Program-made: the position numbers and the translations under genes
The notes under the pieces: generated by a model
Database searches by the model: none
What the model saw: the letters and a program-made list of their open reading frames with translations, nothing else
Told to the model about the DNA's origin: nothing
Source of the DNA: Bacteroidales bacterium
Lineage (GTDB): Bacteria; Bacteroidota; Bacteroidia; Bacteroidales; UBA3663
Assembly (NCBI GenBank): GCA_045598885.1
Contig: JAZRVB010000139.1
Span: forward strand, 14,961-78,960
Direction of reading: 5' to 3'
Length of the DNA stretch: 64,000 bases
Part shown: piece by piece, positions 1-64,000 of the stretch
How the letters are laid out: each line of letters begins with the position of its first letter
Numbering within the stretch: position 1 is the stretch's first letter

Positions 1-25
1 ATATACTCCACACTTATAGACGTTC

Positions 26-784
26 ATGAGCAAGCAAGAGCCGAACAAACTCACCTCATTTCTCATCGATGAGCAGCAGGCACATCGCAAGGGAGGACTT
101 TATCATAAGACACAGGTGCAGCTCGCCTACAACTCCAACCGAATCGAAGGCTCAAAGCTGACCGAAGAGCAGACACGCTACATCTTTGAAACCCGTACTA
201 TCGGGTTCAAGGATCAGGAGGCTGTGCCCGTGGATGATATCATCGAGACGACGAATCACTTCGTTGCTTTCGACTACCTGCTCCGCACTATCTCTGAGCC
301 GCTGACGGAGGTAATAATCAAGGAGTTCCACCGCATACTGAAGACTGGCACAGCCGATGCGCAGAAACCTTACTTCAACGTAGGCGACTACAAGCGACTG
401 GCCAACGAGGTCGGCGGCCATGAGACCTGCAAGCCAGCCGATGTGACCAAGGAGATGCAGTCGCTGCACGAATGGTATCAGGACCAGACGGACGTGACCA
501 TCCACACCCTTGCCGAATACCATTGGCGGTTTGAGCGCATTCACCCTTTCCAGGACGGCAACGGGCGTGTAGGCCGACTCGTCCTCTTCCGTGAGTGTCT
601 CCGCCACAGCATCATGCCCTTCGTGATCGACAACGAGCACAAGTTGTTCTACTACCGTGGACTCTCCGAATTCCGCCAGACACCAGGATTCCTCGTCGGA
701 ACCATGCAGTCGGCGCAAGACACCTACCAAGCATGGATCAAGTACTTCAACGAGGATTTGCTGGAGGGACTGACAATTGAATAA
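26..784 (+). CDS. Fic family protein (Fido-domain, AMPylase-type)
   Basis: 252-aa ORF. Canonical Fic motif HPFQDGNGRVGR at aa 173-184. N-terminal SNRIEG (aa 37-42) fits the [S/T]xxxE[G/N] auto-inhibitory helix motif. Confidence 0.85.
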   Translation: MSKQEPNKLTSFLIDEQQAHRKGGLYHKTQVQLAYNSNRIEGSKLTEEQTRYIFETRTIGFKDQEAVPVDDIIETTNHFVAFDYLLRTISEPLTEVIIKEFHRILKTGTADAQKPYFNVGDYKRLANEVGGHETCKPADVTKEMQSLHEWYQDQTDVTIHTLAEYHWRFERIHPFQDGNGRVGRLVLFRECLRHSIMPFVIDNEHKLFYYRGLSEFRQTPGFLVGTMQSAQDTYQAWIKYFNEDLLEGLTIE

Positions 785-794
785 CAGACAAGAG

Positions 795-1469
795 ATGAAG
801 ATCATTTGCGTGGGCATGAACTATGCCAGACATAACGAGGAACTGAAGCACACACTGGCACAGATACAGGGTGTGAGTGCGGGTGTGATGCAGCTGGAGA
901 ATGCTCCTACCCTATTCCTGAAGCCGGAGACGGCGCTGACCAGAGAGGACTGGCCATTCTTCGTGCCCGACTGGAGCGAGCAGGTGGAGTATGAGACGGA
1001 GATCGTGGTGCGTATCAATCACCTCGGCAAGAGCATCCCAGAGCGCTATGCGCATCGCTATTATGACGAGGTGACGCTCGGCATTGACTTCACGGCGCGT
1101 GACATCCAGAAACAGCTCAGCCAGAAAGGTTTACCTTGGGAAATCGCGAAGGGCTTCGACGGGGCTTCGTATGTCGGGAAATGGATCAAGCTGGACGAAC
1201 TGAAGAAGCAGAAAAACACGAAAGAAAGCCCGATACAGGACCTGCATTTCGAGATGCAGCTCAACGGTGAGACGCGCCAGCAGGGGTGGTCGGGCGACAT
1301 GCTTCACACCGTCGACCAGATCATCAGCTACGCCAGTCAGTTCTATCTGCTCAAGACGGGCGACCTGATCTTCACCGGCACGCCAGCAGGCGTGGGACGC
1401 GTCAAGGAGGGAGACCTGATCACGGCAAGCCTGGAAGGTATCGAAGTGCTCCAGTGCCGCTGCAAATAG
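795..1469 (+). CDS. fumarylacetoacetate hydrolase (FAH) family protein
   Basis: The track ORF 777..1469 opens on TTG. The first ATG at 795 gives MKIICVGMNYARHN, a typical N-terminus of short FAH-family proteins. C-terminal GDLIFTGTPAGVG motif. Confidence 0.75.
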   Translation: MKIICVGMNYARHNEELKHTLAQIQGVSAGVMQLENAPTLFLKPETALTREDWPFFVPDWSEQVEYETEIVVRINHLGKSIPERYAHRYYDEVTLGIDFTARDIQKQLSQKGLPWEIAKGFDGASYVGKWIKLDELKKQKNTKESPIQDLHFEMQLNGETRQQGWSGDMLHTVDQIISYASQFYLLKTGDLIFTGTPAGVGRVKEGDLITASLEGIEVLQCRCK

Positions 1470-1543
1470 CACCCGACCCCGCGAATACACGCATATTATA
1501 TACGCACATACAATAAAAAAGGTCTCCATGCGTTAATAATGGC

Positions 1544-4500
1544 ATGAGACTACGTCATTTTCTTTTCTCCGCAATCCTATTACTTGCTGCACAGGCGGCA
1601 TCTGCCGCACCGTACAGCAAGCATGACTTTGCGTCCTCGTCTGCCCTGGCAGAAGGACATTGGGTCAGAGTAGCTCTCGGCGGCACAGAAGATGGCATCT
1701 ACCAGATATCCTATAGCCAACTGCGGGACATGGGCTTCGCTCAACCTGAAAAGGTCGGAGTCTATGGCTTCGGCGGGCATGTACTCCCGGAGAAACTGGA
1801 GGAGATCGAGTTTGACGACCTCCCAGAGCTGGCTATCTATCAGGATCCGGGCAATAACCGCCTCCTTTTCTACGGTCAGGGACTCGTCCGTTGGGATTAC
1901 TCGTCGGCCAACGGCTTCTATCATCGGCAGAACTCGTATGAGACAGAAGCCTACTATTTCCTGCATCAGAAAGACGGGGCACCTCGCATGATTGAGCCGA
2001 TCACCGATACACCCCACACCACTGACACCTTCTCAGGCACGTATCATGCCCTGGGGCTCCACGAGACGGAATCGGTCAACATCGGACAGACCGGACGAGA
2101 AAAATACGGCGAATCCTTTCTCAGCAACAAGACACAGAGCTTCTCTTTCGGATCCTTTGATGCTGGCAATCTGCAGCTCACGGTCAATGCCATTTCCAAA
2201 GCTTCGTCAGCGACGTCTTTCCTGGTCAAAGCCAACGATGCGGAGATCGGAACGATCAGGTTTGGCGCCGTCAGCTCTGACTATACTTTTGCGCTAGAAG
2301 GGACTCTCAGACAGACGCTACAGCTGGAAAGCAGCTCGGATCTTGACGTGACGCTGACCTACCAGTCGGCAGAAAAAACAGAGATTGCCCGACTGAACTA
2401 TATTACCGTCCAGGGGCCTCGCGGCTTTGTGCTGCCGGAGACCTGCTATACGTTCAGAGGGGAAGATGTGCAGCAGGGATTCGACCTGCATGCGGCTTTC
2501 GGCACGTCGACGGATTCGGCATCATTGGCCGCCTCGCCTTACCAGATCTGGGACGTAAGCTCCGCCGTCGATATCAGGAGACAGCTCCTGGCGGAGGGTG
2601 CCAAGTTCTCTGCATCAGGCGCGAAAGACAGGCCGAATGAATACGTCTTTGTCAATACCGCAGCACGAGACTTCCCCACGGTACGCTCATTGGGCAGAGT
2701 CGCCAACCAGAACCTGCACGCCTTATCAGCGGCAGACCTGGTCATCGTCTCGGCACCGGCCTATCTGAAAGAAGCCAACCGACTGGCAGAGTACCGCCGC
2801 AGCCACGACGGGCTGCAGGTCACCGTCGTAACGCCACAGGAGATCTATAATGAGTTCTCATCGGGTGGCCAGGATGTGACCGCGATCCGCCTGCTGATGA
2901 AAAAGCTGCAGCCTCGCTATCTGCTGCTTTTGGGCAAGGGAAACTTTGACAATCAGAAGATCGACCGTCAGTATTTCCTGCCTTGCTATGAGACAGACAA
3001 CTCCCTTGCGGAGACCTCGTCGTGTGTCTGCGATGACTACTTCGGATTTATCGAGGACGGTGAGGGCGGCAACCTCAGCGGCAATCGCTATAACATCGAC
3101 AACGAGAGCCTGGACATCGGCATCGGACGCCTCCCGGTCAGCACTCAGGCAGAAGCCAAAGATGCGATCGACAAGATCATTGCCTATAGCAACAACCGCT
3201 ATCAGGGCAACTGGAAGAGCCGCCTCTGCTTCCTGAGCGACGATGACAAGGAGGGTGACTCCTATAACGCACACATACGCCACAATGACCAGCTGATCGC
3301 CCGCCTGGAGAAGGCCGGACATAAGGAGTATGCCATGCAGAAGATCTATCTGCCGGCTTACAAGCAGACGAGCACGGCATCGGGAACCGACTATCCGGAT
3401 GCAAAGAAGGAGTTTCTGGAAAGCCTGAAACAGGGCGTCCTGCTGGTCAACTATGCAGGTCATGGAAACACCTCATCGATCACTCACGAAGAGATGATGA
3501 CCTCTGCCGTCGCCTCGCAGCTGAGCATGCGATACCTCCCGGTATGGGTGACAGCGTCGTGCGACGTCGGCCGATGGGACAATGACGACCAGTCGCTCGG
3601 CGAGCACCTGACGCTCAATCCGAACGGTGGAGCCATCGCGATGTTCACCACCGTGCGTGTCGTCTATGCGCACCAGAACCTGGTCCTCAACCAAGCGATC
3701 GTCGACCATCTCTTTAATCGTAACGACGACGGATCGCGCTACCGCCTCGGAGATGTACTGAAAGCGGCCAAGCGCTCCTTAGGTCGAGATTATAACAAGC
3801 TCAATTTCTGTCTGATGGGAGATCCGTCGCTGACGATGGCCTATCCGGAACAACAGATCGCCGTGACAGAAGTCAATGGAAAGGCTGTAGACGCGCTGGC
3901 CGACGACCTGCGGCTCCACGCGCTGGAGACCGTCACGATGAAAGGATCTATCTATAAGACGGGCAGCCAGACAGAGATTGACTCGACCTTCAACGGCATT
4001 GTCTTCCCGACCCTCTATGACGCCCTCGACACGCTGACAGCCGACAAGGGCTATGTCCAGCCCGATGCAGATCCGTACCGGTTTACGACACGCACACGTA
4101 AGGCGTTCTCAGGTCGTGGAGAGGTCAGGAACGGACAGTTTGAGTTCAGTTTCATGATCCCGCAGGATATTGCCTATAGCAGCAGATCCGGCCTGGCTAC
4201 CCTCTACGCCTGTAGCAATGACTGGACAGAGGCGCAAGGCTACTTCGACAAGTATCAGCTGACAGGAGGCCAGGACATCATCCGCACCGATACGGTCGGG
4301 CCTACCATTAACCGGCTTTTCCTCAACGATATGCTGTTCAGCGAGGGAGCGGTGGTCAATAGCACTCCTTATTTCTATGCCGAAGTGAGCGACGAGAGCG
4401 GCTTCAACACGACCGGAAATGGCATCGGTCACGACATGCTGCTGACCATCAAGTGTACGAGTGATCCGTTGCAGAGTGTCAAGCAATACATACTCAACAA

Positions 4501-5032
4501 TTATTTCTCGACCTTCACCGGGCGCTACAACATCGGCAACGTCCAATATAGCATACCCTCTCTTGAGGACGGCGACTATGAGGCATCCTTCATCGTATGG
4601 GACGTCTTCAACAACGCCAGTCGCAAGGTCTTCCATTTCACGGTGGCCAAGGGCAAGGCTCCGTCAGCCGTGACGGTACAAGCCTATCCAAGTCCGGCGA
4701 AGAGCGGTGAGCCGTTGACCTTCCGCGTGCTGCACAACCGCCCGGAATCACAGACGGAGATGCATCTTGAGGTATTCAACGCGCTCGGGCATCGTGTCTA
4801 TGAGACAGAGGTCAAGACCCATCAGGCCGCTAAGTATTACGCGACAGACATCAGTCAACCGACGATTGCCAACACGTCGATCCTGGCAGACGAGACGCCG
4901 AACTTCATGGGTAGCACCAGCGTCGTCTGGTCGACGCCGAACCTTGAAGCGGGCTTTTATATCTATCGTATCGTCTTGACCTCCAATGGGAGCCGGAAGA
5001 TTTCTGATAGTAAGATACTGATTATTGAGTAA
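1544..5032 (+). CDS. porU: type IX secretion system sortase PorU (C25 gingipain-like peptidase)
   Basis: 1162-aa ORF with a signal peptide. C25-like core with a candidate His in NYAGHGN and a candidate Cys in VTASCDVG. Beta-rich C-terminal tail resembles a T9SS CTD. Followed by porV, the usual pairing. Confidence 0.85.
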   Translation: MRLRHFLFSAILLLAAQAASAAPYSKHDFASSSALAEGHWVRVALGGTEDGIYQISYSQLRDMGFAQPEKVGVYGFGGHVLPEKLEEIEFDDLPELAIYQDPGNNRLLFYGQGLVRWDYSSANGFYHRQNSYETEAYYFLHQKDGAPRMIEPITDTPHTTDTFSGTYHALGLHETESVNIGQTGREKYGESFLSNKTQSFSFGSFDAGNLQLTVNAISKASSATSFLVKANDAEIGTIRFGAVSSDYTFALEGTLRQTLQLESSSDLDVTLTYQSAEKTEIARLNYITVQGPRGFVLPETCYTFRGEDVQQGFDLHAAFGTSTDSASLAASPYQIWDVSSAVDIRRQLLAEGAKFSASGAKDRPNEYVFVNTAARDFPTVRSLGRVANQNLHALSAADLVIVSAPAYLKEANRLAEYRRSHDGLQVTVVTPQEIYNEFSSGGQDVTAIRLLMKKLQPRYLLLLGKGNFDNQKIDRQYFLPCYETDNSLAETSSCVCDDYFGFIEDGEGGNLSGNRYNIDNESLDIGIGRLPVSTQAEAKDAIDKIIAYSNNRYQGNWKSRLCFLSDDDKEGDSYNAHIRHNDQLIARLEKAGHKEYAMQKIYLPAYKQTSTASGTDYPDAKKEFLESLKQGVLLVNYAGHGNTSSITHEEMMTSAVASQLSMRYLPVWVTASCDVGRWDNDDQSLGEHLTLNPNGGAIAMFTTVRVVYAHQNLVLNQAIVDHLFNRNDDGSRYRLGDVLKAAKRSLGRDYNKLNFCLMGDPSLTMAYPEQQIAVTEVNGKAVDALADDLRLHALETVTMKGSIYKTGSQTEIDSTFNGIVFPTLYDALDTLTADKGYVQPDADPYRFTTRTRKAFSGRGEVRNGQFEFSFMIPQDIAYSSRSGLATLYACSNDWTEAQGYFDKYQLTGGQDIIRTDTVGPTINRLFLNDMLFSEGAVVNSTPYFYAEVSDESGFNTTGNGIGHDMLLTIKCTSDPLQSVKQYILNNYFSTFTGRYNIGNVQYSIPSLEDGDYEASFIVWDVFNNASRKVFHFTVAKGKAPSAVTVQAYPSPAKSGEPLTFRVLHNRPESQTEMHLEVFNALGHRVYETEVKTHQAAKYYATDISQPTIANTSILADETPNFMGSTSVVWSTPNLEAGFYIYRIVLTSNGSRKISDSKILIIE

Positions 5033-5175
5033 CATGCAAAAAAATAACTTGGTATTTTTTTGCATGTCATCCTGAGAGAAACGAAGGATCTCGTAATTAA
5101 CGGATATGGCTACGTGTGAGATGTTTCGCTTTGCTCAACATGACAAGTGAAAAAATACCAAGTTATTTTTTCACT
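5033..5175. repeat. composite palindromic (MITE/REP-like) element between porU and porV
   Basis: Hairpin A at 5033-5066 has a 14-bp perfect stem (CATGCAAAAAAATA / TATTTTTTTGCATG) and loop ACTTGG. The central imperfect hairpin spans about 5066-5144 (GTCATCCTGAGAGAAACGAAGGATCTC vs GAGATGTTTCGCTTTGCTCAACATGAC). Hairpin A' at 5146-5175 has a 12-bp perfect stem and loop CCAAGT, the reverse complement of loop A. Confidence 0.6.
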
Positions 5176-5197
5176 CTAACTGACAACAAATAATACA

Positions 5198-6379
5198 ATG
5201 AAGAGAATACTCATCCTCAGCCTTGCATGTGCATCGTTGACCACAGCTATCGCTCAAGACGAGACCGCGTCAGAGGTTAGCAAATACAATCCGCTCAACC
5301 CTGCCATGATGTCGCTTAGCATCGCACCAGATGCTCGTGGCGGTGCCATGGGCGATGTCGGTGCGGCAACAGAGCCAGACGAGGTCAGCCAATACTGGAA
5401 TCCGGCGAAATATGCCTTTGCCTACAGCCGCAGCGGCATCTCGCTCAACTATACGCCATGGTTGCGCAAAATCACCACGGGCATCAATGTCATGAACGCG
5501 GCCGGCTACTATAAGTTCGGCTACGACGACAACCAGGCGGTCTCGGCCTCCCTGACTTATTTCAGCTTAGGAGAAGTCACGGTGATCAATTCCGAGGGTG
5601 CACAGCTGCAGGTCATCAACCCGATGGAAATGGCGGTCGACGTCGGCTATTCACGTATGCTGAGTCCTAATTTTTCTATGGCCGTAGCCTTCCGCTATCT
5701 CCACTCGGCCATGACATACACCGACTCGGACAACAAGCCAAGCAACACCTTCGCGGCCGACATTGCCGCCTATTATGAGGCCTATCCGCAGATCGGATAC
5801 AATGAGTGCAAGTGGGCCTGGGGTCTCAACATCTCTAACGTCGGTGGCAAGGTCAGCTACGACGGAGGAACGACCAGCCAGTTCCTGCCCGCCAGAATGA
5901 GACTTGGCACCTCATTCACCTTCCCGCTTGACGACTATAACCTGCTTTCTATCAATGCAGATGCAGATAAATATCTCATCCCTGCTACTCCAAAGCGCGG
6001 CAACTATGCGTCGGACGAGGAGTATCAGCAGGCGCTTAAGGATCACTATGCCATGAATGGCTTTACGGGTGTCTTCAAGTCATTCAGTGACGCCCCCCGA
6101 GGCTTCGAAGAAGAACTGGAGGAGATCAACTGGGGCATCGGCGCAGAGTATACTTACGACCGACGTTTCTTCTTGCGAGCCGGTTACCACCATGAGCATG
6201 AAAACAAAGGCGGACGCAAATACTTTACTTTCGGTGCAGGTATCACGCTCAATGTGTTTCATATTGACGCCAGTTACGTGATGAGCAGTGAGCAGACATC
6301 GGCCCTCGACCAGACGTTGCGCTTCACCTTGGGCTTCGACCTCGAAGGTCTTCGTGACATGCTGGGCAGGAGAAGATGA
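5198..6379 (+). CDS. porV: type IX secretion system outer-membrane channel/shuttle protein PorV (LptO)
   Basis: 393-aa ORF with a signal peptide. N-terminal signature APDARGGAMGDVGAATEPDEVSQYWNPAKYAF is typical of PorV. Beta-barrel-like alternating sequence. Located downstream of porU. Confidence 0.85.
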   Translation: MKRILILSLACASLTTAIAQDETASEVSKYNPLNPAMMSLSIAPDARGGAMGDVGAATEPDEVSQYWNPAKYAFAYSRSGISLNYTPWLRKITTGINVMNAAGYYKFGYDDNQAVSASLTYFSLGEVTVINSEGAQLQVINPMEMAVDVGYSRMLSPNFSMAVAFRYLHSAMTYTDSDNKPSNTFAADIAAYYEAYPQIGYNECKWAWGLNISNVGGKVSYDGGTTSQFLPARMRLGTSFTFPLDDYNLLSINADADKYLIPATPKRGNYASDEEYQQALKDHYAMNGFTGVFKSFSDAPRGFEEELEEINWGIGAEYTYDRRFFLRAGYHHEHENKGGRKYFTFGAGITLNVFHIDASYVMSSEQTSALDQTLRFTLGFDLEGLRDMLGRRR

Positions 6380-6413
6380 GAAGCATTGACAGCAATCAAT
6401 TGTAACTCCAATC

Positions 6414-6449
6414 GTAAATCCGTAAATAGTAAATAGTAAATAGTAAATA
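6414..6449. repeat. tandem heptamer repeat (GTAAATA)x4 plus one variant unit
   Basis: GTAAATC at 6414-6420, then four perfect GTAAATA units at 6422-6449. The array ends 4 nt before the GTG at 6454 and 31 nt before the ATG at 6481. Confidence 0.8.
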
Positions 6450-6480
6450 AATCGTGAACTACTTAGATAACATCCCTCGC

Positions 6481-7518
6481 ATGATGTCTGCAGAGCAGAT
6501 CTCAGCGGCAAAAGCATTCATCAATGATCATCAGAACTTTGTCATCTCGGCACACATGTCGCCTGACGGAGATGCCTTAGGCTCTGCCCTCTCCATGCAG
6601 CATTATCTCCGCGCCAAGGGCAAGAAGGCCACGGTCGTCTTCAATGACGCTCCTGGTGACAATCTGTCATTCATCCCTACTGAGGGTTGCGACATCCTAG
6701 TCTTCGACAACCAGAACAACAACAGCATTCCTATGCAGAAGGAAGAGGCCATCAAGGCCATCGAGGAGAGCGATGCTATGGTCTGTGTCGACTTCAATAC
6801 CCCTTCGCGCCTAGGCAATCTGAAGGATACCTTCATGAATCACAAAGCGCCTAAGCTCCTGCTGGATCACCACCTCGACCCTGCAGTCGAAAACTTTGAC
6901 GTCATCGTCTCAGAGCCCTCTCATTGCGCCGCTTGTGAAGTCATCTGCCGCTTTATCATCGAGATGGGCGACGAGTCGCTGATCGACAATAAACTGGCCA
7001 CAACGCTTTTCTGTGGCATCATGACCGATACGGGCTGGTTCGTCTTCAATTCCGACCGTCCTGAGATACATCTGATCATGGCTCGACTGATGCAGGAAGG
7101 CGTCAACCGCGAGCAGATCATTAAAGACTCTCATATTACGCTGGAGCGCCGCATCCGTGTGCAAGGCTACCTGATGAGTCAGAAACTCAAGACCGTCTAC
7201 CCTCACCACGCAGCATATTTCTCGCTCTCTCAGGCAGAGATCAAGCGATTCAATCACCAGAAAGGCGATACCGAGGGTGTGGTCAACGTACCGCTCGACA
7301 TCGAAGGAATCAGCGTCTCGGCTTTCTTCCGCGAGGAGAAGAATCTGGTCAAGGTCAGCCTCCGCTCGAAGGGAGAATATCCGGTCAACCTGATTGCAGA
7401 AAAGTTCTTTAATGGAGGTGGACATCGCAATGCTGCAGGAGGAGAATTCTATGGAAGTTTGGCACAAGCAGAAGCCATTTTTGTTAAAGTGCTCCCGCTT
7501 TTCGATAAATATCTTTAA
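6481..7518 (+). CDS. nrnA: DHH-family phosphoesterase, NrnA-like (oligoribonuclease / pAp phosphatase)
   Basis: DHH-type motifs (SAHMSPDGDALGS, DHH at LLDHHLD) and the DHHA1 motif GGGHRNAAGG. The track ORF opens on GTG at 6454. ATG-ATG at 6481 is the more likely start. Confidence 0.8.
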   Translation: MMSAEQISAAKAFINDHQNFVISAHMSPDGDALGSALSMQHYLRAKGKKATVVFNDAPGDNLSFIPTEGCDILVFDNQNNNSIPMQKEEAIKAIEESDAMVCVDFNTPSRLGNLKDTFMNHKAPKLLLDHHLDPAVENFDVIVSEPSHCAACEVICRFIIEMGDESLIDNKLATTLFCGIMTDTGWFVFNSDRPEIHLIMARLMQEGVNREQIIKDSHITLERRIRVQGYLMSQKLKTVYPHHAAYFSLSQAEIKRFNHQKGDTEGVVNVPLDIEGISVSAFFREEKNLVKVSLRSKGEYPVNLIAEKFFNGGGHRNAAGGEFYGSLAQAEAIFVKVLPLFDKYL

Positions 7519-7534
7519 TATTTAGGGTTCAAAT

Positions 7535-7565
7535 TTTGTCATGTGACTCTTTTTTCTTATTTTTG
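7535..7565 (+). promoter_or_regulatory. Bacteroidota sigma-A type promoter (-33 TTTG / -7 TAnnTTTG)
   Basis: TTTG at 7535-7538, a 19-nt spacer, then TATTTTTG at 7558-7565. The downstream ATG is at 7587, 21 nt away. Confidence 0.45.
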
Positions 7566-7586
7566 CGCGTTATTACAAAGTAAAAA

Positions 7587-8279
7587 ATGAAAAAATTATC
7601 ACTTAACGCCTTTGCTCTCCTGCTGATGCTCTTCGTGGCAGCATCATGCAGCGACACCCAATCTTACGCAGACCTCGTCAATCAGGAAGAGGACTATATC
7701 CAGAACTTCAAGGACTATGCGGGCATCGATGCCATTGAGATCGATGAGGACATCCTTAACTCATGGACAACCAAGGTTCTCGCAGACAGCATTGACCCGG
7801 GCACATTGGTAAAGAAAGACCAGTGGTATATGGTCAACGAAGGCGACTTCAAACGTCTCTATTTCCGCATCAAGAATTTCGGCAACCGTCAGGAAGGTGC
7901 ATCGTTCTACAAGAACAAGATCTCTATCGGCAGCTATGTGCTGGTACGTTATGAGGATTGCTACCTGCTCAATAATTTCGATGGGTTTAATGACAAAGTG
8001 GCAGCAGACAATCTGAGTCCATACAATTATCAGATAATCTATAACTGGAATACGGACTACTACGCATCGACCTATTATTCTTATCAGTATGGCAATAGCA
8101 CCTCTCAGAATACCTGCACCAGTGGTGGCTTAGCTTTCCCTGTCCGCTTCATGTGGTTCGGCGGCGAGGCTGAGTTGATCGTACCATTCTCACTGGTATC
8201 GTCAGACTTCTCAAGCAGCTATTTTACACTCTACTACGGCACGGTACGCTATACCAAGCCGACCTATATTCCTGAATAA
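7587..8279 (+). CDS. lipoprotein of unknown function (DUF4827-like by recollection)
   Basis: 230-aa ORF with a lipoprotein signal peptide (LFVAASC|SD). The position between nrnA-like and glmM recalls the DUF4827 gene seen there in Bacteroides. The family name was not verified. Confidence 0.5.
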   Translation: MKKLSLNAFALLLMLFVAASCSDTQSYADLVNQEEDYIQNFKDYAGIDAIEIDEDILNSWTTKVLADSIDPGTLVKKDQWYMVNEGDFKRLYFRIKNFGNRQEGASFYKNKISIGSYVLVRYEDCYLLNNFDGFNDKVAADNLSPYNYQIIYNWNTDYYASTYYSYQYGNSTSQNTCTSGGLAFPVRFMWFGGEAELIVPFSLVSSDFSSSYFTLYYGTVRYTKPTYIPE

Positions 8280-8340
8280 GAGTAGGAGCAGATGATATCA
8301 TCGTCACTCGGTACTCTTAACTTTTAACTCTTCACATTTT

Positions 8341-9828
8341 ATGTCACTCATCAAGTCAATCTCAGGCATTCGTGGCACCATCGGCGGTAAGGTCGGTGAG
8401 GGCCTTAATCCACTCGATATCGTCAAGTTCACCGCAGCATACGCTACCGTGATCCGTCGTCATAACCCAGCAGCCAAGCGCATCGTCGTCGGCCGTGACG
8501 CTCGTCTTTCTGGCGAGATGCTCTTCCAGTGTGTCTCTGGCACGCTCATCGGCATGGGCTTCGATGTCATCAACATCGGCCTCGCTACTACTCCTACCAC
8601 TGAGATTGCTGTGACTGCAGAGAAGGCTGACGGTGGCATCATCCTCACCGCTTCGCACAACCCTATCCAGTGGAACGCGCTCAAGCTCCTCAACAACGAG
8701 GGCGAATTCTTCGACAAGGCTACTGGCGAGGAGGTGCTCCAGATTGCCGAGGCAGAGGACTTCGACTTCCCAGCTATCACTCCTAAGACCTACACGGGCA
8801 ACGAGTCACAGACAGAGTCAGATCCTAACTATGAGGGCAATCCTATCGGCCATATCATCGAGAAGGATTATACCGACTACCACATCCAGCAGGTGCTCGA
8901 CCTCAAGCTCGTCGATGCTGAGGCAGTGAAGAAGGCCGGCTTCCGTGTGGTTTGCGACTGTATCAACTCTATCGGTGGCGTGATCATCCCTAAGCTGCTC
9001 CGCACTATGGGTGTTGAGGTTGTCGAGCTCAACTGCCAGCCGACCGGCAACTTCGCTCACATGCCTGAGCCAATCGTGGCTAACCTTCAGGGCATCAGCA
9101 ACTATATGAAGGAGGCATACAATTCCTCACTCCTCACTCCTAACTCCTCACTCAAGATCGATCTTGGCGTGATTGTCGATCCAGATGTCGATCGCCTCGC
9201 ATTCGTACAGGAGACCGGTGAGCTCTTCGGCGAGGAATATACCCTCGTTTCTGTTGCAGATTACGTGCTCCAGCATACTCCGGGCAACACCTGCTCTAAC
9301 CTCTCTTCTTCACGCGCTCTCCGCGACGTGACTCGTGCTCACGGAGGCAGTTACAGCGCTGCAGCTGTCGGTGAGGTCAACGTAGTGACCAAGATGAAGG
9401 ACACCAACGCCATTATCGGTGGCGAGGGAAATGGCGGTGTCATCTATCCTGAGGCTCACTACGGTCGCGACGCTTTGGTCGGTGTAGCTCTCTTCCTCAC
9501 CAACCTCGCTCAGCTCCGCGAGAAGAATCCATCGCTCACCGTCTCTGAGCTCCGCGCAAGCTATCCTCCTTACGAGATCGCTAAGCAGCGTGTAGACCTC
9601 TCTCCAGACATTGACGTTGATGGCGTATTGCTCCGCATGAAAGAGAAGTATCAGGGGCAGCCAGGTATCGAAGTAACTGATATCGACGGCGTGAAGCTCG
9701 ACTTCGAGGACCGCTGGGTACACATGCGCAAGTCTAATACTGAGCCTATCATCCGTATCTATGCAGAGGCTTCGACCATGGAGGAGGCTCAGAAGACGGC
9801 GGATGCTATCAAGGCAGAACTGTCGTAA
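8341..9828 (+). CDS. glmM: phosphoglucosamine mutase
   Basis: N-terminus MSLIKSISGIRGTIGG. Active-site Ser loop TASHNP. Metal loop DPDVDR. At 495 aa it is longer than I recall for Bacteroidota GlmM; see the finding on the embedded 32-bp repeat. Confidence 0.9.
   Translation: MSLIKSISGIRGTIGGKVGEGLNPLDIVKFTAAYATVIRRHNPAAKRIVVGRDARLSGEMLFQCVSGTLIGMGFDVINIGLATTPTTEIAVTAEKADGGIILTASHNPIQWNALKLLNNEGEFFDKATGEEVLQIAEAEDFDFPAITPKTYTGNESQTESDPNYEGNPIGHIIEKDYTDYHIQQVLDLKLVDAEAVKKAGFRVVCDCINSIGGVIIPKLLRTMGVEVVELNCQPTGNFAHMPEPIVANLQGISNYMKEAYNSSLLTPNSSLKIDLGVIVDPDVDRLAFVQETGELFGEEYTLVSVADYVLQHTPGNTCSNLSSSRALRDVTRAHGGSYSAAAVGEVNVVTKMKDTNAIIGGEGNGGVIYPEAHYGRDALVGVALFLTNLAQLREKNPSLTVSELRASYPPYEIAKQRVDLSPDIDVDGVLLRMKEKYQGQPGIEVTDIDGVKLDFEDRWVHMRKSNTEPIIRIYAEASTMEEAQKTADAIKAELS
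9121..9152. repeat. 32-bp repeat copy 1 (inside the glmM CDS)
   Basis: AATTCCTCACTCCTCACTCCTAACTCCTCACT is identical to 20259-20290. Here it is read in frame as NSSLLTPNSSL. Confidence 0.9.
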
Positions 9829-9839
9829 AGAATTATAGG

Positions 9840-11600
9840 ATGAAATATCTTTCCCTTATGGCTCTTTCCATGCTCCTCGCCTCTTGTGCTGCGCCTAAGC
9901 CACAGGAAGCAGATCTGGTGATGCTTTTCACCACCGATCTCCATGGAGCTTGCCTGCCTTTCGACTTCAAAAAGAATGAGCCGGCAAAGACCTCACTGGC
10001 CAACGTAAGCACCTACGTCAAGCAGCAGCGCGAGGAGAATCCTGATGCGGTGATGCTGTTCGACACGGGCGACTTCCTGCAGGGTCAGCCATCGATCTAC
10101 TATTATAACTTCGTAGATACGACCGACATGCACATCATGCCACGCGTCTACAATTATCTGAAGTACGATGCTGTCGGTGTGGGCAATCACGATATCGAGC
10201 CAGGTGAAGATGTCTATGGGCGTCGCCTTCCTTCGCAGTTCGAGATGCCTTGGCTCTGTGCCAACGCCATCGATCAGCGCACGGGCAAGCCGATGTTCCA
10301 ACCTTATACGGTCATTGAGCGACAGGGCATTAAGGTGGCTGTCCTCGGCATGATCACCCCTCATATCCATGCCTGGCTGCCGAAGACCCTCTGGCCGAAC
10401 CTCGAGTTTGAGGACATGGTGGAGTGTGCACAGAAGTGGGTTCCTATCATCCAGCAGAAAGAGCAGCCAGATCTGCTCATCGGACTTTTCCACGCTGGTT
10501 ATGACTACACCGTCGGCGACTGTGACCTTGACACAAAGTACAATGAGAATGGCTCGGTACCTGCTGCGATCAAGGTTCCTGGCTTTGACATTGTCCTCTG
10601 TGGTCATGACCATCAGCCAAGCATGTTCAATGTGGCAAACGTGGCAGGCGACAGCGTCCTGATCCTCGATGCACAGACACAAGCCATGAAGGTCGGTCGT
10701 GCTGCTATCCATTTCCAGTTGGTCGATGGCAAGTATCAGAAGACCATCAAGCCAGAGTTGATCGATATGACTCAGGTCGAGCCAGATGCAGACTTTTGCG
10801 CTACCTTCCAGCCGACTATCGATGAGGTAAACAGTTATGTAGATGCTCCTCTCGGAGAGCTCACTGCGCCTCTCTATGGCGAACCTTCGCTCTACGGACC
10901 GTCAGAGTTCCAGGACTTTATCCATGAGGCTCAGCTCTGGGCCACCGGTGCAGACATCTCGTTTGCAGCGGTCCTCGCACCTCGAGACATGATCCCTGCG
11001 GGTCCGATCACCATGCGTCACCTCTTTACATTATATAAATATGAGAACCAGCTCTTCACCTTGGCCATGACAGGCGAGGAAGTGAAGACGTACCTGGAGT
11101 TCGGCTTTGCCAATCAGTACAACCAGATGGCATCGGCCAACGATCATCTCCTGGCTTTCAAGAAAGACGCTGACGGCAAGTACATAATGAACGCTTATGG
11201 TCCACAGTACGTCACTCCTACCTTCAACTACACTTGCGCAGGAGGCATCAAGCTGACGGTCGATGTCTCAAAGCCTGCGGGTGAGCGCGTCAACATCCTC
11301 AGCATGAGCGATGGCTCCGCATTCGACCTCACCAAGACCTACAAGGTAGCAATCAACAGCTATCAGGCAAGCGGTGGCGGAGACTTCATCCCGAAAGGCC
11401 TTGGCTGGGATCAGGAGATGCTGAAGGAGAGAACGATCGCTGCAGCACCTAAAGATGTACGTCGCTACATCGCAGAATACATCCAGCAGCTCAAGACCAT
11501 CACCCCTCGCTCACGTGACGACTGGCAGGTCATCCCGACCGACTGGTGGAAGAAAGGTATTGAGATCGACAAGAAGTTCATCAATCCGAACCAGAGATAG
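9840..11600 (+). CDS. bifunctional metallophosphatase / 5'-nucleotidase (UshA-like) lipoprotein
   Basis: Lipobox LLASC|AAP. Calcineurin-like metallophosphatase motifs TTDLHG, GDFLQG, GNHD and GHDH. C-terminal 5'-nucleotidase-like domain. Confidence 0.85.
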   Translation: MKYLSLMALSMLLASCAAPKPQEADLVMLFTTDLHGACLPFDFKKNEPAKTSLANVSTYVKQQREENPDAVMLFDTGDFLQGQPSIYYYNFVDTTDMHIMPRVYNYLKYDAVGVGNHDIEPGEDVYGRRLPSQFEMPWLCANAIDQRTGKPMFQPYTVIERQGIKVAVLGMITPHIHAWLPKTLWPNLEFEDMVECAQKWVPIIQQKEQPDLLIGLFHAGYDYTVGDCDLDTKYNENGSVPAAIKVPGFDIVLCGHDHQPSMFNVANVAGDSVLILDAQTQAMKVGRAAIHFQLVDGKYQKTIKPELIDMTQVEPDADFCATFQPTIDEVNSYVDAPLGELTAPLYGEPSLYGPSEFQDFIHEAQLWATGADISFAAVLAPRDMIPAGPITMRHLFTLYKYENQLFTLAMTGEEVKTYLEFGFANQYNQMASANDHLLAFKKDADGKYIMNAYGPQYVTPTFNYTCAGGIKLTVDVSKPAGERVNILSMSDGSAFDLTKTYKVAINSYQASGGGDFIPKGLGWDQEMLKERTIAAAPKDVRRYIAEYIQQLKTITPRSRDDWQVIPTDWWKKGIEIDKKFINPNQR

Positions 11601-11628
11601 GAGGACCCTCCCCACCCTCCCTCAAAGG

Positions 11629-12315
11629 ATGGGAGATATTAAGTTACTAATGCAATTAAAAAAACTCACTATAGGATATAAAAGTTCAGCGCCAATCGTT
11701 TTTTCGATTGACGCTGAATTGCTACCTGCTACCTTTACCTGTCTTCTGGGAAGGAATGGCACAGGCAAGAGTACCTTGCTGATGACTCTGGCCGACCTGC
11801 TCAAGCCACTCGACGGACACATTATATATAATAAGGAGCAGCGGCCGGCGCTGGTACTGCCCAAAATGCCAGAACTCACGAATACCACCGTGCGAGAACT
11901 GGTAGCTTACGGACGCCTGCCCTATACCGACCTCTTCGGAAAGTTAAAACCTGCTGATTACGAAGCCGCAGACTCAGCCATAGAACGCGTCGGCATCACG
12001 GCCTTAGCAGACAGATATGTCCATCTGCTGAGCGACGGAGAGCGACAGAAAGCGCTCATCGCCAGAGGCCTCGCACAGGGGGCTGACACGCTCCTCCTGG
12101 ACGAACCGAGCGCCTTCCTCGACTATCCGAGCCGTCGACAGCTGATGACTCTCCTTCAGCAACTTGCACACCAGGAAGGAAAAACCATACTGCTCAGTAC
12201 CCACGATGTGGAACTTGCGGCGCAATACGCTGATAATCTATGGATCATCCTAGACCATCAGCTCATAGAGCAGAATCCTCAGAGCTTCAGCGCCGAGGAT
12301 CACTTCAGCGGCTGA
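11629..12315 (+). CDS. ABC transporter ATP-binding protein (FecE/BtuD-like), no adjacent permease
   Basis: Walker A GRNGTGKST, signature LSDGERQ, Walker B LLLDEP. The track ORF from 11455 overlaps the preceding gene. The ATG at 11629 (MGDIKLL...) follows that gene's stop. Confidence 0.8.
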   Translation: MGDIKLLMQLKKLTIGYKSSAPIVFSIDAELLPATFTCLLGRNGTGKSTLLMTLADLLKPLDGHIIYNKEQRPALVLPKMPELTNTTVRELVAYGRLPYTDLFGKLKPADYEAADSAIERVGITALADRYVHLLSDGERQKALIARGLAQGADTLLLDEPSAFLDYPSRRQLMTLLQQLAHQEGKTILLSTHDVELAAQYADNLWIILDHQLIEQNPQSFSAEDHFSG

Positions 12316-13664
12316 TAGCTGAAATTCTTTACCGTAGCACCCTCCGACACGAGAATAGCCGGACGAAGAGCAAAGAAACCATTGTAATTATTATGGTGAT
12401 AGCCAGAGACGTCTACCCCACTCTCGACGGTTGTCCAGTTCTCTCCATCGAGACTCTTCTCCGTAGTTGCCACGTTCTTATCGTTGCGGATGCGCAGATA
12501 GAAGTGGTTAGAAGTATCCTGCAACCCCAGATTAGCCTCCTCATTATAGAAAAGATATAGACCTGCCTTAGCACCGTCGGTCAATTCAAACTCAGCCGTC
12601 ACTTCATAAGCGCGGTCGACAGCAGTGATTGTCCAGAGCTCAGCGTCGTCAAAGCCTGGCTCCCACTTTGCCCACATGATCGGATTTGTGTAGTCGCGCA
12701 GGGTGGCGTACTGAGCGCTACCTGCCTCATCCTCAACGAAAGCGTTCTCCTCTACAGCGAGTTTTGGCCAACCGTCCTCGGTCCACTCGATGCTCTCGAT
12801 GATCGACGTACGACCCAAAGTATGATAGCTGTTGCGATAAGAATGATAGACGATATACCAGTTGCCCTCAGCATCATCGAAGATTGTGCCATGGCCCTTC
12901 GACCACCACTCCTCATCAGCTGAATAGGTATGTACCAGAGGGTTATAAGGACTGTTCTCCCATGGACCGAGCGCAGACTTGCTGCGAGCGACGACACACA
13001 TGTGACTGGTGGCAGGGCCAGCTGTACCACCCTCGGCAGTCACCAGATAGTAGTATCCATCCTTCTGGAAAAGCTTTGGAGACTCGAGCCATACACCTTC
13101 GGTCTCCCACTCCGATGGGAACTCCCAGCCATCATACAGCTTGGTGTTCTCGCCAGCAGCAGTCAAGCCGTCGTCGGTGAGCTCGATGGCAAAGCCGTTG
13201 TTCGTATAGAGATACTGCTTGCCATTCTCTGCCAGGACATGACCAGGGTCAATGCCATTGACATCAATCAGGATCGGCTCACTCCAAGGGCCTGCTGGTG
13301 TATCGGCCATCACCACGAAGTTCTGGCCAGCGCTGGTCGGATAATAGATATAGAACTTGTCTCCCACCTTGCAGATCTCTGGGGCAAAGATCGAATACTT
13401 CTGATCCAGCACAGCGCGAGAGATCGGCTCCCAGTTCTGCAAGTCGGTAGAATGCCATACGAGCAGGCCTGGATAGTAGGTGAATGACGAATGAGTCATG
13501 TAGAAGTCGTTACCATCGCGGACAATGCTTGGATCAGGATAGTCACCTGGGAAGACGATCTTCTTTATGGTTGTTTTATTAACGGGTGCAGGCTGTGAGC
13601 TGCAGGAAACAGACAGCACGGCAGCAGACAACGCTGCCAGTGTCAGAAGGCCAGTTTTATTCAT
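12300..13664 (-). CDS. glycoside hydrolase family 43 lipoprotein (beta-xylosidase / alpha-L-arabinofuranosidase type)
   Basis: Lipobox VLSVSC|SS. GH43-like N-terminal propeller with the YPDPSIVRDGNDFYM catalytic-Asp region. C-terminal beta-sandwich. The 3' end overlaps the convergent ABC gene by 16 bp. Confidence 0.8.
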   Translation of the reverse strand: MNKTGLLTLAALSAAVLSVSCSSQPAPVNKTTIKKIVFPGDYPDPSIVRDGNDFYMTHSSFTYYPGLLVWHSTDLQNWEPISRAVLDQKYSIFAPEICKVGDKFYIYYPTSAGQNFVVMADTPAGPWSEPILIDVNGIDPGHVLAENGKQYLYTNNGFAIELTDDGLTAAGENTKLYDGWEFPSEWETEGVWLESPKLFQKDGYYYLVTAEGGTAGPATSHMCVVARSKSALGPWENSPYNPLVHTYSADEEWWSKGHGTIFDDAEGNWYIVYHSYRNSYHTLGRTSIIESIEWTEDGWPKLAVEENAFVEDEAGSAQYATLRDYTNPIMWAKWEPGFDDAELWTITAVDRAYEVTAEFELTDGAKAGLYLFYNEEANLGLQDTSNHFYLRIRNDKNVATTEKSLDGENWTTVESGVDVSGYHHNNYNGFFALRPAILVSEGATVKNFSYQPLK

Positions 13665-13673
13665 AGATAATCA

Positions 13674-14579
13674 TTATGCCTCTGGCATCATATCAGGAGT
13701 CTCGCTGCTGACAGCCACCTCCTTGCTGATCTTAGCGACAAGACCCTGAAGGACCTTGCCAGGACCACACTCGATGAACTCGGTAGCACCGTCAGCGACC
13801 ATTGCCTCGACAGACTTGGTCCAACGCACAGGGCTGGTGAGCTGAGCTACGAGGTTAGCCTTGATCTCTGCAGCATCGGTGTGAGCCTTTGCGTCAACGT
13901 TCTGATAGATAGGGCACTTAGGAGTGCTGAACTCAGTTGCCTCGATAGCCTCAGCGAGTTCTGCACGTGCTGGCTCCATGAGGGGAGAGTGGAAAGCACC
14001 ACCGACCTTGAGAGGAGCGACACGCTTAACGCCGAGCTCGGTGAACTTAGCACCAGCAGCCTCGACAGCAGCAACCTCACCAGAGATGATGACCTGACCA
14101 GGACAGTTGAAGTTTGCAGGAACGACCTTGCCCTCGATAGCGGTACAAACCTCCTCCATCTGCTCGTCGGTTACGACGATGTTGCGCTGAAGGACAGCTG
14201 CCATGGTACCAGGATTGGCATCGCAAGCCTTCTGCATGGCCATAGCACGCTGAGAGACGAGCTTCAGGGCGGCCTCGAAAGTGAGAGCACCACAAGCTAC
14301 AAGCGCAGAGAACTCACCGAGTGAGTGGCCTGCTACCATATCAGGAGTAACGCCATTGACGATAGCCGGGATAACAGAACAAAGGAATACGGCAGGCTGG
14401 GTAACCTTGGTCTGACGGAGGTCCTCATCGGTACCAGCGAACATCATATCAGTGATGCGGAAACCAAGAATCTCATTAGCCTGCTCAAAGAGCTGCTTAG
14501 CCTGGTCGTTGGTCTCGTAGAGGTTCTTGCCCATGCCTACGAACTGTGAACCCTGACCTGGGAAAACGTATGCTTTCAT
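13674..14579 (-). CDS. fabD: malonyl-CoA:ACP transacylase
   Basis: N-terminus FPGQGSQFVGMG. Active-site GHSLGE. 301 aa. Confidence 0.9.
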   Translation of the reverse strand: MKAYVFPGQGSQFVGMGKNLYETNDQAKQLFEQANEILGFRITDMMFAGTDEDLRQTKVTQPAVFLCSVIPAIVNGVTPDMVAGHSLGEFSALVACGALTFEAALKLVSQRAMAMQKACDANPGTMAAVLQRNIVVTDEQMEEVCTAIEGKVVPANFNCPGQVIISGEVAAVEAAGAKFTELGVKRVAPLKVGGAFHSPLMEPARAELAEAIEATEFSTPKCPIYQNVDAKAHTDAAEIKANLVAQLTSPVRWTKSVEAMVADGATEFIECGPGKVLQGLVAKISKEVAVSSETPDMMPEA

Positions 14580-14626
14580 TGCTTATAATATTATTAATGT
14601 GAATATTTGATTTTGAACTGCGACTG

Positions 14627-14657
14627 CAAATATAGAACTTTTCGACCAAACTGCAAA
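14627..14657 (-). promoter_or_regulatory. candidate promoter for fabD
   Basis: On the minus strand: TTTG (complement of 14654-14657), a 19-nt spacer, then TATATTTG (complement of 14627-14634). It lies 47 nt upstream of the fabD ATG at 14579. Confidence 0.35.
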
Positions 14658-14779
14658 ATAGCGCGACACGATTTCGGCAAAAATGTGCACATTTACGGAT
14701 TATACGTGCTAAAAAACGCATGTCTATATGACAAATAAACACCATATTCAAGGCAAACATGATTTTTTCAGCAGCTAAG

Positions 14780-14811
14780 TTTGTATATTTGAATAAAAAG
14801 CACTATCTTTG
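14780..14811 (+). promoter_or_regulatory. candidate promoter for galM
   Basis: TTTG at 14780-14783, a 20-nt spacer, then TATCTTTG at 14804-14811. The ATG is at 14865. Confidence 0.45.
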
Positions 14812-14864
14812 CGAGCAAATTCGGTGGCTAAACACCTTTGAACATTACATAAAATACCTATATC

Positions 14865-15944
14865 ATGGCAACTAACAAGTCAGGTTTGAATCCTGAAAAC
14901 TACGCTTCAGTCGTAGACGGCAAGAAGACCGCCCTCTATGTTCTCACCAACAAGAAGGGCTCTGAAATGTGTGTTTGTAACTACGGTGGTATCATCGTGT
15001 CTCTCATGATGCCAGACCGTGACGGTAAGCTCGATAACGTTGTTCTCGGTTTGAGCAACATCGAGGATATGAAGAAGCGCGTTGACCCATACTTGGGCGC
15101 AGCTATCGGCCGTTATGGCAACCGTATTGCCAATGGTAAGTTCACAATCAATGGTGTAGAGTATACTCTGCCACAGAATGATAACACCAACTGCTTGCAC
15201 GGTGGTTTGAGCGGTTTCGAGTCTAAGGTTTGGGATGCTGAGCAGACCGACGAGCAGACTCTCGTACTCCGCTACACCTCAGTTGATGGCGAGGAGGGCT
15301 TCCCTGGCAACCTCAGCATCGTCATGACCTACAAGCTCACCGACGAGAACGAGGTTTGCATCGACTACAAGGCTACTACCGATAAGCCAACCCTCTGCAA
15401 CCTCACCAACCACTCGTTCTTCAACCTGAACGGTATCAGTGGCAAGGCTGAGGCTCCAGTGATCACCAACAACGTGCTCACCTTGAACTGCGACAAGTTC
15501 ATCCCAGTAGATAAGATCGCTATTCCTGTCGGTGTCAAGACTCCAGTGGAGGGTACTCCATTCGACTTCCGTCAGCCAGCTCTTGTTGCAGACCGCATCG
15601 ATGACAACGATACCCAGATCAAGTATGGCGCTGGTATCGACCACAGCTTCTGCATCAACCAGAAGAACGCTGGTGAGATGACCCTCGCTGCTGTCTGCGA
15701 GTGCCCTGCTACCGGTCGTGTATTGAGCACCTATACTACTGAGCCAGGTCTCCAGGTTTACTCTGGTAACTTCCTCAACGGCACCGTAGGCGTTGGCGGC
15801 ACCGTCTTCCCACGTCGCTCAGGTATCTGCTTCGAGGCTCAGCACCACCCAGACTGTATCAACCAGCCTAAGTTCGAGCAGTGCATTCTCAATCCAGGCG
15901 AGACCTACAGCCAGACCACTGTTTACGCTTTCTCAACAAAGTAA
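14865..15944 (+). CDS. galM: aldose 1-epimerase (galactose mutarotase)
   Basis: 359-aa ORF with mutarotase-like motifs (GRYGNRIANGKF, NCLHGG, TNHSFFNL, CFEAQHHPD). Located next to galK. Confidence 0.9.
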   Translation: MATNKSGLNPENYASVVDGKKTALYVLTNKKGSEMCVCNYGGIIVSLMMPDRDGKLDNVVLGLSNIEDMKKRVDPYLGAAIGRYGNRIANGKFTINGVEYTLPQNDNTNCLHGGLSGFESKVWDAEQTDEQTLVLRYTSVDGEEGFPGNLSIVMTYKLTDENEVCIDYKATTDKPTLCNLTNHSFFNLNGISGKAEAPVITNNVLTLNCDKFIPVDKIAIPVGVKTPVEGTPFDFRQPALVADRIDDNDTQIKYGAGIDHSFCINQKNAGEMTLAAVCECPATGRVLSTYTTEPGLQVYSGNFLNGTVGVGGTVFPRRSGICFEAQHHPDCINQPKFEQCILNPGETYSQTTVYAFSTK

Positions 15945-15979
15945 GAAACAATAACATTATTAATAAATTACTAACCAAA

Positions 15980-16102
15980 ATGGCAAAGTCAGAAAAGAAG
16001 CGCAAGAAGGTTTTCGGTTTCCACACCCCATTCAACAAGCCAAGCAAGGTGCAGGAAGCTAACGCTGCCGCTATGGCCGCATATCTTGCAAAGAAGGACT
16101 AA
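15980..16102 (+). CDS. possible 40-aa lysine-rich small protein
   Basis: ATG at 15980 gives MAKSEKKRKKVFGFHTPFNKPSKVQEANAAAMAAYLAKKD. It sits between galM and a hairpin terminator. No family recognised. The track ORF 15881.. is an upstream extension overlapping galM. Confidence 0.3.
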   Translation: MAKSEKKRKKVFGFHTPFNKPSKVQEANAAAMAAYLAKKD

Positions 16103-16152
16103 TTAATCGTGAGGTCTCGGTCTCAGGCAGAGACTTCAAAGAAATTAGTAGC

Positions 16153-16222
16153 TAAAGAGTTAAAAAGTGAAACCAGTTATCCTTACGGACAATGTGCACT
16201 TTTTAGCTCTTTACGCTTTTTT
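16153..16222 (+). terminator. hairpin plus T-tract terminator (word-repeat arms)
   Basis: The arms TAAAGAGTTAAAAAGTG (16153-16169) and CACTTTTTAGCTCTTTA (16197-16213) are complementary with 1 mismatch. The loop is 27 nt. A TTTTTT run follows at 16217-16222. Confidence 0.5.
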
Positions 16223-16284
16223 GAATCCAATCTAACCATGCTATCTTTCAGACCTTACCATACTAACACCAAATCTTCACACCC

Positions 16285-17442
16285 ATGGACGTTCAAGTAA
16301 TCCGCGAGAAATTCGCAAAACACCTTAACGGTGAACCTGCTGCTGTCTATGCCTCTCCAGGTCGTATCAATCTTATTGGTGAGCACACCGACTACAATGG
16401 AGGCTTCGTCTTCCCTGGCGCTGTAGAGCAGGGCATGATGGCTGCTATCCGTCCTAATGGCACCCGTACCATCAAGGCATATTCCATTGACCTAAAAGAC
16501 TATGACGAGTTCTCGCTCGACGATCCTAAGGGTCCTCACGCCAGTCACTTCCGCTATGTCTATGGCGTAGCTAAGGAGATGGAGAAGCGCGGTGTGGAGG
16601 TTCAGGGCTTCGACTGTGCATTTGCCGGTGACGTACCTCTCGGCGCAGGCATGTCTTCTTCTGCTGCTTTGGAGAGCTGCTTCGCTTTCGCTATCAACGA
16701 TCTCTTCGGTGACAATAAGGTCAGCAAGATGGAGCTCGCTAAGGCTGGTCAAGCTACCGAGCATAATTATATCGGTGTCAACTGTGGCATCATGGATCAG
16801 TTTGCTTCTGTCCATGGCAAGAAGGGGTGCCTCATGCGCCTCGACTGCCAGAGCGGAGAGTTCCAGTACTTCCCATGGGAGCCAAAGGGCTATCGTCTCG
16901 TCCTCATCAACTCTTGCGTCAAGCATGAGCTCGTAGGATCTCCATACAATGACCGTCGTAAAAGCTGCGAGAATGTCGTAGCTGCTATCAACGCTAAGTT
17001 CGGCATCAATGCAGAGACTCTACGTGACTGCACTTGGGAGCAGATTGAGGCTGTCAAGCCAGAGTGCAACCCTGTCGACATCCAGCGTGCTAACTTCGTC
17101 ATGGGCGAGAAGGATCGTGTCCTCGCTGTCTGCGATGCACTTGAGAAGGGTGACTATGAGACCGTTGGTCAGAAGATGTTCGAGACTCACCAGGGTCTCA
17201 GCAAGGACTACGAGGTAAGCTGCGAGGAACTCGACTTCCTCAATGACGTAGCCTTCGACTGTGGTGTCACCGGTTCACGTATCATGGGTGGCGGCTTCGG
17301 AGGCTGCACCATCAACCTCGTCAAGAACGACCTCTACGAGCTCTTCACCACCAATGTGGTCGAGAAGTTTGAGGCTAAGTATGGCAAGAAGCCTATCGTC
17401 ATTCCTGTAGTGATTGGCGATGGAGCGCGCAAGATTTGTTAA
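16285..17442 (+). CDS. galK: galactokinase
   Basis: GHMP kinase motifs: [15 protein letters not shown], the [14 protein letters not shown] loop and GGGFGGC. Confidence 0.92.
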
Positions 17443-18284
17443 TGAGATATTTCATCTTCCTACAATATGACGGTACGGCCTACCACGGCTGGCAGACTCA
17501 GCCAGATTGTGTAAGCGTACAGGAAACCATCGAACAGAAGCTCTCGCTGCTCTTGCGGCGGGAGCTCTTCATCGTTGGTGCAGGTCGTACTGATGCAGGC
17601 GTTCATTCGCGCCACATGGCAGCACACTTTGAGTATGACGGCTTTGATGAGATTGCTCAAGTCTCTTACTCTTATGAGGAGAGCCGCGATGCAGAAGGCA
17701 AGCGTGTGTCAGATTATACGATCGGCAATCCAGAAGTTCTAAAAGAGAAGCTCAGCACGCTGACTTTCAAACTTAATGGCCTTCTGCCACCAGACATTTC
17801 CATTGATCAGATTGTCCCTGTCAAGGCCGACGCCCACGCCCGTTTCAGTGCCATCAGCCGTACCTATAAATATTATATTACGACCAAGAAGACTCCATTC
17901 GACCGCTACTTCTCCTCCCGCATCTACTTCGACCTCGATGTTGAGAAGATGAACGAGGCGTGCGAGAAGCTCTTCCTCTACAGCGACTTTACGTCCTTTG
18001 CCAAGCTTCACACTGATGTCAAGACGCACATCTGCAAGATCATGGAGGCGCACTGGGAAAAGGATGGTCCTCATTACGTCTTCACCATCAAGGCCGACCG
18101 TTTCCTGCGCAACATGGTCCGTGCCATCGTCGGCACTATGATGCAGGTAGGTAAAGGCAAGATCTCTGTCGACGAATTCTGCCGCATCATCGAGCGTCAG
18201 AACCGCTGTCAGGCCGGCGATTCCGTTCCTGCGCAAGCGCTATTTCTTGAAGATGTCGGCTATCCAGACGATATTTTCATCTAA
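17442..18284 (+). CDS. truA: tRNA pseudouridine(38-40) synthase
   Basis: N-terminus [18 protein letters not shown]. Catalytic Asp motif [10 protein letters not shown]. The ATG at 17442 overlaps the galK stop (TTAATG). The track start at 17436 is TTG. Confidence 0.9.
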
Positions 18285-18307
18285 AATTCTATTATTTGCA
18301 ATAATAG

Positions 18308-18339
18308 TTTGCAAAAACGAAAAAAAGTGTGTATCTTCG
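18308..18339 (+). promoter_or_regulatory. candidate promoter for lepA
   Basis: TTTG at 18308-18311, a 20-nt spacer, then TATCTTCG at 18332-18339 (one mismatch to TAnnTTTG). The ATG is at 18366. Confidence 0.35.
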
Positions 18340-18365
18340 CAACGCGAAAATATGCACTTTTTTCT

Positions 18366-20207
18366 ATGAAAAATATACGTAACTTCTGTATCATCGCCCA
18401 TATCGACCACGGCAAGTCAACTCTGGCAGACCGTCTGCTGGAGTGTACCAAGACGGTAGCCGAGCGCGATATGCAGGCGCAGATTCTCGATAACATGGAT
18501 CTGGAGCGCGAGCGCGGCATTACCATCAAGAGCCACGCCATCCAGATGGATTATAACTACACTCCTCGCGAACTTAACGAGGAAGAACAGGTGATGCACG
18601 TCGGCAAACAGCAGGAAGCTGGCATGTACGTGCTCAATCTCATCGATACTCCGGGTCACGTGGACTTCTCATACGAGGTATCACGTTCCATCGCAGCTTG
18701 CGAAGGCGCTCTGCTCATCGTCGACGGCACTCAGGGCATCCAGGCTCAGACCATCTCAAACCTCTATATGGCCATCGACCACGGATTGGAGATCATCCCT
18801 GTCATCAATAAATGTGACCTCGACTCAGCTATGCCAGAGATGGTCGAGGACGAGATCATCGAGCTCCTTGGCTGCGACCGCTCAGAGATTCTCCGTGCCA
18901 GCGGTAAGACCGGCATGGGTGTACCTGAGATCCTCGAAGCCATCGTAGAGCGCGTCCCTGCTCCTGTCGGCGACCCTGAGGCACCTCTGCAGGCGTTGAT
19001 CTTCGACTCGGTCTTCAATTCTTATAAAGGTGTCATCGGCTACTTCAAGATTGTCAACGGTACGCTCAAGAAAGGCGACAAGGTAAAGTTCGTCAATACC
19101 GGTTCGGAGTACGATGCCGACGAGGTAGGCATCCTCCGCATGGACATGGAGGCACGTCCTGAGGTCGGCTGTGGCAATGTAGGCTACATCTGCTCAGGTA
19201 TCAAGACCTCTACCGAAGTGAAGGTCGGCGACACCATCACCCATCAGACGCGTCCTTGTGACAAGGCCATCGCAGGCTTCGAGGAAGTCAAGCCAATGGT
19301 CTTCGCAGGCGTCTACCCTATCGATCCTGAGGATTATGAAGACCTCCGTGCTTCGCTCGAGAAGTTGCAGCTCAACGATGCTTCGCTCTCGTTCATGCCA
19401 GAGTCTTCACTGGCCCTCGGCTTCGGTTTCCGTTGCGGCTTCCTCGGCTTGTTGCACATGGAGATCATCCAGGAGCGCCTTGGCCGTGAGTTCAATATGG
19501 ATGTCATTACCACCGTGCCGAACGTATCTTATAAGGTGTTCGACAAGCATGGCGTCGAGACCGAGATCCACAATCCATCGGGCATGCCAGATATCATGAC
19601 CATCGAGCATATCGAAGAGCCATTCATCCGCGCTACGATCATTACTCAGACAGAGTATATCGGTGGCATCATGAAACTGTGTCTCGACAAGCGTGGTGTC
19701 CTCGTGGAGCAGAAATACATCTCGGGGAATCGCGTAGAAATCTACTTCGACCTCCCGCTCGGCGAGATCGTCATCGACTTCTACGACAAGCTTAAGTCGA
19801 TCTCTAAGGGTTACGCTTCGTTCGACTACTATATTCATGACTTCCGTCCATCGAAGCTCATCAAGCTCGATATCCTGCTCAATGGCGAACAGGTCGATGC
19901 ACTCTCTACTCTCACCCACGTTGACAACGCCGAGCGCTTCGGCCGTCGTATGTGCGAAAAGCTAAAAGAGCTCATCCCACGCCAGCAGTTCGACGTTGCC
20001 GTCCAGGCTGCCATCGGTGCCAAGATCATCGCACGTGAGACCATCAAGCAGGTGCGTAAGGATGTTACCGCCAAGTGTTATGGTGGTGACGTCAGCCGTA
20101 AGCGTAAGCTGCTCGAGGCTCAGAAGCGTGGTAAGAAGCGCATGAAGCAGATCGGCAAGGTGGAGGTTCCACAAACGGCGTTCCTTGCAGTACTGAAGCT
20201 TGACTAA
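18366..20207 (+). CDS. lepA: translation elongation factor 4
   Basis: N-terminus [20 protein letters not shown], then DTPGHVDF and NKCD. LepA-specific C-terminal region ([17 protein letters not shown]). The upstream part of the track ORF (from 18309) was discarded. Confidence 0.95.
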
Positions 20208-20220
20208 GAGACCCTACCCC

Positions 20221-20247
20221 CTACCCCTCCACAAGGGAGGGGAGTAG
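20221..20247 (+). terminator. GC-rich hairpin after lepA
   Basis: CCCCTCC (20224-20230) pairs with GGAGGGG (20236-20242) around a 5-nt loop. Flanking TA/TA pairs follow a bulge. There is no clear U-tract. Confidence 0.4.
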
Positions 20248-20258
20248 AATGTCCTCCT

Positions 20259-20290
20259 AATTCCTCACTCCTCACTCCTAACTCCTCACT
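20259..20290. repeat. 32-bp repeat copy 2 (intergenic, lepA to methyltransferase)
   Basis: Identical to 9121-9152. It ends 5 nt before the ATG at 20296. Related CTCCTCACT words also occur at 28666-28682. Confidence 0.9.
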
Positions 20291-20295
20291 AAATA

Positions 20296-21276
20296 ATGAT
20301 TCGCCACCGTGCTCAACGCAACCAGACCCTGACACTCAGCGACGCTGAGCGCCACTCGTTGTCGGCACAGTTGAAGTTTCTGAAGGAGCCCGCCAATACT
20401 GAGGAGATTGAGGATTCTGTCCTGTGCCAGGACATCCTCAAAGCGCTACCAAATCTACCCGAGGGTTGTGCGGATCTGCTGATCATTGACCCACCCTACA
20501 ATCATTCAATCTCGTTCGGCTGGAGCAAGTTCAAGCAGCAGCAAAGCAGCAGCTACGAGGAGTATCTTCGATCGTGGCTACCCCAGGCCGTCAGGTTGCT
20601 CAAGCCGAATGCATCGATTTATGTCTGTGCCGACTGGCGTTCATCAGCCAGCGTGCAGCGCGTCCTCGAAGAATGTGGCATCACACTCATGAACCGCATC
20701 ACCTGGCAACGAGAGAAAGGCCGCGGCGCACAGCGCAACTGGAAGAACTCGATGGAGGACATCTGGTATGGCGTCTGCAATCCCAAGGACTATTACTTCG
20801 ACCTCGACGCCGTCAAGCTCCGTCGCTACGTCAAGGCACCTTACAAGCAGGACGGACAGCCGAAGGACTGGCAGCAGAACGAACAAGGCGAGAAATACCG
20901 TTCCACTTGTCCTCCGAACTATTGGAACGACTGCGATCCGACCAACGCTATGGATGACCTCGTTGTCCCCTTCTGGTCGATGCCAGAGAACACCGACCAC
21001 CCGACGCAGAAACCCGAGAAGCTCATCGCCAAGCTGATCTTAGCGTCCTGTCCGAAAGGTGGATTAGTCATTGATCCCTTCTTAGGTAGCGGTACCACCG
21101 CCGTCGTCGCTCGCAAGCTCGAACGTCACTACTGCGGCATCGAGCTCAATCCAGAATATGCCTGCTGGGCGCTCAAACGCCTCGAAAAAGCCAAGACCGA
21201 CACCCGCATCCAAGGCTATGAAGACGGTGTCTTCTGGGAGCGCAACGAGGGCCGTGAAAGCAAGAAGAAGAAATAA
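20296..21276 (+). CDS. beta-class N6-adenine/N4-cytosine DNA methyltransferase (N4/N6 methylase family), apparently orphan
   Basis: Catalytic motif IV DPPYN (LLIIDPPYN) lies N-terminal to the AdoMet motif I DPFLGSGTTAVVA. This motif order is the beta class. No nuclease-like neighbour. Confidence 0.85.
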   Translation: MIRHRAQRNQTLTLSDAERHSLSAQLKFLKEPANTEEIEDSVLCQDILKALPNLPEGCADLLIIDPPYNHSISFGWSKFKQQQSSSYEEYLRSWLPQAVRLLKPNASIYVCADWRSSASVQRVLEECGITLMNRITWQREKGRGAQRNWKNSMEDIWYGVCNPKDYYFDLDAVKLRRYVKAPYKQDGQPKDWQQNEQGEKYRSTCPPNYWNDCDPTNAMDDLVVPFWSMPENTDHPTQKPEKLIAKLILASCPKGGLVIDPFLGSGTTAVVARKLERHYCGIELNPEYACWALKRLEKAKTDTRIQGYEDGVFWERNEGRESKKKK

Positions 21277-21333
21277 GTCTTTATCAAAGAGGAAATAATC
21301 TTAAATTTATCATTTTTAATTTCACATTTATCT

Positions 21334-22629
21334 ATGGAACATGTAATCCCTGCCTGGATGCTGATTCCTTTTGTAGTGATGCTCCTCTGCATCGCTATCC
21401 TCCCTCTTACCAAGCTGGAAGAGTGGTGGGAACACAACATCCACAAGCTCTACGTATCGCTCCTCTTGGGCGTACCTGTAGGCATCTGGCTCTGCTTTAA
21501 TGGCATGAGCCACGAGTTGGAGCATCAGATGATCTATGACTACGTGCCATTCATCCTCTTGCTCATGGCCCTTTTCGTCACCACCGGTGGCATCTGCATC
21601 AAGGGCGACCTCAAGGCCACACCGGCCATCAACACTACCATCCTTGGCCTGGGCTACATCCTTGCCTCATTCATGGGAACCACAGGTGCAGCCATGTTGC
21701 TCATCCGTCTGCTCATCCAGACCATCTCTGAGCGCAAGTACAAGGTTCACACCATCATGTTCTTTATCGCTACAGTAGCCAACTGTGGTGGTCTGCTTAC
21801 CCCACTGGGCGATCCACCGTTGTTCCTGCTCTTCCAGAAGGGTGCTCCATTCACCTGGTTCATGAACCTCATGCCAGAGTGGCTCGTAGCAGGTGCTCTC
21901 CTCCTCGGCTTGTACTATATGGTCGATCTCTATTACTTCAAGAAGGAGCCTATCGAGAATATCAAGGCCGACATCCGCAACCAGACCCGCATCCACATCT
22001 CTGGCTTGCTCAATGTATTCTGGCTTCTCTGCGTCATCGCTTCAACCATGTTCATCAACGCTACTTATATCCCAGCTATGGGTGAGCACGACGCACCATT
22101 CTACCTCAAGCTCCTCCGTGAGTGGGCATTCATCGCTATCATTATCGCCAGCATGGTCACCACCAAGAAGCATACCCGCAAGGAGAACAACTTCTCATGG
22201 ACCCCAATCCTCGAGGTTGCCTGCGTCTTCTGCGGTATCTTCGCTACCATGACCCCAGCGCTGATGTACCTGCAGCAGAACCCTCTGCCTGTCACCGAGC
22301 CTTGGCAGTTCGTCTATTGCACCGGCTGTCTCTCAGCCTTCCTTGACAATGCTCCTACCGCCATGGTCTTCCACGCTACCGCTACCACCCTACCAATGGC
22401 CGATGGTGCTATCGTAGCTGGTATCAGCGAGGTCATGCTCAAGGCTATCTCAATGGGTGCAGTATTCTTCGGAGCCCTCACCTACATTGGCAATGGTCCT
22501 AACTTCATGATTAAGTCTATCGCTGAGCAGTCAGGTATCAAGATGCCATCGTTCTTCGGCTACATGCTCAAGTTCTCTCTCATCTACTTCCTGCCTGTCT
22601 ACATCATCGTACAGCTTATTTTCTTCTAA
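21334..22629 (+). CDS. polytopic membrane transporter, Na+/H+ antiporter / ArsB-NhaD-CitMHS superfamily-like
   Basis: 431-aa highly hydrophobic ORF with more than 10 predicted TM segments. The family assignment comes from recollection of similar Bacteroidota 'sodium:proton antiporter' annotations and was not verified. Confidence 0.55.
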   Translation: MEHVIPAWMLIPFVVMLLCIAILPLTKLEEWWEHNIHKLYVSLLLGVPVGIWLCFNGMSHELEHQMIYDYVPFILLLMALFVTTGGICIKGDLKATPAINTTILGLGYILASFMGTTGAAMLLIRLLIQTISERKYKVHTIMFFIATVANCGGLLTPLGDPPLFLLFQKGAPFTWFMNLMPEWLVAGALLLGLYYMVDLYYFKKEPIENIKADIRNQTRIHISGLLNVFWLLCVIASTMFINATYIPAMGEHDAPFYLKLLREWAFIAIIIASMVTTKKHTRKENNFSWTPILEVACVFCGIFATMTPALMYLQQNPLPVTEPWQFVYCTGCLSAFLDNAPTAMVFHATATTLPMADGAIVAGISEVMLKAISMGAVFFGALTYIGNGPNFMIKSIAEQSGIKMPSFFGYMLKFSLIYFLPVYIIVQLIFF

Positions 22630-22696
22630 TCTATCCGGAAGAAAATATTCAAATAATCTCACATTGTGTCACTAAGACACAAATAGGAACGGAAAT

Positions 22697-22840
22697 ATGG
22701 CTTCGCGTTTTTACGAAGCCATATTTCTGTTTTTATTTATGGTTTCGTTCATGCACGAAGCCATAACCTGGTACCTATCTATGGTTTCGTTCATGCACGA
22801 AGCCACAACCTCGTACCCATCTATGGTTTCGCGTCAGAGG
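22697..22840. repeat. tandem hairpin array, 42-bp period, about 3.4 units
   Basis: Units start at 22697, 22739, 22781 and 22823 (ATGG[C/T]TTCG...CGAAGCCA[T/C]). Each unit holds a 9-bp stem. The 66-aa ORF 22697..22897 is a translation artefact of the repeat. Confidence 0.85.
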
Positions 22841-22858
22841 AATACCTATAAACAAAAT

Positions 22859-22884
22859 CTGGTGGACCTTTGCAGATCCACCAG
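22859..22884. terminator. hairpin between the convergent antiporter and rnfA genes
   Basis: CTGGTGGA (22859-22866) pairs with TCCACCAG (22877-22884) around a 10-nt loop. It is positioned to serve both converging transcripts. Confidence 0.5.
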
Positions 22885-22912
22885 ATGTAAAGATTGATTC
22901 GATACTATAATA

Positions 22913-23515
22913 TTAGCCAATACCGAAGATAGCCTTGAGAGTGTTGTCGATGCCAGAGAAGCCCATGAAAGCCATGGCAAGGAGACCTGCGGTGATGAGG
23001 GCAATAGGGGTTCCCTTCATGCCCTTAGGAAGGCTGGTGATCTCGAGCTGCTCGCGGATACCTGCGAAGAGGACCATAGCGAGGGTGAAGCCGAGAGCGG
23101 TAGCTACAGCGTATACTGCTGACTCAAGGATGTTGTACTCGAAGTTGATGACGTTGATGGCAACACCAAGGATAGTACAGTTGGTAGTGATCAATGGGAG
23201 GAATACACCGAGAGCTGCATAGAGCGATGGCATAGACTTCTTGAGGATGATCTCGACCATCTGTACGAGAGCAGCGATAACGAGGATGTAGACGATGGTC
23301 TGCATGAACTCGAGGCCTGCTGGTACGAGGATGCCGTAGTAGATAGGATAAGTCACCAAGGTAGCGATAAGCATAACGAATGCTACTGCCATACCCATGC
23401 CAGCTGCAGTGTCGATCTTCTTAGATACACCGAGGAATGGACAGATACCAAGGAACTGTGCCAGGACGATATTATTAACGAATATCGCGGCAATGATCAT
23501 AATAATATAACTCAT
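22913..23515 (-). CDS. rnfA: Rnf electron transport complex subunit A
   Basis: 200-aa polytopic membrane protein of the RnfA/NqrE type. Last gene of the rseC-rnfBCDGEA order. Confidence 0.9.
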   Translation of the reverse strand: MSYIIMIIAAIFVNNIVLAQFLGICPFLGVSKKIDTAAGMGMAVAFVMLIATLVTYPIYYGILVPAGLEFMQTIVYILVIAALVQMVEIILKKSMPSLYAALGVFLPLITTNCTILGVAINVINFEYNILESAVYAVATALGFTLAMVLFAGIREQLEITSLPKGMKGTPIALITAGLLAMAFMGFSGIDNTLKAIFGIG

Positions 23516-23531
23516 GATTCTGTATCTTTTA

Positions 23532-23654
23532 GTTTAGAGTTTAGAGATTAGAGTTTAGAGAAGTTAATTAGTTCTATAGGTTATTGGAAAACCAAAACAC
23601 ATAATAGCTCTTAACTTATTAACTACTCTCAACTATAAACTCTCAACACTAAAC
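23532..23654. repeat. long imperfect hairpin element filling the rnfE-rnfA spacer
   Basis: The arms 23532-23573 and 23613-23654 are complementary at 34 of 42 positions. They are built from GAGTTTAG-type words. The loop is about 39 nt. Confidence 0.7.
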
Positions 23655-24239
23655 TTATTTATTGAAAATCTTGTTGAAGATAGCACTCAGATAACCGAGG
23701 GTAAGGAATGCACCTGGAGCGAGGACGAAGGTGAGAGCACCATAGTTCTCAGGGAAGATTGGCAATCCGAATACTGCACCTGTGCCAAGGATCTCGCGAC
23801 AAGCACCGATGATGGTGAGTGCTACGGTGAAACCGAGACCGATGCCGATACCGTCACAAGCAGAATCGAGCGCGCCATTCTTAGCGGCAAATGACTCTGC
23901 ACGACCGAGTACGATACAGTTTACAACGATCAATGGAATGAACAGACCGAGCTTAGCGTCAACCTCAGGCAAATAAGCCTTCAGGCAGAGCTGGACAACT
24001 GTCACGAAGCCTGCGATGACGACGATATAGCATGGGATATGTACCTTATCAGGGATAAAGCCCTTGATCAATGAGATAACGATGTTTGAGCAGATGAGTA
24101 CTGCCATGGTGGCAAGACCCATCGACATACCGTTGATGGCCGAAGAGGTGGTACCCAGGGTTGGGCACATACCAAGGAGCAACACGAAGGTTGGGTTCTC
24201 CTTAATGAGGCCGTTGATAATAATACCAAGTTTACTCAT
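23655..24239 (-). CDS. rnfE: Rnf electron transport complex subunit E
   Basis: 194-aa polytopic membrane protein of the RnfE/NqrD type (LLLGMCPTLG..). Confidence 0.9.
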   Translation of the reverse strand: MSKLGIIINGLIKENPTFVLLLGMCPTLGTTSSAINGMSMGLATMAVLICSNIVISLIKGFIPDKVHIPCYIVVIAGFVTVVQLCLKAYLPEVDAKLGLFIPLIVVNCIVLGRAESFAAKNGALDSACDGIGIGLGFTVALTIIGACREILGTGAVFGLPIFPENYGALTFVLAPGAFLTLGYLSAIFNKIFNK

Positions 24240-24266
24240 ATTATATATTATTATACGGTTCTACAA

Positions 24267-24947
24267 TTATTCACCTGAAGGATTAGCCTCCTCAGGACCA
24301 TCAGTGGTCTGATCTTCTGCCTCAGTCTCTGCTGGTGCAGCAGGAGCAGCAGCCTGCTGAGTAGCAGAAGTAGCAGCATCAACACCTGAGATAACACTGT
24401 ATGCCTGAGCTACAGCATCGAGGAATGCACGTGAAGAAATGGTAGCAGCAGTGATGGCATCAACCTCGCCACCGTCCTTGCTGACGGTGAGGTTGTTCTT
24501 GCCAGGGTTCTTGCCAATGACGTCACCCTTAGCGCCTTTCTGGAACCATTCAGGCATCTTTGAACCGAGGCCTGGGGTCTCAGCGTGGTTGAGGACAGCG
24601 TAACCAGAGATGTTCTTCTCAGCGTCGAAACCGATCATAACGGTTACCTTGCCACCGAAACCATTCTTGGTGATGGCCTGTACGGCGCAACCAACCTGCT
24701 GGCCACCCTTCATCACTGGGAATACGGTAGCTGCCTCGCCATTGGTTGAAGTAGAGGTGGTAGCCTCGCCTACGGTATCGAACTCTGGAGCAACGGCCTT
24801 GATAGCGGCTGTCTGAGCAGCAGCGGTAGCCTGCGCGATAGGATCGGCAGTAACCATAGCTACAGCACCGAGAAGACCGCCTACGACAACAGTGATCACT
24901 GTCAACGACAGGAACATGTTCTTAAGAGAATTTTCAAGCTTTGCCAT
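24267..24947 (-). CDS. rnfG: Rnf electron transport complex subunit G (FMN-binding)
   Basis: N-terminal TM helix. FMN-attachment region VDAITAATISSRAF. Ala/Pro/Glu-rich C-terminal tail. Confidence 0.88.
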   Translation of the reverse strand: MAKLENSLKNMFLSLTVITVVVGGLLGAVAMVTADPIAQATAAAQTAAIKAVAPEFDTVGEATTSTSTNGEAATVFPVMKGGQQVGCAVQAITKNGFGGKVTVMIGFDAEKNISGYAVLNHAETPGLGSKMPEWFQKGAKGDVIGKNPGKNNLTVSKDGGEVDAITAATISSRAFLDAVAQAYSVISGVDAATSATQQAAAPAAPAETEAEDQTTDGPEEANPSGE

Positions 24948-24955
24948 AGTAGTGA

Positions 24956-25906
24956 TTACTTATTAACAACGCCAAAACGCTGTGGTTTTACATAGGTGTT
25001 GAGCAAAGGTACGAAGGCGTTCATAATGAAGATCGCGAACGACATACCCTCAGGGTAAGCACCGAAACGACGGATCACGATAGTCAGGAAACCGATGCAG
25101 ACACCGTAGATGAGCTGCGAGCGTGAGTTCATTGGAGAAGTCACATAGTCGGTAGCCATGTAGATAGCACCAAGCATCATACCACCACAGAGGAGCTCGG
25201 TAACGGCGATCTGGAAGTCGAAACCATAGAACAGGAAGCCGAATACGAGTGAAGAGAGGAGGATCGATACTGGAATGTGCCAGGTAATGGTCTTGCGGAT
25301 GAGCATGTAGACGAAACCGATGAGCAATGCGATGGCTGAGATCTCACCCATCGAACCACCGGTAGTACCAACGAGGCAGTCGATCATATTAGGGAGCTCT
25401 ACGTTAGCGCCATTGATGTACTGACCGATGACAGCCAATGGAGTAGCACCGGTAGCGACGTCAGCATAACCAGCCTCGGTAGGCCAGGTGGTCATCTGTA
25501 CTGGATAAGCCACGAGGAGGAAGATACGACCAGTGAGCGCTGGGTTGAAGATGTTCTGGCCCAAGCCACCGTAAGACATCTTGCCGATGCCGATAGCTAC
25601 GAGAGCGCCGATGATGATGATCCAGATTGGGAGGTTACTTGGCACGTTGAAAGCCAGGAGCAGACCGGTGAGGACTGCAGAGAGATCGCAGATGCTTGGA
25701 GTCGTCTTCATGACGAACTTCTGAATCAGGAACTCAAAAAGCACGCAAGCACATACGGCAGTGAGGGTGACGATGATGGCACCCATGCCGAACTGGTAGA
25801 ACGACCAGAGCAGTGCAGGACACAGCGCAATGATCACCTGAAGCATACACTTCTGGGTGCTGTTGCCGCTGTGGACGTGCGGAGACAATGAGACGTTAAG
25901 TTTCAT
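24956..25906 (-). CDS. rnfD: Rnf electron transport complex subunit D
   Basis: 316-aa polytopic membrane protein of the RnfD/NqrB type with a TGATPLA flavin-attachment-like motif. Confidence 0.9.
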   Translation of the reverse strand: MKLNVSLSPHVHSGNSTQKCMLQVIIALCPALLWSFYQFGMGAIIVTLTAVCACVLFEFLIQKFVMKTTPSICDLSAVLTGLLLAFNVPSNLPIWIIIIGALVAIGIGKMSYGGLGQNIFNPALTGRIFLLVAYPVQMTTWPTEAGYADVATGATPLAVIGQYINGANVELPNMIDCLVGTTGGSMGEISAIALLIGFVYMLIRKTITWHIPVSILLSSLVFGFLFYGFDFQIAVTELLCGGMMLGAIYMATDYVTSPMNSRSQLIYGVCIGFLTIVIRRFGAYPEGMSFAIFIMNAFVPLLNTYVKPQRFGVVNK

Positions 25907-26032
25907 ATTCTATAAATTGAAGAATTGAAGAATTAAAGAATTATAAAATTGTTACCTTTTCTTCGCGAATAATCTCGTCAAAAGGACATTCAATTCTATC
26001 ATTTTTTAATTCTATCATTTTATAATTAATAA
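25907..26032. repeat. AT-rich hairpin element filling the rnfC-rnfD spacer (paralog of 27416-27560)
   Basis: The arms 25915-25951 and 25991-26027 are complementary at 27 of 37 positions. The loop contains TTCGCGAA. Long blocks are shared with the rnfB-rnfC element (ATAAAATTGTTAC.., ..TTATCATTTTATAATT). Confidence 0.7.
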
Positions 26033-27415
26033 TTACTTCTTTGCTTCTGCAGCAGCCTTTGCAGCATCGGCCTTGGCCTTAGCCTCAGCAGCACGTGCAC
26101 GAAGGATACCCATTACCTTTGGCTTACCCTGACGGATCCAGTCGAGCAATGGACGGTTGGCAGGACATGAGAACTGGCAAGAGCCGCACTCGATACAGTC
26201 GTATACGCGCTCCTCCTCAGCCTTGTCGAGCATGTTGAGCTCAGAATACTTAGCCAGAAAGTTTGGCTGAAGACCCATTGGACAAGCATGTACACACTTG
26301 GCACACTTGATACAAGGACCAGCTGCCTTACGGCGAGCCTCCTCATTCTTCATGATCAGTATGCCAGAGCAACCCTTGACCATATAAGAATTGGTGTCTG
26401 GCATAGCCTTACCCATCATTGGACCACCAGAGATGATCTTGCCAGTATCCTCAGGAACGCCACCAGCAGCAGCGATGAGGTCAGCAACAGGAACGCCGAG
26501 ACGAGCGAGGAAGTTCGATGGCTTCTTGACAGACTTACCAGTGACAGTAACGACACGCTCGATGAGTGGCTTGTTCTTCTGAACAGCCTCGTATACGGCA
26601 AATGCGGTACCAACGTTCTGAACGAGAGCGCCAGTAGCGATTGGCAGGCCGCCTGATGGAACCTCCTTACCGATAACAGCATTGATCAACTGCTTCTCAC
26701 CACCCTGTGGATACTTGAGCTGGAGAGGAACGATCTCGATCTCAGGGAAACCCTTCTTTGCGGTCTCGGTCATGAGCTTGATAGCATCTGGCTTGTTGGC
26801 CTCGATACCTACGTAAGCCTTCTTGACACCCATAGCCTTCTCAAGGATCTGCACACCGATGAGGATTTCCTCAGGATGAGCGAGCATGAGTGAGTGGTCA
26901 GAGGTGAGATATGGCTCACACTCTACAGCATTGATGATGACACACTCTGGCTTGGCTGTAGGAGGAGGAGTAAGCTTGACCTGAGTTGGGAAGGTAGCAC
27001 CACCCATACCTACGATACCGCATGCCTTGACGCGGTCGATGATCTCCTGCTTCTCAAGCTTGATCTCGCGGACAATGTCCTTCGAGCGGTCGATGGTCTC
27101 TTCCCACTCGTCGCCCTCAACCTTGATGAAGACAGCTGGCACCTTCTTGCCGGTGGCATCCTCAACGAGATCTACCTTATCGACAGTACCTGAGACTGAA
27201 GAATGTACGAAAGAAGAAAGGAATCCGCCTGGCTCGCCAATTGGAGTACCCACCTTCACCTTATCGCCTTTAGCGACGATAGCCTTTGACGGAGCACCCA
27301 GGTTCTGTGCCATTGGGATGGCGACAACTGCAGGAACTGCAGCCACCTCGATAGGCGCCTTGTCTGAAAGCTTATTTGCGGCGGGATGAACACCGCCGAG
27401 TTTGAAAGTCTTCAT
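26033..27415 (-). CDS. rnfC: Rnf electron transport complex subunit C
   Basis: GMGGATFPT nucleotide-binding region. Two 4Fe-4S motifs, CIKCAKCVHACP and CIECGSCQFSCP. Ala/Lys-rich C-terminal tail. Confidence 0.92.
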   Translation of the reverse strand: MKTFKLGGVHPAANKLSDKAPIEVAAVPAVVAIPMAQNLGAPSKAIVAKGDKVKVGTPIGEPGGFLSSFVHSSVSGTVDKVDLVEDATGKKVPAVFIKVEGDEWEETIDRSKDIVREIKLEKQEIIDRVKACGIVGMGGATFPTQVKLTPPPTAKPECVIINAVECEPYLTSDHSLMLAHPEEILIGVQILEKAMGVKKAYVGIEANKPDAIKLMTETAKKGFPEIEIVPLQLKYPQGGEKQLINAVIGKEVPSGGLPIATGALVQNVGTAFAVYEAVQKNKPLIERVVTVTGKSVKKPSNFLARLGVPVADLIAAAGGVPEDTGKIISGGPMMGKAMPDTNSYMVKGCSGILIMKNEEARRKAAGPCIKCAKCVHACPMGLQPNFLAKYSELNMLDKAEEERVYDCIECGSCQFSCPANRPLLDWIRQGKPKVMGILRARAAEAKAKADAAKAAAEAKK

Positions 27416-27560
27416 ATTATCAATTTTGCTTTTACAATCAAAAAATCAAATTATAAAATTGAAGAATTAGAAAATTATAAAATTGTTACTTCTCTTACGC
27501 GAAATGTCACATCAAGCAGCACATACAATTCTATAATTATTTAATTTTATCATTTTATAA
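27416..27560. repeat. AT-rich hairpin element filling the rnfB-rnfC spacer (paralog of 25907-26032)
   Basis: Two arms of about 37 bp (about 27450-27486 and 27525-27561) are complementary at 29 of 37 positions. The loop contains TACGCGAA. Confidence 0.7.
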
Positions 27561-28553
27561 TTATTGGTTCTGCTGTGCTGCAGCTGGAGCAGCGGCAGGA
27601 GCAGCCTGCTGTGCTACTGGGGTAGCCTCAGCAGCGGCCTTGGCAGCGGCAGCAGCCTCTGCGGCAGCCTTCTTCTCAGCTTCCTTCTTAGCCTTGAGCT
27701 TGTCGACTACAACCTGGACAGCTGGAGTGCAGTGGATAGCACCTGTTGGGCACTCGCTTACGCACATGCCACAAGCCTTACACTTCTCTACGTCGATGTA
27801 AGCCACATTGTTCTCAACGGTGATAGCCTCGAACTTACAGGTCTTCTGGCACTTACCACAACCGATACAAGCGCTGGCACAAGCCTTACGAGCCGCAGCA
27901 CCCTTGTCCTTGTTGATACAAGATACCCAGACACGCTTAGGCTGGTTAGACTTCATTGAGGTCTTCTTGCGGAGCTCAAGCACGATCTTAGGACATGCCT
28001 TCGTACAAGCACCACAAGCCACACACTTGTCTTCGTCGACCTCAGGAAGGCCAGTCTCAGTGTTCATGTGGATAGCATCGAAGGTACAAGCCTTCACACA
28101 GTCACCCAGTCCGAGACAGCCGAATGCGCAACCAGTCTCGCCAGCGAAAGTAGCAGCAGCTACAGCACAAGACTTAGCGCCATCGTAGCTGGCAGTCTTA
28201 GGGCGGCAAGCAATGCTACCATTACAACGAACCACAGCGACCTTTGGTTCAGCAGCACCAGCCTCTACACCGAGGACACCAGCCACCTTAGCCATGCAGT
28301 CAGCGCCACCTACAGGACAGAGCAGGCTACCCAGCGAATTGCTGGCATCCTTCTCCTTCACGCAGGCATCGGCCATACCGTGGCAACCAGGGAAGCCACA
28401 GCCACCGCAGTTAGCGCCTGGCAGCAACTCCTCTACCTGACCCACTCGTGGATCTTCGAAGACATAGAACTTCTTGGCCACAAAATAAAGGACCAAAGAG
28501 CCAATGACTCCAATCGCACCAAGTACGATAAGAGAAACTAAAATTAAATTCAT
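27561..28553 (-). CDS. rnfB: Rnf electron transport complex subunit B (polyferredoxin-type)
   Basis: N-terminal TM helix. Cys clusters CGGCGFPGC, CVACGACTKACP, CIGCGKCQKTC and CKACGMCVSECP. A C-terminal tail of about 50 aa is rich in Ala, Lys, Pro and Gln. Confidence 0.9.
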   Translation of the reverse strand: MNLILVSLIVLGAIGVIGSLVLYFVAKKFYVFEDPRVGQVEELLPGANCGGCGFPGCHGMADACVKEKDASNSLGSLLCPVGGADCMAKVAGVLGVEAGAAEPKVAVVRCNGSIACRPKTASYDGAKSCAVAAATFAGETGCAFGCLGLGDCVKACTFDAIHMNTETGLPEVDEDKCVACGACTKACPKIVLELRKKTSMKSNQPKRVWVSCINKDKGAAARKACASACIGCGKCQKTCKFEAITVENNVAYIDVEKCKACGMCVSECPTGAIHCTPAVQVVVDKLKAKKEAEKKAAAEAAAAAKAAAEATPVAQQAAPAAAPAAAQQNQ

Positions 28554-28588
28554 AATGTTATAATATTATTTAGTTGTTGATAATTTCT

Positions 28589-28682
28589 CAGTTAGGAGTG
28601 AGGAGATAGGTGTTAGGAGTTATTCCTGCAACGTAAAATAAGCGCGTGAGGGGAAACACTCCAAACTCCTCACTCCTCACTG
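28589..28682. repeat. imperfect hairpin element in the rseC-rnfB spacer (AGGAGTGAGGAG words)
   Basis: The left arm CAGTTAGGAGTGAGGAG... starts at 28589 and the right arm ...CTCCTCACTCCTCACTG ends at 28682. The first 17 bp pair with 1 mismatch. The loop contains AGCGCGTGAGGGG. Confidence 0.65.
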
Positions 28683-28683
28683 T

Positions 28684-29091
28684 TTACGATCGTGCGATCG
28701 TAAACACCACCTTTCGATTGAGCTTGTCCCTTTGAGCAAAAAGTACCAGATAATAGACCGCCAGTACACCGAGCGTAATCAGGCAAGCCATCATCTCCCC
28801 GACAAGAGGGACAGCCACAAAAAGCGCGATGAAAGCCAGTACCAACGGTACCATAAACGCCAGCACCACGGCCGACCAGGCCATCTCATTGCTCACAATG
28901 ATATTGACTTTCTCCCCTACACTATACTCCACACCCTGACTATCGGCCACAACGATCTTCTCCGCCTGGTCCTGACTAGAGCAGATGCCCTTAGCATGAC
29001 ATCCGGAACATGCGGAATTCTGAATAAAGCAAACAGTCACTTGTCGGCCGTCGACTTTCACAACGCGGCCATCATGTGTAATATTTTTCAT
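28684..29091 (-). CDS. rseC: RseC/MucC (SoxR-reducing system) family protein, first gene of the Rnf operon
   Basis: 135 aa. N-terminal Cys motif CSGCHAKGIC followed by two TM helices. The position upstream of rnfB is typical. Confidence 0.8.
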   Translation of the reverse strand: MKNITHDGRVVKVDGRQVTVCFIQNSACSGCHAKGICSSQDQAEKIVVADSQGVEYSVGEKVNIIVSNEMAWSAVVLAFMVPLVLAFIALFVAVPLVGEMMACLITLGVLAVYYLVLFAQRDKLNRKVVFTIARS

Positions 29092-29135
29092 CTATAAGAT
29101 TACTTGCGGGATAAGGAAGCGCTTTAAAATTGCTG

Positions 29136-29143
29136 CAAATTTA
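29136..29143 (-). promoter_or_regulatory. candidate -7 box for the rseC-rnf operon
   Basis: The minus strand reads TAAATTTG (TAnnTTTG) 44 nt upstream of the rseC ATG at 29091. No convincing -33 TTTG at the expected spacing. Confidence 0.3.
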
Positions 29144-29300
29144 ATAATTTTTGTCGAGATAATGGTATCTTTGGGCACAAAAAATGCTTTTTTATGTTAT
29201 AGACCTATAAAAAATGTGGGATTTGTACCCAAAAGTGAGGATTTTTTACTACTTTTGCATCCCAGAAAAGATAAAAACAAGGTCTCTTCTGAGAATTTAG

Positions 29301-30296
29301 ATGCTAAAAAAACTCATAATATCCGGACTTGCGCTGACCACCGTGTGCTGTAGCTGCAGCAAGTCTGCTACAACTTCAAGCAACTCAGAATCCACACCAT
29401 CGACGGCCACTAAAGCGGTCTCACAACCTCAGTTCTGTGCCGACTCTGCGATGCTCTATGTCAAGCAGCAGCTCGACTTCGGGCCTCGCGTCCCGGGCAC
29501 TGAGGCGCAGCAGCAATGCGGCACATGGCTTGAGAGCGAGCTCGTCCGTCATGGTGCCAGCGTGAAAGTGCAGCGTACCGAAGCCACATCCTACGATGGC
29601 AAGAAACTGCCGGTCATCAATATCGTCGGCAGCTATAATCCGGATGCCAAGATGCGCGTCCTCCTCATCAGTCACTGGGACTGCCGCCATGTGGCCGACA
29701 ACGATCCAGATCCGGCCAAGCGTCAGCATCCGGTCGACGGAGCCAACGATGGAGCCAGCGGCGTAGGTGTCCTGCTCGAACTGGCTCGCCTGGCTAGTCA
29801 GAAACAGCCAGTGATGGGTATCGACATCTTCCTGACCGACGTCGAGGACTATGGTGCTCCTGACGACTGGAAGGGTTCGCACGACGAGAAGTGGTGGGGC
29901 ATGGGAACACAGCTCTGGTGCAAGCAGGCCATTCAGGAAGGCTACCGCGCTCAGTATGGCATCCTGCTCGACATGGTAGGTGCTCCAGATGCCACCTTCT
30001 ATCGCGAATACTACAGCGACCGGTACGCATCGACCTACGTCGATCAGATCTGGCGCACCGCTGCTGACCTCGGCTACAAGAACCTCTTCATCAACCAGCG
30101 AGGCGGCGGCATCACCGACGACCATGTCTTCGTCAACCAGATTCTCGGCCTCCCTACCGTCGATATTATCGACACCCGCATGGACACCGATGGCACTTTC
30201 TACCCTTACTGGCATACGACGGGCGATACACTCGACAAGCTCTCGGCAGAGACCCTGCAGAAGGTGGGTAACTTATTAGTAAAATTATTATGGTAA
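29301..30296 (+). CDS. M28-family zinc peptidase fold lipoprotein, glutaminyl-peptide cyclotransferase-like
   Basis: Lipoprotein signal (TTVCCSC|SKS). Metal-binding region ISHWDCRH..DGANDGASGVGVLLELAR. Its size (331 aa) and architecture resemble the Bacteroidota type II glutaminyl cyclase. Peptidase versus cyclase activity cannot be decided from sequence alone. Confidence 0.7.
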   Translation: MLKKLIISGLALTTVCCSCSKSATTSSNSESTPSTATKAVSQPQFCADSAMLYVKQQLDFGPRVPGTEAQQQCGTWLESELVRHGASVKVQRTEATSYDGKKLPVINIVGSYNPDAKMRVLLISHWDCRHVADNDPDPAKRQHPVDGANDGASGVGVLLELARLASQKQPVMGIDIFLTDVEDYGAPDDWKGSHDEKWWGMGTQLWCKQAIQEGYRAQYGILLDMVGAPDATFYREYYSDRYASTYVDQIWRTAADLGYKNLFINQRGGGITDDHVFVNQILGLPTVDIIDTRMDTDGTFYPYWHTTGDTLDKLSAETLQKVGNLLVKLLW

Positions 30297-30721
30297 ATTC
30301 TATCAACGACATTCAGGACCAGATCATCGACGACTTCTCAGCCTTCGACGACTGGATGGACAAATATCAGATGATCATCGAGATGGGCAACAGCCTTGAG
30401 CCGCTCGACGAGAAGTACAAAACCCCACAGAACCTCATCGAGGGTTGCCAGAGCCGCGTATGGCTGCAGGCCGACTATGACGAGGAGACCCAAACCATCC
30501 ACTTCACTGGCGACAGCGACGCGGTCATCGTCAAAGGTCTCGTCAGCTTGGTCATCCAGGTACTCAGCGACCACACCCCGGATGAGATCCTTGCATCCGA
30601 CCTCTACTTCATCGAGCAGATCGGACTCAAGGAGAACCTCTCTCCTACCCGTTCTAACGGATTCCTGTCGATGATTAAGCAGATGCGTATCTATGCACTG
30701 GCATTCAAGGCCAAAGGATAA
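30290..30721 (+). CDS. sufE: SufE-like cysteine desulfuration (sulfur acceptor) protein
   Basis: 143 aa. Conserved EGCQSRVW motif carrying the acceptor Cys. Overlaps the preceding gene by 7 bp. Confidence 0.85.
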   Translation: MVNSINDIQDQIIDDFSAFDDWMDKYQMIIEMGNSLEPLDEKYKTPQNLIEGCQSRVWLQADYDEETQTIHFTGDSDAVIVKGLVSLVIQVLSDHTPDEILASDLYFIEQIGLKENLSPTRSNGFLSMIKQMRIYALAFKAKG

Positions 30722-30746
30722 GTATAAATTCTTTTTTCAAAAAAAT

Positions 30747-31364
30747 ATGAATCGTATCTTTCTCATGCTGGCACTCGCCCTTGGCGTCGTAGCCACCACA
30801 CAAGCGCAGATCACTGCACCTATTGAAACAGAGACTCCCGCAGGCGTAGATCCGAACGCCAAGTACCTCGCCCCTATCCCAGAAGAGAATGGCATGGTAT
30901 ATCTGGTACGCGAACTCGAACTGCCACAGGACATCAAAGCCGACGAAACCTTTGAGAAGATGAAGGCATGGGTCGATCGTTGCATGAAAGACAAGCGTAT
31001 CATCAGCAGCCAGGACCTTCAGCCAGAAGAGCCATATACCGTGCAGATGATGGTTCGTCAGGAGATCATCTTCTCGTCAAGCATGTTTGCGACCGACAAG
31101 TGCGAGTATCACTACGTCCTCGATCTCTCGCTCCAGGCAAACAAACTCGTCCTGAAGATGCGTCGCATCAACTTCCGTTACAATGGCGACAATCCGGATC
31201 GAAAGATGCTCCGTCGCGCTGGCGAAGACTATATCTCAGACCGCGTAGCACTCAACAAGAAGAAGGACAAGCTGATCTTCGGCTATCGCAAGTTCCGCAT
31301 CAACACCATCGACCTCATGGATGAGTATGCAGCGTCGCTCAAGACAGCCTTCCTGAGCAAGTAA
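30747..31364 (+). CDS. secreted protein of unknown function
   Basis: The ATG at 30747 gives MNRIFLMLALALGVVATTQAQ, a type I signal peptide. 205 aa. It possibly resembles DUF4468 proteins, but this was not verified. Confidence 0.6.
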   Translation: MNRIFLMLALALGVVATTQAQITAPIETETPAGVDPNAKYLAPIPEENGMVYLVRELELPQDIKADETFEKMKAWVDRCMKDKRIISSQDLQPEEPYTVQMMVRQEIIFSSSMFATDKCEYHYVLDLSLQANKLVLKMRRINFRYNGDNPDRKMLRRAGEDYISDRVALNKKKDKLIFGYRKFRINTIDLMDEYAASLKTAFLSK

Positions 31365-31386
31365 TCTGTAATCAGTATTCCTCCCA

Positions 31387-32337
31387 ATGTGGATTATCCT
31401 CGCATTCATCTCAGCCATGCTGCTGGGATGCTATGACGTCTGCAAAAAGGTATCGTTAAAAGACAACGCGGTCATTCCCGTCCTGTTGCTCAATACCGTA
31501 TTCTGCTCGCTCATCTTCCTGCCACTGGTCGTCTTCTCGGCCACTGGCAGCATCGATGCGGGCAGTTTGCTGTATATCCCTCCTATCGAAGACGCCACTA
31601 TACATATATATATTATAGCCAAGTCGGCCATCGTGCTGGCATCGTGGATCTGCGCGTACTACGGCTTGAAACACCTGCCTCTGACCATCGCTTCGCCAAT
31701 CAATGCCACTCGTCCGATTCTCGTCCTGCTCGGCGCCATCTTCATCTTCGGCGAACAACTCAACGCCTGGCAGTGGGCCGGTGTCCTCATCTCCATCCTC
31801 GCTTTCGCGATGATCAGTCGCAGTGGCAAGAAGGAAGGTATCTCGCTCAAGAGCAGCATCTGGATCTGGATGGTCATCGCCGGCACTATCTTCGGTGCGA
31901 TCTCGGGCCTCTACGACAAGTTCCTGGTGGGCGATCCAGAAAATGGCCAGGGTCTTTTCGGACTCTGGCCAAACCGTGGTTTCAATAAGATGATCATCCA
32001 GTCGTGGTATAACTTCTACCAGGTACTGATGATGGGTATCGTCTGCCTCATCTGCTGGGCGCCAGCGCGTCACCGCCACAAGCACCCATTCCACTGGAAG
32101 TGGCAGATCCCACTGATCTCCATCTTCCTCTCCGTGGCCGACTTCTGTTATTTCTACGCGCTCTCCTACCCCGACGCGCTCATCTCAGTCACCTCACTCG
32201 TCCGCCGCTCCAGCGTCCTCGTGAGCTTCCTCTGTGGCTGGATCCTCTTCAAAGAGAAGAACATCAAATCCAAAGCCATCGATCTCCTCTTCGTCATCAT
32301 CGCCATGGCGCTGCTGTGGATCGGATCGCAGAAATAA
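31387..32337 (+). CDS. EamA/DMT-superfamily transporter
   Basis: 316 aa with about 10 TM helices in two EamA-like halves. Confidence 0.8.
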   Translation: MWIILAFISAMLLGCYDVCKKVSLKDNAVIPVLLLNTVFCSLIFLPLVVFSATGSIDAGSLLYIPPIEDATIHIYIIAKSAIVLASWICAYYGLKHLPLTIASPINATRPILVLLGAIFIFGEQLNAWQWAGVLISILAFAMISRSGKKEGISLKSSIWIWMVIAGTIFGAISGLYDKFLVGDPENGQGLFGLWPNRGFNKMIIQSWYNFYQVLMMGIVCLICWAPARHRHKHPFHWKWQIPLISIFLSVADFCYFYALSYPDALISVTSLVRRSSVLVSFLCGWILFKEKNIKSKAIDLLFVIIAMALLWIGSQK

Positions 32338-32349
32338 AAAAACAAGGAT

Positions 32350-32390
32350 AAAAGTAAGGGGGTGAACGTTGCGTTCACCCCCTTACTTTT
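32350..32390. terminator. bidirectional intrinsic terminator (perfect 19-bp stem)
   Basis: AAAAGTAAGGGGGTGAACG (32350-32368), loop TTG, then CGTTCACCCCCTTACTTTT (32372-32390). The A-run and T-run flanks suit both convergent genes. It marks the 3' end of the pilin-like locus. Confidence 0.85.
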
Positions 32391-32391
32391 A

Positions 32392-34848
32392 TTATTGAAC
32401 CTTAGGATAGGTAGCTGGAGTATATATGAATTTATGTTCTGCGTTATAATGCTGCTTTAAGAACAGAATCTGCTCTTTGGTGAAATCATGACAATTAGTC
32501 TTCACATTATCCTTATCTTGAGCCACAATGGCATCAAGCCAATAGCCGAATATCTTGATTGCTTCATTCAGGCTGAAGTGATACTCAAACAATTTCCAGA
32601 CATTATCTGATAACAGACCTGTATCGCCAAAAACCAGAGCGGCCAATTGGGGTATTGACTGACCTTCATCTGTAATTTTCAATATATCCTCTATCACCAC
32701 TTGTCTCAAAGTCTTGCCTTGAGACGTATTGTAATCTGTATCATATACAAATACCCTGTCCGAATTGACAAAAGCATTGGATTGCATTACAGAGGTACTA
32801 AGCGGATAGCCAGACTTGTTAGGCTCCAACGTAGGCGTATGAGTAATCAGACTATTGTCAAAATAGCAGCTGAACATGATACTCTTGTTCGTACCATCAG
32901 TTCCATCGCCACGCTTACCGACCGTGGCATGGAGATTAGTACTTCCATCCAATGATGCAATCTCACCGCAATGGTAGCATGCCATAACCGTACCGTTATT
33001 GAATCCGACAAGGCCTCCGATGGTTCCACGGCCTTCTACCTTACCGATGTGAGCACATGCAATGATAAAGCTCTGATTGACACCTACAATACTACCCGTA
33101 TATTGCGCAGACATATCGGTCTCCTTCACGTCACCATCGATATAACAGCCACAGATCAGGCCTTTGTTCTCGTGGGCGACCACGCCACAACCCTGCACCT
33201 CCTTGACATTGCCGAAGTTCAGTTTGTCAATCACCGCATTCTCTCCGATTGTGTAGAAGAAATGCGCTCCATACAAATCATTGATATAGCGGCCACTACC
33301 CAAGAAGAATCCATTGAAAGGATGTGAAGCATCACCCACACCGATCCACGTCACACGCTTGGAGTCCTCTACATTCTTAGTTGGCTGCAAAGTGATATCG
33401 GCATCAAGTTTCACGAACTGATGCTCGAATGCCCTACCATTCTTCACCTCGTAAGCAAACGAAAGCAGCTGATCGGCGGTACAGATTAGGAAAGGATGAG
33501 CGGCCGAACCATCATTACCATAGATATCCACTATCTTACCACTGGTAGCGGTGTAGAGCCATGTAGCATCATCGGCCGTAGCCTTCGCGTCTCCCACAAT
33601 GGTAATTTTTTCACGACCAGTATACGAAAGATAAGTAGAATTCTTTCGAAGCGAACCTTCATCCGGGGAGTCATCATTCTGCCAAGACATGTATTCTGCT
33701 CCTACGGTCATCTTCTCATCCTTGTGGTTGAGGTTGACGTTGATCGAGGTGCAGTAGCCAGGGCGGAACTCCACATCCTTATCGAGTTTCAGAGTAGCTT
33801 TATAGTCTTTCTCCAATCGGGCTTCCTGGTTCGGATCGAGAGGATCAGGATACGACACTTTGAATGTCATTACCACCTCATTCTGCAAACCAGGGGCAAC
33901 GATACCATAAAAGGAGAATGTACGGCCGACACCCGTACCATGATATTCACGCGGCTGCCAGAGCTTCATTGTCTTCTTCTGGTTCCAGGCAGGGGCTTCT
34001 CCTCCCCAATCTGTAAATCCGTTGAGTATCGCCTGATCTCCAGCTTCAAGCGGAGCAGCCTCATATCCCTTATTATCCCATTTATACATGGTCGGCTGAT
34101 CCAGAAGTAACATATCGGTGACCTTGGTCTCAGCATCAGGGTCAGTACCCGTCGAAGAATAACCGGTAATGGTTACCGTCACACGTACGCTGGCCAGTCC
34201 GTGATGAAAGCGGATCCATGCCATCGCATCCTCGTTCTGCATCTCCGTGCTGTAGGTCAGGAGCAAGTCCTCCTTACGAAGCTTCTCGAGGTCATAAGGC
34301 TCAGGACGGTCAGTTCCGAGAGGGGAACTTGTATAGTCAATCATTTCGCTGGCAACCGCCGGATTGCCGATACTGCCATAGTAGACATCTTTCTCTGTGT
34401 CATGATGCCAGTCAAAGCCAGATGCTTCTGCCGTCTTAGCATCCTCATGAGGCAGAATATACCCGATGAAAGTATGCGGCTCAGAGCCATCGCTCCAGAA
34501 GATGTCATTGGTTGGTATCTTACGCTTCCATGACACATCGTCGCCATTGATTTCACTGTCGTAATGCACATTCTGATAACTAAACGTCGGACGGATAGGA
34601 CGCTTAGTACGCTCGATCATGGTAAAAATGATTTCATCGTTCGGCATGAACTTATATTTGCCGATAGAATCGATAAGAGGAGTCACAGCTCGGGTGCTGC
34701 CACCATTATCGATGACAGCATGGATGGCTCGCAGCACCATCGGATCGCAGTATTCGGGATGATTAGCGATTTCCGTCTCATTGGTACATGAAACGAATCC
34801 CAGAAGCAATGCTAATATAATATAATATGTATGTCTCAAACTGTTCAT
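32392..34848 (-). CDS. fimbrillin-like lipoprotein with C-terminal GLUG/beta-helix-like domain (818 aa)
   Basis: Lipobox GFVSC|TNE. STRAV motif with Arg 32 aa after the Cys. Strand motif IRFHHGLASVRVTV. The C-terminal half has PFNGFFLGSGRYINDL, GTIGGLVGFNNGTVMACY and a periodic Cys ladder. Confidence 0.7.
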   Translation of the reverse strand: MNSLRHTYYIILALLLGFVSCTNETEIANHPEYCDPMVLRAIHAVIDNGGSTRAVTPLIDSIGKYKFMPNDEIIFTMIERTKRPIRPTFSYQNVHYDSEINGDDVSWKRKIPTNDIFWSDGSEPHTFIGYILPHEDAKTAEASGFDWHHDTEKDVYYGSIGNPAVASEMIDYTSSPLGTDRPEPYDLEKLRKEDLLLTYSTEMQNEDAMAWIRFHHGLASVRVTVTITGYSSTGTDPDAETKVTDMLLLDQPTMYKWDNKGYEAAPLEAGDQAILNGFTDWGGEAPAWNQKKTMKLWQPREYHGTGVGRTFSFYGIVAPGLQNEVVMTFKVSYPDPLDPNQEARLEKDYKATLKLDKDVEFRPGYCTSINVNLNHKDEKMTVGAEYMSWQNDDSPDEGSLRKNSTYLSYTGREKITIVGDAKATADDATWLYTATSGKIVDIYGNDGSAAHPFLICTADQLLSFAYEVKNGRAFEHQFVKLDADITLQPTKNVEDSKRVTWIGVGDASHPFNGFFLGSGRYINDLYGAHFFYTIGENAVIDKLNFGNVKEVQGCGVVAHENKGLICGCYIDGDVKETDMSAQYTGSIVGVNQSFIIACAHIGKVEGRGTIGGLVGFNNGTVMACYHCGEIASLDGSTNLHATVGKRGDGTDGTNKSIMFSCYFDNSLITHTPTLEPNKSGYPLSTSVMQSNAFVNSDRVFVYDTDYNTSQGKTLRQVVIEDILKITDEGQSIPQLAALVFGDTGLLSDNVWKLFEYHFSLNEAIKIFGYWLDAIVAQDKDNVKTNCHDFTKEQILFLKQHYNAEHKFIYTPATYPKVQ

Positions 34849-34849
34849 A

Positions 34850-35929
34850 TTACAATTTTACCTTTACAGGATAGAGCTCGCCCTCATGAAAATCCTTTCG
34901 TGCAAGCTGCATCATATAGCGTCGTTCGCCGTCGCGTACCCAGATCTGGGCATTTTTAGTCAGGACACAAGGCGGTACAATCATACGGTAGTGGCTGTTA
35001 TCAACCTTATATGCCGTGTATACACCCGTATTTGGTATAATCTCGCTTCCCGTGAACGTCTTGTTGTAAGCCGGATTAGGGTTGCCTGTCATCGGATAGG
35101 CGTACGATCGGTTGGCAGCGTCAACATTTACTCCAATGCCGATCACCTTACCGTTGTGTTCATAGTTGCAGGAACTCTTGTTCTTATAATTGAAGTTGCC
35201 AGCCGAATTGATCTTACTCTTCTCGGCATAATAGTCTCCGATGACAATCTCCTGCTGGTCGATGTCTGGCATTCCTTCGAGAGTAAGAACTGTCTCATTG
35301 CTCAGAGTAGTAGCAGATACGATTTCAAAGGTGATGCAGGCCATCTTGTGCTCGAAGTTGAGATGCACATTCCATGCTCCCGTCTGCATATACTGCTGCG
35401 CCCAAAGCAGGTCAGAGGCCTTATAATGCTCAGGCTTTCGCTGGTCGGCATGGAATACGTGGCAGTACTGCAACACATGGGTATTGTTGGAGGTCTTGAA
35501 ATTCTTCTCCTCGCTCCAGGTCGATGCCATATAGACGTACGGAGTCTGCTGCGCCTCGTAGAAGCCACCTACCTGCGGACTACCGCTGTAGCTGTACGAG
35601 CCAGTGATATCACAATGGTCGTCAGAGGTCAGGTAAGTCCATGCTCCGCCACTTCTCTTCAGCAGGAAGAAGGCGTCGTAGCTGTTTCCCCACGTACTTT
35701 CACCATATTCAGAATTATCGACAAACGGACAGATGATCTTTAGACGTATCCAGTCGCCATCCTCAAAACCTGTACCCTCAAGGTTACTGCGTGTATCGGC
35801 CTCCTCACCGACAAAAGGGGTCACCTCCGAAGTCAGCGTGAACTCATGCACCTCCTGCACGCTCACGTCATCATCAGCGGCACAGGCGGTCAGGAGCGCC
35901 AAGGTCATATATAAATATCTTTGTTTCAT
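34850..35929 (-). CDS. fimbrillin-like lipoprotein, single short module (359 aa)
   Basis: Lipobox LLTAC|AAD. ADTRS motif. Strand motif LNFEHKMACITFEI. 1-nt gap to the next gene. Confidence 0.7.
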   Translation of the reverse strand: MKQRYLYMTLALLTACAADDDVSVQEVHEFTLTSEVTPFVGEEADTRSNLEGTGFEDGDWIRLKIICPFVDNSEYGESTWGNSYDAFFLLKRSGGAWTYLTSDDHCDITGSYSYSGSPQVGGFYEAQQTPYVYMASTWSEEKNFKTSNNTHVLQYCHVFHADQRKPEHYKASDLLWAQQYMQTGAWNVHLNFEHKMACITFEIVSATTLSNETVLTLEGMPDIDQQEIVIGDYYAEKSKINSAGNFNYKNKSSCNYEHNGKVIGIGVNVDAANRSYAYPMTGNPNPAYNKTFTGSEIIPNTGVYTAYKVDNSHYRMIVPPCVLTKNAQIWVRDGERRYMMQLARKDFHEGELYPVKVKL

Positions 35930-35937
35930 CTCAATGA

Positions 35938-38652
35938 TCAGTTATTCAGAAGCAGAATATTCTTCACACCTCCTGCAGTCGGAGTTCCTGCAACGAGCTG
36001 TGGATAAAGGTGTGCATAGCCGATATCATCGACCTCGTATACCATGTGACACTGATGGCTCTCGGGGTAACTGTGGTATTCCGAAGCCAAAGCTACGTTC
36101 ATCTGGTTATACTGGAAGATAGCATAGTTCATAGCCTTCCATGGGGCAAGACCGTAGAACTCCTCCTTCTGCATCCCCTGCAACTTATCGTATGGCACAT
36201 CGTCGCCTATCAGGTTGTCGTTCTTGGCACGAAGGATGTGCTGGCGTGCTCCACGGATATACTCCTGCGGACGATAATCATCTGTTGTTGAGCCTACAGC
36301 ATTGGTTATCTGATTGTAGTTGTGCTGATAGTAGTTGCACATAAACTGGCTCCAACGCAGCTCAGATTTCTTGTTCTGTGGAGCAAAGTAGTTGCTCTGG
36401 CTGCCAGCGGCATAACTTCCGAGCAGAGCTGCCCCCGTGATATTGGCAGAGGCATGCATACAGCCGTACATCGTAAGGTTGTTGGCCGTACCGACAAGTG
36501 CACCGCCGGCATCTCCTTCATGGATGCAGCCTACGACATAGGCCGTACCGAGCAGACTCTCAGCAATCGGCGACCCGGTACAGTCTGCCTTGAGCGAGAT
36601 GCCTACGATGCGCAGATTACGTATGGCGCTGCTTACATAGCCTTCATTTAGCAATGCCAGCTTATGGGTCGACGAGAGCTTCAGGTCGCGTATCTCACCG
36701 TCTTCCATATAGCCGAAGAGATATTGCTGACGCATATTCACATTGCTCAGCAAGTGAGTACCACCATCAAAGAAGCCCTTGAATGGTGTAGTGTTGGAAT
36801 TTCCGATACTTTCCAGCTGCCAGTCATGCAGATCGATGTCCTGCGTCAACTGCACAACGAGGTGAAGATTGACCTGCTCGTCATAGAAACTGACCGGTCC
36901 TCGCACGTAGTCCTCGATAGAATAGGCGGCCTTATCCGAAATCTGTGGATAGTATCGGCGATAGAACACATAACCCTGAGCCACAGCATCCTCACGTGAG
37001 ACCCACACGGTGTCACCTGTCGGTGTAGCAAGGCTTTCCTCTGTTTTAGCTACGTCATACCACCAGTATTTCTTCGTCTCATTATTATCAAGCAAGGCAT
37101 CTGCGTCCGGGTTATCTTCTATACGGGAAGCTCGCTCCAGACCAGAAGTCTTTGTGGCAGCAGTACCGTTTACAAGCGCTATGAATTCCTTGAATTCTTC
37201 GGCTGTCGAAATCTTGAAGATTGGGTTATAGTCCTTACTTTCCTTGGTCTGGGTAATGGACAAATTGATGGCATCCTGCCACCAGCCATAAGGAGTGGTA
37301 TTATTCTCAGCGACCGCTTGGTCAGAGGCATCACCATTCTCCACATCTGCGGTTGACCAGTCGATACCTTCCTCAATCACTGAGACGGTCAGCTGATCAT
37401 ACAGATAACCCACGGTGAAACGATAGCTTGTTCCAGGCAACATCGGCAATCCATTCGGATACAAAGGTGTTCCATCAGCCTTCTTGATGTCACTGAGCGA
37501 GAAGATGTGTTCCTTATATTCATATCCACCGGTGCTAAGGTCGTGGTCTCCATTATTCACATCCCTGAGCTTAATCTTGAAACGGGTCTTCGCTGGAATA
37601 GACAATACTTCGCCCTGAGTAGCCTCGTTGTCACTCATATCATAAGGGATGGTGATCATATAGAGTCGGCCATCTACATTGGAGAATATAGGGCGCTTGA
37701 CGTCCGATGCGATGTATGCTGGCGTTTCTGTGCCATAATCCACGATACCGTCAGCGACAGTCTTCTGCTCGATCAGATTGAACTTGCTCTCGTCTTTCAG
37801 ATTATCATATAGAGTGTTGGTCATGGCACGGAGTGTACCACCCTCAATCTCTACGCCCGCTGGCATACACATACGATTATAGACGGCGTTGATCTCATTG
37901 ACTACTTCCTGAGCCTCGGCCTCTGTCAACTTATCAGCCCGATCATTCTCATGGCTGTCTGCATTGTCATCCCACATATAATCTGCCAGATTGAGGCAGA
38001 TCTCAGCACCGGCAAACTGATTGCCCGCCTTGGCACTGAATCCGATTCGGCTACAGACATGACGCAAAGTGAGAGGAATACCCATGGTAGGACCCGACAC
38101 GGTCACCCAGTCGGCGATGCAGAAGTCCGGATAATAGCTACCTGCACCACCATTGCTCAGACAACCTGCCACATTACTGCGGCTCCAGGCTCGGAAACGT
38201 ACCGTCGTACCATTCTCCCAGGTCAGGGAGTCGGCTGGCGTCTGATCGTAAAACGTACCGCTCTTAGTTTCTGAGTTCCAGTCATCACACTTCTTTCGAG
38301 CGGGATTTACAGCGACCTTCCAGTCGGTACTGAGGTTGATCGACGTACCTGTAGCATAGGTCACATCATACGAATAGGTGCGGAAAGCCTGAAGTGCAGC
38401 CCACGTTCCTGCCGATCCATCCCAATACTGACGATAGATCTGCATGATGTCTCCTTCGTTGAACTCACCATTGTGGTTGTAAGAAGCTCGCGTCTCAGCA
38501 AACGCCTCCGCCATCGATGGATTGAAGTTCACCGCAGTACCCAGCAGAGCCTTCTGCTCCTGAGTCAGTGAAGACTCTTCGAAAAGAGCTTCTTCGGAAC
38601 AGCAGGCCAACAGGGTGGCACACATTATATATAATATATAGTATCGCTTCAT
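35938..38652 (-). CDS. fimbrillin-like lipoprotein with C-terminal GLUG/beta-helix-like domain (904 aa)
   Basis: The ATG at 38652 gives MKRYYILYIMCATLLAC|C. The alternative ATG at 38661 forms an ATGA overlap with the upstream stop. AETRAS motif. LTLRHVCSRIGF strand. PFKGFFDGGTHLLSNV and DAGGALVGTANNLTMYGC. Confidence 0.7.
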   Translation of the reverse strand: MKRYYILYIMCATLLACCSEEALFEESSLTQEQKALLGTAVNFNPSMAEAFAETRASYNHNGEFNEGDIMQIYRQYWDGSAGTWAALQAFRTYSYDVTYATGTSINLSTDWKVAVNPARKKCDDWNSETKSGTFYDQTPADSLTWENGTTVRFRAWSRSNVAGCLSNGGAGSYYPDFCIADWVTVSGPTMGIPLTLRHVCSRIGFSAKAGNQFAGAEICLNLADYMWDDNADSHENDRADKLTEAEAQEVVNEINAVYNRMCMPAGVEIEGGTLRAMTNTLYDNLKDESKFNLIEQKTVADGIVDYGTETPAYIASDVKRPIFSNVDGRLYMITIPYDMSDNEATQGEVLSIPAKTRFKIKLRDVNNGDHDLSTGGYEYKEHIFSLSDIKKADGTPLYPNGLPMLPGTSYRFTVGYLYDQLTVSVIEEGIDWSTADVENGDASDQAVAENNTTPYGWWQDAINLSITQTKESKDYNPIFKISTAEEFKEFIALVNGTAATKTSGLERASRIEDNPDADALLDNNETKKYWWYDVAKTEESLATPTGDTVWVSREDAVAQGYVFYRRYYPQISDKAAYSIEDYVRGPVSFYDEQVNLHLVVQLTQDIDLHDWQLESIGNSNTTPFKGFFDGGTHLLSNVNMRQQYLFGYMEDGEIRDLKLSSTHKLALLNEGYVSSAIRNLRIVGISLKADCTGSPIAESLLGTAYVVGCIHEGDAGGALVGTANNLTMYGCMHASANITGAALLGSYAAGSQSNYFAPQNKKSELRWSQFMCNYYQHNYNQITNAVGSTTDDYRPQEYIRGARQHILRAKNDNLIGDDVPYDKLQGMQKEEFYGLAPWKAMNYAIFQYNQMNVALASEYHSYPESHQCHMVYEVDDIGYAHLYPQLVAGTPTAGGVKNILLLNN

Positions 38653-38657
38653 ACTTA

Positions 38658-41237
38658 TCATTTATATTTTGGCAATGATGGAGTGTGGCTCTTGATCTTC
38701 TCCGAACCTTTCCAGCAATTGTAGATGTAGCCAGAGACCTTAGTCACATCGTACGAGCCATCAGTCTCAAATACCGAAGATGGGAACATGTCTGCACCTG
38801 CGATTCTGGTATTGATCACCTCAGCTCGCCAGCCTGTGAGGGTAACAGGATCGACGTATGGCACAAGGATTCCTTTTTCGGAATGAACATTTGCCTCACC
38901 GATGGCGGCATCATAAGCGCCGTTCAGACCTGCAAAGAGCGTAGAGCTGCCCATGTGGGTTATGGCATCATGATGGATAGGTTTATTCACATACAGTGTG
39001 GGGTTATGCTCGACAAAACTACTCTCATCAATCTTCTCATAAAAACCTCCTTCAAGCATCTGCTCTATCGTTGGTTGAGGATCAGCCAAAACATATTCAT
39101 CATTTTCTTCAACCGCAGGAGATTTAAGCTTCTGCTCTTGCGATAGGGTTTCAAAGACTTCTGCTGAGATCTCTGAGAATCCTTCATCTTCTGCATGTGC
39201 AGCATTATATTCATCAACGGTTGTAAAATAGGTAGCATCAACCGCATCATGATGTACCACAGAATAAAGCTGAGGCATCACATAAGGAATATAAACTTCA
39301 TCTTTGAAGATATAAAGAGAAGATGAATAATCGTCAGTTCCAGCTTCTACATAATTATCTTCATCCCACGCAGGTGTATCAACTACAGGCTCTCCCATAC
39401 CGGTCAGCGTTATCGTATGATCCTGGCCATCGAGGTGACCCGTGAAAACGAAGTCGGCAGGGAGCTGCGATGCATCGATTGTAATATCACTATCCAGAAT
39501 AAAGTAATCGCCATGATGCAAACCTCCGGCACGTGCCTCAGCAAACATCTGGATCCACTTGGTCTGATCTACATACTGCGGATACCATGGCATCACGTCA
39601 TCATCCTGCACTGCATTATCGTCGGTCGCATCATCCTGACCGTAATAATGACCATCGGTCACATTAGGATTCCTACTACCGATGCGATAGGCACGCTGCC
39701 AGCTGCTGCCAGCATACGAGAGCGTATTGCCATTCTGATTATTCACACCATAGTAGCCATCGTCATGGACTTTCTCCTTCCAGACCTCAGCGCCTGAACT
39801 ATTGTAGTCGATAGACTCACGATTGATGCGCAGATAGACGATGGTCTGAAAGTTAGCATCGAGGTCGAACTCAAAGCTCTTGTAGTACTCCAAGCCGTTA
39901 TTCAGCGTGATCTCAAAGTCGATGGTGTTAATCTTCTCGACAAGGTCCTGCTTGCTGGTGCCTGTAAGGTCCTCGTCATACATCACCATCTCCTCGGTCT
40001 TATAGGTTGGGCGAACAATGAGGTCATAGCATGGCACTACGCCATAGACCGTGCGCTTGTAACCAGAATTAGTGTCGGCTACGTCGGCTGCCTTACGCTT
40101 ATCCTCGGCAGAATCGCTACCACCCAGGGCCGTGGTGTAGGCGGTATCCCATTTGGACTTTGCCTCCGCCCAGGCATCGTCATTAGCCGGGAAGATATAA
40201 GTCTTCAGTTCTGTATTATAGAACATGATGAAGTCGGCATTCTTCTCTTCCCCCAGCGAGTTCTTACTACCACTCTCCTCTACAAAATGAGGTATGACCT
40301 TACGCGACTTATCCCATCTCGGGGTAAGTTCGGAGTGGCCACTTGTAGTACCGGCTTTCTGCTCGACGCCGGCTAGCACCTCCACGTTGCAGAAGCGGAT
40401 GGCACTGGTCGAAGCATCTTCTGTCGTGACATCGGTGATACCATCGGCGGCCTTTTTATATCCCTTGATCGTAACACCTGTGCCCATCGTCGGATCGATG
40501 AGAACGTATGCCAGTACACGTGCCAGACGATGACGGAATGGCAGCTTGATACGGCCGACAGTAGCATGGATTGTAGCATCGGCTGGCATACCGAGGTATC
40601 GCTCCAACAAAGTATAGTTAGCGTCGACATCGGTTTTTACGTCCTTACTCTGGTCGATTTTCAGATTTGGGGCTTTTGATGACAACGATCCGTTGACGGT
40701 CTCCTGGGTCTCAGAAGCATCAGAATCGTAGCGCAACTTCTCTGGCACAAATACACCCTGGAAGAAATGCTCACCATTGTCATACCACTTGGCATCAGTG
40801 TCAGTCCCTAGGTATTTGAACGAGTACTCTGCGATCTTCTCGCCATTAGGACCAGTGTAAGACGAATATCTGATATCGTCTGAAGTCATGCCCGTAGCGC
40901 CATCGTTCTTCAGGAGTTGCAGTATCGCCACCTTCTTAGTTTCAGGTTTTCCTTTGGCTCCGTAGGTAATATCCAGTCCTCCGAAGAGTGGACCCAGAAG
41001 CCACTCCACAGTCTCGGCATCTACCGAAGAGTTTGCTGGGGTACCATCGCCATCAGCGCGTGTTGTGAGACCGGCGAGCGAGGTTTCCACCTCGGCATAC
41101 TGGACGCCTCCGATGTGGATGATGCCCGAATCATCAAGAGGCTTGTCCTCTACTACGTATTCGCTCTCAGCACAAGCTGCGAGTAACGATAGCATCGTCA
41201 AAGCCGACAATCCGAATATATTTCTTATGATCTTCAT
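38658..41237 (-). CDS. fimbrillin-like lipoprotein with acidic, GLUG-entry-motif C-terminal region (859 aa)
   Basis: Lipobox SLLAAC|AES. LTTRAD motif. LPFRHRLARVLAYV strand. FVFTGHLDGQDHTITLTG motif. Asp/Glu-rich C-terminal third. Confidence 0.65.
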   Translation of the reverse strand: MKIIRNIFGLSALTMLSLLAACAESEYVVEDKPLDDSGIIHIGGVQYAEVETSLAGLTTRADGDGTPANSSVDAETVEWLLGPLFGGLDITYGAKGKPETKKVAILQLLKNDGATGMTSDDIRYSSYTGPNGEKIAEYSFKYLGTDTDAKWYDNGEHFFQGVFVPEKLRYDSDASETQETVNGSLSSKAPNLKIDQSKDVKTDVDANYTLLERYLGMPADATIHATVGRIKLPFRHRLARVLAYVLIDPTMGTGVTIKGYKKAADGITDVTTEDASTSAIRFCNVEVLAGVEQKAGTTSGHSELTPRWDKSRKVIPHFVEESGSKNSLGEEKNADFIMFYNTELKTYIFPANDDAWAEAKSKWDTAYTTALGGSDSAEDKRKAADVADTNSGYKRTVYGVVPCYDLIVRPTYKTEEMVMYDEDLTGTSKQDLVEKINTIDFEITLNNGLEYYKSFEFDLDANFQTIVYLRINRESIDYNSSGAEVWKEKVHDDGYYGVNNQNGNTLSYAGSSWQRAYRIGSRNPNVTDGHYYGQDDATDDNAVQDDDVMPWYPQYVDQTKWIQMFAEARAGGLHHGDYFILDSDITIDASQLPADFVFTGHLDGQDHTITLTGMGEPVVDTPAWDEDNYVEAGTDDYSSSLYIFKDEVYIPYVMPQLYSVVHHDAVDATYFTTVDEYNAAHAEDEGFSEISAEVFETLSQEQKLKSPAVEENDEYVLADPQPTIEQMLEGGFYEKIDESSFVEHNPTLYVNKPIHHDAITHMGSSTLFAGLNGAYDAAIGEANVHSEKGILVPYVDPVTLTGWRAEVINTRIAGADMFPSSVFETDGSYDVTKVSGYIYNCWKGSEKIKSHTPSLPKYK

Positions 41238-41287
41238 TAATCTTACATTCTTTTATTGTTCCTCACTTTGAGGGAGCCAGTGGGTGA

Positions 41288-44200
41288 TCAATAATTGATG
41301 TCTCGCAATGGCTGCAGAGAGTTCTTCTTACCGATGACCTTCTCTTCGTTCATTCCTGATGCCCAACCCAGCGGAGAAGCACCAGCCGGTGCAGCCCACC
41401 AGTTACCCTGACATTTACCATCCATAGACGTTATCAGGACATCTGGCGCTAGTGGACTCTGATACTTTGAATATCCTATGATACCACCCCACGCAGCATG
41501 AGGCTGCTCGGCAGTAGTCCATGTCAACCAGCTGGCACAGTCAGAGATATTAAGTTCTGGATGAGTTGTACCCTTTATATTCGTACCGCCCACAATGCCT
41601 CCGTAATAGACAGAAGCCGTAGAAGCATTGGCTTCCTCCGTAGCGTTCAAATGGTCGAGCTGATAAGTACATCTCAGTATAGTAGCCTTAGCCGCAGAGC
41701 AGACCAAGCCACCCACAAAGTATGTCTGCTGAGTACCACTCGCTTCTGGCAGAGCGATACGTACATCCACATTGCTCTGGCAGTCCTCAATCGTAGCGCC
41801 ATCGTATGCCCAGACTACCAATCCTCCGCTGGCGGTAGATTGTACATAGGCCCCATTACTTATCTTTACCTTGACGTTACTGATCTTTGCCTTATCGCCC
41901 ACCACAGCGTAAGCCAGTGGAGCGCGGGCAGGCAATTTACCCTGGTCGGTCTCCGCTGTTGCATTTGGCAAAGCCACAATAGGTTTGTCAAGCACCAGTG
42001 TAAGATCGTACAGATAGCTCTGGATATTGCTGAAGAGCATCTGAGCTTGTGTCGTACCGGTCAGTGTAATTGTCTTATTGTTGCAATTCAGTTCGCAGAG
42101 GATGTTGCCGGACACACTTAAATCCAGATCCTGTTTGCCCCAAGTCCAAGTATCTCCATTTACCGTGAAGCTATCAGCGATACGGTAGCGGCAAGTCTTA
42201 TTATTGTACGTTCCATCCGAAACAAGCTTATTAAGCTCCTCTTGTGAGTCAATGACCTGATTATAGAGATCTGCAGTCGGTCTCACATTAGACAGATCGG
42301 AACCATTATGGACAGAATTTCCCGCCGTCGTCGCCCACTCGTTATCATAGATATTCAACTCCTGACCGCCCTTTACATAAAGGATATTCTTGAAACGGTC
42401 TACATCCTGCAAGAGAGTGATGCCATATTCAAAGGTATTGTTCGACAGCTTGCCTTCCGCCTTGCCCGCTATACCTCCGCCTTTAACGTTAGTACCGCCG
42501 TCGATACGCGCATTGACGTTACACTGGTCGATGGTAGGAAGTACAGAGAGGTCAGGAGATAATACACCTTCATCATCTTTCATCGGATGCAGCATCTCGG
42601 CGGCAATGCCACCGATGAGTACCTCTGATCCTCCACCCGGGTTATACACCGGCATCTGCGAAGTGCAAGCATAGATGGTGCCATAGTTGGTAGTCACTAC
42701 ACCGGCACGTGTAGCCTTACGCGCGGTATTACCTGGTCGAACGTTGATGCGGTCTATCATGCCATAGTTCTCGCTGGCAATTGCAGATTCGATAGGCAAA
42801 TCGCCACCCTTGTCAGCAATCATCACTGTACCATTGACAATGCTGCCTGAAGCAGCTATCTTATCAAAAAGGCGATTATCAGTGGTAACGGTAGCACCAG
42901 CTAGCTTAAGCGTAGCCTTCAGTTCATAATCCGAAGGATCCCAACCGGAACCGGCTCCAGGAATCGGATCTCCCTTTTTTACTGCGGTATATCCAGGTTC
43001 ATACGTTGTCACATAGCCGGTTTCACCGGGTTTCTTGCCAGCACTATCTGTCACAAGATGTTTGTCATTCTCCAATTTTGCAGTTTCTTCAGTATAGACA
43101 GCATCTATCAGATTGAAGCTGAGAGGCATGATTACTCCCACATTACCTGCCTTATTCTTCTCCGGATTGGTCAGGAACTCTATCAGTTCTGTTTTGTTGT
43201 TGATAGGCATAGGGTCACTGGCCTGACCGAAATCGTCACAGATGGAACTGAATGGCCAGTCCTCCCAATCCACGACATAAGCGGTGATCAGGATCTTTCG
43301 GGTATCTGTGCTGAGTACAACTTCAAGAATGAGGTGCTTGCCCGGAGTCAGGTTATAACGGGCCTTCACTTCATTATTCTCGGCATCAGGTTCTGAAGAA
43401 TAACTCCTATCGTTGGAAGCATAGAACGAAAACTTCAGACCGGAGAGGTTAATCGCAAGGATTTTCTGTTCGGTCATATTTTCTCCCTCAGCATAGTTGT
43501 GAGGATTGACTATCGCATCATAGCATACCGTCTTTACATCTTCTTCGGGGAGAGCATCTGGAGTGTGGTACTCGCAAGTATAACTACCGAGCAGAGGGCT
43601 GATGACAGTCCGGTTATTCTCTGCATCATAGCTATAGATCTCCGTGATGATATTGTGCGGATTGAGCTCCGGATCGTAGGCAATCTGATTTCGTTCTACA
43701 CCCTCACCAGCCTTCAGTCTGACGGTGATACGCGAACGTCGGTGCTGCATATAGAGCGGAATCTTCTTCCAGAATGCTACACACTCCTCAGTAGTCGCGT
43801 CTGCCTTAGGGGCTCCCAGAGCCTTGTTGGCAGCATACCACTCCTTGGCAGTAAGGTAGTTGAAGTCATCGAGCTTTCGGATGGCGCCTCCTTCGCCATC
43901 GTTCAACGCAGCATCCCATCCTGGCACATAGCCATATCCCTCGATAAGATCCTGTCTAAAGACTTTTTTCTTCGTGGTCTGGTCGGTCTCAATGCTTGAC
44001 GACGAGTTGCTCGATATGGCATGAAAGCCATACTTTTTCACATTACTTGGCCAGAAGAGCGTGTTGCCGGCTTCGGTCAGAATACCAAATTCGTCGTAAG
44101 TCGTTACGTCGCCGACCTTATTCTTTGTCGGATTGTACGTAGCCGAGGCAATCTTCACGGCATCGCCCTCACCTTTCTCCCACATATCAATATCGAAGAC

Positions 44201-44416
44201 GTAATCGTCACTTACATGCTCAAAGCGACTGATCAGCTCATCGTAGTCATCCTTCGCAGATCTCGTAGCTACCTGCGGCACGTAGGCAGCAAACTGCACC
44301 TCATCACCCTGGCCGATAATGTCATCTGGCTCGTCGATGATGAAGTCAGTCCTGTCGCTACATGCCTGCAGCACAGCCAACGTCAAGAGATATAATAGGT
44401 ATCTGAATTTATTCAT
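41288..44416 (-). CDS. fimbrillin-like lipoprotein with large GLUG-repeat C-terminal region (1042 aa)
   Basis: The ATG at 44416 gives MNKFRYLLYLLTLAVLQAC|SD and an 8-bp overlap with the upstream gene. VATRSA motif. LYMQHRRSRITVRL strand. YVVDWEDW marks the module end. Repeated GG[LI][VAI]G motifs: SGGLVVW, VGGLVCS, YGGIVGG, WGGIIGY. Confidence 0.7.
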   Translation of the reverse strand: MNKFRYLLYLLTLAVLQACSDRTDFIIDEPDDIIGQGDEVQFAAYVPQVATRSAKDDYDELISRFEHVSDDYVFDIDMWEKGEGDAVKIASATYNPTKNKVGDVTTYDEFGILTEAGNTLFWPSNVKKYGFHAISSNSSSSIETDQTTKKKVFRQDLIEGYGYVPGWDAALNDGEGGAIRKLDDFNYLTAKEWYAANKALGAPKADATTEECVAFWKKIPLYMQHRRSRITVRLKAGEGVERNQIAYDPELNPHNIITEIYSYDAENNRTVISPLLGSYTCEYHTPDALPEEDVKTVCYDAIVNPHNYAEGENMTEQKILAINLSGLKFSFYASNDRSYSSEPDAENNEVKARYNLTPGKHLILEVVLSTDTRKILITAYVVDWEDWPFSSICDDFGQASDPMPINNKTELIEFLTNPEKNKAGNVGVIMPLSFNLIDAVYTEETAKLENDKHLVTDSAGKKPGETGYVTTYEPGYTAVKKGDPIPGAGSGWDPSDYELKATLKLAGATVTTDNRLFDKIAASGSIVNGTVMIADKGGDLPIESAIASENYGMIDRINVRPGNTARKATRAGVVTTNYGTIYACTSQMPVYNPGGGSEVLIGGIAAEMLHPMKDDEGVLSPDLSVLPTIDQCNVNARIDGGTNVKGGGIAGKAEGKLSNNTFEYGITLLQDVDRFKNILYVKGGQELNIYDNEWATTAGNSVHNGSDLSNVRPTADLYNQVIDSQEELNKLVSDGTYNNKTCRYRIADSFTVNGDTWTWGKQDLDLSVSGNILCELNCNNKTITLTGTTQAQMLFSNIQSYLYDLTLVLDKPIVALPNATAETDQGKLPARAPLAYAVVGDKAKISNVKVKISNGAYVQSTASGGLVVWAYDGATIEDCQSNVDVRIALPEASGTQQTYFVGGLVCSAAKATILRCTYQLDHLNATEEANASTASVYYGGIVGGTNIKGTTHPELNISDCASWLTWTTAEQPHAAWGGIIGYSKYQSPLAPDVLITSMDGKCQGNWWAAPAGASPLGWASGMNEEKVIGKKNSLQPLRDINY

Positions 44417-46286
44417 TTTTGATCGTTCCACTTGTTCCGTAATCCAGTTCGTCATCGGTCATCCAGCCGTCAATCGTAGCTCGGATAAAGGCGATGGTAC
44501 CACGGCGCAATTCAAAGTCATACATATAGCGATAACCGCTGCGCAGATTTACCAGCGAGTTGCCACGATCGTCCACCGTGATCTTATAGGTTGCCACATG
44601 CTTTACACCTTCTTCTTCGATATTGCCCTCGCTGTCCTTATAGTCTTCCTCTTTCCAGGTGATACGGATGGCTTGCAACTGACCGAAAGCAATGGCATTG
44701 AAGGACTTCAGAGAGGATGAAGGCTTCTCATTGTCTGCCATTTCGAACATATTGAATGAAGTACCATACTGGTTCTTCTTCAACTGTTCTTCAGTATATT
44801 CGCTGATCACCACAGGGTCGTATGACGGAGGAATCTGCGTGCCATCCGGATTGATATTGGTGAATACATAACCCTTTTTCGACACACCCAGAAGCTCCAC
44901 ACTTACGATATTGCCCGCCTTAATCTCAGCAGTATTTTCAGCGTTGGTCAGGTTCACCTGTATCTGCGAGAACTGATGCTTGAAGTAGAGGCGCACTCGG
45001 TTGGCCTCCTGGGTAGCACCCGTCGGCTTCATCTTAGTGAGTGCGATAAGCGGATCAGGCTGTTGAGACATGCTCGTCTTATCACCTCGCGTCAGGTTGA
45101 AGGTGTTGGCGGGAGCGGTAGCAAAGATGTCTTCTACCGAAAGTTTTGTATGACGGCTGAAAATAACTGCATTTGCCAGGTTCAGACTACCGTCGGCATC
45201 AAAGGCGGCATCGCTACTACTGTCAAACGACAACTCCCATCTCTCATCTCGGAATTTTTCACCCGCATTCTCCGTAGGGGTTGATGGTTCTGTACGCTGC
45301 AAATCTGTAGAGAAAGCCGTCTTCTGTTCGTCTGTCAGACAATCGGCCTCAGCGACAAGCGAGAGTATCTTTTCCCGTGTTATCTGCTTCATCTCATCGG
45401 AGATATTATAGCCATAAGGGCTGGTCAGATACTGGCTAACGCCTGTCAATCCAGGATATGTTGTCACCTGATCCACACTTTTAAGCCCCAGGGCTTCGAT
45501 GGTCTCTGGCACTGAGTATGGTTCGGGCTTCGCAACATTAAATGGGTCCTCCGACACATCATGCACAGCCTCCCAAGCGGACTTATCGGCTTCCCATTGA
45601 GTAATGGCAGCATCCCTCTCAGCCTTGGCGGATGCATCATAATCCGGATTGGCTTTAGGAATCATGCCAAACACGAGTTTCCTATAGTTTACGGTATTCC
45701 AGTTTTCTTCGGTGCCTACCTTGGTTTTCTTCACGCCGTCCGACTCCGGGTACATAAACAGCTTACCCTGTTCTGTGCCATAGGTATTGGTCTTCAGTTT
45801 ATTGTAGTCTGTGAAAGCCAGGAATACATGGTCGAGACGGTTACGCCAGTAGAAATATTGGGCTCGCGAGTCGAAGCCATAATCCAGGTAGTCCTGATGG
45901 CTCTCATTGACACCCGTCATATTAAAGTCTTTCTGCCAATACACAGAGTTACCCTCCAAGTCATTGACACGAAGCCACGAAGTGATAGGCGTTGAGATCG
46001 TATCGAAAGGACTGGCATCCGTGTCGGTAGCCTTGGCATGATAGAACATCTTGCACACGAAGCGTCCTTCCTTCTCCATATAAGGGATGACGTTAGCTCG
46101 GGTGGTGATATTACCGGCATTGCCCGACGAGAACAGTACCAGCTCGCCGATTCCCTTGTCCTGATTCAGTGGGTTCTCAGTCCCCGTCTGATCATTACCA
46201 AGTTCATCAGTACATGCCACCACAGCCGTCAGACACAGCATCAGCAGTGAAAGCCTATATATATTATATAATGTACGCGTAATCAC
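44409..46286 (-). CDS. fimbrillin-like lipoprotein (625 aa, GTG start)
   Basis: GTG start; no upstream ATG in frame. Signal LTAVVAC|TDE. ITTRAN motif. LYFKHQFSQIQVNL strand. ATIDGW near the C-terminus. Confidence 0.65.
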   Translation of the reverse strand: MITRTLYNIYRLSLLMLCLTAVVACTDELGNDQTGTENPLNQDKGIGELVLFSSGNAGNITTRANVIPYMEKEGRFVCKMFYHAKATDTDASPFDTISTPITSWLRVNDLEGNSVYWQKDFNMTGVNESHQDYLDYGFDSRAQYFYWRNRLDHVFLAFTDYNKLKTNTYGTEQGKLFMYPESDGVKKTKVGTEENWNTVNYRKLVFGMIPKANPDYDASAKAERDAAITQWEADKSAWEAVHDVSEDPFNVAKPEPYSVPETIEALGLKSVDQVTTYPGLTGVSQYLTSPYGYNISDEMKQITREKILSLVAEADCLTDEQKTAFSTDLQRTEPSTPTENAGEKFRDERWELSFDSSSDAAFDADGSLNLANAVIFSRHTKLSVEDIFATAPANTFNLTRGDKTSMSQQPDPLIALTKMKPTGATQEANRVRLYFKHQFSQIQVNLTNAENTAEIKAGNIVSVELLGVSKKGYVFTNINPDGTQIPPSYDPVVISEYTEEQLKKNQYGTSFNMFEMADNEKPSSSLKSFNAIAFGQLQAIRITWKEEDYKDSEGNIEEEGVKHVATYKITVDDRGNSLVNLRSGYRYMYDFELRRGTIAFIRATIDGWMTDDELDYGTSGTIKNE

Positions 46287-46287
46287 G

Positions 46288-46324
46288 AACTCTTTAACTT
46301 TTTAACTCTTTAACTTTTTAACTT
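46288..46324. repeat. tandem 16-bp repeat (AACTCTTTAACTTTTT x2.3)
   Basis: Perfect units at 46288-46303 and 46304-46319, plus a partial unit at 46320-46324. It lies directly 5' of the GTG start at 46286 on the coding (minus) strand and fills most of the 51-bp spacer. Confidence 0.85.
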
Positions 46325-46337
46325 CGTGCCTGCACGA

Positions 46338-48746
46338 TTAGTCCCAGTCAAGCGTAGCCTTTCCGCCACCTTCCTCTGGGTCATCCCACTTCTTGATCAT
46401 CACGCGGAACTCCATCTTCTCCTTCTCCAACAGGATGGTGTATGTATAGTTCTCACCACGCGTCCACTCTCCGATCGGATTTGTACCATAAATAGGAGTG
46501 CCATCAGTATTATTTCCCGTGATTACCTTACAGGTATTCAGCTGAATGCTATAGGTCGCACCATTTGCCAATGTAACGATGAGCTTCGCGTCATCTGAGA
46601 TGGTCTGCGGAATGACCATAAAGTCCTTCAATAGCTTTGTGGTCTCATCGACATCTTCAGTTGATGGATCATCAGTCACAGGAGGTTCAGTATTGGCTGC
46701 ACCATTGAGCATGGCTGGGATATAACCATTTGAGCCAAAGATCTTTTCTGCAGGTGTGCCAAGAGTGATATTGCCATTCTCAATCTGGATTGTACCGCTG
46801 GTTGCCAGATTCGTAATCTGAATCTTTGCACCCACCAGATTTACACAAGGATTGAGAGGATCATCTGCAGCGACTGGATTTCCTTCTCCATCCGTAGGAA
46901 TGGCTACATTCTTATTGACATCCTCCAGATTGAAGGTAACCTTGGTCATAATATGTTCGAAGGCCATCGGAACACCACCGGTACGAGGAGGAACGGCCGA
47001 GCCCTTTTCATACTTAGTATAATCTATATCTCCAGAGCCCTTGCCATAGTGCAAAGGTGTAGTAGCCCAAAGGATATCGCGGCCTTCTGCAATGGTACCT
47101 TGCTGTGCAGATACGCCCTTGTCTTCTTCATGCTCAGCATCTGCCAGATTGCCAACCTTTGAGATATTATATACTTCTGACTTTCCTGTACCGGTTGAAC
47201 TATTGAACTTGGCTAAAGCACGGAAATAATAATGATCAGTAGCATTTGGCCAATAGATCTCCGGCTCATTGTTCCAGGAGTCTTTTCCGTCGTCTGAAGA
47301 ATCTGCGTACTTACAGATTGTGGCATAGGTATATTGTCCATTGGTATGATTATCATCAGCCTCATCTGATGAAGTCGACGTATTCTTCAGCGTAAACAAA
47401 CTGAATGTGGCATCTTGGACAAAGCGATTCTGATCGATCGTCTTAATATCGATCTTGCCATCACTATCTGGATCATCATTGAAAACCTCAGAGGCATGAG
47501 GATCAAGAATGATATCAGCTTCTGTTTGAGCCGAGACTTTTTTCCAATCCAGAATTGTAGCCTTTGCCGAGATAGACTGCTTGTCAATGGTTACAATGAT
47601 GTGATAGTTTACACCTGGCAAGGTAAGGCCACCGTTTTCTGCTGTATAACCATTTGTAGCTGTCGAAGGCGTGATAGTCGCTGCATCATAAGCTGCCAAC
47701 TGGGTATTCCATGCCGAATAACCAGTGGTTGCAGTAGTGATGATTGCATTCGTGAGCTTCAAGTCATAGTTGTTGCCATCGAAACCCTCAAGCTTAGCAA
47801 AAGGAGCATCATCAGAAGAAGCCTTGATGAGTGTAGGTGCTACAATAGCAGAGAAGGTACAAGACTTTTTTCCATCGTCAAATGGAGTTCCCTTCTCCAT
47901 GATAATATTTCCGAGTGTGGCACCTTTGGTCAACGTCATGGTTGGTGCGGTCAGCGAGCTCGTCGTAGCCATATCCATCAACGTGATCTTGGCACCACTG
48001 AAATTCTCATCCTTATTATCATCAAAACCTGCACGGCAGACCACCTCTACAGTAATCTTGCTCATAGCATGAGTATAAGGGAGGACGAGCTTAGGGCGTG
48101 ATGCAGTAGCATGATTATACCTGATTGGGGTCTGCTCAGCCGACCAGAGGAGATCGCTGGTCTTGATTCCGCTTGACTGATCGGTCAGTACAGACCATGT
48201 CAAAGTGCCAGCAGTAGCATCAGTCAATGAAATACCAGTACGCCCATTATAGCAGTAGCCATAGTAGCTCTGCAGATAATGGCTATCTGTTCGCAGATCA
48301 TAGTCAGCATCGATTGAGTTGCTAAAATCATCCCAATAAAGACCTCCGCTGACGGTCAGATCCTCTGCCTGATTCGTGTTTGTGGAAGTAAGTCCCAACG
48401 CGACATTTGTGCCAATAGGCGTAATATCCGAACCAGAATAGGCTGCCACTTCGGTACTACCCTTCACAAAGGACACAAGTCGAGGAGATCTATCTGCCGT
48501 TACAAGCGTTCTTGGATCTGATGTAGTTCCATTCCAAGTCACATGACGCAGATAAGCCAAGAGCTCATCCCCTTCTTCAAACTTCATATCAGCAGCACGC
48601 GTCTCTGCGCCAGCGACATCGAGCAATGCCGTAGCTACAATCGGAGTCTTCTCCGTACCATTGAGGAACGGATTCTGGACGCCCATATCATCTGCACATG
48701 AAGACAGAGCGGCTATCCCTAATATATAAAATAATGACTTTCGCAT
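46338..48746 (-). CDS. double-module fimbrillin-like lipoprotein (802 aa)
   Basis: Lipobox AALSSC|ADD. AETRAA motif. Module 1 has LPYTHAMSKITVEV and ends at ATILDWKKV (about aa 400). Module 2 has MAFEHIMTKVTFNL and ends at KATLDWD. Confidence 0.75.
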   Translation of the reverse strand: MRKSLFYILGIAALSSCADDMGVQNPFLNGTEKTPIVATALLDVAGAETRAADMKFEEGDELLAYLRHVTWNGTTSDPRTLVTADRSPRLVSFVKGSTEVAAYSGSDITPIGTNVALGLTSTNTNQAEDLTVSGGLYWDDFSNSIDADYDLRTDSHYLQSYYGYCYNGRTGISLTDATAGTLTWSVLTDQSSGIKTSDLLWSAEQTPIRYNHATASRPKLVLPYTHAMSKITVEVVCRAGFDDNKDENFSGAKITLMDMATTSSLTAPTMTLTKGATLGNIIMEKGTPFDDGKKSCTFSAIVAPTLIKASSDDAPFAKLEGFDGNNYDLKLTNAIITTATTGYSAWNTQLAAYDAATITPSTATNGYTAENGGLTLPGVNYHIIVTIDKQSISAKATILDWKKVSAQTEADIILDPHASEVFNDDPDSDGKIDIKTIDQNRFVQDATFSLFTLKNTSTSSDEADDNHTNGQYTYATICKYADSSDDGKDSWNNEPEIYWPNATDHYYFRALAKFNSSTGTGKSEVYNISKVGNLADAEHEEDKGVSAQQGTIAEGRDILWATTPLHYGKGSGDIDYTKYEKGSAVPPRTGGVPMAFEHIMTKVTFNLEDVNKNVAIPTDGEGNPVAADDPLNPCVNLVGAKIQITNLATSGTIQIENGNITLGTPAEKIFGSNGYIPAMLNGAANTEPPVTDDPSTEDVDETTKLLKDFMVIPQTISDDAKLIVTLANGATYSIQLNTCKVITGNNTDGTPIYGTNPIGEWTRGENYTYTILLEKEKMEFRVMIKKWDDPEEGGGKATLDWD

Positions 48747-48756
48747 AATATCTTAT

Positions 48757-50928
48757 TTAGAACCAAATGCTACTTTCCGCTTTCACAGTTTTCCAATCGG
48801 TGATAGTGGCATTGACGTTGATCTGTGTCTTCTTCACATCAAGTTCATAGATGTAGTACTCTCCATGTTTCCATTCTGTGACCGCTGAGGTTTTGTCTTT
48901 CTCTGGAATTGTATTCACTTGCACCTCATACACATCAACATGATCTGTATCGAAGGTCACCGTGATTCTGAACTTCACATTGCCACCCAGCACCTGTGGC
49001 AAGACGGCGTCACGAGTCGTGACCGCGTAAGTCACGTCATTCTCGGTTACAGGAGTCTCCAATTCCGACAAAAGGTAATCTCCCTTATCCGTCTCTTTCC
49101 AATCATCATGAAGGCCATCTGAAAGCTTGATACGACCAGACTTATAACCATCAATAATCTCGACTTTGACATTATCATTTGTCATAGATACAAGATTACC
49201 GGCATCGGATGTACCCGTTGACTTCAAGCGAACTTCGACCTTACTCATTGCATACTCGAAGTTCATCGTTACGGTACCCGTAGTAGCACAGATACCGTTA
49301 GCATCTTCCGTCATTCCTGAATGCTGACAAGTGGTTCCTGTAGTACGAGGCAATGCAATAGCGAGGTCTGAAGGATAGGTATCAACCACATAGCGTACAT
49401 TCTCCACCGCAATTACGTCATTGCCGTCAACGACAGTCACAGCCTCAGTAGGCAAAGAAGAATCGGAATTTGCAGTTGCTTCAGTTCCAATCAAAGGACT
49501 CACACCACGGAAGAAATAATGAGTATTGTGGTCTGGCCAGTAGAGCACCTTGTCCCAAGAACCAGCGCCATCGGCATAAGTATAACTTGCCGCAGGATTG
49601 ATTCCATCCAATTCAACATCTTCATCATAACCTGCAGGTATTGTCAAACTGCGGAAGAAATCAAAGCTATGATCAAATGCTGTCTGAGTATTATCGCCGT
49701 ATGATGTATCGACATTGATCAGTGGCAATGCAGTTTCTGAATTTATAGTTATCCAATCCTTAATCGTAGCATCGACCACAATCTTGGTCTTATTCACAGT
49801 AATATTCAGAACATAGTTCTTGCCAGGCTCCATTGTTCCAGATACCGTTCCTGTAGTACCAGCAGCATTCATAGCCTTTACCAGCTGAGCGGCAGTGACA
49901 TAATACACGTTACCATCCGCATCGAGCTTCAGGATTTCATCCGGGCTCGTTGGTGTATTTTTAGTGTCATCAGCAATAGTCGCAGTGAAAGTATTGCCAG
50001 GGAATACGATAGCATCAAACTGGGCAGTAGCGGTAGTCGTCCCTGAGACTATCGTTGTTGAGCTAGCACCACCGACTACGGTTCTGGTATTGATCTTATC
50101 TTGAGAAACCTGTTCAGTTGTAGCACCCGTAGTAATATTAACTTTACCCTGTATGTAAAAATCAAGAAGAGTGACAGTAGGATTATTCACAAACTTACCT
50201 CCCGTAAAACCTTCTCCAGGTGTCAAGTTGACCGTAATCTTGCTCATGGCATGCTTAAACTCAAGCAATTTGCCAGCACCCTTTTCATCGAACTTGTAAG
50301 TGCCATCCTCGCCTCCTTCCTTCACATTGTTCGAGATAAGCAGGTCATTAGCACTCCAACCTGAGGACTGATTGACAGGAACACTCCAAGCAATAGTCGC
50401 CCAGGCATCAGACGAAGACAGATCTTTAATTGCCGTTGGCAGATTGTCAGCCGAAGTCACGCCATCTACTGTCACACCATAAATAGAGAGACCCTTCAAA
50501 CGGCCACGAGGATTTGTGTCAGTACCTTTATTATTCGGGTCAGCCGTACCATAGTCATCCCAGTTAAGTGCTGGAGATAGCGAGAGGTGACGATGAGTAT
50601 TATAACCGTCTACCACATCTCCTGCCGTACCTAATGACACGTTAACTACCTGTTCTCCAGATGTGGCTTCAGCGCTCTTCCACCAATCACCAATCACCTG
50701 CAAGCGCATCACTGTACTTTCTGTCATGATCACATGCTTGTCATGATGATCCTCAACTCCGGCACGAGTATTTACCCCCGAGAACCCGCTCTGTGAGATT
50801 CCGGCCATGAGCTCGATGGCTTTATCGGTCTCTCCGACGGTGTAGACAGGTGTCACGGCCTCCTCCTCGCTACATGCAGCGAAGAGTGCCAGGGCTGTAC
50901 CCATATATAAATAATGTGTAAGCTTCAT
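48757..50928 (-). CDS. double-module fimbrillin-like lipoprotein (723 aa)
   Basis: Lipobox ALFAAC|SEE. VNTRAG motif. Module 1 has LEFKHAMSKITVNL and ends at ATIKDWITI (about aa 392). Module 2 has MNFEYAMSKVEVRL and ends at ATITDWKTV. Confidence 0.75.
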   Translation of the reverse strand: MKLTHYLYMGTALALFAACSEEEAVTPVYTVGETDKAIELMAGISQSGFSGVNTRAGVEDHHDKHVIMTESTVMRLQVIGDWWKSAEATSGEQVVNVSLGTAGDVVDGYNTHRHLSLSPALNWDDYGTADPNNKGTDTNPRGRLKGLSIYGVTVDGVTSADNLPTAIKDLSSSDAWATIAWSVPVNQSSGWSANDLLISNNVKEGGEDGTYKFDEKGAGKLLEFKHAMSKITVNLTPGEGFTGGKFVNNPTVTLLDFYIQGKVNITTGATTEQVSQDKINTRTVVGGASSTTIVSGTTTATAQFDAIVFPGNTFTATIADDTKNTPTSPDEILKLDADGNVYYVTAAQLVKAMNAAGTTGTVSGTMEPGKNYVLNITVNKTKIVVDATIKDWITINSETALPLINVDTSYGDNTQTAFDHSFDFFRSLTIPAGYDEDVELDGINPAASYTYADGAGSWDKVLYWPDHNTHYFFRGVSPLIGTEATANSDSSLPTEAVTVVDGNDVIAVENVRYVVDTYPSDLAIALPRTTGTTCQHSGMTEDANGICATTGTVTMNFEYAMSKVEVRLKSTGTSDAGNLVSMTNDNVKVEIIDGYKSGRIKLSDGLHDDWKETDKGDYLLSELETPVTENDVTYAVTTRDAVLPQVLGGNVKFRITVTFDTDHVDVYEVQVNTIPEKDKTSAVTEWKHGEYYIYELDVKKTQINVNATITDWKTVKAESSIWF

Positions 50929-50934
50929 CTTGCT

Positions 50935-53427
50935 TTACTTGATTTGTACGTTATCATCGCCAGCAATTACATTCTCCCAATCGAGAATCGTAACTGCCAG
51001 ATCATATACACCCTTCTTCTTCAAAGTGAACGTATAGGTATATTTGAAGTTCGGGTACCAACGATCGATCTTATATTTACCCGAGTTCGCTTCGGTTTCA
51101 AGATATGGATTGACGATGTTGTTCGAAGTCACAGCAGTACCACCTGTTGTAGCAGCTATCAGATTCATCATGTTGATCTCATACTTGTTTTCATCTGGCG
51201 TAGTGATTACCAAAACTACATCATCCAGAGCCTGAGGGATGGCGCCATATTTACTCCAGGTGATAACTGAGGCATCAGGTGCAGGATGGGCTTCGAAAGG
51301 ATAGCTTGCGACTGGCGTATTCGCCATCACCAAGCCATTACCCATCAACAGCTTACCAGTCGTAGCAATGTTCTTGAACTCAAGGGTTGTGCAATTACCG
51401 ACAGTTCCATTGCCTAAGCTGACCCCCGCATCACCAGCTTCCGTCTTTACTATAATGGTGACCTCGCTCATCATGTGGAACATTATCAGCTTGATCTGTT
51501 CTTCAGTAGGACCAATGGCTTTGTAGATCTGATGCTTGTCTTTATTCTCTGATTTGGTAAAATCAATATTATCCAAACCATCAAAACCATTTAATGTAGG
51601 GCCATAGTTCCATTTGAAAGATCCTGGCACATTATCTTTTTTATCATCAAGCATAGGCGCACCCCAGCAGATGTCCTTGTAAGTCTCACCATGCTCAAGA
51701 GACAGATAATCATAATCTATGTCATCTGTTGCCTGCACAATTGAAGGAACAGTAGATTTTGGCGTAGTTGTTCCATCATGAGCTTCACACAAAGCGCGGA
51801 AATGATAAAAATTCTTGTTATTATCCCAGAACCAGTTAGTTGACCAATGGTCTGTAACATAAGAAGGAGTCAGACCCTCCTCATTATAACCTTTCGTCCA
51901 ATTATAAGATGCAAATTCATCATTAATAGCACCTGTATTATTGTCTGAAGCGCGATAAAGAGAGAACTTATCTGTTGACTTCAGGCCATCTCCGCGCTCC
52001 TCCAGCATAAGTTCAATGCGAGCATTAGACGGAGTGGTATTGATTGCACTTACCGTCTCCCAATCTACAATCTGAGCTGAAACCGACTCGATCGCCTTCT
52101 TGCCGATCGTAAACGAGAACTCATAATTTATACCAGCCTTGAGCTTAGTGCGGTCTGTTAAGATAGTGGTCTTTACACCCCCATCGTCACAATTTGCAGC
52201 ATTGCCAGCCAAAGCATCCAACAGATACTTCTTTGAGAGTTTGTAATCGTTACCTGCAATAGAAATAGTAAGTGCGTCTGACACACTGCTTTCATTGAGA
52301 TCATCTCCAGGAATTACGAAAGCCAGAAGCGTATAAGCGGGCTTCCCTGCTTCATTGACTGGTGTAGGATCGGTATTGCAGATCGAACTCCAATTGCCAG
52401 TAGCAATATCCGACCATTCTCCTGTCTTGATATTCAGATAACCTTGCTTATTGAAACCCTTCATGGCAATATTCTTGCCCGTATCGAACAAGAAATTCGT
52501 ATTGTCGAAACCACTGCCCCAATAAAGCTTGATAGTAATAAGCGACATGGCACGACGGAAAAGCAATTGGCCTTTATCAAACTTTCCCGTTGACTTATTG
52601 CTAAACTTCAGGACTTCGTCATCTGTAATATTGTTGCTATAGCAGAGATCGTCTTTGTAAAGCGTAGAGATGTAGGTCTGTGAAGAATATGACGGATGCA
52701 TACCAATCGTCCATTTCATCAATGAACCATTTGACTGTTCTGCTCCAATCTTATAATCAATATCTCCAGTGTACCACTGATTTGCGCCATTACTGGCGAT
52801 TTTATTAATCTTCTGATTCCATGGCGCACCACTAGGAAGAATCGTATTGGCTACACAAACACCATATACACTAATCTGAGCATCACGGGCATAAGCATCA
52901 TCCCAATATCTCCAGCTTCCTTCAAAAGCCTTGGTATCCGTAACCGTTTTAGAACCAGTCAATTCATTGGCAGGATCTTCGTAAGTCTGCGAACAATTAT
53001 TCTCGTCATTAAAGCTTATCGCAGATGCTTTCTGTGTATCTGTCCATTTCGTTGGATCTGCATTTAAGTTAGAAGGTGCCGTACCGCTACCCTTAGCCAG
53101 ACCATAAGTAACGGCATAAGTGTCAGCTCTTCCTAGAGTTGAGCCATCTTGACTCACCAGCAACATGTGCAGACGAGTATCCTTCTCAAATGCAGTAATC
53201 TTGCCCTCACCATCGATCACGACAGCACGAGTGAGAGGACGCTCACCAAGATCCTGTCTGCTGGTAGCCGTCAGTTCGATCGGCGTCTTCACCACCTCAG
53301 GTTTTGGTTCAGGATCCGGAGTCGGAGGAGTAACGATATCTTCCACACCGCCTTTATCAGCACAGGCTCCGAGAGCCAATGCTGACGTGAGGGTAAAGAG
53401 ATTGATATATAACAGATGTTTTTGCAT
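50935..53427 (-). CDS. double-module fimbrillin-like lipoprotein (830 aa)
   Basis: Lipobox LALGAC|ADK. PLTRAV motif. Module 1 has LLFRRAMSLITIKL and ends at AQIVDWETV. Module 2 has LIMFHMMSEVTIIV and ends at VTILDWENV. Confidence 0.75.
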   Translation of the reverse strand: MQKHLLYINLFTLTSALALGACADKGGVEDIVTPPTPDPEPKPEVVKTPIELTATSRQDLGERPLTRAVVIDGEGKITAFEKDTRLHMLLVSQDGSTLGRADTYAVTYGLAKGSGTAPSNLNADPTKWTDTQKASAISFNDENNCSQTYEDPANELTGSKTVTDTKAFEGSWRYWDDAYARDAQISVYGVCVANTILPSGAPWNQKINKIASNGANQWYTGDIDYKIGAEQSNGSLMKWTIGMHPSYSSQTYISTLYKDDLCYSNNITDDEVLKFSNKSTGKFDKGQLLFRRAMSLITIKLYWGSGFDNTNFLFDTGKNIAMKGFNKQGYLNIKTGEWSDIATGNWSSICNTDPTPVNEAGKPAYTLLAFVIPGDDLNESSVSDALTISIAGNDYKLSKKYLLDALAGNAANCDDGGVKTTILTDRTKLKAGINYEFSFTIGKKAIESVSAQIVDWETVSAINTTPSNARIELMLEERGDGLKSTDKFSLYRASDNNTGAINDEFASYNWTKGYNEEGLTPSYVTDHWSTNWFWDNNKNFYHFRALCEAHDGTTTPKSTVPSIVQATDDIDYDYLSLEHGETYKDICWGAPMLDDKKDNVPGSFKWNYGPTLNGFDGLDNIDFTKSENKDKHQIYKAIGPTEEQIKLIMFHMMSEVTIIVKTEAGDAGVSLGNGTVGNCTTLEFKNIATTGKLLMGNGLVMANTPVASYPFEAHPAPDASVITWSKYGAIPQALDDVVLVITTPDENKYEINMMNLIAATTGGTAVTSNNIVNPYLETEANSGKYKIDRWYPNFKYTYTFTLKKKGVYDLAVTILDWENVIAGDDNVQIK

Positions 53428-53492
53428 CTTATATATTTATTATTGTTTATTGTTTTATTGCTTTGAATCCGTGAAACGGTATCTTTTGAGCA

Positions 53493-53618
53493 GGAACGGA
53501 CGTCTTGAGTGCACGGCGTCCATTCTTTGTCGCGGGAATGGACAGCCTGAGTCCACGGCGTCCTTTCTTTGCAGCGGGAATGGACATTCTGAGTCCACGG
53601 CGTCCATTCCTTGATCGC
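53493..53618. repeat. tandem hairpin array, 42-bp period, 3 units
   Basis: Units start at 53493, 53535 and 53577 (GGAA[C/T]GGAC..16 nt..GTCC[A/T]TTC). The clearest, unit 3, pairs GGAATGGAC with GTCCATTCC. Located in the 278-bp gap between the 800-aa and 830-aa genes. Confidence 0.85.
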
Positions 53619-53652
53619 GGAAGCTGACATCGCGTACGTGTTGTCAGCTTCC
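53619..53652 (-). terminator. perfect 11-bp hairpin adjoining the 42-bp array (attenuator/terminator or RNA-stability element)
   Basis: GGAAGCTGACA (53619-53629), a 12-nt loop, then TGTCAGCTTCC (53642-53652). In the sense direction it is the first structure after the 800-aa gene's stop at 53706. Confidence 0.45.
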
Positions 53653-53705
53653 ACGAGTCAGGATCGGACAAACTGAGATCAGTTGTACGATCGACAAGTT
53701 GTTTT

Positions 53706-56108
53706 TTAGCTTTCGAGGTCAATCTCTGTACCAGCACCAACGACAGTAACCCAGTCAGCCACGGTACAGGTAATATTCTCGATACCCTTCTTGGTGATCT
53801 TGAAGGTATACTTGTAGGTGTGATTTGGATACCAGCGGGTGATCTTGTCACCTTCTTCTTGATTACGATCACTTGTCACACTATCGGCCACAATATCGCT
53901 GAGCTTTGTAATGACATAATACTGGTTCTCATCGCTAGTGGTGATAGTGATACCGACATACTGAGTATCAGTTCCGGTTCCACGAGTCAAAGTCTGAGGA
54001 ATCACTGCACAGGTGAAAGGTTTGGTCAAATCCTTAGCTGTACCATGATCAGCAGCCCAGTAATCTGTACTTGAAGGTGCAGTCGTTGCTTGTTCTGCAT
54101 CTGCAGCAACTGCAGCTGGAGTAATCAAGCCTGTACCCATATCAACGGTAGCCGAAGTTGCAAGATTGGTAATCTTGATGGTAGCGCCCGAAAGATCGAC
54201 CTTATCGTCACCTGTACTTGTCTTGAGGACAATCTCAAGATTGCTCATCATGTGAAGCTCCTGAATCTTGATATCACTCTCTGTTGAGGTTACGCCCTTG
54301 TGGATATTATCTGCGAAACCCTTATCCTCATCATAGGCAAGATCCGTTCCAGTTGCCATCGGAGCACCCCAATGATAATCCTTTTTAGTGGCATCTGCAG
54401 TCATAGTGAAGTAGCTCTTTTTATCAGTTGTATTTTGGATGTTCTTATCCGTTTCAGTTCCGGTAGCACCTTCATTAGCTGCCAGATTATTCAGTGTACG
54501 GAAGTGATAAGCAGTCTTATTGTTATCGTAGTACCAATTGGTCTTATACTTATTAATCTCATTTCCGTCTTTGTCTGTCATCTTTGAAATAGTAGCTACA
54601 CCCTCGGTCTTATAGTCACCGCTCCAATTTACTGCAGAATAATCGTCAGTTGTATTAATTCCACCTGCCAATTCCTCTGCCAGACGATAGAAGTTGATCT
54701 CAGTGCAGTTAGTACCCGTTGGATTCAAGAATGTAAACTCTACGTGAGAGTTATCCATACTCTCCTCAGCAGCTTCAACGACAACCCAATCTGCCAAGGT
54801 AGCGGTGATGTTCTCAATCTTAGCCTTGTTGAGGACGATGGTGAACTTATAGTGCTTACCCTGCTCCATGGTGATAGGATCTGTCTGGCCAACCATATCG
54901 CCATCACCAGTGTCCTTGGTTCCATTACCATTTGCATCATAGGTCAAAGCATCAAACAGGTTATCCTGCGTGATGTAATAGGTATTATCGTCGATGGTAA
55001 ACTCAAAGACATTGGTCTTATCGCCATCGGTCAGGACATAACCTGGGAGTACCTGGGCCTGGTAGGTGCCAGCGGCGGTAGTTCCAGATGACGTTTTGGC
55101 TATCTTGGCAATATCACCTTTGGCCACAGCATCCTCTCCATAGCTCCAGGTACCGGTCTTGATGTCGAGAGTACCCTTGACATACATTTTTTTGAGCGTA
55201 ATATTAGTACCAGAGGCGAAAGCGAAAGAACCCGAAAAGTTCTCGGTTGACTGCGTCAGAGTGATAGAAATACGGGTAAGCGCATGATTAAAGACAAGGT
55301 GACCCTTATCAAATTTACCAGAAGAGGTCTTATCGGCAGGAGTTTTCAAGGCAATTCTCAGCTGGCCGTCCTTATGAGTTGTATTTCCGGTTTCCTGAGG
55401 CTCATATTTCTCTTCTGTGAAATTCCATACATATCGACCATCCTTGCCTAATGTAGCATCCTGCTGAATATTATTGCTATAGCAAAGATCCTCACTGTCA
55501 ATAGAGGTTGTAGTCTGCTCGGTAGTCTTGACAATCCATTCGATATTATTATTCGATATTTTGTCCGATGTATCTACATGCCAGTTTGGATTATTAGTAG
55601 AGCTGACACTCTCGCCACCCCAATTGACCAAATTCTCAAGAGTTACATCATTGTTGGAAGGCGAAGTTGACTGAGGTACTGCTACTGCATATACAGAAAT
55701 ATTGGCATAACGGCCGAATGCATCATCCCAATAACGGATATAACTATTATCATTACTGCCCGCTGCATAATTCACTACAGAGTATTTTGAGTCATCTTCG
55801 CCCGTTTTCTCAACTCCGGCAGTAAGCACAGTTTTCGTTGTTCGCTTATCGGAACCAGAAGTAGGGGCAACTCCTACCTCGCTCTTGAAACTTTCAAATC
55901 GAGCCACGATCTGCGTCGCAGCAGTGAATCCGGCACGTGTCTGTGGAGTTGCACCAGCAGCGCCCATATCGCTGACGGTGAATGCGATGGCCTCCTTCTG
56001 GCCTGAAGGAGCTTCTTCCTCGATGAAATCAGAGACTTTGTCTTCATCGGAGCAAGCGACTGCGGTCATCGCGGTGGCTATGAATAATGGATAGAGATAC
56101 TTTTTCAT
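53706..56108 (-). CDS. double-module fimbrillin-like lipoprotein (800 aa)
   Basis: Lipobox TAVAC|SDE. PQTRAG motif. Module 1 has LVFNHALTRISITL and ends at ATLADWVVV. Module 2 has IQELHMMSNLEIVL and ends at CTVADWVTV. Confidence 0.75.
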   Translation of the reverse strand: MKKYLYPLFIATAMTAVACSDEDKVSDFIEEEAPSGQKEAIAFTVSDMGAAGATPQTRAGFTAATQIVARFESFKSEVGVAPTSGSDKRTTKTVLTAGVEKTGEDDSKYSVVNYAAGSNDNSYIRYWDDAFGRYANISVYAVAVPQSTSPSNNDVTLENLVNWGGESVSSTNNPNWHVDTSDKISNNNIEWIVKTTEQTTTSIDSEDLCYSNNIQQDATLGKDGRYVWNFTEEKYEPQETGNTTHKDGQLRIALKTPADKTSSGKFDKGHLVFNHALTRISITLTQSTENFSGSFAFASGTNITLKKMYVKGTLDIKTGTWSYGEDAVAKGDIAKIAKTSSGTTAAGTYQAQVLPGYVLTDGDKTNVFEFTIDDNTYYITQDNLFDALTYDANGNGTKDTGDGDMVGQTDPITMEQGKHYKFTIVLNKAKIENITATLADWVVVEAAEESMDNSHVEFTFLNPTGTNCTEINFYRLAEELAGGINTTDDYSAVNWSGDYKTEGVATISKMTDKDGNEINKYKTNWYYDNNKTAYHFRTLNNLAANEGATGTETDKNIQNTTDKKSYFTMTADATKKDYHWGAPMATGTDLAYDEDKGFADNIHKGVTSTESDIKIQELHMMSNLEIVLKTSTGDDKVDLSGATIKITNLATSATVDMGTGLITPAAVAADAEQATTAPSSTDYWAADHGTAKDLTKPFTCAVIPQTLTRGTGTDTQYVGITITTSDENQYYVITKLSDIVADSVTSDRNQEEGDKITRWYPNHTYKYTFKITKKGIENITCTVADWVTVVGAGTEIDLES

Positions 56109-56141
56109 ATTGTAGTTTTTATTATTTGCGAAAGTAAGTAA

Positions 56142-57443
56142 TTAGTTCTGAAGACTTATATCGATCGGAGCACCTGTGATTTCGTCCCATGGGGTCTCGA
56201 CACATGTAAAGAGGATGCCCTTAGAACCATCGACGATCGGGTACTGTGGAATCGGAGTCGTAAACCTGCCGATGATAATATAGTAGGTATAGAAATGATT
56301 CATCTCCCAGTTATAGGTATCCTGATGCGTTTCGTCGTTCAGTACAATCGGAAGATCCTCTATCACCGTATATTCGTCCATGAACTTATCGTGCCACTGG
56401 TCGTCTTCGAGCTTTCCGACAATTTTCATCGATACAGAAAGCTGCACGCCATCCTGTGGAATCTGTGCCAGACCCAATGGACACTCGAAGAAGTAGGCCT
56501 TCTCTCGTGAGTTGGCATCGACGAGGTCATTGTTATGCAGTACAGCGTCTGGGGTCAATTCGAGTAACGTAGTGCCATCGTAGGCCGGGCTATGGAATTG
56601 GCCTCCCATCAGTGATCCTTGGGTCAAGTCGGCCTGATATTGAGCCGAGGTGACAAACTGAGAGCTACGAACCTTGATCTTGACGTCGAAGACCTCATGA
56701 CCATCGCATTCCTCTCCCAGATCGGGGCAATAGATGGCAAAGCGGACTTTGGCGTTGAGATGATGGAATGGCAGCGCTACGCTGCGAATCTTAGACAGGC
56801 CCTTCGAATCGTTGATCTCCTTTGGTCCCGTCTTATCTGTATTCTGTGCCAGGAGGTCAAAATCATGGCCCTCATTGTTGCGCTCGACCTGTGCCACCAT
56901 GCATGGCTCGGCTACGGCATCGGTGGGAGTGGTACTACCATCGCAGGATGTCTGATACTGGAATGGCGTTGGCACCTTGAGCAACATGTCGGTGAGCGTG
57001 AAACCCGGGGTCAGAGCATTGCTGGCAGTGAGCGGAGCCGGTGAGACGGCGTGGAAGCGATAGGGATAGGCGCTGGCATCCCAGTACTTCTCGAACTGTT
57101 CCTGATAGAACTGATGCGAGCTCTCTGCGCTGATATAGTTCCAGCTGACGGTCTCGCCATACCATGAGTCATACTGCTCGTAATTGACCTCGTATTGCGG
57201 CATGACCTCCTGCTGTCCGGCCTCACCGAACTTCTTATAGCAGCTGACCATGAATCCCTGTTTGAGCAGATTCGGGATCGAATAGTCAGTTCGCGTCTGG
57301 TAGTTGTCGCTAACATTGCTGAAGCGCATGGGGTCTTGGGGCTCGACGATAGGCTTCACCTCCTCTATCACGTTATCAGAAGAGCAGGCTGCCATCATCA
57401 AGGCCGACGATGCAAGCAGATATGTCAGGATACGTCTTGTCAT
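56142..57443 (-). CDS. fimbrillin-like lipoprotein, single module (433 aa)
   Basis: Lipobox LMMAAC|SSD. YQTRTD motif. LPFHHLNAKVRFAI strand. C-terminal CVETPWDEI. Confidence 0.7.
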   Translation of the reverse strand: MTRRILTYLLASSALMMAACSSDNVIEEVKPIVEPQDPMRFSNVSDNYQTRTDYSIPNLLKQGFMVSCYKKFGEAGQQEVMPQYEVNYEQYDSWYGETVSWNYISAESSHQFYQEQFEKYWDASAYPYRFHAVSPAPLTASNALTPGFTLTDMLLKVPTPFQYQTSCDGSTTPTDAVAEPCMVAQVERNNEGHDFDLLAQNTDKTGPKEINDSKGLSKIRSVALPFHHLNAKVRFAIYCPDLGEECDGHEVFDVKIKVRSSQFVTSAQYQADLTQGSLMGGQFHSPAYDGTTLLELTPDAVLHNNDLVDANSREKAYFFECPLGLAQIPQDGVQLSVSMKIVGKLEDDQWHDKFMDEYTVIEDLPIVLNDETHQDTYNWEMNHFYTYYIIIGRFTTPIPQYPIVDGSKGILFTCVETPWDEITGAPIDISLQN

Positions 57444-57504
57444 TACTGTGAATGTAGGAGTCAGTACCGTACTGGAGCTCCTTATATATATTAATAATGT
57501 GTAA

Positions 57505-57531
57505 CCAAAGGGGGAGTCGAACCCCCTTTGG
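57505..57531 (-). terminator. perfect 10-bp GC-rich hairpin after the 811-aa pilin-like gene
   Basis: CCAAAGGGGG (57505-57514), a 7-nt loop, then CCCCCTTTGG (57522-57531). It lies 18 nt downstream of the stop at 57549 in the sense direction. No strong U-tract. Confidence 0.55.
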
Positions 57532-57548
57532 CCTATAATAACGGGGGA

Positions 57549-59984
57549 TTAATCCTGAACCTCGAAGGTTGCAGTCTTATCGCCATTAGTGATTGTATAG
57601 TTGCCTGCAGCACAATCAGCAGCAATTGTGATAGTACCAGCAGAAGCATCTACAGTGATACCTGGTTTACCAGAAATAGCAGAATAGTCAACATCAGCGA
57701 CATTGCTTACACCATTCTTGGTAGCAGTGACTGTGATAACAGGAGAATCATCATTATCAACAACAGGCTTGTTGATAGACAAAGTATAAACATCCTTCAC
57801 CTCAAGTTTCTGCACATATTCTGTCACAGAACCGCCAAGGTTAACTGTCTGGGTAATGGTGTAGATACCAGGAGCAACAGTTGAAGCCACATTGAATACA
57901 CCTGAACCCAAAGTAATACCCGTAGCAGGATTACCTGCTGCATCCTTAATAACGACCTGAACATTTGCGTCAGATGGTGCAGAAGCTGCAGTAGTATATG
58001 CAACACTGCTACCAGCCGCATCAAGGTCAACAGATCCTGAAGCGAGCTTAAAGCTGAGATCAATAACAGAGAAGCTTGCATAACAGGTAGTATTCTCTGA
58101 AGTAGTGTAAGCTACCTGATAATCACCTGGGAATGCATCCTTAGCAACAGTAACTTTCTTGGTATCCTTGTCTACAGTCACAGCATTCATCTTGTCTACA
58201 GGAGTTCCTGCAGGATAAACGATTGAGAAGGTACCAGCAGGAGTTGTCTCAGCAGCGCCATTCATAGTAGTGCTAACATTAAGTGTGGTAGCTGCCTCTC
58301 CGTTGGTAGCAATATTGGCAGTGCTAACAGATACTCCGAAACTACCAATAACGGTGAATGTTGCAGTATAGGTCTTAGGATAATTAACGCCAGCTACACT
58401 ACTCAATGTATAAGTGATCGTATAATCACCAGGTGCAGTGGTAGCAGCAATAGTTACCTTACCATCAGCTGAAATGGTCAATCCTCCAGAAACAGTCCAA
58501 GAGCCTGCTGGAACATCTGCAGCTGCGGCCGCTGCATTATCCTTATAGATCTTTGCAGATACAGTACGAGCATCCTCGTCACCAGATGTCAAAACGGTGT
58601 TCTTGTCAAGGACAACACTATAGTTCTTCGTCTCAGTGCTACCAGGTGTAGTATTGCCATCAGAAATGATATAGTCACCAGTAGTATTCTCAATCCAGTC
58701 TTCAACGGTGCAGTTATCAAAGATGATTGGATAGAGAGCCTCCTCATCATCAATCGTTGGATCGTTAGGATCGATTGTAGGGAAATTAGGATCTTCTGGA
58801 TCCATAGTGGTACCATTACTATCCTTGGTAATCTTGAAGATATAAGTATAGTGGGTATTCATAGCCCAGTTGGTATAGTCAACAGGGACATAAGCAGTAG
58901 CGTTGCGTACTACGATGCGCTCACCAGTGGTAGAGGTCAACTCATACGACACATGGAAAGTGAAACCTGTAGTATTGCTCTTAGGAATTGCATAATAGGT
59001 AGAAGGTGAAGGTGAAGCCTCTACACGAGTGGTACCAATCTGAAGAGCGGTTGGGACATAGAAGTTGAGAGCTTCCTGGGTAGTAGTTCCTGCAGACGGA
59101 TCAATAACAGGAGCATTAACATCAGTGTAATCGACAACTACACCACTTGACTTAAAATACTCACCCTGAGTGTTTGGAGTACCAGCAATAGCAGGAGCAG
59201 CAGAAACGCCATAATCATCAGTCAGATCAATAATCTTAACTGAGTAGCCTGGAATATCCTCCCAGAACTTGATGTTAACTTTGGCATTGAGACGCTTGAA
59301 ACTGAGTGGGACATCCTTACCATAATCTGCCATAGCGACCTCTGTAGCAGCAACCATAAACTCGCTTGACTCAGGAACTGTGTTATCATGAACCATGGTA
59401 GCGACCATTGATCCATCAGGGATGGTCAGTTTATGATCACTATTGGTGTAGGTTGCGGTTTCAGCGCTACCACTATTGATATATGGAGCATAAGCATAGA
59501 AAGTGGTTTTAGGAGCAGACTTATCCCAATAACGGAGGTACTGGTTAGGGACATTTGACATATACTCAGGCTGATTCTTGGTATAGTAACCTTCAGATCC
59601 GGTGTAGCTATACTCTGCAGAACCGAGCATCTCGTATGCCCACATTGAAGCACCATTGACTGCACCAGGAACATCTCCCAAAGTGGTCTGATTGCTAGCT
59701 GTCATGTAATAACCCTTCTTGTTGGTTTCATCCATGTAACCAACGAGGTAGTTCGCCATGATGTTGTTGGTGGCATCTGTGCTCTTATAAGCAAAAACGC
59801 CAAAGTTGTAATGACCTGCATTCTGAAGAGGAATGGCACGTGTCAGGTTTTTCTGGCTTGTCACGAAGCGGATAGGAGACTCGTTGGTACCGCCAGCGCC
59901 AGAGACGCTGGTGTCAACAAGCTCGTCGCTTGCACAGCTTGCTAAAAGGGCGAGCGAAGCTGCAAAGAATAAACTTTTCTTCAT
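57549..59984 (-). CDS. fimbrillin-like lipoprotein with four C-terminal Ig-like repeats (811 aa)
   Basis: Lipobox ALLASC|ASD. NLTRAI motif. LSFKRLNAKVNIKF strand. The module ends at CTVEDW (aa 425-430). Four repeats of about 80-95 aa follow (aa 455-811), each ending in a G-x-Y-x-[IV]-x-[YTQN] strand. Confidence 0.75.
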   Translation of the reverse strand: MKKSLFFAASLALLASCASDELVDTSVSGAGGTNESPIRFVTSQKNLTRAIPLQNAGHYNFGVFAYKSTDATNNIMANYLVGYMDETNKKGYYMTASNQTTLGDVPGAVNGASMWAYEMLGSAEYSYTGSEGYYTKNQPEYMSNVPNQYLRYWDKSAPKTTFYAYAPYINSGSAETATYTNSDHKLTIPDGSMVATMVHDNTVPESSEFMVAATEVAMADYGKDVPLSFKRLNAKVNIKFWEDIPGYSVKIIDLTDDYGVSAAPAIAGTPNTQGEYFKSSGVVVDYTDVNAPVIDPSAGTTTQEALNFYVPTALQIGTTRVEASPSPSTYYAIPKSNTTGFTFHVSYELTSTTGERIVVRNATAYVPVDYTNWAMNTHYTYIFKITKDSNGTTMDPEDPNFPTIDPNDPTIDDEEALYPIIFDNCTVEDWIENTTGDYIISDGNTTPGSTETKNYSVVLDKNTVLTSGDEDARTVSAKIYKDNAAAAAADVPAGSWTVSGGLTISADGKVTIAATTAPGDYTITYTLSSVAGVNYPKTYTATFTVIGSFGVSVSTANIATNGEAATTLNVSTTMNGAAETTPAGTFSIVYPAGTPVDKMNAVTVDKDTKKVTVAKDAFPGDYQVAYTTSENTTCYASFSVIDLSFKLASGSVDLDAAGSSVAYTTAASAPSDANVQVVIKDAAGNPATGITLGSGVFNVASTVAPGIYTITQTVNLGGSVTEYVQKLEVKDVYTLSINKPVVDNDDSPVITVTATKNGVSNVADVDYSAISGKPGITVDASAGTITIAADCAAGNYTITNGDKTATFEVQD

Positions 59985-60016
59985 AATTTTAATTTTTAAT
60001 GTGAATATTTTGTATT

Positions 60017-61360
60017 TTATTTTTTTCCTAATTCTTTTTCCAACTCCTCCGTCTTCCAGTCTTCTACCGTACAGCGGTCAAAGACGATGGAATAGAGGGC
60101 GATATCCGGACTGACCTCGGGATCGGAAGGATCGATCGACGGATCGTCATCGGAGTCGGTACTGCCGTTGCTCTCGCGCGTAATTTTAAATATGTAGGTA
60201 TACGCGAAGTTGGGACGCCAGTTGCACTTGTCGGCAGGGATATAAGCCGTGGCATTGCGGACGGTGATCTGCTCATTCATATCGGACGTCAGACGATAAC
60301 TGACGTGGAAGGTGAATCCTCCGGTGCTCTCAGGCTTCGGGATGCCGTAGTAGGTCGTGGGCGATAGAGTCGAGCCATCGGCACTGGTGCCGATTACCGG
60401 ATCCATCGGACGCTCAAAGTGAAGCGTCTCTCCCTTGGCATGAACTGCTGGCGAAAGCAGATTCACTACCGGTACAGAGGAGGCGAAACTGACTGTTGCA
60501 CCTGCTGAGCGATAGAACTCTCCGTCGGTAAAACGATAGTCAGGAGCTTCTCCTGTCCGGATGGAAGGTGTTGCCTGGATCCCCTCGTATCCGTTGCCTA
60601 AGTCGAGAATCTCGGCTGTATATCCTTCGATGACCTCGTAGAAGCGGATATTGACCTTACAACCGAGGCGACGGAATGGCAGATAGACATCGTTGCCATA
60701 GTCGCGTTGCTCGACGGTTGTGGTGGCATAGAGATACTCGTAAAGCGATGGGTCATCATAGCCATCATGCATCGTAGCGGCCGGCAGGGTCAGCAGCTTG
60801 CTACGGTTATCGAACGTAGCGGTCTGCGGTCCGTGGACGTAAGGCGCATAAGCGTAGAAGCTGGTCGAAGCCGACTCCTTATCCCAGTATCGCATATACT
60901 GATGAGTGAGGTTCGAACGGTGCTCATCGGTCAGCGGCTGGCCGGCATAGGGACCCGTGTACTCTTCGGCTCCCATTCCCTCGTACATCCAGAGGGAGAC
61001 GCCTGTGAGGCCTGCGTCGGGATCGCCGAACGTCGAGCCTGAGGGTTGGCCATAGGCAAGAGCCTTGTCATAGTATCCCACCAGATAGTTCTGGAAGACG
61101 GGATTGGCAGTATCGTTGTCCTTATAGCCGAAGACTCCGAAGCTGTAATGGCCGACTTGCTGCAGGAGCGTTGCGCGCGTAGCATTATTATGTTGAGCCG
61201 CGGCAAAGCTGATCTCCTGTTGCAATCGACGGGCAGGCGGAGCTGACTGATCTGCCGCGCTATCGACAATGGCAGATTCAGCACACGATGCCAGCAACAG
61301 CAGGACTGAAGACAGAGCCACCAGAGGGCGAGTCGGAGGTTGATCAAAGGTGTTTCTCAT
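60017..61360 (-). CDS. fimbrillin-like lipoprotein, single module (447 aa), paralog of the N-terminal half of the 811-aa protein
   Basis: The ATG at 61360 gives MRNTFDQPPTRPLVALSSVLLLLASC|AES. NATRAT motif. LPFRRLGCKVNIRF strand. C-terminal CTVEDWKTEE. Colinear similarity to the 811-aa protein (HY.FGVF.YK, YLVGY, RYWDK, FYAYAPY, FTFHVSY, RNATAY.P, YTYIFKIT). Confidence 0.75.
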   Translation of the reverse strand: MRNTFDQPPTRPLVALSSVLLLLASCAESAIVDSAADQSAPPARRLQQEISFAAAQHNNATRATLLQQVGHYSFGVFGYKDNDTANPVFQNYLVGYYDKALAYGQPSGSTFGDPDAGLTGVSLWMYEGMGAEEYTGPYAGQPLTDEHRSNLTHQYMRYWDKESASTSFYAYAPYVHGPQTATFDNRSKLLTLPAATMHDGYDDPSLYEYLYATTTVEQRDYGNDVYLPFRRLGCKVNIRFYEVIEGYTAEILDLGNGYEGIQATPSIRTGEAPDYRFTDGEFYRSAGATVSFASSVPVVNLLSPAVHAKGETLHFERPMDPVIGTSADGSTLSPTTYYGIPKPESTGGFTFHVSYRLTSDMNEQITVRNATAYIPADKCNWRPNFAYTYIFKITRESNGSTDSDDDPSIDPSDPEVSPDIALYSIVFDRCTVEDWKTEELEKELGKK

Positions 61361-61373
61361 ACGCTTACATCTT

Positions 61374-62600
61374 TTAATTATGTAAAGGTACTTCATAAAC
61401 CACCTCGTCATAATCCTCGACGGTCGGGACGAAGAGTGATCCTGATCCACCCGGGTTAGGCCCTGGGTCAGGTATCGGAAGATCATTGCAGTCGATGATC
61501 ACAGTGATGACACCGCCATGAGACTGCTCGCGGCACTGCTTGGTAACATCGTACTGCAGCGTCTGCTCAACGCCGTTGCGGAACTTGACATCGACCATCA
61601 GATAATTTGGAAGGTCCGTTCGCGAACCGCTGTAATTATGATCTGGAGCATCATTAAACGACAGCATATCGCAGAGGCCAAAGGTAGTGAACTTACCACC
61701 AATGATCTGACAGTCCTGATCGCGCACCGGATAGCCATACTTCATAGATTCCTTGTAACGGGTGTTGAAGTAGACAATGACCGGATCGTTTTTGGTGTGA
61801 CCTGTATTGACATTCGTACCACTTGAAAATGCCGTAAGGGCAGCGTTTCCAGTAGTACCGACAACTCGGCCATCGTTATTGAAGAAAATCACCTGCACCA
61901 GATAGATGAATGCCAACGGATTGAGGTGACAGTCAATATGACGGACCCAGCAATGCTCTATTTCATCGTAGTAATCATAGTCTCGCATATCCTGCGAGAT
62001 GTAGATGTCTGGAGTATTGGCTCCGTAGAAAACCTCCGGCTGATTGTAGAGACCCGTTACGGCATTGGTACTGCTCGAACCAGCCTGCTCGTTCTCCGAA
62101 GCAAAAAGTCGGGTCAAGCCACGCGACACAGAAGTCGTAGCTGTGATTGTATCAAGGCGCGAGTCATCGATCTTCAAAACCTGCGTGCCATCCTCAGAGT
62201 CAATATTGCTCCAGATAAGCAGGTCATAATAGCCGAACTGGTATGTACGACGGAAACGATTGCCGAAAACGGTGAATGCATCGACGTTGGTGTGCGGAGC
62301 GCCTGGCTGATCACCTAGATAGTATCGTCGAACCTCATAATTAGTTGGGACAGGGTAGGCAATTGGACCCCAAAGCGTTGAGTCGACATCGTCCCAGCCA
62401 TAGTACCAGCGATACTTCCATTCTGGATCAATATCCCATACTACATCAATATCAGTAATAATATCCGGGAAGTCCATGACCACATCCTGTGCAGGGAGTT
62501 TCAAAGGCGGCTCGATGCAGGAGTTGAGAGTTAACAGTGAACAGTTAACAGTTAACAACGACAGCAGACAGAGGATGTTATTTAGTAATTTCTTTTTCAT
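61374..62600 (-). CDS. DUF5119-like lipoprotein (possible FimB/Mfa2-type pilus anchor or accessory protein)
   Basis: Lipobox LTLNSC|IEP. No TR[AST] propeptide motif at the position seen in the 13 pilin-like genes. Trp/Tyr-rich N-terminus (WKYRWYYGWDD) and NQPEVFYG resemble what I recall of DUF5119. Overlaps the upstream gene by 4 bp. Confidence 0.55.
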   Translation of the reverse strand: MKKKLLNNILCLLSLLTVNCSLLTLNSCIEPPLKLPAQDVVMDFPDIITDIDVVWDIDPEWKYRWYYGWDDVDSTLWGPIAYPVPTNYEVRRYYLGDQPGAPHTNVDAFTVFGNRFRRTYQFGYYDLLIWSNIDSEDGTQVLKIDDSRLDTITATTSVSRGLTRLFASENEQAGSSSTNAVTGLYNQPEVFYGANTPDIYISQDMRDYDYYDEIEHCWVRHIDCHLNPLAFIYLVQVIFFNNDGRVVGTTGNAALTAFSSGTNVNTGHTKNDPVIVYFNTRYKESMKYGYPVRDQDCQIIGGKFTTFGLCDMLSFNDAPDHNYSGSRTDLPNYLMVDVKFRNGVEQTLQYDVTKQCREQSHGGVITVIIDCNDLPIPDPGPNPGGSGSLFVPTVEDYDEVVYEVPLHN

Positions 62601-64000
62601 CGGGCATCTCCTTTCTTCACTGTCTTGTTTCTACGATACAGGATGTCGTAAGTGATCTGAATACCGAGGTTGGTAGGACCCAGCCACTGGAACTTATGGT
62701 TGCGCTTCTTGAAGTCGGTGGCAGAACCATAGTAGTCATAATAGTAATCGCCATCGATCTCACCCGTGATAGGGTTGCCATAGACGTATGGATCGTAAAG
62801 CGTATAATAATAGCCAACGGCAGCCATGAACTCCAGACGCCAGTTGCCGCGCTTATTGATCGGCATCACATAACCGAGGCTCAGGCCTGCACCTCCACCC
62901 TCGCCCTGCCAACCTTTCTTCTGGCTGAGACCGATGCCATACTTGCCGCCTTGCGCATAAATGCCGGCATAAGCTCCGAGGAACTCGCCTTCGCCACGGA
63001 AATAGCGACGAAGCTCGAGCTGGACATCGCGCCACTGCCAGAACTTCTGGCCTCCCCACTTGCGGTTCGTACCCCAAGTGATACCGGCATTATAAGTATA
63101 ATGGCCATCGAGCGGATAATACTCAAACTGGAGGTTTGGCGAGAATGCCATGCCAAACTGTGGCATGTAGAAGAAATCGTGCAGCAGATTGGTGCGAAGT
63201 GCCATAAGATGGCGGCGCTCCTGAGGCTGCTGTGGCATTTCGACAGGAGCCTGTATCTGAATGACTGGCGTTTCGATGACGATAGAATCAGGCTTCTCGG
63301 TCATCTCGACCTGCACGTCGCTGACCGAGACACTCTCGAAGACCGGAGCAGGACGCGAAAGCCAGAGGACGATACGCGCGGTACGAAGCTCTGGGAAATA
63401 TTGCTGCTTGAGGCGAGCCCAGAGACGGCCGCCGTCAAGAGTGCTGAGTCGCTGCTTGCACTGCTGCTCGTTGCCCTGACAGTCATCAAAGATCTGCTTG
63501 ACGCGAGCATAGTCGGCATCGTGGCGCTGCTGCATCAGGGTGACGAGGTAGGCATAGTCTTCTGTGACACTCTGCACATCCATCTTAATCTGCTGCTGAG
63601 CAAACGGTCCTCCAGACAGATCCTGCTGAATGAGCGACTGCAACGCGGCAGTACGGCCCTGACCGAGACGGCGGTTATTCTCGTACGAACCCTCAGGTGA
63701 TGCGGCGCCGCGCAGGAAGAGCTGACGGAGCTGATAGCCTTCGCGCTGCAGGAATGGCAACAGCTCGCGATAGGTGCGGAAGAAATCGGAACTGGTATTG
63801 ATCTCGGTGCGGTTGACCTGAAAACGGACACCGACAGCCAAGGCATTAAACAATGAGTCAGTCATTACTGGCGCCTCATCGACATTGTAGTCAGACACGA
63901 TGACAAATGGATATTCTGCCATCACGGCATATCGCTCGGTGTCGAGCAAATGCTCCACCTCTGACAAGGATGAAAATGCCGGTGTAACCGCACGGCAAAC
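62597..64000 (-). CDS. outer-membrane protein, OmpA-like segment plus DUF3575-like C-terminal beta-rich region (5' end outside the window)
   Basis: The reading frame stays open from the track's TTG at 63967 to the window edge, and no signal peptide is seen, so the N-terminus is missing. RGAASPEGSYENNRRLGQGRTAAL resembles the OmpA-like ASPEG..N..L..R segment. The C-terminal 200 aa are rich in Gly and aromatics in an alternating, barrel-like pattern. Confidence 0.5.
   Translation of the reverse strand, partial: VCRAVTPAFSSLSEVEHLLDTERYAVMAEYPFVIVSDYNVDEAPVMTDSLFNALAVGVRFQVNRTEINTSSDFFRTYRELLPFLQREGYQLRQLFLRGAASPEGSYENNRRLGQGRTAALQSLIQQDLSGGPFAQQQIKMDVQSVTEDYAYLVTLMQQRHDADYARVKQIFDDCQGNEQQCKQRLSTLDGGRLWARLKQQYFPELRTARIVLWLSRPAPVFESVSVSDVQVEMTEKPDSIVIETPVIQIQAPVEMPQQPQERRHLMALRTNLLHDFFYMPQFGMAFSPNLQFEYYPLDGHYTYNAGITWGTNRKWGGQKFWQWRDVQLELRRYFRGEGEFLGAYAGIYAQGGKYGIGLSQKKGWQGEGGGAGLSLGYVMPINKRGNWRLEFMAAVGYYYTLYDPYVYGNPITGEIDGDYYYDYYGSATDFKKRNHKFQWLGPTNLGIQITYDILYRRNKTVKKGDAR

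Follow-up and report, generated by a model that had tools for sequence, protein, structure and literature searches.

In-frame presence of a dispersed heptamer-repeat unit in a loop of GlmM from a Bacteroidales bacterium

The window, a stretch of 64,000 nt from a Bacteroidales bacterium, contains glmM at 8341-9828 on the + strand. The gene encodes an archaeal-type phosphoglucosamine mutase of 495 amino acids, which passes the NCBIfam equivalog model TIGR03990 with 473 bits (cut-off 439) and has PDB homologues 1WQA and 9DU5; in the alignment, the Mg-binding loop DPDVDR does not vary, and only one sequence, which has a gap there, lacks the active-site serine loop TASHNP. The 32-mer AATTCCTCACTCCTCACTCCTAACTCCTCACT lies in glmM at 9121-9152 and again, without mismatch, at 20259-20290 in the spacer between lepA and an adenine DNA methyltransferase gene. 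Both copies are on the + strand, a search of the whole window at up to three mismatches returned no further match, and the chance expectation from 100 dinucleotide-preserving shuffles of the window is 0. The flanks are unlike, with TAC before and CAAG after the glmM copy and CCT before and AAAT after the spacer copy. Together with one additional C, the glmM copy makes up 33 nt in frame (9121-9153, + strand), i.e., 11 codons for N261-L271 (NSSLLTPNSSL), ending 9 residues ahead of the first Asp of DPDVDR. Thus, the mismatch-tolerant search and the shuffles bear out the original prediction of two exact copies in different surroundings, and the ORF translation bears out that one of them is read in frame as NSSLLTPNSSL shortly before the metal loop.

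The 32-mer is itself a tandem array of a 7-nt word (TCCTCAC, 4.3 copies) and belongs to a family with the unit ACTCCT[A/C]. Based on TRF, the glmM array at 9124-9153 has period 7, 4.3 copies, and 91% matches, while the array in the spacer (20254-20290, + strand) has period 7 and 5.3 copies and consists of the 32-mer plus a partial extra unit. The sense strand of the spacer array lacks G, and the array ends 5 nt ahead of the methyltransferase ATG at 20296; in the insert-bearing relative L124, it is kept with one mismatch across the 32-mer. Directly 3' of the lepA stop codon, a hairpin of CCCTACC words at 20212-20247 on the + strand (direct sequence reading; TRF row 20212-20227) looks like a terminator.

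With a relaxed detector, we found seven period-7 arrays in the window, whereas the shuffles had none; arrays of period 6 or of periods 9-12 were not found, and a strict setting gave only one array of period 7. Five of the seven lie within the non-coding part, which makes up ∼6.5% of the window (p = 2e-5), and arrays end 0-36 nt ahead of the starts at 8341, 6454, 20296, 23515, and 28553. A G-free array of ACTCTTA/ACTTTTA words (8313-8340, + strand) adjoins the glmM start codon; this is a different heptamer family, and in the lineages compared, the spacer ahead of glmM either contains an array of another family or has no array. An ACTCTAA array on the minus strand (23531-23560) is separated by 15 nt from the start of the downstream minus-strand gene 22913-23515. 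Between two minus-strand genes, two arrays of the ACTCCT[A/C] family form an inverted pair (28589-28682; arms 28589-28613 and 28658-28682, 44 nt apart), of which the CT-rich arm is sense-oriented and precedes the start at 28553 by 36 nt. The RNA fold of this element has -44.4 kcal/mol (z = -6.2). That this hairpin is built from the words of the 32-mer was anticipated correctly, except that the words make up both arms and not one. Further arrays comprise an intergenic module with 8-nt word arrays at each end (25914-26028; second copy at 27448-27563, arrays 78-89% identical), an 8-nt AACTCTTT/AACTTTTT word array in the spacer between two minus-strand genes (46288-46324), and an AGTTAAC/AGTGAAC heptamer array in an intergenic spacer (62521-62557). 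Rfam at gathering thresholds returned nothing in the window.

In GlmM, the repeat falls into the loop that connects PEP to VDPD. This loop has 24 residues in 108 of 142 homologues, 29 in the near clade, and 36 in the GlmM of the window (length classes 24, 29, 34, and 36), and it is shorter still in more distant Bacteroidales than in the closest orthologues. The original prediction had set the 495 residues of this GlmM against about 460 in Bacteroidota. GlmM is indeed longer; however, about 20 of the ∼30 extra residues form a separate, clade-wide insertion at residues ∼147-166. A heptamer origin of this second insertion (8770-8845) was considered and found unconvincing, as it has only one 10-mer word in common with the repeats. 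Mapping onto structure, which had been proposed as a check, places the repeat in the helix-to-strand connection that precedes the metal-binding strand, where the Pyrococcus horikoshii mutase 1WQA has a 12-residue gap. In the AlphaFold (AF2) model, the helix extends to residue 265, followed by coil (266-274) and strand (275-279), with mean pLDDT values of 75 for residues 261-270 and 84 for residues 271-280, and the fold is kept. Surface exposure of the loop is judged here from alignment gaps and predicted secondary structure rather than from coordinates. The gap in 1WQA, the preserved predicted fold, and close orthologues that lack the repeat all support the proposal that the unit is tolerated in this loop.

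The same in-frame insert is present in four other independent assemblies (L124 to L127), which were reached only via cluster members and have 88-92% nucleotide identity in glmM. Across the five assemblies, the insert measures 33, 33, 33, 33, and 30 nt, all in frame and without variants in 7-nt steps, and the flanks of the 30-nt variant differ as well. Insert alleles form one clade (bootstrap 93/100), and their substitutions track the gene tree; divergence within the insert, where L to H and L to P changes occur, is 3-15% versus 2.5-14% for the glmM gene. Because the insert is shared by five assemblies and has substitutions along the gene tree, the event is old and was probably single. The possibility that the 32-mer in glmM is an assembly artefact, i.e., a repeat-induced chimera or contamination, deserves mention, since short repeats can mislead assemblers and an exact-protein look-up returned no record elsewhere for the GlmM of the window. 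Its probability is negligible, and it is ruled out by the four further assemblies, which were produced by different projects with different assemblers (NCBI MAGs, SPAdes NODE, and k141 contigs) and in which the insert occupies identical codons, has substitutions specific to each lineage, and leaves the reading frame intact.

At the insert site, the closest relatives without the insert have LAKG[QK]SY, as the proposed ortholog comparison was meant to reveal, and an empty-site allele of the form EAY-KIDLG was not found among the compared glmM alleles. We therefore modify one element of the original prediction: the unit is in frame and is a word repeat of the intergenic type, but rather than being simply added, it seems to have replaced the 7-residue patch LAKGQSY, such that a pure insertion is disfavored relative to a patch replacement of 7 by 14 residues. 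The exact boundaries, and whether residues were inserted or replaced, are judged from sister alleles with 12-15% divergence.

An alternative is that replication slippage extended a chance ACTCCT-like seed among the ancestral loop codons into the array, without any outside template. In most genomes examined, heptanucleotide repeats outnumber the other classes of long simple repeats, and slippage is their proposed cause (Mrazek 2007, summarised in PMC4679880). Seed-like sequence can also be pointed to: GCA CTC GCT AAG in the non-insert lineage L001 resembles CACTCCTAA, and the ancestral-type GCACTCGCTAAG resembles the repeat unit. However, each added 7-nt word would put an essential gene out of frame, 33 nt is not a whole number of such words, and the five assemblies have no length polymorphism beyond the single 30-nt form. 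Moreover, the start, the end, and the A/C pattern of the insert equal those of dozens of unrelated copies. We consider growth by slippage very improbable.

The unrelated copies belong to a widespread 7-base repeat family, in which ACTCCT is followed by A or C over ∼4.5 units and of which the 32-mer is the most frequent form. The run of ACTCCT[A/C] words ends with ACT, the most frequent version being AACTCCT, three more repeats, and [A/C]ACT, for a total of ∼32 nt. A 26-nt core has more than 117 exact matches over many phyla, and the flanks change sharply at the limits of the 32-mer; in Ruminococcus, Oscillospiraceae, Synergistaceae, and others, the core is exact and flanked by AATTC and T as in the window. 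An independent metagenome sample gave a mode of array length of 32-34 nt with a long tail. Across 123 matches, the CT-rich strand is in sense orientation with respect to start codons in 32 cases versus 5 in the opposite orientation (p = 7e-6). This orientation rules out that the AG-rich strand functions as a multi-copy Shine-Dalgarno site, and the unit usually resides in G-poor leaders immediately ahead of start codons. Carriage by phages was also considered and rejected, with only two matches in 2.9 million viral contigs, one of which shares 30 nt on each side with the match in a Kiritimatiellaeota genome (L048). A literature search on the DNA words and the peptides returned nothing but unrelated eukaryotic primer sequences.

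Because many phyla have the 32-nt unit between unrelated flanks, its identity in glmM and the spacer identifies no donor. The specific alternative that the glmM copy is recent and that ectopic gene conversion took it directly from the lepA-methyltransferase spacer, at a distance of 11 kb, can draw on the exact identity of the two copies between unlike flanks, on the conservation of the spacer array in L124, and on the finding that the window copy in glmM matches the spacer at the positions where it is unlike L124 (AAC to AAT and CTA to CTC). Neither of these changes alters the protein, and for Asn, the AAC to AAT change is the sole synonymous option, so that a coincidence of the two matches is not unlikely (roughly 0.1-0.3 by our own estimate). 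More importantly, the insert is older than the split of lineages that are 8-14% diverged in glmM, the glmM and spacer copies of L124, the nearest relative, differ at 3 of 32 positions, and exact cores exist in distant bacteria. The junction itself offers little for comparison: the non-insert P0121 contigs have a kinase gene after truA in place of lepA and, consequently, lack a lepA-methyltransferase junction, and the L001 and L125 contigs end short of this spacer. Altogether, we regard the spacer as unlikely to be a direct and recent donor. The 32/32 identity would rather reflect two copies of one common unit, with a later short conversion between them possible in the lineage of the window; the two matched positions may indicate ongoing conversion, i.e., a small departure from pure drift.

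Repeat arrays have also entered the same loop elsewhere. Two sister lineages, L002 and L003, independently filled it with other arrays, the word family of which is that of a AATCGTAAAT/AGTAAAT array that adjoins the start of the DHH-family gene in the window (6397-6449, + strand) and is absent from the orthologous spacer of L124. In L003, the loop array is identical at 22 of 24 positions to an array that ends 8 nt before the glmM start of this lineage, where chance would give 0 matches, and GGTCA recurs in the presumed ancestral GGTCAG. The likely template lies ∼800 bp away in the leader of the same glmM gene, providing a precedent for copying from a nearby array. The loop array of L002 has no partner at up to three mismatches within its own 7.5-kb locus and only an 11-mer in common with the L003 array. 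In other genomes, the unit itself is in frame in ORFs matching the DegT aminotransferase, AlaRS, amylase, RluA, OEP (TolC-like), and ABC-F families, and NSSLLTPNSSL, PHSSLLTPH, or SEELGVRSEE recur in unrelated ORFs. The DegT aminotransferase ORF has an 11-residue gap at the unit against 7N63; for the AlaRS of Synergistaceae, the PDB alignment ended at residue 461, and the array at 518-527 lies beyond it. With the GlmM loop filled twice more by other arrays and the unit in frame in other ORFs, the locus is not an isolated case.

Nor do our data favor the original prediction of exaptation. In this scenario, the S/T/N-rich loop would serve as a regulatory or interaction site of GlmM, or the RNA segment would bind the factor that recognizes the leader arrays and thereby tie glmM to the regulation of these arrays. 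Retention of the reading frame over species-level divergence, slightly slower divergence of the insert than of the gene in several pairs, and the orientation bias of the arrays, which suggests a function at the RNA level, are compatible with such a role. However, the insert drifts about as fast as the gene, the L to H and L to P changes are non-conservative, a shorter variant with different flanks exists, and sister lineages thrive with unrelated or no sequence at the same spot. We consider exaptation improbable, and the comparison of alleles argues for tolerance without a function of the insert in GlmM.

Based on these findings, we suggest, with a rough probability of 0.7, that a dispersed heptamer-repeat unit was copied in frame into glmM at 9121-9153, as a templated patch of 33 nt that is tolerated without benefit to the enzyme. 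In this reading, a single ancestral event within a small Bacteroidales clade of gut or rumen replaced the LAKGQSY loop patch by YNSSLLTPNSSLKI, and the copy has drifted at roughly the rate of the gene since then. Its survival may be explained by the two open frames of the CT-rich strand, a length divisible by three, and a loop that accommodates length changes; for GlmM, the copy would do nothing. We speculate that copying occurred as a short templated patch, by template switching or homeologous conversion at microhomology with a chromosomal array elsewhere, a mechanism that is read from end products only and that would fit better than stepwise slippage or cut-and-paste transposition. The 32-nt mode and the cross-phylum identity of the unit, which simple template switching does not explain, hint at a dedicated process. 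A farther-reaching idea, which is possible but doubtful, is that the unit is an actively propagated 'nano-element' written by patch copying into leaders and coding loops, with the GlmM loop as a recurrent landing pad that was struck three times independently. Such an element would be without terminal repeats, target duplication, or a gene of its own, would give rise to fresh copies from a conserved template in Bacteroidota, Bacillota, Synergistota, Planctomycetota, Chloroflexota, and Cyanobacteria, and would reach ORFs most in Bacteroidota, possibly since Shine-Dalgarno pairing is unused there.

Although it was recognized decades ago that heptamer arrays precede bacterial genes, their origin and function are unexplained. 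The glmM locus provides a dated event with a clear direction, alleles with and without the insert in close relatives, and natural replicates in the form of one GlmM loop filled three times by different arrays. It also links to a cross-phylum unit of ∼32 nt that is in frame in other ORFs of housekeeping families, mostly in Bacteroidota. Thereby, it allows the copying and tolerance of such repeats to be tested and shows how loops of conserved enzymes gain length. For annotation, NSSLLTPNSSL or SEELGVRSEE in a conserved protein is a sign of repeat-derived DNA and not necessarily of an error. If the unit is indeed a 'nano-element', the locus would lend itself to a search for the machinery and to following how repeats drive the evolution of loops in essential enzymes.

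Among known systems, the small dispersed repeats (SDRs) of Nostoc reportedly measure 21-27 nt, have sharp ends and no encoded function, are tied to heptamer-repeat regions, and are apparently mobile; to our knowledge, SDRs have been described only in cyanobacteria, from which heptamers termed STRR have also reportedly been described. The unit described here may resemble SDRs in being very short, dispersed, and sharply bounded; the sequences differ, and the length has a mode of 32-34 nt with a long tail. Like MITEs and REP/REPIN elements, it is short, non-autonomous, multi-copy, intergenic, and sometimes part of a hairpin, as in the inverted pair at 28589-28682. Unlike them, the 32-mer is a direct array without self-complementarity, terminal inverted repeats, or a palindrome, and neither copy in the window is flanked by a target-site duplication; on reading the ORF list of the window, we noticed no transposase or RAYT gene. 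The locus also differs from phase-variable coding repeats, as all five insert lengths preserve the frame of an essential host gene.

The Rickettsia palindromic elements (RPEs) provide a parallel, as they insert in frame into metabolic genes (reviewed in PMC10969869). Similar to RPEs, a repeated non-coding element is found in frame in unrelated housekeeping genes, where it encodes a fold-compatible peptide (GlmM and DegT) that is loosely conserved. In contrast to RPEs, which are palindromic, ∼150 bp long (100-150 bp as a size class), and confined to Rickettsia, the unit is a direct heptamer array of 32-33 nt and crosses phyla.

A further likeness is to the TAACTGA repeats of Beggiatoaceae, Cyanobacteria, and some Bacteroidetes, which are heptanucleotide direct repeats upstream of start codons and whose reported in-ORF copies mostly affect hypothetical proteins or the ends of proteins (MacGregor 2015, PMC4679880). 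As in TAACTGA, STRR, and LSSR arrays, head-to-tail 7-nt copies occur at many loci in distant phyla, mostly intergenic, near start codons, and in a fixed orientation, with no known vector, and, as in the TAACTGA type, occasional in-ORF copies survive in stop-free frames only. The repeat in glmM differs from TAACTGA repeats in its unit, ACTCCT[A/C], and in its preferred short form of ∼32 nt with sharp ends, and it differs from their in-ORF cases in that it lies mid-protein in an essential enzyme and in that other arrays strike the same loop repeatedly.

The 32-mer AATTCCTCACTCCTCACTCCTAACTCCTCACT, itself built of tandem 7-nt units, occurs in exactly two copies in the whole window, both on the + strand (9121-9152 and 20259-20290) and with unlike flanks on either side, as had been read by eye; no third copy was found in the window with up to three mismatches allowed, and none is expected in shuffled sequence. 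The first copy lies in an ORF (8341..9828; 495 aa) that scores 473 bits (cut-off 439) on TIGR03990, the NCBIfam equivalog for archaeal-type phosphoglucosamine mutase. The original prediction placed NSSLLTPNSSL in frame in GlmM just before the metal loop; indeed, the 32-mer and the next C make up 11 codons (N261-SSLLTPNSS-L271; hereafter, the insert), nine residues ahead of the first Asp of DPDVDR. The second copy stops 5 nt short of the ATG of an adenine DNA methyltransferase gene. The strongly folding inverted pair at 28589-28682 shares the words of the 32-mer, as predicted; however, both arms are composed of them and not only one. Two intergenic modules of ~115 nt (25914-26028 and 27448-27563), located upstream of two minus-strand genes, carry arrays that are 78-89% identical, with 8-nt word arrays at each end (AATTGAAG.. 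and AATTCTATCATTTT..), and may be hairpin-type composites resembling 28589-28682. Rfam has no match anywhere in the window.

Word arrays of 7 and 8 nt abound in the window, with seven arrays at period 7 (0 in shuffles) and none at periods 6 and 9-12. Five of the seven period-7 arrays fall in the non-coding ~6.5% of the window, and most arrays adjoin a start codon or sit within ~50 nt upstream, with a G-free sense strand. Across the compared lineages, the glmM leader varies in its array family or lacks an array: ACTCTTA/ACTTTTA in the window (8313-8340), six copies of ACTGTTA in the insert-bearing relative L125 (9937-10000), and AATCGTA (2950-3000), AAATTGT (2960-3000), and AACCTTTCG (2930-3000) in the related GlmM-bearing loci L002, L003, and L004, respectively. 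An ACT triplet at 7-nt spacing is common to many of these units; the cyanobacterial STRR unit CAACAGT has the reverse complement ACTGTTG, which may be compared with ACTGTTA of L125. The orthologous spacers of L124, the closest relative of the window, lack arrays that the window has, which argues that leader arrays turn over quickly. The leader of a DHH-family gene is an instance of such rapid gain or loss, with a AATCGTAAAT/AGTAAAT array (6397-6449) in a 75-nt spacer in the window and an array-free 21-nt spacer in L124 (8101-8120).

The comparison with L124 also brought out other features. The 286-nt divergent spacer between an acyltransferase and an aldose-epimerase gene (14580-14865) matches its L124 counterpart at 100% identity, while the syntenic block holding it is only ~92% identical overall, which points either to strong constraint on a regulatory region or an RNA lacking annotation, or to an exchange in the recent past. 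Between a C25 peptidase and a PorV gene, the 166-nt spacer 5033-5198 contains a long imperfect palindrome (arms 5039-5092 and 5118-5171; 81% complementary), its L124 counterpart is only 5 nt, and it looks like a lineage-specific, MITE-like hairpin insertion. A 454-aa ORF (12300-13664, minus strand) is missing from the otherwise syntenic L124 region, in which 13886-13936 corresponds to window 12282-13673, and is a lineage-specific gene insertion. Two 42-nt tandem repeats (22734-22831, 2.3 copies, 92% matches, overlapping an inverted repeat at 22671-22748; and 53506-53620, 2.7 copies, 84%) are unrelated to the heptamer family.

An exact-protein look-up returned no database record of the window GlmM. 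The 90%-identity cluster of its best homologue includes members of 495 aa and 493 aa with the loops YNSSLLTPNSSLKI, YNSSLLTPNSSPKI, YNSSHLTPNSSPKI, and NNSSLLTPNSSF, and the insert is present in two NCBI MAGs and two ENA assemblies. Because these four assemblies were produced by separate projects and with different assemblers, match the window across glmM at 88-92% identity, and have the array at identical codons along with substitutions particular to each lineage, an assembly artefact, against which a check had been advised, is excluded. In a codon-based NJ tree (100 bootstrap replicates), the alleles with the insert group into a single clade (93/100) that is sister to alleles reading LAKG[QK]SY, arguing that the insertion event is old and probably single; it antedates the split of lineages that are now 8-14% diverged in glmM, a conserved gene. 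Pairwise divergence of the insert (3-15%, with changes including L to H and L to P) is similar to that of whole glmM (2.5-14%), and this comparison gave no sign of special constraint on the insert. Thus, the idea that the repeat has been exapted is not borne out.

Across 142 homologues, the loop from PEP to VDPD is 24 residues long in 108, the general Bacteroidales state; the near clade has 29 residues, and alleles that bear repeat-derived sequence reach 34 or 36. The window has a patch of 14 residues (YNSSLLTPNSSLKI) where its sisters have seven (LAKGQSY). The alignment therefore supports extra sequence absent from the sisters, but not the clean insertion of 10-11 residues originally envisaged; rather, the change appears to be a patch replacement. 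At this site, the Pyrococcus horikoshii mutase 1WQA shows a gap of 12 residues in the alignment, after a helix and before the strand leading to the metal loop. The AlphaFold model is helical up to residue 265, runs as coil over 266-274, and forms a strand over 275-279 (mean pLDDT of 75 for residues 261-270 and 84 for 271-280). Structure mapping thus places the insert in a helix-to-strand connection; from the 1WQA gap, the model, and general knowledge of phosphohexomutase domain 2, we infer that this loop is surface-exposed and distant from the active site. At 495 aa, GlmM is unusually long, as had been noticed; however, most of the extra length derives not from the repeat but from a separate, clade-wide insertion of ~20 residues (TPKTYTGNESQTESDPNYEG) at residues ~147-166 (window 8770-8845), which has low pLDDT in the model and is missing from 465-aa Bacteroidales GlmMs. 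This insertion and the repeat family have just one 10-mer in common (TCACTCCTAA). Altogether, these analyses show that the insert is an old in-frame patch of the leader-type array family in a length-tolerant loop (24-36 residues) of an essential gene, without extra constraint; the original prediction of a tolerated intergenic word repeat held in its essentials.

The same loop has been filled in other lineages. In L003, it reads NCQIVNGQIVNKY (DNA ATTGTAAATGGTCAAATCGTAAAT), and at 22/24 positions this DNA matches a heptamer array whose end lies 8 nt ahead of the L003 glmM start, ~800 bp upstream of the patch, where no such match is expected by chance. The non-insert sisters of L003 (86/100 bootstrap) read LAKGQSY, and GGTCA is retained in the middle of the patch in alignment with ancestral GGTCAG, which suggests microhomology. 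In L002, the loop reads AASQSSNSKCF and has an 11-mer in common with the L003 array (~3e-4 matches within that array predicted by chance); L002 and L003 group in 0/100 bootstrap trees. We conclude that one GlmM loop took up leader-type arrays three times independently, the most striking result bearing directly on the finding. With L002 and L003, and further ORFs elsewhere, the window is not a unique case of a repeat in a housekeeping enzyme. We infer that the patch in the window arose in one step through templated copying, by template switching or a homeologous conversion that microhomology seeded, because 7-nt slippage steps would break the frame, the unit has neither inverted ends nor a target duplication, and L003 has a near-identical template nearby.

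The 32-mer belongs to a family of ACTCCT[A/C] heptamer repeats. Its 26-nt core (CTCACTCCTCACTCCTAACTCCTCAC) has more than 117 exact matches in species-representative genomes, spanning Bacteroidales, Clostridia, Negativicutes, Synergistaceae, Planctomycetota, Kiritimatiellaeota, Chloroflexota, a few Proteobacteria, and many heterocystous cyanobacteria, in which the matches are long mixed arrays. Outside the cyanobacteria, about half of the matches stop precisely at the 32-mer limits (AA[C/T]TC-core-T, then unrelated flanks). In an independent metagenome sample, for which three cores sufficed (pattern ACTCCTMACTCCTMACTCCT), array lengths peak at 32-34 nt (31/127), usually starting with (T)AACTC and ending with [A/C]ACT. 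This length mode and the recurrent limits argue that the 32-mer is the commonest form of a widespread family. Within samples, genomes can carry multiple copies, e.g., nine in an Oscillospiraceae MAG (JAZSGG) and seven in the Clostridiales MAG RUG11878; five of the Oscillospiraceae copies are embedded in a bigger repeated module with a terminal hairpin (gaatttgacgagc..gctcgtcaaatt). Viral carriage of the core is rare (two of 2.9 million viral contigs). Among matches with a long ORF start within 60 nt, the CT-rich strand is sense in 32 and antisense in five (p = 7e-6), ruling out the AG-rich strand as a Shine-Dalgarno site. If the unit is an actively copied cross-phylum element, its interest would be much higher.

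Two identical copies in a genome do not, alone, reveal the donor. The 32/32 identity in the window may reflect retention of the common form or a later short conversion of the glmM copy from the spacer. In L124, the two copies differ at 3/32 positions, and both positions at which the window's glmM copy departs from that of L124 agree with the spacer, as conversion would have it; however, both changes are synonymous, and one of them is forced.

Long open frames span 19/123 genome matches, and Pfam domains were found in eight of 10 ORFs tested. The hosts are a DegT aminotransferase in the MAG of L125 (L065:3468-4619:+), an alpha-amylase in that of L124 (L039:4439-6166:-), an RluA-type pseudouridine synthase (L049:3895-5625:-), a Synergistaceae AlaRS (L044:6147-8000:+), a TolC-like OEP (L047:4401-5801:+), an ABC-F protein, ResB/CcsA, and a DUF4369 protein. 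The unit encodes NSSLLTPNSSL or PHSSLLTPH in its two open sense frames and SEELGVRSEE in the single open antisense frame; relative to the solved homologue PDB 7N63, the DegT array adds 11 residues as an insertion. The in-ORF share is 9/17 in Bacteroidota versus 10/106 in others (p = 9e-5). We speculate that Bacteroidota may tolerate SD-like motifs within ORFs because SD pairing is not used there.

Related ideas are the cyanobacterial STRR repeats and, reportedly, the small dispersed repeats of Elhai. The nearest described system is the TAACTGA heptamers of MacGregor, which occupy intergenic sites shortly before start codons, are shared by Beggiatoaceae, Cyanobacteria, and a few Bacteroidetes, have no evident vector, and occur within ORFs in few cases, mainly at protein ends (PMC4679880); as cited there, Mrazek (2007) found that heptanucleotide repeats predominate. 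Rickettsia palindromic elements, the classic in-frame repeats in metabolic genes, resemble the GlmM insert in this respect; unlike the ACTCCT[A/C] unit, they measure ~150 bp, form palindromes, and are confined to a single genus (PMC10969869). A literature search found no bacterial mention of the DNA words or peptides described here. Thus, in-frame tolerance of repeat DNA is already known, while no description appears to exist of the ACTCCT[A/C] unit with its ~32-nt form, of its frequent occurrence in coding sequence in Bacteroidota, or of three hits on a single GlmM loop.

Follow-up and report, generated by a model that had tools for sequence, protein, structure and literature searches.

Hairpin-forming spacers, two of them paralogous, in the rnf operon of a Bacteroidales bacterium

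In a 64,000-nucleotide stretch of DNA from a Bacteroidales bacterium (the window), the rnfB-rnfC and rnfC-rnfD spacers of the rnf operon are true paralogues that do not code for protein, each forming a long imperfect hairpin, and two further spacers of the same operon carry hairpins of unrelated sequence. The account that we favour, and whose chances we put at about even, is that these are dispensable, lineage-specific intercistronic hairpins in the rnf mRNA that grew from leader arrays, were copied locally and are exchanged by recombination.

According to the gene calls (open reading frames and NCBIfam), the window carries one rnf operon at 22913-29091, reading from an RseC-like gene (28684-29091) through rnfB (27561-28553), rnfC (26033-27415), rnfD (24956-25906), rnfG (24267-24947) and rnfE (23655-24239) to rnfA (22913-23515); these genes, like the signals, hairpins, arms and tails located below, lie on the minus strand. 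The calls bear out the identities that an earlier note on this DNA had given to the spacers at 25907-26032 (rnfC-rnfD) and 27416-27560 (rnfB-rnfC). Hairpins occupy the RseC-rnfB, rnfB-rnfC, rnfC-rnfD and rnfE-rnfA spacers, and the rnfD-rnfG (8 nt) and rnfG-rnfE (27 nt) junctions are without one. Four of the six rnf junctions thus have a hairpin, against 1 of the 28 other same-strand junctions of the window (Fisher p ~0.0015, calculated by hand), and AT-rich spacers elsewhere in the window showed no folding. A candidate Bacteroidetes -7 promoter box, TAAATTTG (29136-29143), stands 45 nt ahead of the start codon of the RseC-like gene; the -7 motif TAnnTTTG is absent from all four hairpin spacers, the sole nearby one being that which precedes the first gene. 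Directly after rnfA, a terminator-like GC-rich hairpin with a T-run (22857-22886) marks the end of the transcription unit, and none of the four spacers contains a terminator-like site with a GC-rich stem and a U-run. From these promoter and terminator signals we infer that the hairpin spacers lie inside one transcription unit and are co-transcribed with the genes. Matches to sigma-70-type promoters, which are not relevant to Bacteroidetes, were no more numerous than in shuffled controls. In exact-sequence look-ups RnfA and RnfE matched other species only, and RnfC and RnfD gave no record. The neighbouring genes are housekeeping genes, as judged by synteny with annotated loci.

The similarity between the rnfB-rnfC and rnfC-rnfD spacers, first noticed by eye in the earlier note, was borne out by blastn within the window, with 82-83% identity over 114-117 nt (E = 1e-25 to 2e-27). 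The two spacers also remained alike in alignment, the point on which their kinship had been set beforehand to stand or fall, and they share a unit of about 115 nt with ~82% identity, loop included (25914-26027 versus 27448-27563). In the rnfB-rnfC unit (27448-27563) the mRNA 5' arm (27525-27562) is C-free and the 3' arm (27449-27486) is G-free; the arms are 38 nt long, 82% complementary and 38 nt apart, with the loop at 27487-27524, and the rnfB stop codon abuts or overlaps the 5' arm. The rnfC-rnfD unit (25914-26027) has its mRNA 5' arm at 25991-26031, a G-poor 3' arm at 25911-25951 and its loop at 25952-25990, the arms being 41 nt long, 76% complementary and 39 nt apart. The pairing first counted, 27/37 and 29/37 positions, comes close to these measured arms of 38-41 nt with 76-82% complementarity. 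As had also been noted, the loops are GC-richer than their surroundings (GC 0.39-0.43 versus ~0.2 per whole spacer) and 38-39 nt long; they contain TTCGCGAA and TACGCGAA (plus strand), and a search for their source gave no match in ~1 Mb of related loci. Folding of the mRNA strand gave minimum free energies (MFE) of -23.8 and -28.5 kcal/mol, with z = -2.7 and -2.6, for the two copies, and both strands of the hairpins fold equally well.

That each element ends a few nucleotides before the next start, as first proposed, is true of the rnfC-rnfD copy only, whereas the rnfB-rnfC hairpin stops ~35 nt before the rnfC start and leaves an A/U-rich, unstructured tail (27416-27447) ahead of the rnfC ATG. 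This tail resembles the entire short spacer of the relatives L005 and L090 and, to judge from that resemblance, is probably the ancestral short leader, kept 3' of the insert. We considered a small peptide gene in the form of a 25-codon open reading frame (MIELKNDRIECPFDEIIREEKVTIL) in the rnfC-rnfD copy and rejected it, the rnfB-rnfC copy having an indel, an early stop and non-conservative substitutions. Rfam returned no match at gathering thresholds anywhere in the window, and around the spacers gave only chance-level scores of at most 18.6 bits (E of at least 0.4), all far under the gathering score.

The RseC-rnfB (28554-28683) and rnfE-rnfA (23516-23654) spacers also carry hairpins, of ~95-123 nt, which the earlier note had not picked up and which are unrelated in sequence to the paralogous pair. 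In the RseC-rnfB hairpin (28589-28682; MFE -39.6, z = -6.1) a 5' arm of GTGAGGA-type heptamers faces a 3' arm of CTCCTCA/CTCCTAA heptamers, followed by an A-rich tail of 35 nt (28554-28588). The rnfE-rnfA hairpin (23532-23654; MFE -36.1, z = -4.0) pairs GTTTAGT/GTTGAGA heptamers in its 5' arm with G-free CTCTAAA heptamers in its 3' arm and leaves a tail of 16 nt (23516-23531). Its homologue in locus L098 has arms 100% identical to those of the window between flanking genes that are ~92% identical, an identity that could reflect constraint beyond mere toleration.

All four hairpin spacers share one layout: a stop codon, a C-poor arm, a GC-richer loop of 25-40 nt, a G-poor arm, an unstructured tail and the ATG. 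The 5' half has more G than C and the 3' half more C than G in 12 of 13 hairpins of the genus, or in 10 of 11 independent alleles by our own grouping. The 5' arm begins 0-8 nt past the stop codon (in the rnfC-rnfD copy, 15 nt in the MFE fold and 4 nt by the inverted-repeat arms), and the tail between hairpin and ATG measures 10-39 nt. In each of the four spacers, as well as ahead of other genes, Tandem Repeats Finder (TRF) detected repeats of period 7-8 with a copy number of 3.5-5.3; the units in the spacers are AATTCTTC/AATTTTAT, CTCCTCA and CTCTAAA. The arms moreover resemble the G-poor repeat leaders that precede many other start codons in the window.

Comparison with relatives shows how variable these junctions are. 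The rnf spacers of ~80 other Bacteroidales loci measure 5-60 nt. Relatives with 88-95% nucleotide identity in the rnf genes have spacers of 23-48 nt at the two paralogue junctions, and the nearest of them, L089 (92-95% nucleotide identity from rnfB to rnfA), has short spacers only, of 33-48 nt. Because sister species lack the hairpins, these are dispensable for Rnf function. Four loci, L090, L093, L103 and L108, have hairpins of 105-200 nt but of other sequence at the same junctions. The earlier note had proposed comparing presence and absence among relatives and had held that equally long but unrelated spacers in close relatives would speak against its reading; some relatives do lack the element, and in these four the spacers are indeed equally long and unrelated. 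The recurring property is thus a hairpin at the junction and not one given repeat. In L108 the rnfB-rnfC and rnfC-rnfD spacers are again paralogous, with a different sequence. L103 and L106 are ~99.4% identical over 4.5 kb, yet their rnfE-rnfA hairpins are unrelated; the tract that was exchanged begins 33 nt inside rnfE, at a cluster of differences, and ends at the rnfA ATG. The rnfE-rnfA hairpin of L006 is GC-rich, of another kind, and occurs in additional copies within that locus. Long "spacers" in L012, L023, L030 and L099 proved to be artefacts of frameshifted genes. We found no support for an RNA thermometer; the relatives apparently come from gut metagenomes.

Searches for further copies were negative at each scale: blastn found no third copy within the 64-kb window and none in ~1 Mb of related loci, and a covariance model built from the two copies found none in 276 kb of genus and family loci. 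This model scored the two copies at 131-138 bits, whereas no other mRNA-strand sequence exceeded 30 bits; its matches to other hairpin spacers were borderline at best (E = 0.06-0.8) and establish no wider family. A two-block pattern scan matched two genome contigs, L008 and a Clostridiaceae MAG, the former on reading unrelated beyond the two blocks, and gave no match in metagenome or viral contigs, although exact-pattern scans miss diverged copies. When filled and empty junctions were compared, no target-site duplication bracketed either copy; the one duplication close by, TTTGATT in the tail, is a slippage repeat.

These results bear directly on the idea that the spacers hold MITE-like or ERIC/Correia-like small mobile elements with many genomic copies, two of which landed in rnf, an idea that we consider quite unlikely. 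Prokaryotic MITEs as generally described (PMC10969869) agree with the spacers in size (115-145 bp), in their long inverted termini, in lying between genes of a transcript and in being present in some relatives but not in others. The spacers likewise share with MITEs, which measure ~50-500 bp, a short, non-coding body and hairpin-forming inverted termini (arms of 38-41 nt), the ancestral rnfB-rnfC spacer survives whole next to the element, as it would had something been inserted there, and the GC-rich rnfE-rnfA hairpin of L006 has its additional copies. Against this, there are only two copies in one operon, with none in the other 62 kb of the window or in the 276 kb and ~1 Mb searched, and the pattern scans and filled junctions yielded neither a dispersed family nor a target-site duplication. 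The termini are low-complexity tandem 7-8-mers, and sister species have unrelated sequences at these junctions. Orientation is also fixed, both copies and 12 of 13 genus hairpins placing the G-poor arm at the start codon, where transposition would yield both orientations. Of the original suggestion of domesticated or tolerated repeat elements, toleration stands, since relatives do without them, but a repeat family colonising the operon does not, given that no copies were found beyond the two junctions in the sequence searched and no target-site duplication was seen.

A role at the DNA level, as an attC-like recombination site, a protein-binding array or an invertible segment, appears very improbable. 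Imperfect palindromes right after the stops of co-oriented genes, alike in structure and not in sequence, do look superficially attC-like, both strands fold equally well, and the spacers are swapped as cassettes. However, attC sites have the cores 5' RYYYAAC ... GTTRRRY 3', which are absent here, and in the rnfE-rnfA element the order of these words is reversed (GTTTAG...CTAAAC). The tract of L106 begins inside rnfE with scattered substitutions, as in homologous recombination and not as in a site-specific event. The syntenic neighbours are housekeeping genes, with no integrase among them, and a recombinase could probably not invert loops as short as 25-40 bp. Chance, finally, would have to produce both hairpins and paralogy from AT-rich low-complexity sequence, which we find hardly credible. 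The spacers are ~80% A+T and built of short repeats, and similarity scores are inflated between low-complexity sequences, but identity continues through the GC-containing loops at the blastn E values given above, the covariance-model scores of the two copies stand far above those of other mRNA-strand sequence, and the folding z-scores reach from -2.6 to -6.1 where other AT-rich spacers of the window do not fold.

That the hairpins are selected cis-regulatory RNA modules is possible, if on balance unlikely. They could couple translation independently of a Shine-Dalgarno (SD) sequence, the anti-leader arm masking the G-free leader, which would become accessible once the stem is opened by a ribosome that terminates at the adjoining stop codon; or RNase III could cut the long stems, leaving rnf mRNA segments whose hairpin-protected ends set the subunit ratios, in which case the paired hairpins would excise the rnfC segment. 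Such roles would fit the constant geometry, with the stop abutting the 5' arm and a leader-type arm adjoining the start, and the recurrence, in several species, of hairpins unrelated in sequence at the same three to four junctions, the architecture being kept and the sequence not. They would also fit the concentration of hairpins in rnf, the rnfE-rnfA arms that are identical in two species and the rnfC-flanking hairpins that are paralogous in two species. On the other hand, in stems of 34-47 bp a terminating ribosome would open no more than the outermost 10-12 bp or so, and the nearest relatives L089, L005 and L091 function without hairpins. Nor do G-U appositions exceed A-C appositions in the stems (5 versus 7), so that there is no sign of selection on RNA pairing. 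Bacteroidetes lack SD sequences and need unstructured leaders, and structure near the start reduces translation in Prevotella, which speaks for a regulatory hairpin, but a hairpin at -21 did not lower translation in Prevotella bryantii (PMC3155529), and with tails of 16-35 nt the critical stretch next to the start stays unpaired. A published coupling model does rest on intergenic hairpins unfolded by upstream ribosomes (PMC4538824). Going further, one could propose an undescribed operon-level control module for an SD-less genus: the anti-leader next to the stop codon would pair with the G-free repeat leader of the cistron that follows, translation of the upstream gene would govern either initiation downstream or the cutting of the mRNA by RNase III, and recombining alleles would tune Rnf subunit ratios between strains; we regard this as unlikely.

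We therefore return to dispensable hairpins grown from leader arrays. Arrays of 7-8-nt units in the leaders may have been inverted-duplicated or extended into hairpins by quasi-palindrome growth, one hairpin may then have been copied between the two junctions that flank rnfC, and spacer alleles would pass between strains and species by recombination, for which the conserved rnf genes provide the homology. Transcribed within a polycistronic rnf mRNA, as the promoter and terminator signals suggest, the hairpins would be tolerated because they abut the upstream stop and leave unpaired the 16-35 nt ahead of the ATG, the part that counts for initiation in SD-less Bacteroidetes. They could plausibly affect how the mRNA is processed or translated; the likeliest effect would be the one that any long intercistronic stem-loop may have, as a processing site or decay barrier shifting the relative stability of mRNA segments, and it would probably be modest. 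The concentration of the hairpins in rnf is a counterpoint, as a neutral origin leaves it unexplained.

Bacteroidota start translation without an SD sequence, and little is understood of how they balance the expression of cistrons within an operon. In one genus the junctions of this conserved respiratory operon are hypervariable and time and again carry polar leader/anti-leader hairpins, which are not the same even in near-identical strains. Should the hairpins have an effect on the mRNA, the alleles present in nature (short spacer, hairpin A, hairpin B) would form a ready-made series in which to study how subunit ratios are set by structure between cistrons in SD-less bacteria; should they be neutral, they illustrate clearly how a palindrome can grow out of short tandem repeats. 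They are, besides, a warning that not every intergenic hairpin pair is a mobile element. Such spacers also mislead start-codon calling and could be used as strain markers.

Several known systems resemble these spacers in part. ERIC (or IRU) sequences are imperfect palindromes of ~127 bp in transcribed intergenic regions of enterobacteria, whose insertion can alter the decay of the host transcript (PMC10969869). Like them and other MITEs, the rnf elements are ~115-145 bp long, form an imperfect long hairpin between co-transcribed genes, are non-coding and are present or absent in close relatives. In contrast, ERIC sequences and other MITEs are dispersed families that follow a consensus, ERIC having 30-700 copies per genome, whereas here two copies were found, both in one operon, with no target-site duplication, a fixed orientation, arms of tandem 7-8-mers and differing sequences in sister species. 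The Correia elements (CREE/NEMIS) of Neisseria, 100-155 bp hairpin elements co-transcribed with operons, have paired termini that RNase III cuts (PMC10969869). They are the best precedent for the way in which the hairpins might act on the rnf mRNA. Correia elements are nevertheless a high-copy family with conserved inverted termini and duplicate their TA target, and we saw none of these features in the rnf spacers. REPINs, in which two inverted repeat units and a short spacer form a long imperfect hairpin in extragenic DNA, are similar in just this arrangement, but they are GC-rich, depend on a RAYT transposase and occur in tens to hundreds of copies, as against the two copies found here, with no additional ones in the window, the 276 kb or the ~1 Mb of loci searched.

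Closer to the arms themselves are the TAACTGA heptamer repeats of some Bacteroidetes, among them Paludibacter of the Bacteroidales, tandem 7-nt units that lie in forward orientation a few nucleotides from start codons, occasionally with a reverse array just past a stop codon, and that give way to shorter, repeat-free spacers in close relatives (MacGregor 2015; PMC4679880). Binding sites for S1- or Csp-type proteins in translation have been proposed for them (PMC4679880). The 3' arms of our hairpins and many leaders in the window are likewise tandem 7-8-mer arrays near starts. The units, however, vary between genomes (AATTCTTC, CTCCTCA and CTCTAAA; ACATTTT in L103) and are not TAACTGA, a word that occurs only once, at the end of the RseC-rnfB arm. 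They are moreover paired here with an inverted array across a loop of 25-40 nt into a hairpin of 95-140 nt, whereas MacGregor's work has one inverted repeat at most. In function, the rnf hairpins may recall the early mRNA of phage T7, in which intercistronic RNase III sites yield separately stable mRNAs. The translational-coupling model, in which an intergenic hairpin opened by the upstream ribosome admits downstream initiation (PMC4538824), offers a second parallel. With no sequence relation and in an SD-less host, the likeness to both would be an analogy of function only: a stem-loop between cistron pairs of one transcript.

The rnf operon comprises seven genes, all on the minus strand, in the order RseC-like (28684-29091), rnfB (27561-28553), rnfC (26033-27415), rnfD (24956-25906), rnfG (24267-24947), rnfE (23655-24239) and rnfA (22913-23515); all were called as ORFs, and each rnf gene was also recognized by its NCBIfam model (rnfB, rnfC, rnfD, rnfG, rnfE and rnfA). 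On the same strand, a Bacteroidetes-type -7 box (TAAATTTG, 29136-29143) lies 45 nt upstream of RseC-like, the first gene, and a terminator-like GC-rich hairpin (22886-22857) directly 3' of rnfA, which suggests that the two spacers flagged in the earlier note are probably intercistronic segments of a single transcript. The 3' ends of rnfG (24309-24381), rnfC (26039-26066) and rnfB (27573-27666) encode Ala/Lys/Gln-rich low-complexity tails with similar GCAGC-type repeats, which could provide homology for exchange between neighbouring spacers; owing to its variable tail, RnfC ranges from 457 to 501 aa across relatives.

When aligned within the window, the rnfC-rnfD spacer (25907-26032) and the rnfB-rnfC spacer (27416-27560) match at 82-83% over 114-117 nt (E = 1e-25 to 2e-27), loop as well as both arms, confirming the likeness that the earlier note had reported; the two copies are paralogous. 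Both are indeed imperfect inverted repeats, with arms of 41 nt at 76% and 39 nt between them in rnfC-rnfD, arms of 38 nt at 82% and 38 nt between them in rnfB-rnfC, and GC-richer loops (GC 0.39-0.43) carrying [TA]CGCGAA on the plus strand. The mRNA strands fold with -23.8 kcal/mol (z = -2.7) for rnfC-rnfD and -28.5 kcal/mol (z = -2.6) for rnfB-rnfC, and the opposite strand of both copies folds about equally well. A 25-codon ORF in the rnfC-rnfD copy is destroyed in the rnfB-rnfC copy, so neither represents a peptide gene. The description of the elements as running from a stop codon to within a few nt of the next start needs amending for rnfB-rnfC, where the 3' end of the hairpin lies ~35 nt upstream of the rnfC ATG. 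The tail left there (…GATTGTAAAAGCAAAATTGATAAT) resembles the whole 23-nt spacer of L005 and the tail of L090, two rnf loci of relatives, suggesting that the old leader stayed in place when the hairpin was added right behind the stop codon.

The operon holds four such hairpins, the other two being the 130-nt RseC-rnfB spacer (-39.6 kcal/mol, z = -6.1) and the 139-nt rnfE-rnfA spacer (-36.1 kcal/mol, z = -4.0), each a single long hairpin unrelated in sequence to the paralogous pair and to the other. Architecture and polarity are nevertheless common to all four: a C-poor 5' arm, starting within a few nt of the stop codon, is followed by a GC-richer loop of 25-40 nt, a G-poor 3' arm, an A/U-rich tail of 4-35 nt and the ATG, with arms built of tandem 7-8-nt units (AATTCTTC/AATTTTAT, CTCCTCA, CTCTAAA). 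Long single hairpins occupy 4 of the 6 rnf junctions vs 1 of the 28 other same-strand junctions in the window (Fisher p ~0.0015, hand-calculated). The stop-proximal arm of RseC-rnfB (28597-28626, minus strand, GUGAGGAGUGAGGAG) contains two Shine-Dalgarno-like GAGGAG motifs, curious in a phylum without SD pairing; it pairs with the CUCCUCA repeats of the leader arm, whose sense is that of the anti-SD core CCUCC.

The closest database relatives of RnfC are Bacteroidales MAG proteins. Across ~80 metagenomic Bacteroidales rnf loci with RnfC identities of 60-67%, spacers measure 5-60 nt, seemingly longer ones being frameshift artefacts. Family-level relatives (L001-L006 and L009, rnfC 80-85% identical in nucleotides) have AT-rich spacers of 19-76 nt with tandem GTAATT/GTAAAT-type heptamers, and their sole hairpin is a GC-rich element at rnfE-rnfA of L006, with further copies in that locus. 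Within the genus-level set, whose rnf genes are 85-95% identical to those of the window, hairpins are patchily distributed. The earlier note had suggested comparing related species for presence or absence of the elements: spacers measure only 33-48 nt in the closest relative, the syntenic L089, and are short in L005 and L091 too, but other species carry equally long, mostly unrelated hairpins. These lie at rnfB-rnfC (120 nt) and rnfC-rnfD (110 nt) in L090, at rnfC-rnfD (125 nt) in L093/L099, at rnfB-rnfC (134 nt), rnfC-rnfD (177 nt) and rnfE-rnfA (105-107 nt) in L103-L107, and at rnfC-rnfD (200 nt) and rnfB-rnfC (cut by the contig end) in L108. No compared locus has a hairpin at rnfD-rnfG (5-8 nt) or rnfG-rnfE. 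The hairpins are thus dispensable in sister species, and they recur at specific junctions.

Clear pairwise similarity is mostly confined to one genome or species group, namely the two window copies, rnfB-rnfC and rnfC-rnfD of L108, and L103/L106 (arms only). Same-junction hairpins of different species are unrelated in pairwise alignments, apart from window and L090 at RseC-rnfB and window and L098 at rnfE-rnfA (154 nt in L098). In the latter pair, arms and tail are 100% identical, whereas a 15-nt indel and 11 substitutions separate the loops and identity in the flanking genes is ~92%, a pattern that may reflect either constraint on the arms or recent allele exchange. Hairpin alleles are exchanged between strains: L103 and L106 share ~99.4% identity across a 4.5-kb stretch of the operon, with identical rnfC-rnfD hairpins, yet at rnfE-rnfA (region L103 7730-7885 vs L106 3950-4087) their spacers are wholly different, unrelated hairpins. 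The divergent tract runs from 33 nt inside rnfE, with clustered differences, to the rnfA ATG, a signature of homologous recombination bringing in a foreign spacer allele.

The idea of a repeat family colonising the operon is only partly supported. The window holds no third copy of the unit, and a covariance model of both copies, which score 131-138 bits, gave at most 30 bits for all other mRNA-strand sequences and, across 276 kb, no match beyond the rnf junctions. In collections that lack the exact RnfC and RnfD proteins and the genome of this organism, a 25-base two-block pattern fitting both copies matched 2 of 185,579 species genomes (L008 and a Clostridiaceae MAG), the L008 match having no likeness to the element outside the blocks, and gave no match in viral contigs; a second pattern gave none in metagenomes, and none of the 108 fetched loci contains the 17-mer common to both copies. 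Diverged copies can escape exact-pattern scans, but together the scans make a large dispersed family less likely.

Other repeats were observed in the window. A near-perfect 133-nt hairpin at 5039-5171 (54-nt arms 81% complementary, MFE -55.5 kcal/mol, z = -8.2) occupies the same-strand spacer between ORFs 1544-5032 and 5198-6379; its arms are not low-complexity and include GTCATCCTGAGAGAAACGAAGGATCTC, and no second copy of the hairpin was found in the window or the fetched loci. Between convergent genes 3' of rnfA (22671-22831), a 42-nt tandem repeat (x2.3) of small hairpin units (CGAAACCATA…TATGGCTTCG) continues into a hairpin with 35-nt arms (22671-22748). An unrelated array of 42-nt period (x2.7; hairpin-forming units GGAATGGAC…GTCCATTCC) lies in a 278-nt same-strand spacer (53428-53705) alongside a palindrome (53602-53669). 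A GC-rich motif, GAG(G)ACCCTnCCCC…CCCTCC-loop-GGAGGG, stands right behind two stop codons (11601-11640, 20208-20250) and probably represents a separate dispersed repeat family of these Bacteroidales; elements of the same style are multi-copy in L006 (3554-3713, 13711-13839), one of them filling its rnfE-rnfA spacer. Intergenic G-poor tandem 7-8-nt arrays occur at 6397-6449, 8313-8341, 20254-20290, 46288-46324 and 62529-62557 (units, as listed, AATAGTA x5.6, ACTCTTA, CTCCTCA x5.3, AACTTTTT x4.6 and AGTTAAC x4.1). At least those at 6410-6449, 8313-8341 and 20254-20290 directly precede start codons; relatives have different units at the matching junctions.

We propose that the rnf hairpins grew from such genus-typical G-poor tandem-repeat leaders by inverted duplication or extension, and that one was copied between the junctions flanking rnfC, both of which follow Ala-rich low-complexity gene ends that could supply the homology. 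They would persist because, lying against the stop codon, they do not encroach on the leader close to the start. This placement fits the dependence of Bacteroidetes, without SD pairing, on low-GC leaders free of structure; in Prevotella bryantii, translation was not lowered by a hairpin at -21 but fell five-fold with structure near the start (PMC3155529). RNase III cuts Correia elements, and an ERIC insertion changes how its host transcript decays (PMC10969869); by analogy the long stems would most likely affect processing or decay of the rnf mRNA. A stronger, selected role, either translational coupling through unmasking or programmed mRNA segmentation around rnfC, is possible, given that the geometry is constant and that hairpins keep appearing at the same junctions and cluster in rnf, but sister species live without hairpins and the stems have no G-U bias (5 G-U vs 7 A-C). 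The more interesting fact is that hairpin spacers in rnf are genus-wide, junction-specific, polar and rapidly exchanged.

With no Rfam match at gathering thresholds, and neither a -7 box nor a terminator-like site in the hairpin spacers, we rejected an Rfam family, a promoter and a terminator, as well as an attC site, as their identity. ERIC and Correia-type MITEs are similar in size and setting, but the rnf hairpins fail the target-site-duplication and orientation tests. The window's G-poor arrays resemble heptamer direct repeats that immediately precede start codons in Beggiatoaceae, in cyanobacteria and in a small number of Bacteroidetes (PMC4679880). The hairpin arms belong with these little-studied repeats, although their units differ and that work does not describe arrays paired in inverted orientation to form long hairpins. 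We therefore rate the rnf hairpins as a form of intercistronic palindromic spacers.

Follow-up and report, generated by a model that had tools for sequence, protein, structure and literature searches.

Why does a compact locus of pilus-like genes contain one long non-coding gap, and what do the hairpins that fill this gap do? The question is raised by a locus in the window, i.e., the whole 64-kb stretch of DNA that was analyzed, which belongs to the MAG of an uncultured gut bacterium of the Bacteroidales and is part of an NCBI contig of 150 kb. The locus consists of 15 co-oriented genes on the minus strand, which run from about position 63967 down to 32392, six of them upstream and nine downstream of a spacer of 278 nt (53428-53705). 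All other intergenic gaps of the locus are 6-105 nt long. The next gaps in size are 105, 51, and 33 nt, and thus a preliminary description of this DNA was right to single out the spacer as the largest gap, and it also counted the nine downstream genes correctly.

To our knowledge, the ways in which Bacteroidales adjust the relative output of genes within very long operons are very poorly understood, and we know of few characterized post-transcriptional elements in this phylum, which lacks Shine-Dalgarno-led translation. If the spacer is functional, it would be a compact example of operon punctuation inside a type V pilus-like locus of 30 kb and 15 genes, tunable by the copy number of a repeat. 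If it has no function, it is an ordinary minisatellite.

The Spacer and Its Flanking Genes

Gene A (53706-56108, minus strand) is the sixth gene of the block as seen within the window and encodes an Mfa-like fimbrillin lipoprotein of 800 aa (ORF; Pfam PF13149 Mfa_like_1, E 2.9e-23). Gene B (50935-53427, minus strand), the first of the nine genes 3' of the spacer, encodes another Mfa-like fimbrillin lipoprotein, with 830 aa (ORF; PF13149, E 1.6e-14), and the same Pfam family is matched by eight other proteins tested from the locus. A strong canonical terminator at 32348-32392 closes the locus. The pattern of identities among orthologs characterizes gene A as a recombining mosaic, and therefore its protein identity is a poor clock and the spacer lies in a recombinogenic neighborhood. 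The part of the spacer adjacent to gene B is a leader (53428-53492, minus strand), which comprises an 8-nt linker, a weak 4-bp hairpin (CCGT/ACGG), and then an A-rich, structure-free stretch up to the ATG of gene B; this A-rich leader is unpaired in the MFE fold. The LepA protein encoded in the window clusters at 90% identity with proteins from horse and rumen MAGs.

Five Hairpins in a 42-nt Register

When the sense strand is laid out in rows of 42 nt, the spacer array is seen to consist of five head-to-tail hairpins of 34 nt, each accompanied by an 8-nt linker. The array reaches from just past the stop codon of gene A, from which it is separated by 12 nt, to the A-rich leader, and its units start in register at 53493, 53535, 53577, 53619, and 53661. 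Three of these units, at 53493, 53535, and 53577, had been described before, in the orientation that is antisense to the flanking minus-strand genes. They were recovered by TRF (53506-53620, period 42, 2.7 copies, 84% matches, score 172) and by a repeat search that found three 48-nt copies at 42/42 spacing, but the true number of units is five. The perfect hairpin at 53619-53652, which had been taken to adjoin the array, indeed has an 11-bp stem and a 12-nt loop, but it is the in-register fourth unit: repeat family D2 adds it to the three copies at spacings of 42, 42, and 43. The fifth, degenerate hairpin at 53661-53694 is likewise in register and goes beyond the earlier count.

In the direction of the sense strand, the minus-strand array starts with the degenerate hairpin W0 (53661-53694), in which outer GATCG/CGATC pairs are combined with an inner ACAACTGA/TCAGTTTGT helix (-11.9 kcal/mol on the sense strand); it has a 10-bp stem with one mismatch at 53662-53692. 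W1 (53619-53652) is the unit with the perfect 11-bp stem (GGAAGCTGACA/TGTCAGCTTCC) and the 12-nt loop (-18.1 kcal/mol), and its length of 34 nt and its register are equal to those of the other units. In W2 (53577-53610), a perfect 9-bp stem (GGAATGGAC/GTCCATTCC) encloses a loop of 16 nt (-14.7 kcal/mol), and this hairpin matches a covariance model of the unit with an E-value of 1e-8. W3 (53535-53568; AGAAAGGAC/GTCCATTCC) contains one A.A and one terminal A.C mismatch (-12.6 kcal/mol), and W4 (53493-53526; AGAATGGAC/GTCCGTTCC) contains a U.G wobble on the sense strand (-12.7 kcal/mol), so that the single hairpins range from about -12 to -18 kcal/mol on the sense strand. The stem of about 9 bp and the 16-nt loop given in the preliminary description hold in outline, and the stem of the unit at 53577-53610 is perfect, but the unit at 53535 has one T.T mismatch and the unit at 53493 one C.A mismatch. 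The loop of the latter was misread: it is TTGAGTGCACGG and not CTGAGTCCACGG, which differ at two positions.

Folding of the whole spacer revealed strong structure on both strands when compared with dinucleotide shuffles, with -96.8 kcal/mol (z -7.5) for the sense strand and -107.3 kcal/mol (z -5.4) for the antisense strand. The autocorrelation of the spacer has a sharp and sole peak at lag 42 (0.58), and the 16-nt core occurs three times with at most one mismatch, versus 0.43 occurrences expected at up to three mismatches. Non-coding stem-loops in tandem, specific to this locus, make up the spacer.

Coding Potential, Known RNAs, Terminators, and Promoters

A coding repeat or a small peptide was considered for a 50-aa sense ORF with a 14-aa repeat (53455-53607), and was rejected, because the corresponding array of the related contig L002 (see below) has stops in all six frames. 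The open frames of the window are closed in relatives, and no conserved frame runs through the repeats, as it would in MIRU-like coding repeats. The ORFs predicted across the gap are spurious translations of the repeat, as had been proposed. A search of the window against Rfam yielded nothing at gathering thresholds, and in E-value mode only sub-threshold miRNA and sRNA models at chance level were obtained for the spacer (12-21 bits, E 0.15-5.3). ARAGORN detected neither a tRNA nor a tmRNA. A CRISPR array is also at variance with the architecture, since the 8-nt linkers are themselves repeated, the whole unit is repeated, and unique spacers are absent.

As the largest gap of the locus, filled with hairpins of -12 to -18 kcal/mol each, the spacer might be expected to be a cluster of canonical terminators or to harbor a promoter, and thereby to divide the locus into two independent operons. 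However, no U-tract follows any unit on the sense strand, and a scan with the terminator consensus found no terminator in the spacer. Canonical terminators with a hairpin and a T-run are present elsewhere in the window (22688-22740, 22857-22886, and 32348-32392). The lack of a U-tract makes canonical termination in the array unlikely. A promoter is not indicated either: the Bacteroidetes -7 box TAnnTTTG is absent from both strands of the spacer, in contrast to evident 5' regions elsewhere in the window, which contain such boxes (e.g., at 7558, 14627, 14784, and 29166), and matches to sigma-70-type promoters in the spacer are at chance level. A division of the locus by terminators or a promoter in the spacer is therefore, in our view, very improbable.

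A 19-nt inverted repeat (53387-53405/53719-53737) brackets the spacer, which led to the consideration of an invertible promoter. The repeat has no counterpart in the related contigs L002 and L003, and was treated as a chance occurrence.

No Dispersed Copies of the Unit in the Sequences Searched

The preliminary description had also allowed for a REP-like insertion without a function. More generally, the array might be a mobile repeat of the REP/BIME, BOX, or MITE type that was inserted at this site by chance. Its imperfect, GC-rich palindromes have a REP-like size and an intercistronic location, and contigs of relatives break at the array. Yet mobile repeats are dispersed, and no further copy of the unit was found in the 64-kb window (pattern and covariance model) or, beyond the arrays themselves, in 630 kb of related loci (covariance model, 92 loci). 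The core pattern had a single match in 185,579 species genomes, a chance occurrence in Streptomyces, and zero matches in the JGI metagenomes.

REPs are characterized by unpaired GTAG or CGTC tags and by clusters in inverted orientation, i.e., head-to-head or tail-to-tail, while head-to-tail pairs are rare; the loops of the CGTC class have 4-5 nt (PMC3733652). All five units of the array are oriented head-to-tail, an unpaired GTAG or CGTC tag is absent, CGTCC occurs exclusively within the stem, and the loops have 12-16 nt. In addition, the array was found at the orthologous position in relatives, as expected for an inherited element. These results lend no support to the REP-like alternative, and we regard any mobile repeat inserted here by chance as extremely improbable.

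The covariance model used for these searches was built from 11 units. It remained below significance on W1 (E 0.8) and on a second array at 22.7 kb in the window (E 1.3), and it detected nothing in L002. Descent of the three array types from one ancestor is thus not demonstrated.

The Array in Related Contigs

Five related metagenomic contigs (L002, L003, L094, L005, and L006) contain a 42-nt hairpin array in the orthologous spacer, downstream of the ortholog of gene A. In four of them, all but L002, the array consists of the same diverging unit family as in the window. L003 (62% identity of gene A, spacer of 357 nt) has 7-8 units, and its last unit and leader are homologous to those of the window. 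L094 (56% identity, spacer of 315 nt) has six units, which are more heterogeneous, with a lag-42 autocorrelation of 0.66, and little of the pairing is left in two middle units. The 3' half of W4 (AAGACGTCCGTTCC) is homologous to the last unit of both contigs, and both possess an equivalent A-rich leader. L005 (67% identity) and L006 (65% identity) end 63 nt and 91 nt past the stop codon, respectively, inside the first units of the array, which is to be expected when short-read assembly meets a tandem repeat. The array therefore breaks short-read assemblies of these loci. L002 (78% identity, spacer of 291 nt) is different: it contains five near-perfect 24-bp palindromes (TTAACACCNGGTACCNGGTGTTAA), which are exactly 42 nt apart and have no sequence likeness to the array of the window. 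L004 (56% identity) has a gap of 19 nt and no array, from which it follows that the array is dispensable in some lineages.

The array is not a general feature of fimbrillin loci. No hairpin array was found in 80 distant loci from rumen-type metagenomes (about 490 kb, 30-41% identity), in which the sole 42-nt periods reported by TRF were doublings of a 21-nt repeat. Within the group of related contigs, comparison of copy numbers, as had been suggested for this spacer, uncovered five units in the window, five in L002, 7-8 in L003, and six in L094. Head-to-tail tandem units whose number varies between related genomes are what defines a minisatellite or VNTR, and the central units are homogenized, while the edge units are degenerate. 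It follows from this comparison that the array is inherited at one intercistronic position within one clade, with the register and the hairpins kept and the copy number and the sequence changing.

These features fit a serious rival explanation, a neutral or selfish minisatellite, in which slippage or unequal exchange duplicated a 42-nt hairpin segment in a tolerant spacer and gene expression is not affected at all. Homogenized internal and degenerate edge units are typical of minisatellite dynamics, stems have decayed in L094, L004 lacks the spacer, and the locus is recombinogenic and mosaic; slippage alone can maintain tandem arrays, and a function is not required for this. On the other hand, a spacer of 280-360 bp has been kept in place across five diverged contigs while the other gaps are 6-105 nt long, against the usual deletion bias. 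The hairpins and the exact 42-nt register have survived the full replacement of the sequence in L002, and the A-rich leader stays clear of the array. Conservation of the position together with turnover of the sequence is moderately surprising, and a neutral origin is plausible. As an explanation of the spacer, however, we consider neutrality to be rather unlikely.

Pairing and Strand

In the array each arm could pair with either of its neighboring arms. At the boundaries between unit types, co-variation is confined to the partners across the 12-16-nt loop, and no co-variation was found at these boundaries for a pairing across the 8-nt linker. This is exemplified by W1 (GGAAGCTGA/TCAGCTTCC) and W2 (GGAATGGAC/GTCCATTCC), the partner arms of which co-vary: the two units differ at four stem positions on both arms, and all of these differences are compensating. 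Pairs were counted in ungapped units, because the MAFFT alignment A2 misplaced W1. In the ungapped alignment of 11 units, 80.8% of the cells pair, whereas shuffling gave 73.3% and slid controls did not exceed 58%, and three of the nine pairs have changes on both sides. A comparison of the orthologous units X4 of L003 and U3 of L094 revealed one double change from G-C to A-U and one change from G-C to G.U. Arms pair with their own partners at a mean of 7.1 of 9 positions and with arms of other units at 6.0 of 9. For the stems, the covariation is genuine but modest in strength, which is explained by a GGAA...TTCC core that is conserved in the arms and by the non-independence of units within one array.

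The hairpins of the antisense strand are equally or more stable than those of the sense strand in 21 of 24 units. This follows from the A+C-rich and G-poor composition of the sense strand, the GC skew of which is -0.08 to -0.17 in the array and positive in the flanking genes. The numbers of G.U pairs and A.C mismatches are balanced when L002 is included. The comparison of the two strands thus speaks neither for a special role of the sense strand nor, given its composition, for one of the antisense strand.

Pairing of comparable quality without a clear strand asymmetry would also be expected if the array acted as DNA. Palindromes that are 42 bp, i.e., four helical turns, apart lie on one face of the duplex, and they could be phased sites for a dimeric regulator or a nucleoid protein, which might serve an internal promoter or the topology of the nine-gene block. 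The near-perfect 24-bp palindromes of L002 resemble operators. However, the half-sites in the window are separated by loops of 12-16 nt, and the spacer contains neither a sigma-70 nor a Bacteroidetes promoter consensus. The period of the arrays is also relevant for this explanation.

A Second Array and the 42-nt Period

A second 42-nt array is located at 22697-22838 on the plus strand, between convergent genes, with units at 22697, 22739, 22781, and 22823 (TRF period 42, 2.3 copies). Its first unit is the canonical intrinsic terminator of a CitMHS transporter gene. The geometry is 9-8-9-16, i.e., a 9-bp stem with an 8-nt loop and a T-rich tail of 16 nt, which adds up to 42 nt. Units 2-4 are copies in register in which the T-run has been lost. 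Relatives whose transporter is 93-96% identical lack the array and possess one unrelated terminator instead, which indicates a recent local tandem duplication. The second array is an example of how a hairpin array can arise from a terminator-like hairpin. Such a recent local copy of a terminator, absent from relatives with nearly identical flanking protein, is a further argument in favor of a neutral minisatellite also in the pilin-like locus.

Among the non-coding tandem repeats with periods of 20 nt or more in all fetched sequence, those that contain a hairpin have, without exception, units of exactly 42 nt. This period is common to three unrelated unit sequences, the family of the window, L003, and L094, the palindrome of L002, and the array at 22.7 kb, although their stem-loops have different lengths of 24, 26, and 34 nt. 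Autocorrelation did not uncover a 7-nt sub-period, which was of interest because 42 equals 6 x 7 and the genome is rich in heptamer repeats. The recurring period is a concrete anomaly, but with two or three independent cases it may be a coincidence.

That the period is conserved rather than the geometry of the hairpins would agree with phased sites on DNA. Nevertheless, the three array types are unrelated in sequence, and thus no single DNA-binding specificity fits all of them, and a promoter is not expected between the convergent gene ends that flank the array at 22.7 kb. Taken together with the loops and the missing promoter consensus, an action of the array as a DNA element is improbable.

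A more far-reaching idea is that period-locked hairpin arrays represent a distinct, lineage-specific type of operon punctuation in these uncultured Bacteroidales. In this case the period itself would be measured or selected, and evolution could adjust the ratio of the pilus-like proteins encoded upstream to those encoded downstream by changing the copy number. The period might then act as a ruler, either for a protein that oligomerizes along the RNA or via the phasing of four helical turns on the DNA. This idea is speculative, and we regard it as decidedly improbable.

A Putative Decay Barrier or Attenuator

The explanation that we tentatively favor is that the array, which evolves fast but is conserved in position, acts as a series of stem-loops in the sense transcript and forms a decay barrier or a partial attenuator between the six upstream and the nine downstream genes. 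We hold this to be possible and close to, though short of, probable. The mechanism would start with transcription of the array within a long polycistronic mRNA for pilin-like proteins from the minus strand. Co-transcription is plausible, because the genes are co-oriented with gaps of 6-105 nt, the spacer contains no TAnnTTTG box, and a terminator is located at the end of the locus. In such an mRNA the GC-rich hairpins without U-tracts would impede 3'-to-5' exonucleolytic decay, and they might in addition be a weak pause or attenuation site for RNA polymerase. As a result, transcript levels would differ between the six-gene segment that ends with gene A and the nine genes whose expression requires read-through, while the A-rich, unstructured leader past the array would keep gene B translatable. 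The array itself evolves in the mode of a minisatellite: internal units are duplicated and homogenized, edge units decay, and the copy number moves between about five and eight, while the position, the 42-nt register, and the potential to form hairpins persist through the turnover.

The preliminary description had proposed that the structured block terminates, attenuates, or stabilizes transcripts. Attenuation and stabilization are compatible with the present results and gain somewhat in strength from the retention of the array in five contigs, the absence of a -7 box, and the A-rich leader, but canonical termination is unlikely without a U-tract. That the block sets the stoichiometry between the upstream and the downstream genes, as also proposed there, is an inference. 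The structural features of a stabilizing stem-loop are present: the cistrons are co-oriented, the sense-strand hairpins have -12 to -18 kcal/mol, and no promoter was detected above chance level. The proposed effect on decay or attenuation follows the logic established for intercistronic stem-loops elsewhere, and as an analogy it should be regarded as tentative.

Comparison with Known Systems

Intercistronic stem-loops without a U-tract stabilize the upstream segments of operons, for example, of malEFG, puf, and many E. coli operons (Dar and Sorek, 2018, PMC5927463). The array shares with the REP/BIME elements between malE and malF of E. coli and between hisJ and hisQ of Salmonella, and with the puf element of Rhodobacter, that it is GC-rich, lacks a U-tract, and is situated between co-oriented genes; for these elements a block of 3'-5' decay and unequal levels of the cistrons have been proposed. 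REPs, however, are scattered over the genome in tens to thousands of copies, bear the GTAG or CGTC tag, and alternate in orientation (PMC3733652), whereas the array has a unique sequence, is strictly head-to-tail, and has a fixed 42-nt period and loops of 12-16 nt. With respect to its putative function, the array most resembles intercistronic decay barriers of the REP/BIME or puf type.

Like the array, the hairpins of chaperone-usher systems lie within pilus operons, downstream of a gene that encodes a structural component of the pilus. In the chaperone-usher pilus operons papA, fanC/K99, and fim, stem-loop attenuators follow the gene for the major subunit and are thought to set the stoichiometry of the subunits. 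However, these are single hairpins or terminators in Proteobacteria and belong to unrelated pilus systems, whereas the array is periodic with five units and is found in a type V (Mfa-like) locus of Bacteroidales, after the sixth of at least 15 large paralogous genes. The account of the papBA operon given in PMC5927463 supports this comparison.

The evolutionary behavior of the array resembles that of MIRU-type intercistronic minisatellites. The MIRU-VNTRs (mycobacterial interspersed repetitive units) are also direct tandem repeats, of 40-100 bp, that are located between the cistrons of operons and vary in copy number between strains (Supply, 1997; reviewed in PMC3184786). They differ in that they occupy about 40-50 loci per genome and contain small ORFs that overlap the flanking genes (PMC3184786), while the array is restricted to a single locus, is based on hairpins, and has stops in all frames in L002. 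The BOX (45-nt boxB) and SPRITE elements of pneumococci are likewise modular, with tandem units of about 45 nt and stem-loops predicted for their RNA, and SPRITE resembles a terminator (PMC3184786), a feature that recalls the terminator-derived array at 22.7 kb. Both are dispersed, MITE-like families with more than 100 copies and with terminal modules, and the array has neither the dispersal nor the terminal modules. BrickBuilt of Porphyromonas gingivalis is, like the array, a minisatellite without spacers in Bacteroidales, but its 23-nt units lie inside a MITE with inverted-repeat ends at multiple loci and have no likeness to the array in sequence or architecture (PMC4596501).

The array thus falls outside the definitions of REP/BIME, BOX/MITE, CRISPR, intrinsic terminators, and coding repeats. 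A literature search returned nothing relevant on 42-bp hairpin repeats in Bacteroidetes or on terminators and read-through in type V pilus operons. What appears to be new here is a single-locus, head-to-tail, period-locked hairpin minisatellite in a type V pilus-like operon.

A further intercistronic hairpin in the same operon, at 57505-57531, is conserved and nearly identical in four relatives. It adds plausibility to the idea of punctuation by RNA structure, and it suggests that the mRNA of the pilin locus is punctuated by RNA structures. The hairpin also bears a likeness to the minihelix formed by the acceptor and T-arm of tRNAs.

A Conserved Hairpin and a Terminator in the Pilin Locus

The 105-nt gap between the pilin-operon genes 57549..59984 and 56142..57443 contains a perfect 10-bp hairpin on the minus strand (window 57505-57531), with the sequence CCAAAGGGGG-TTCGACT-CCCCCTTTGG. 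Counterparts with almost invariant sequence are present in four related metagenomic contigs, i.e., L002 (3870-3896), L003 (4579-4607), L094 (1695-1723), and L006 (198-226). The inner part of the hairpin resembles a tRNA T-arm, which is stacked on a 5-bp "acceptor" stem, resulting in a tRNA-like minihelix. Neither ARAGORN nor Rfam made a call for it. The hairpin may be a processing signal of the RNase P/Z type in the pilin mRNA. Another conserved hairpin, GGAGCTCCAGTACGGTACTGACTCC, is located 3' of it, just ahead of the next start codon.

The end of the pilin locus is marked by a perfect 21-bp hairpin (32348-32392), which has an A-run on one side and a T-run on the other and is situated between the last pilin-like gene (minus strand) and a convergent plus-strand gene. 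It is predicted to be a strong bidirectional intrinsic terminator.

A Second 42-nt Array

A second hairpin array with a 42-nt period (22697-22838, plus strand) lies in the gap between the convergent genes 21334..22629 (+) and 22913..23515 (-). Its first unit is the terminator of the gene for the CitMHS transporter, a canonical one comprising a hairpin and a T-run, and units 2-4 are copies in register that lack the T-run. The relatives L091-L093, whose protein is 93-96% identical, lack the array, which therefore arose by a recent local duplication.

Gene A and the Spacer

When the fimbrillin lipoprotein gene A (53706-56108) is compared with and among L002, L003, L005, and L006 in steps of 150 nt, the pairwise DNA identity along the gene swings from about 56% to 96-100%, exemplified by L003 versus L005 and L005 versus L006. 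These jumps indicate mosaic alleles shuffled through recombination, as expected of variable surface proteins. A 19-nt inverted repeat (53387-53405/53719-53737; 16 of 19 positions complementary) has its arms inside both coding regions and brackets the entire spacer between gene A and gene B. As neither L002 nor L003 contains a counterpart, the repeat is probably due to chance rather than an invertible-promoter switch.

Short Repeats

TAACTGT-type heptamers (MKKKLLNNILCLLSLLTVNCSLLTLNSC...) are present in the signal-peptide coding region of the pilin-operon lipoprotein gene 61374..62600 (62529-62557, minus strand) and at L002 52-105, with about 4 versus about 7.7 copies. A 7-nt unit within a reading frame is a classic arrangement for slipped-strand phase variation.

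Further short direct repeats, heptamers and one octamer, occur at 6410-6449, 9124-9153, 20254-20290, 23531-23560 (-), 28590-28622 (-), 28657-28681, and 46288-46324 (-). Their units are AATAGTA, CTCCTCA/CTCCTAA (at three places), CTAAACT, CCTAACT, and AAAAAGTT. They resemble the unexplained TAACTGA-type heptamer repeats reported for Beggiatoaceae and Cyanobacteria as well as a few Bacteroidetes, where they lie 5' of start codons (PMC4679880).

In the related Bacteroidales genome L091, direct and inverted arrays of 9-10-nt units (TCCCTTAAGA/AAGGGATA) are located at 829-877 (also at L092 2478-2526), 10244-10388, and 12795-12861, in intergenic regions near P-II and ammonium-transporter genes. They resemble clustered binding sites.
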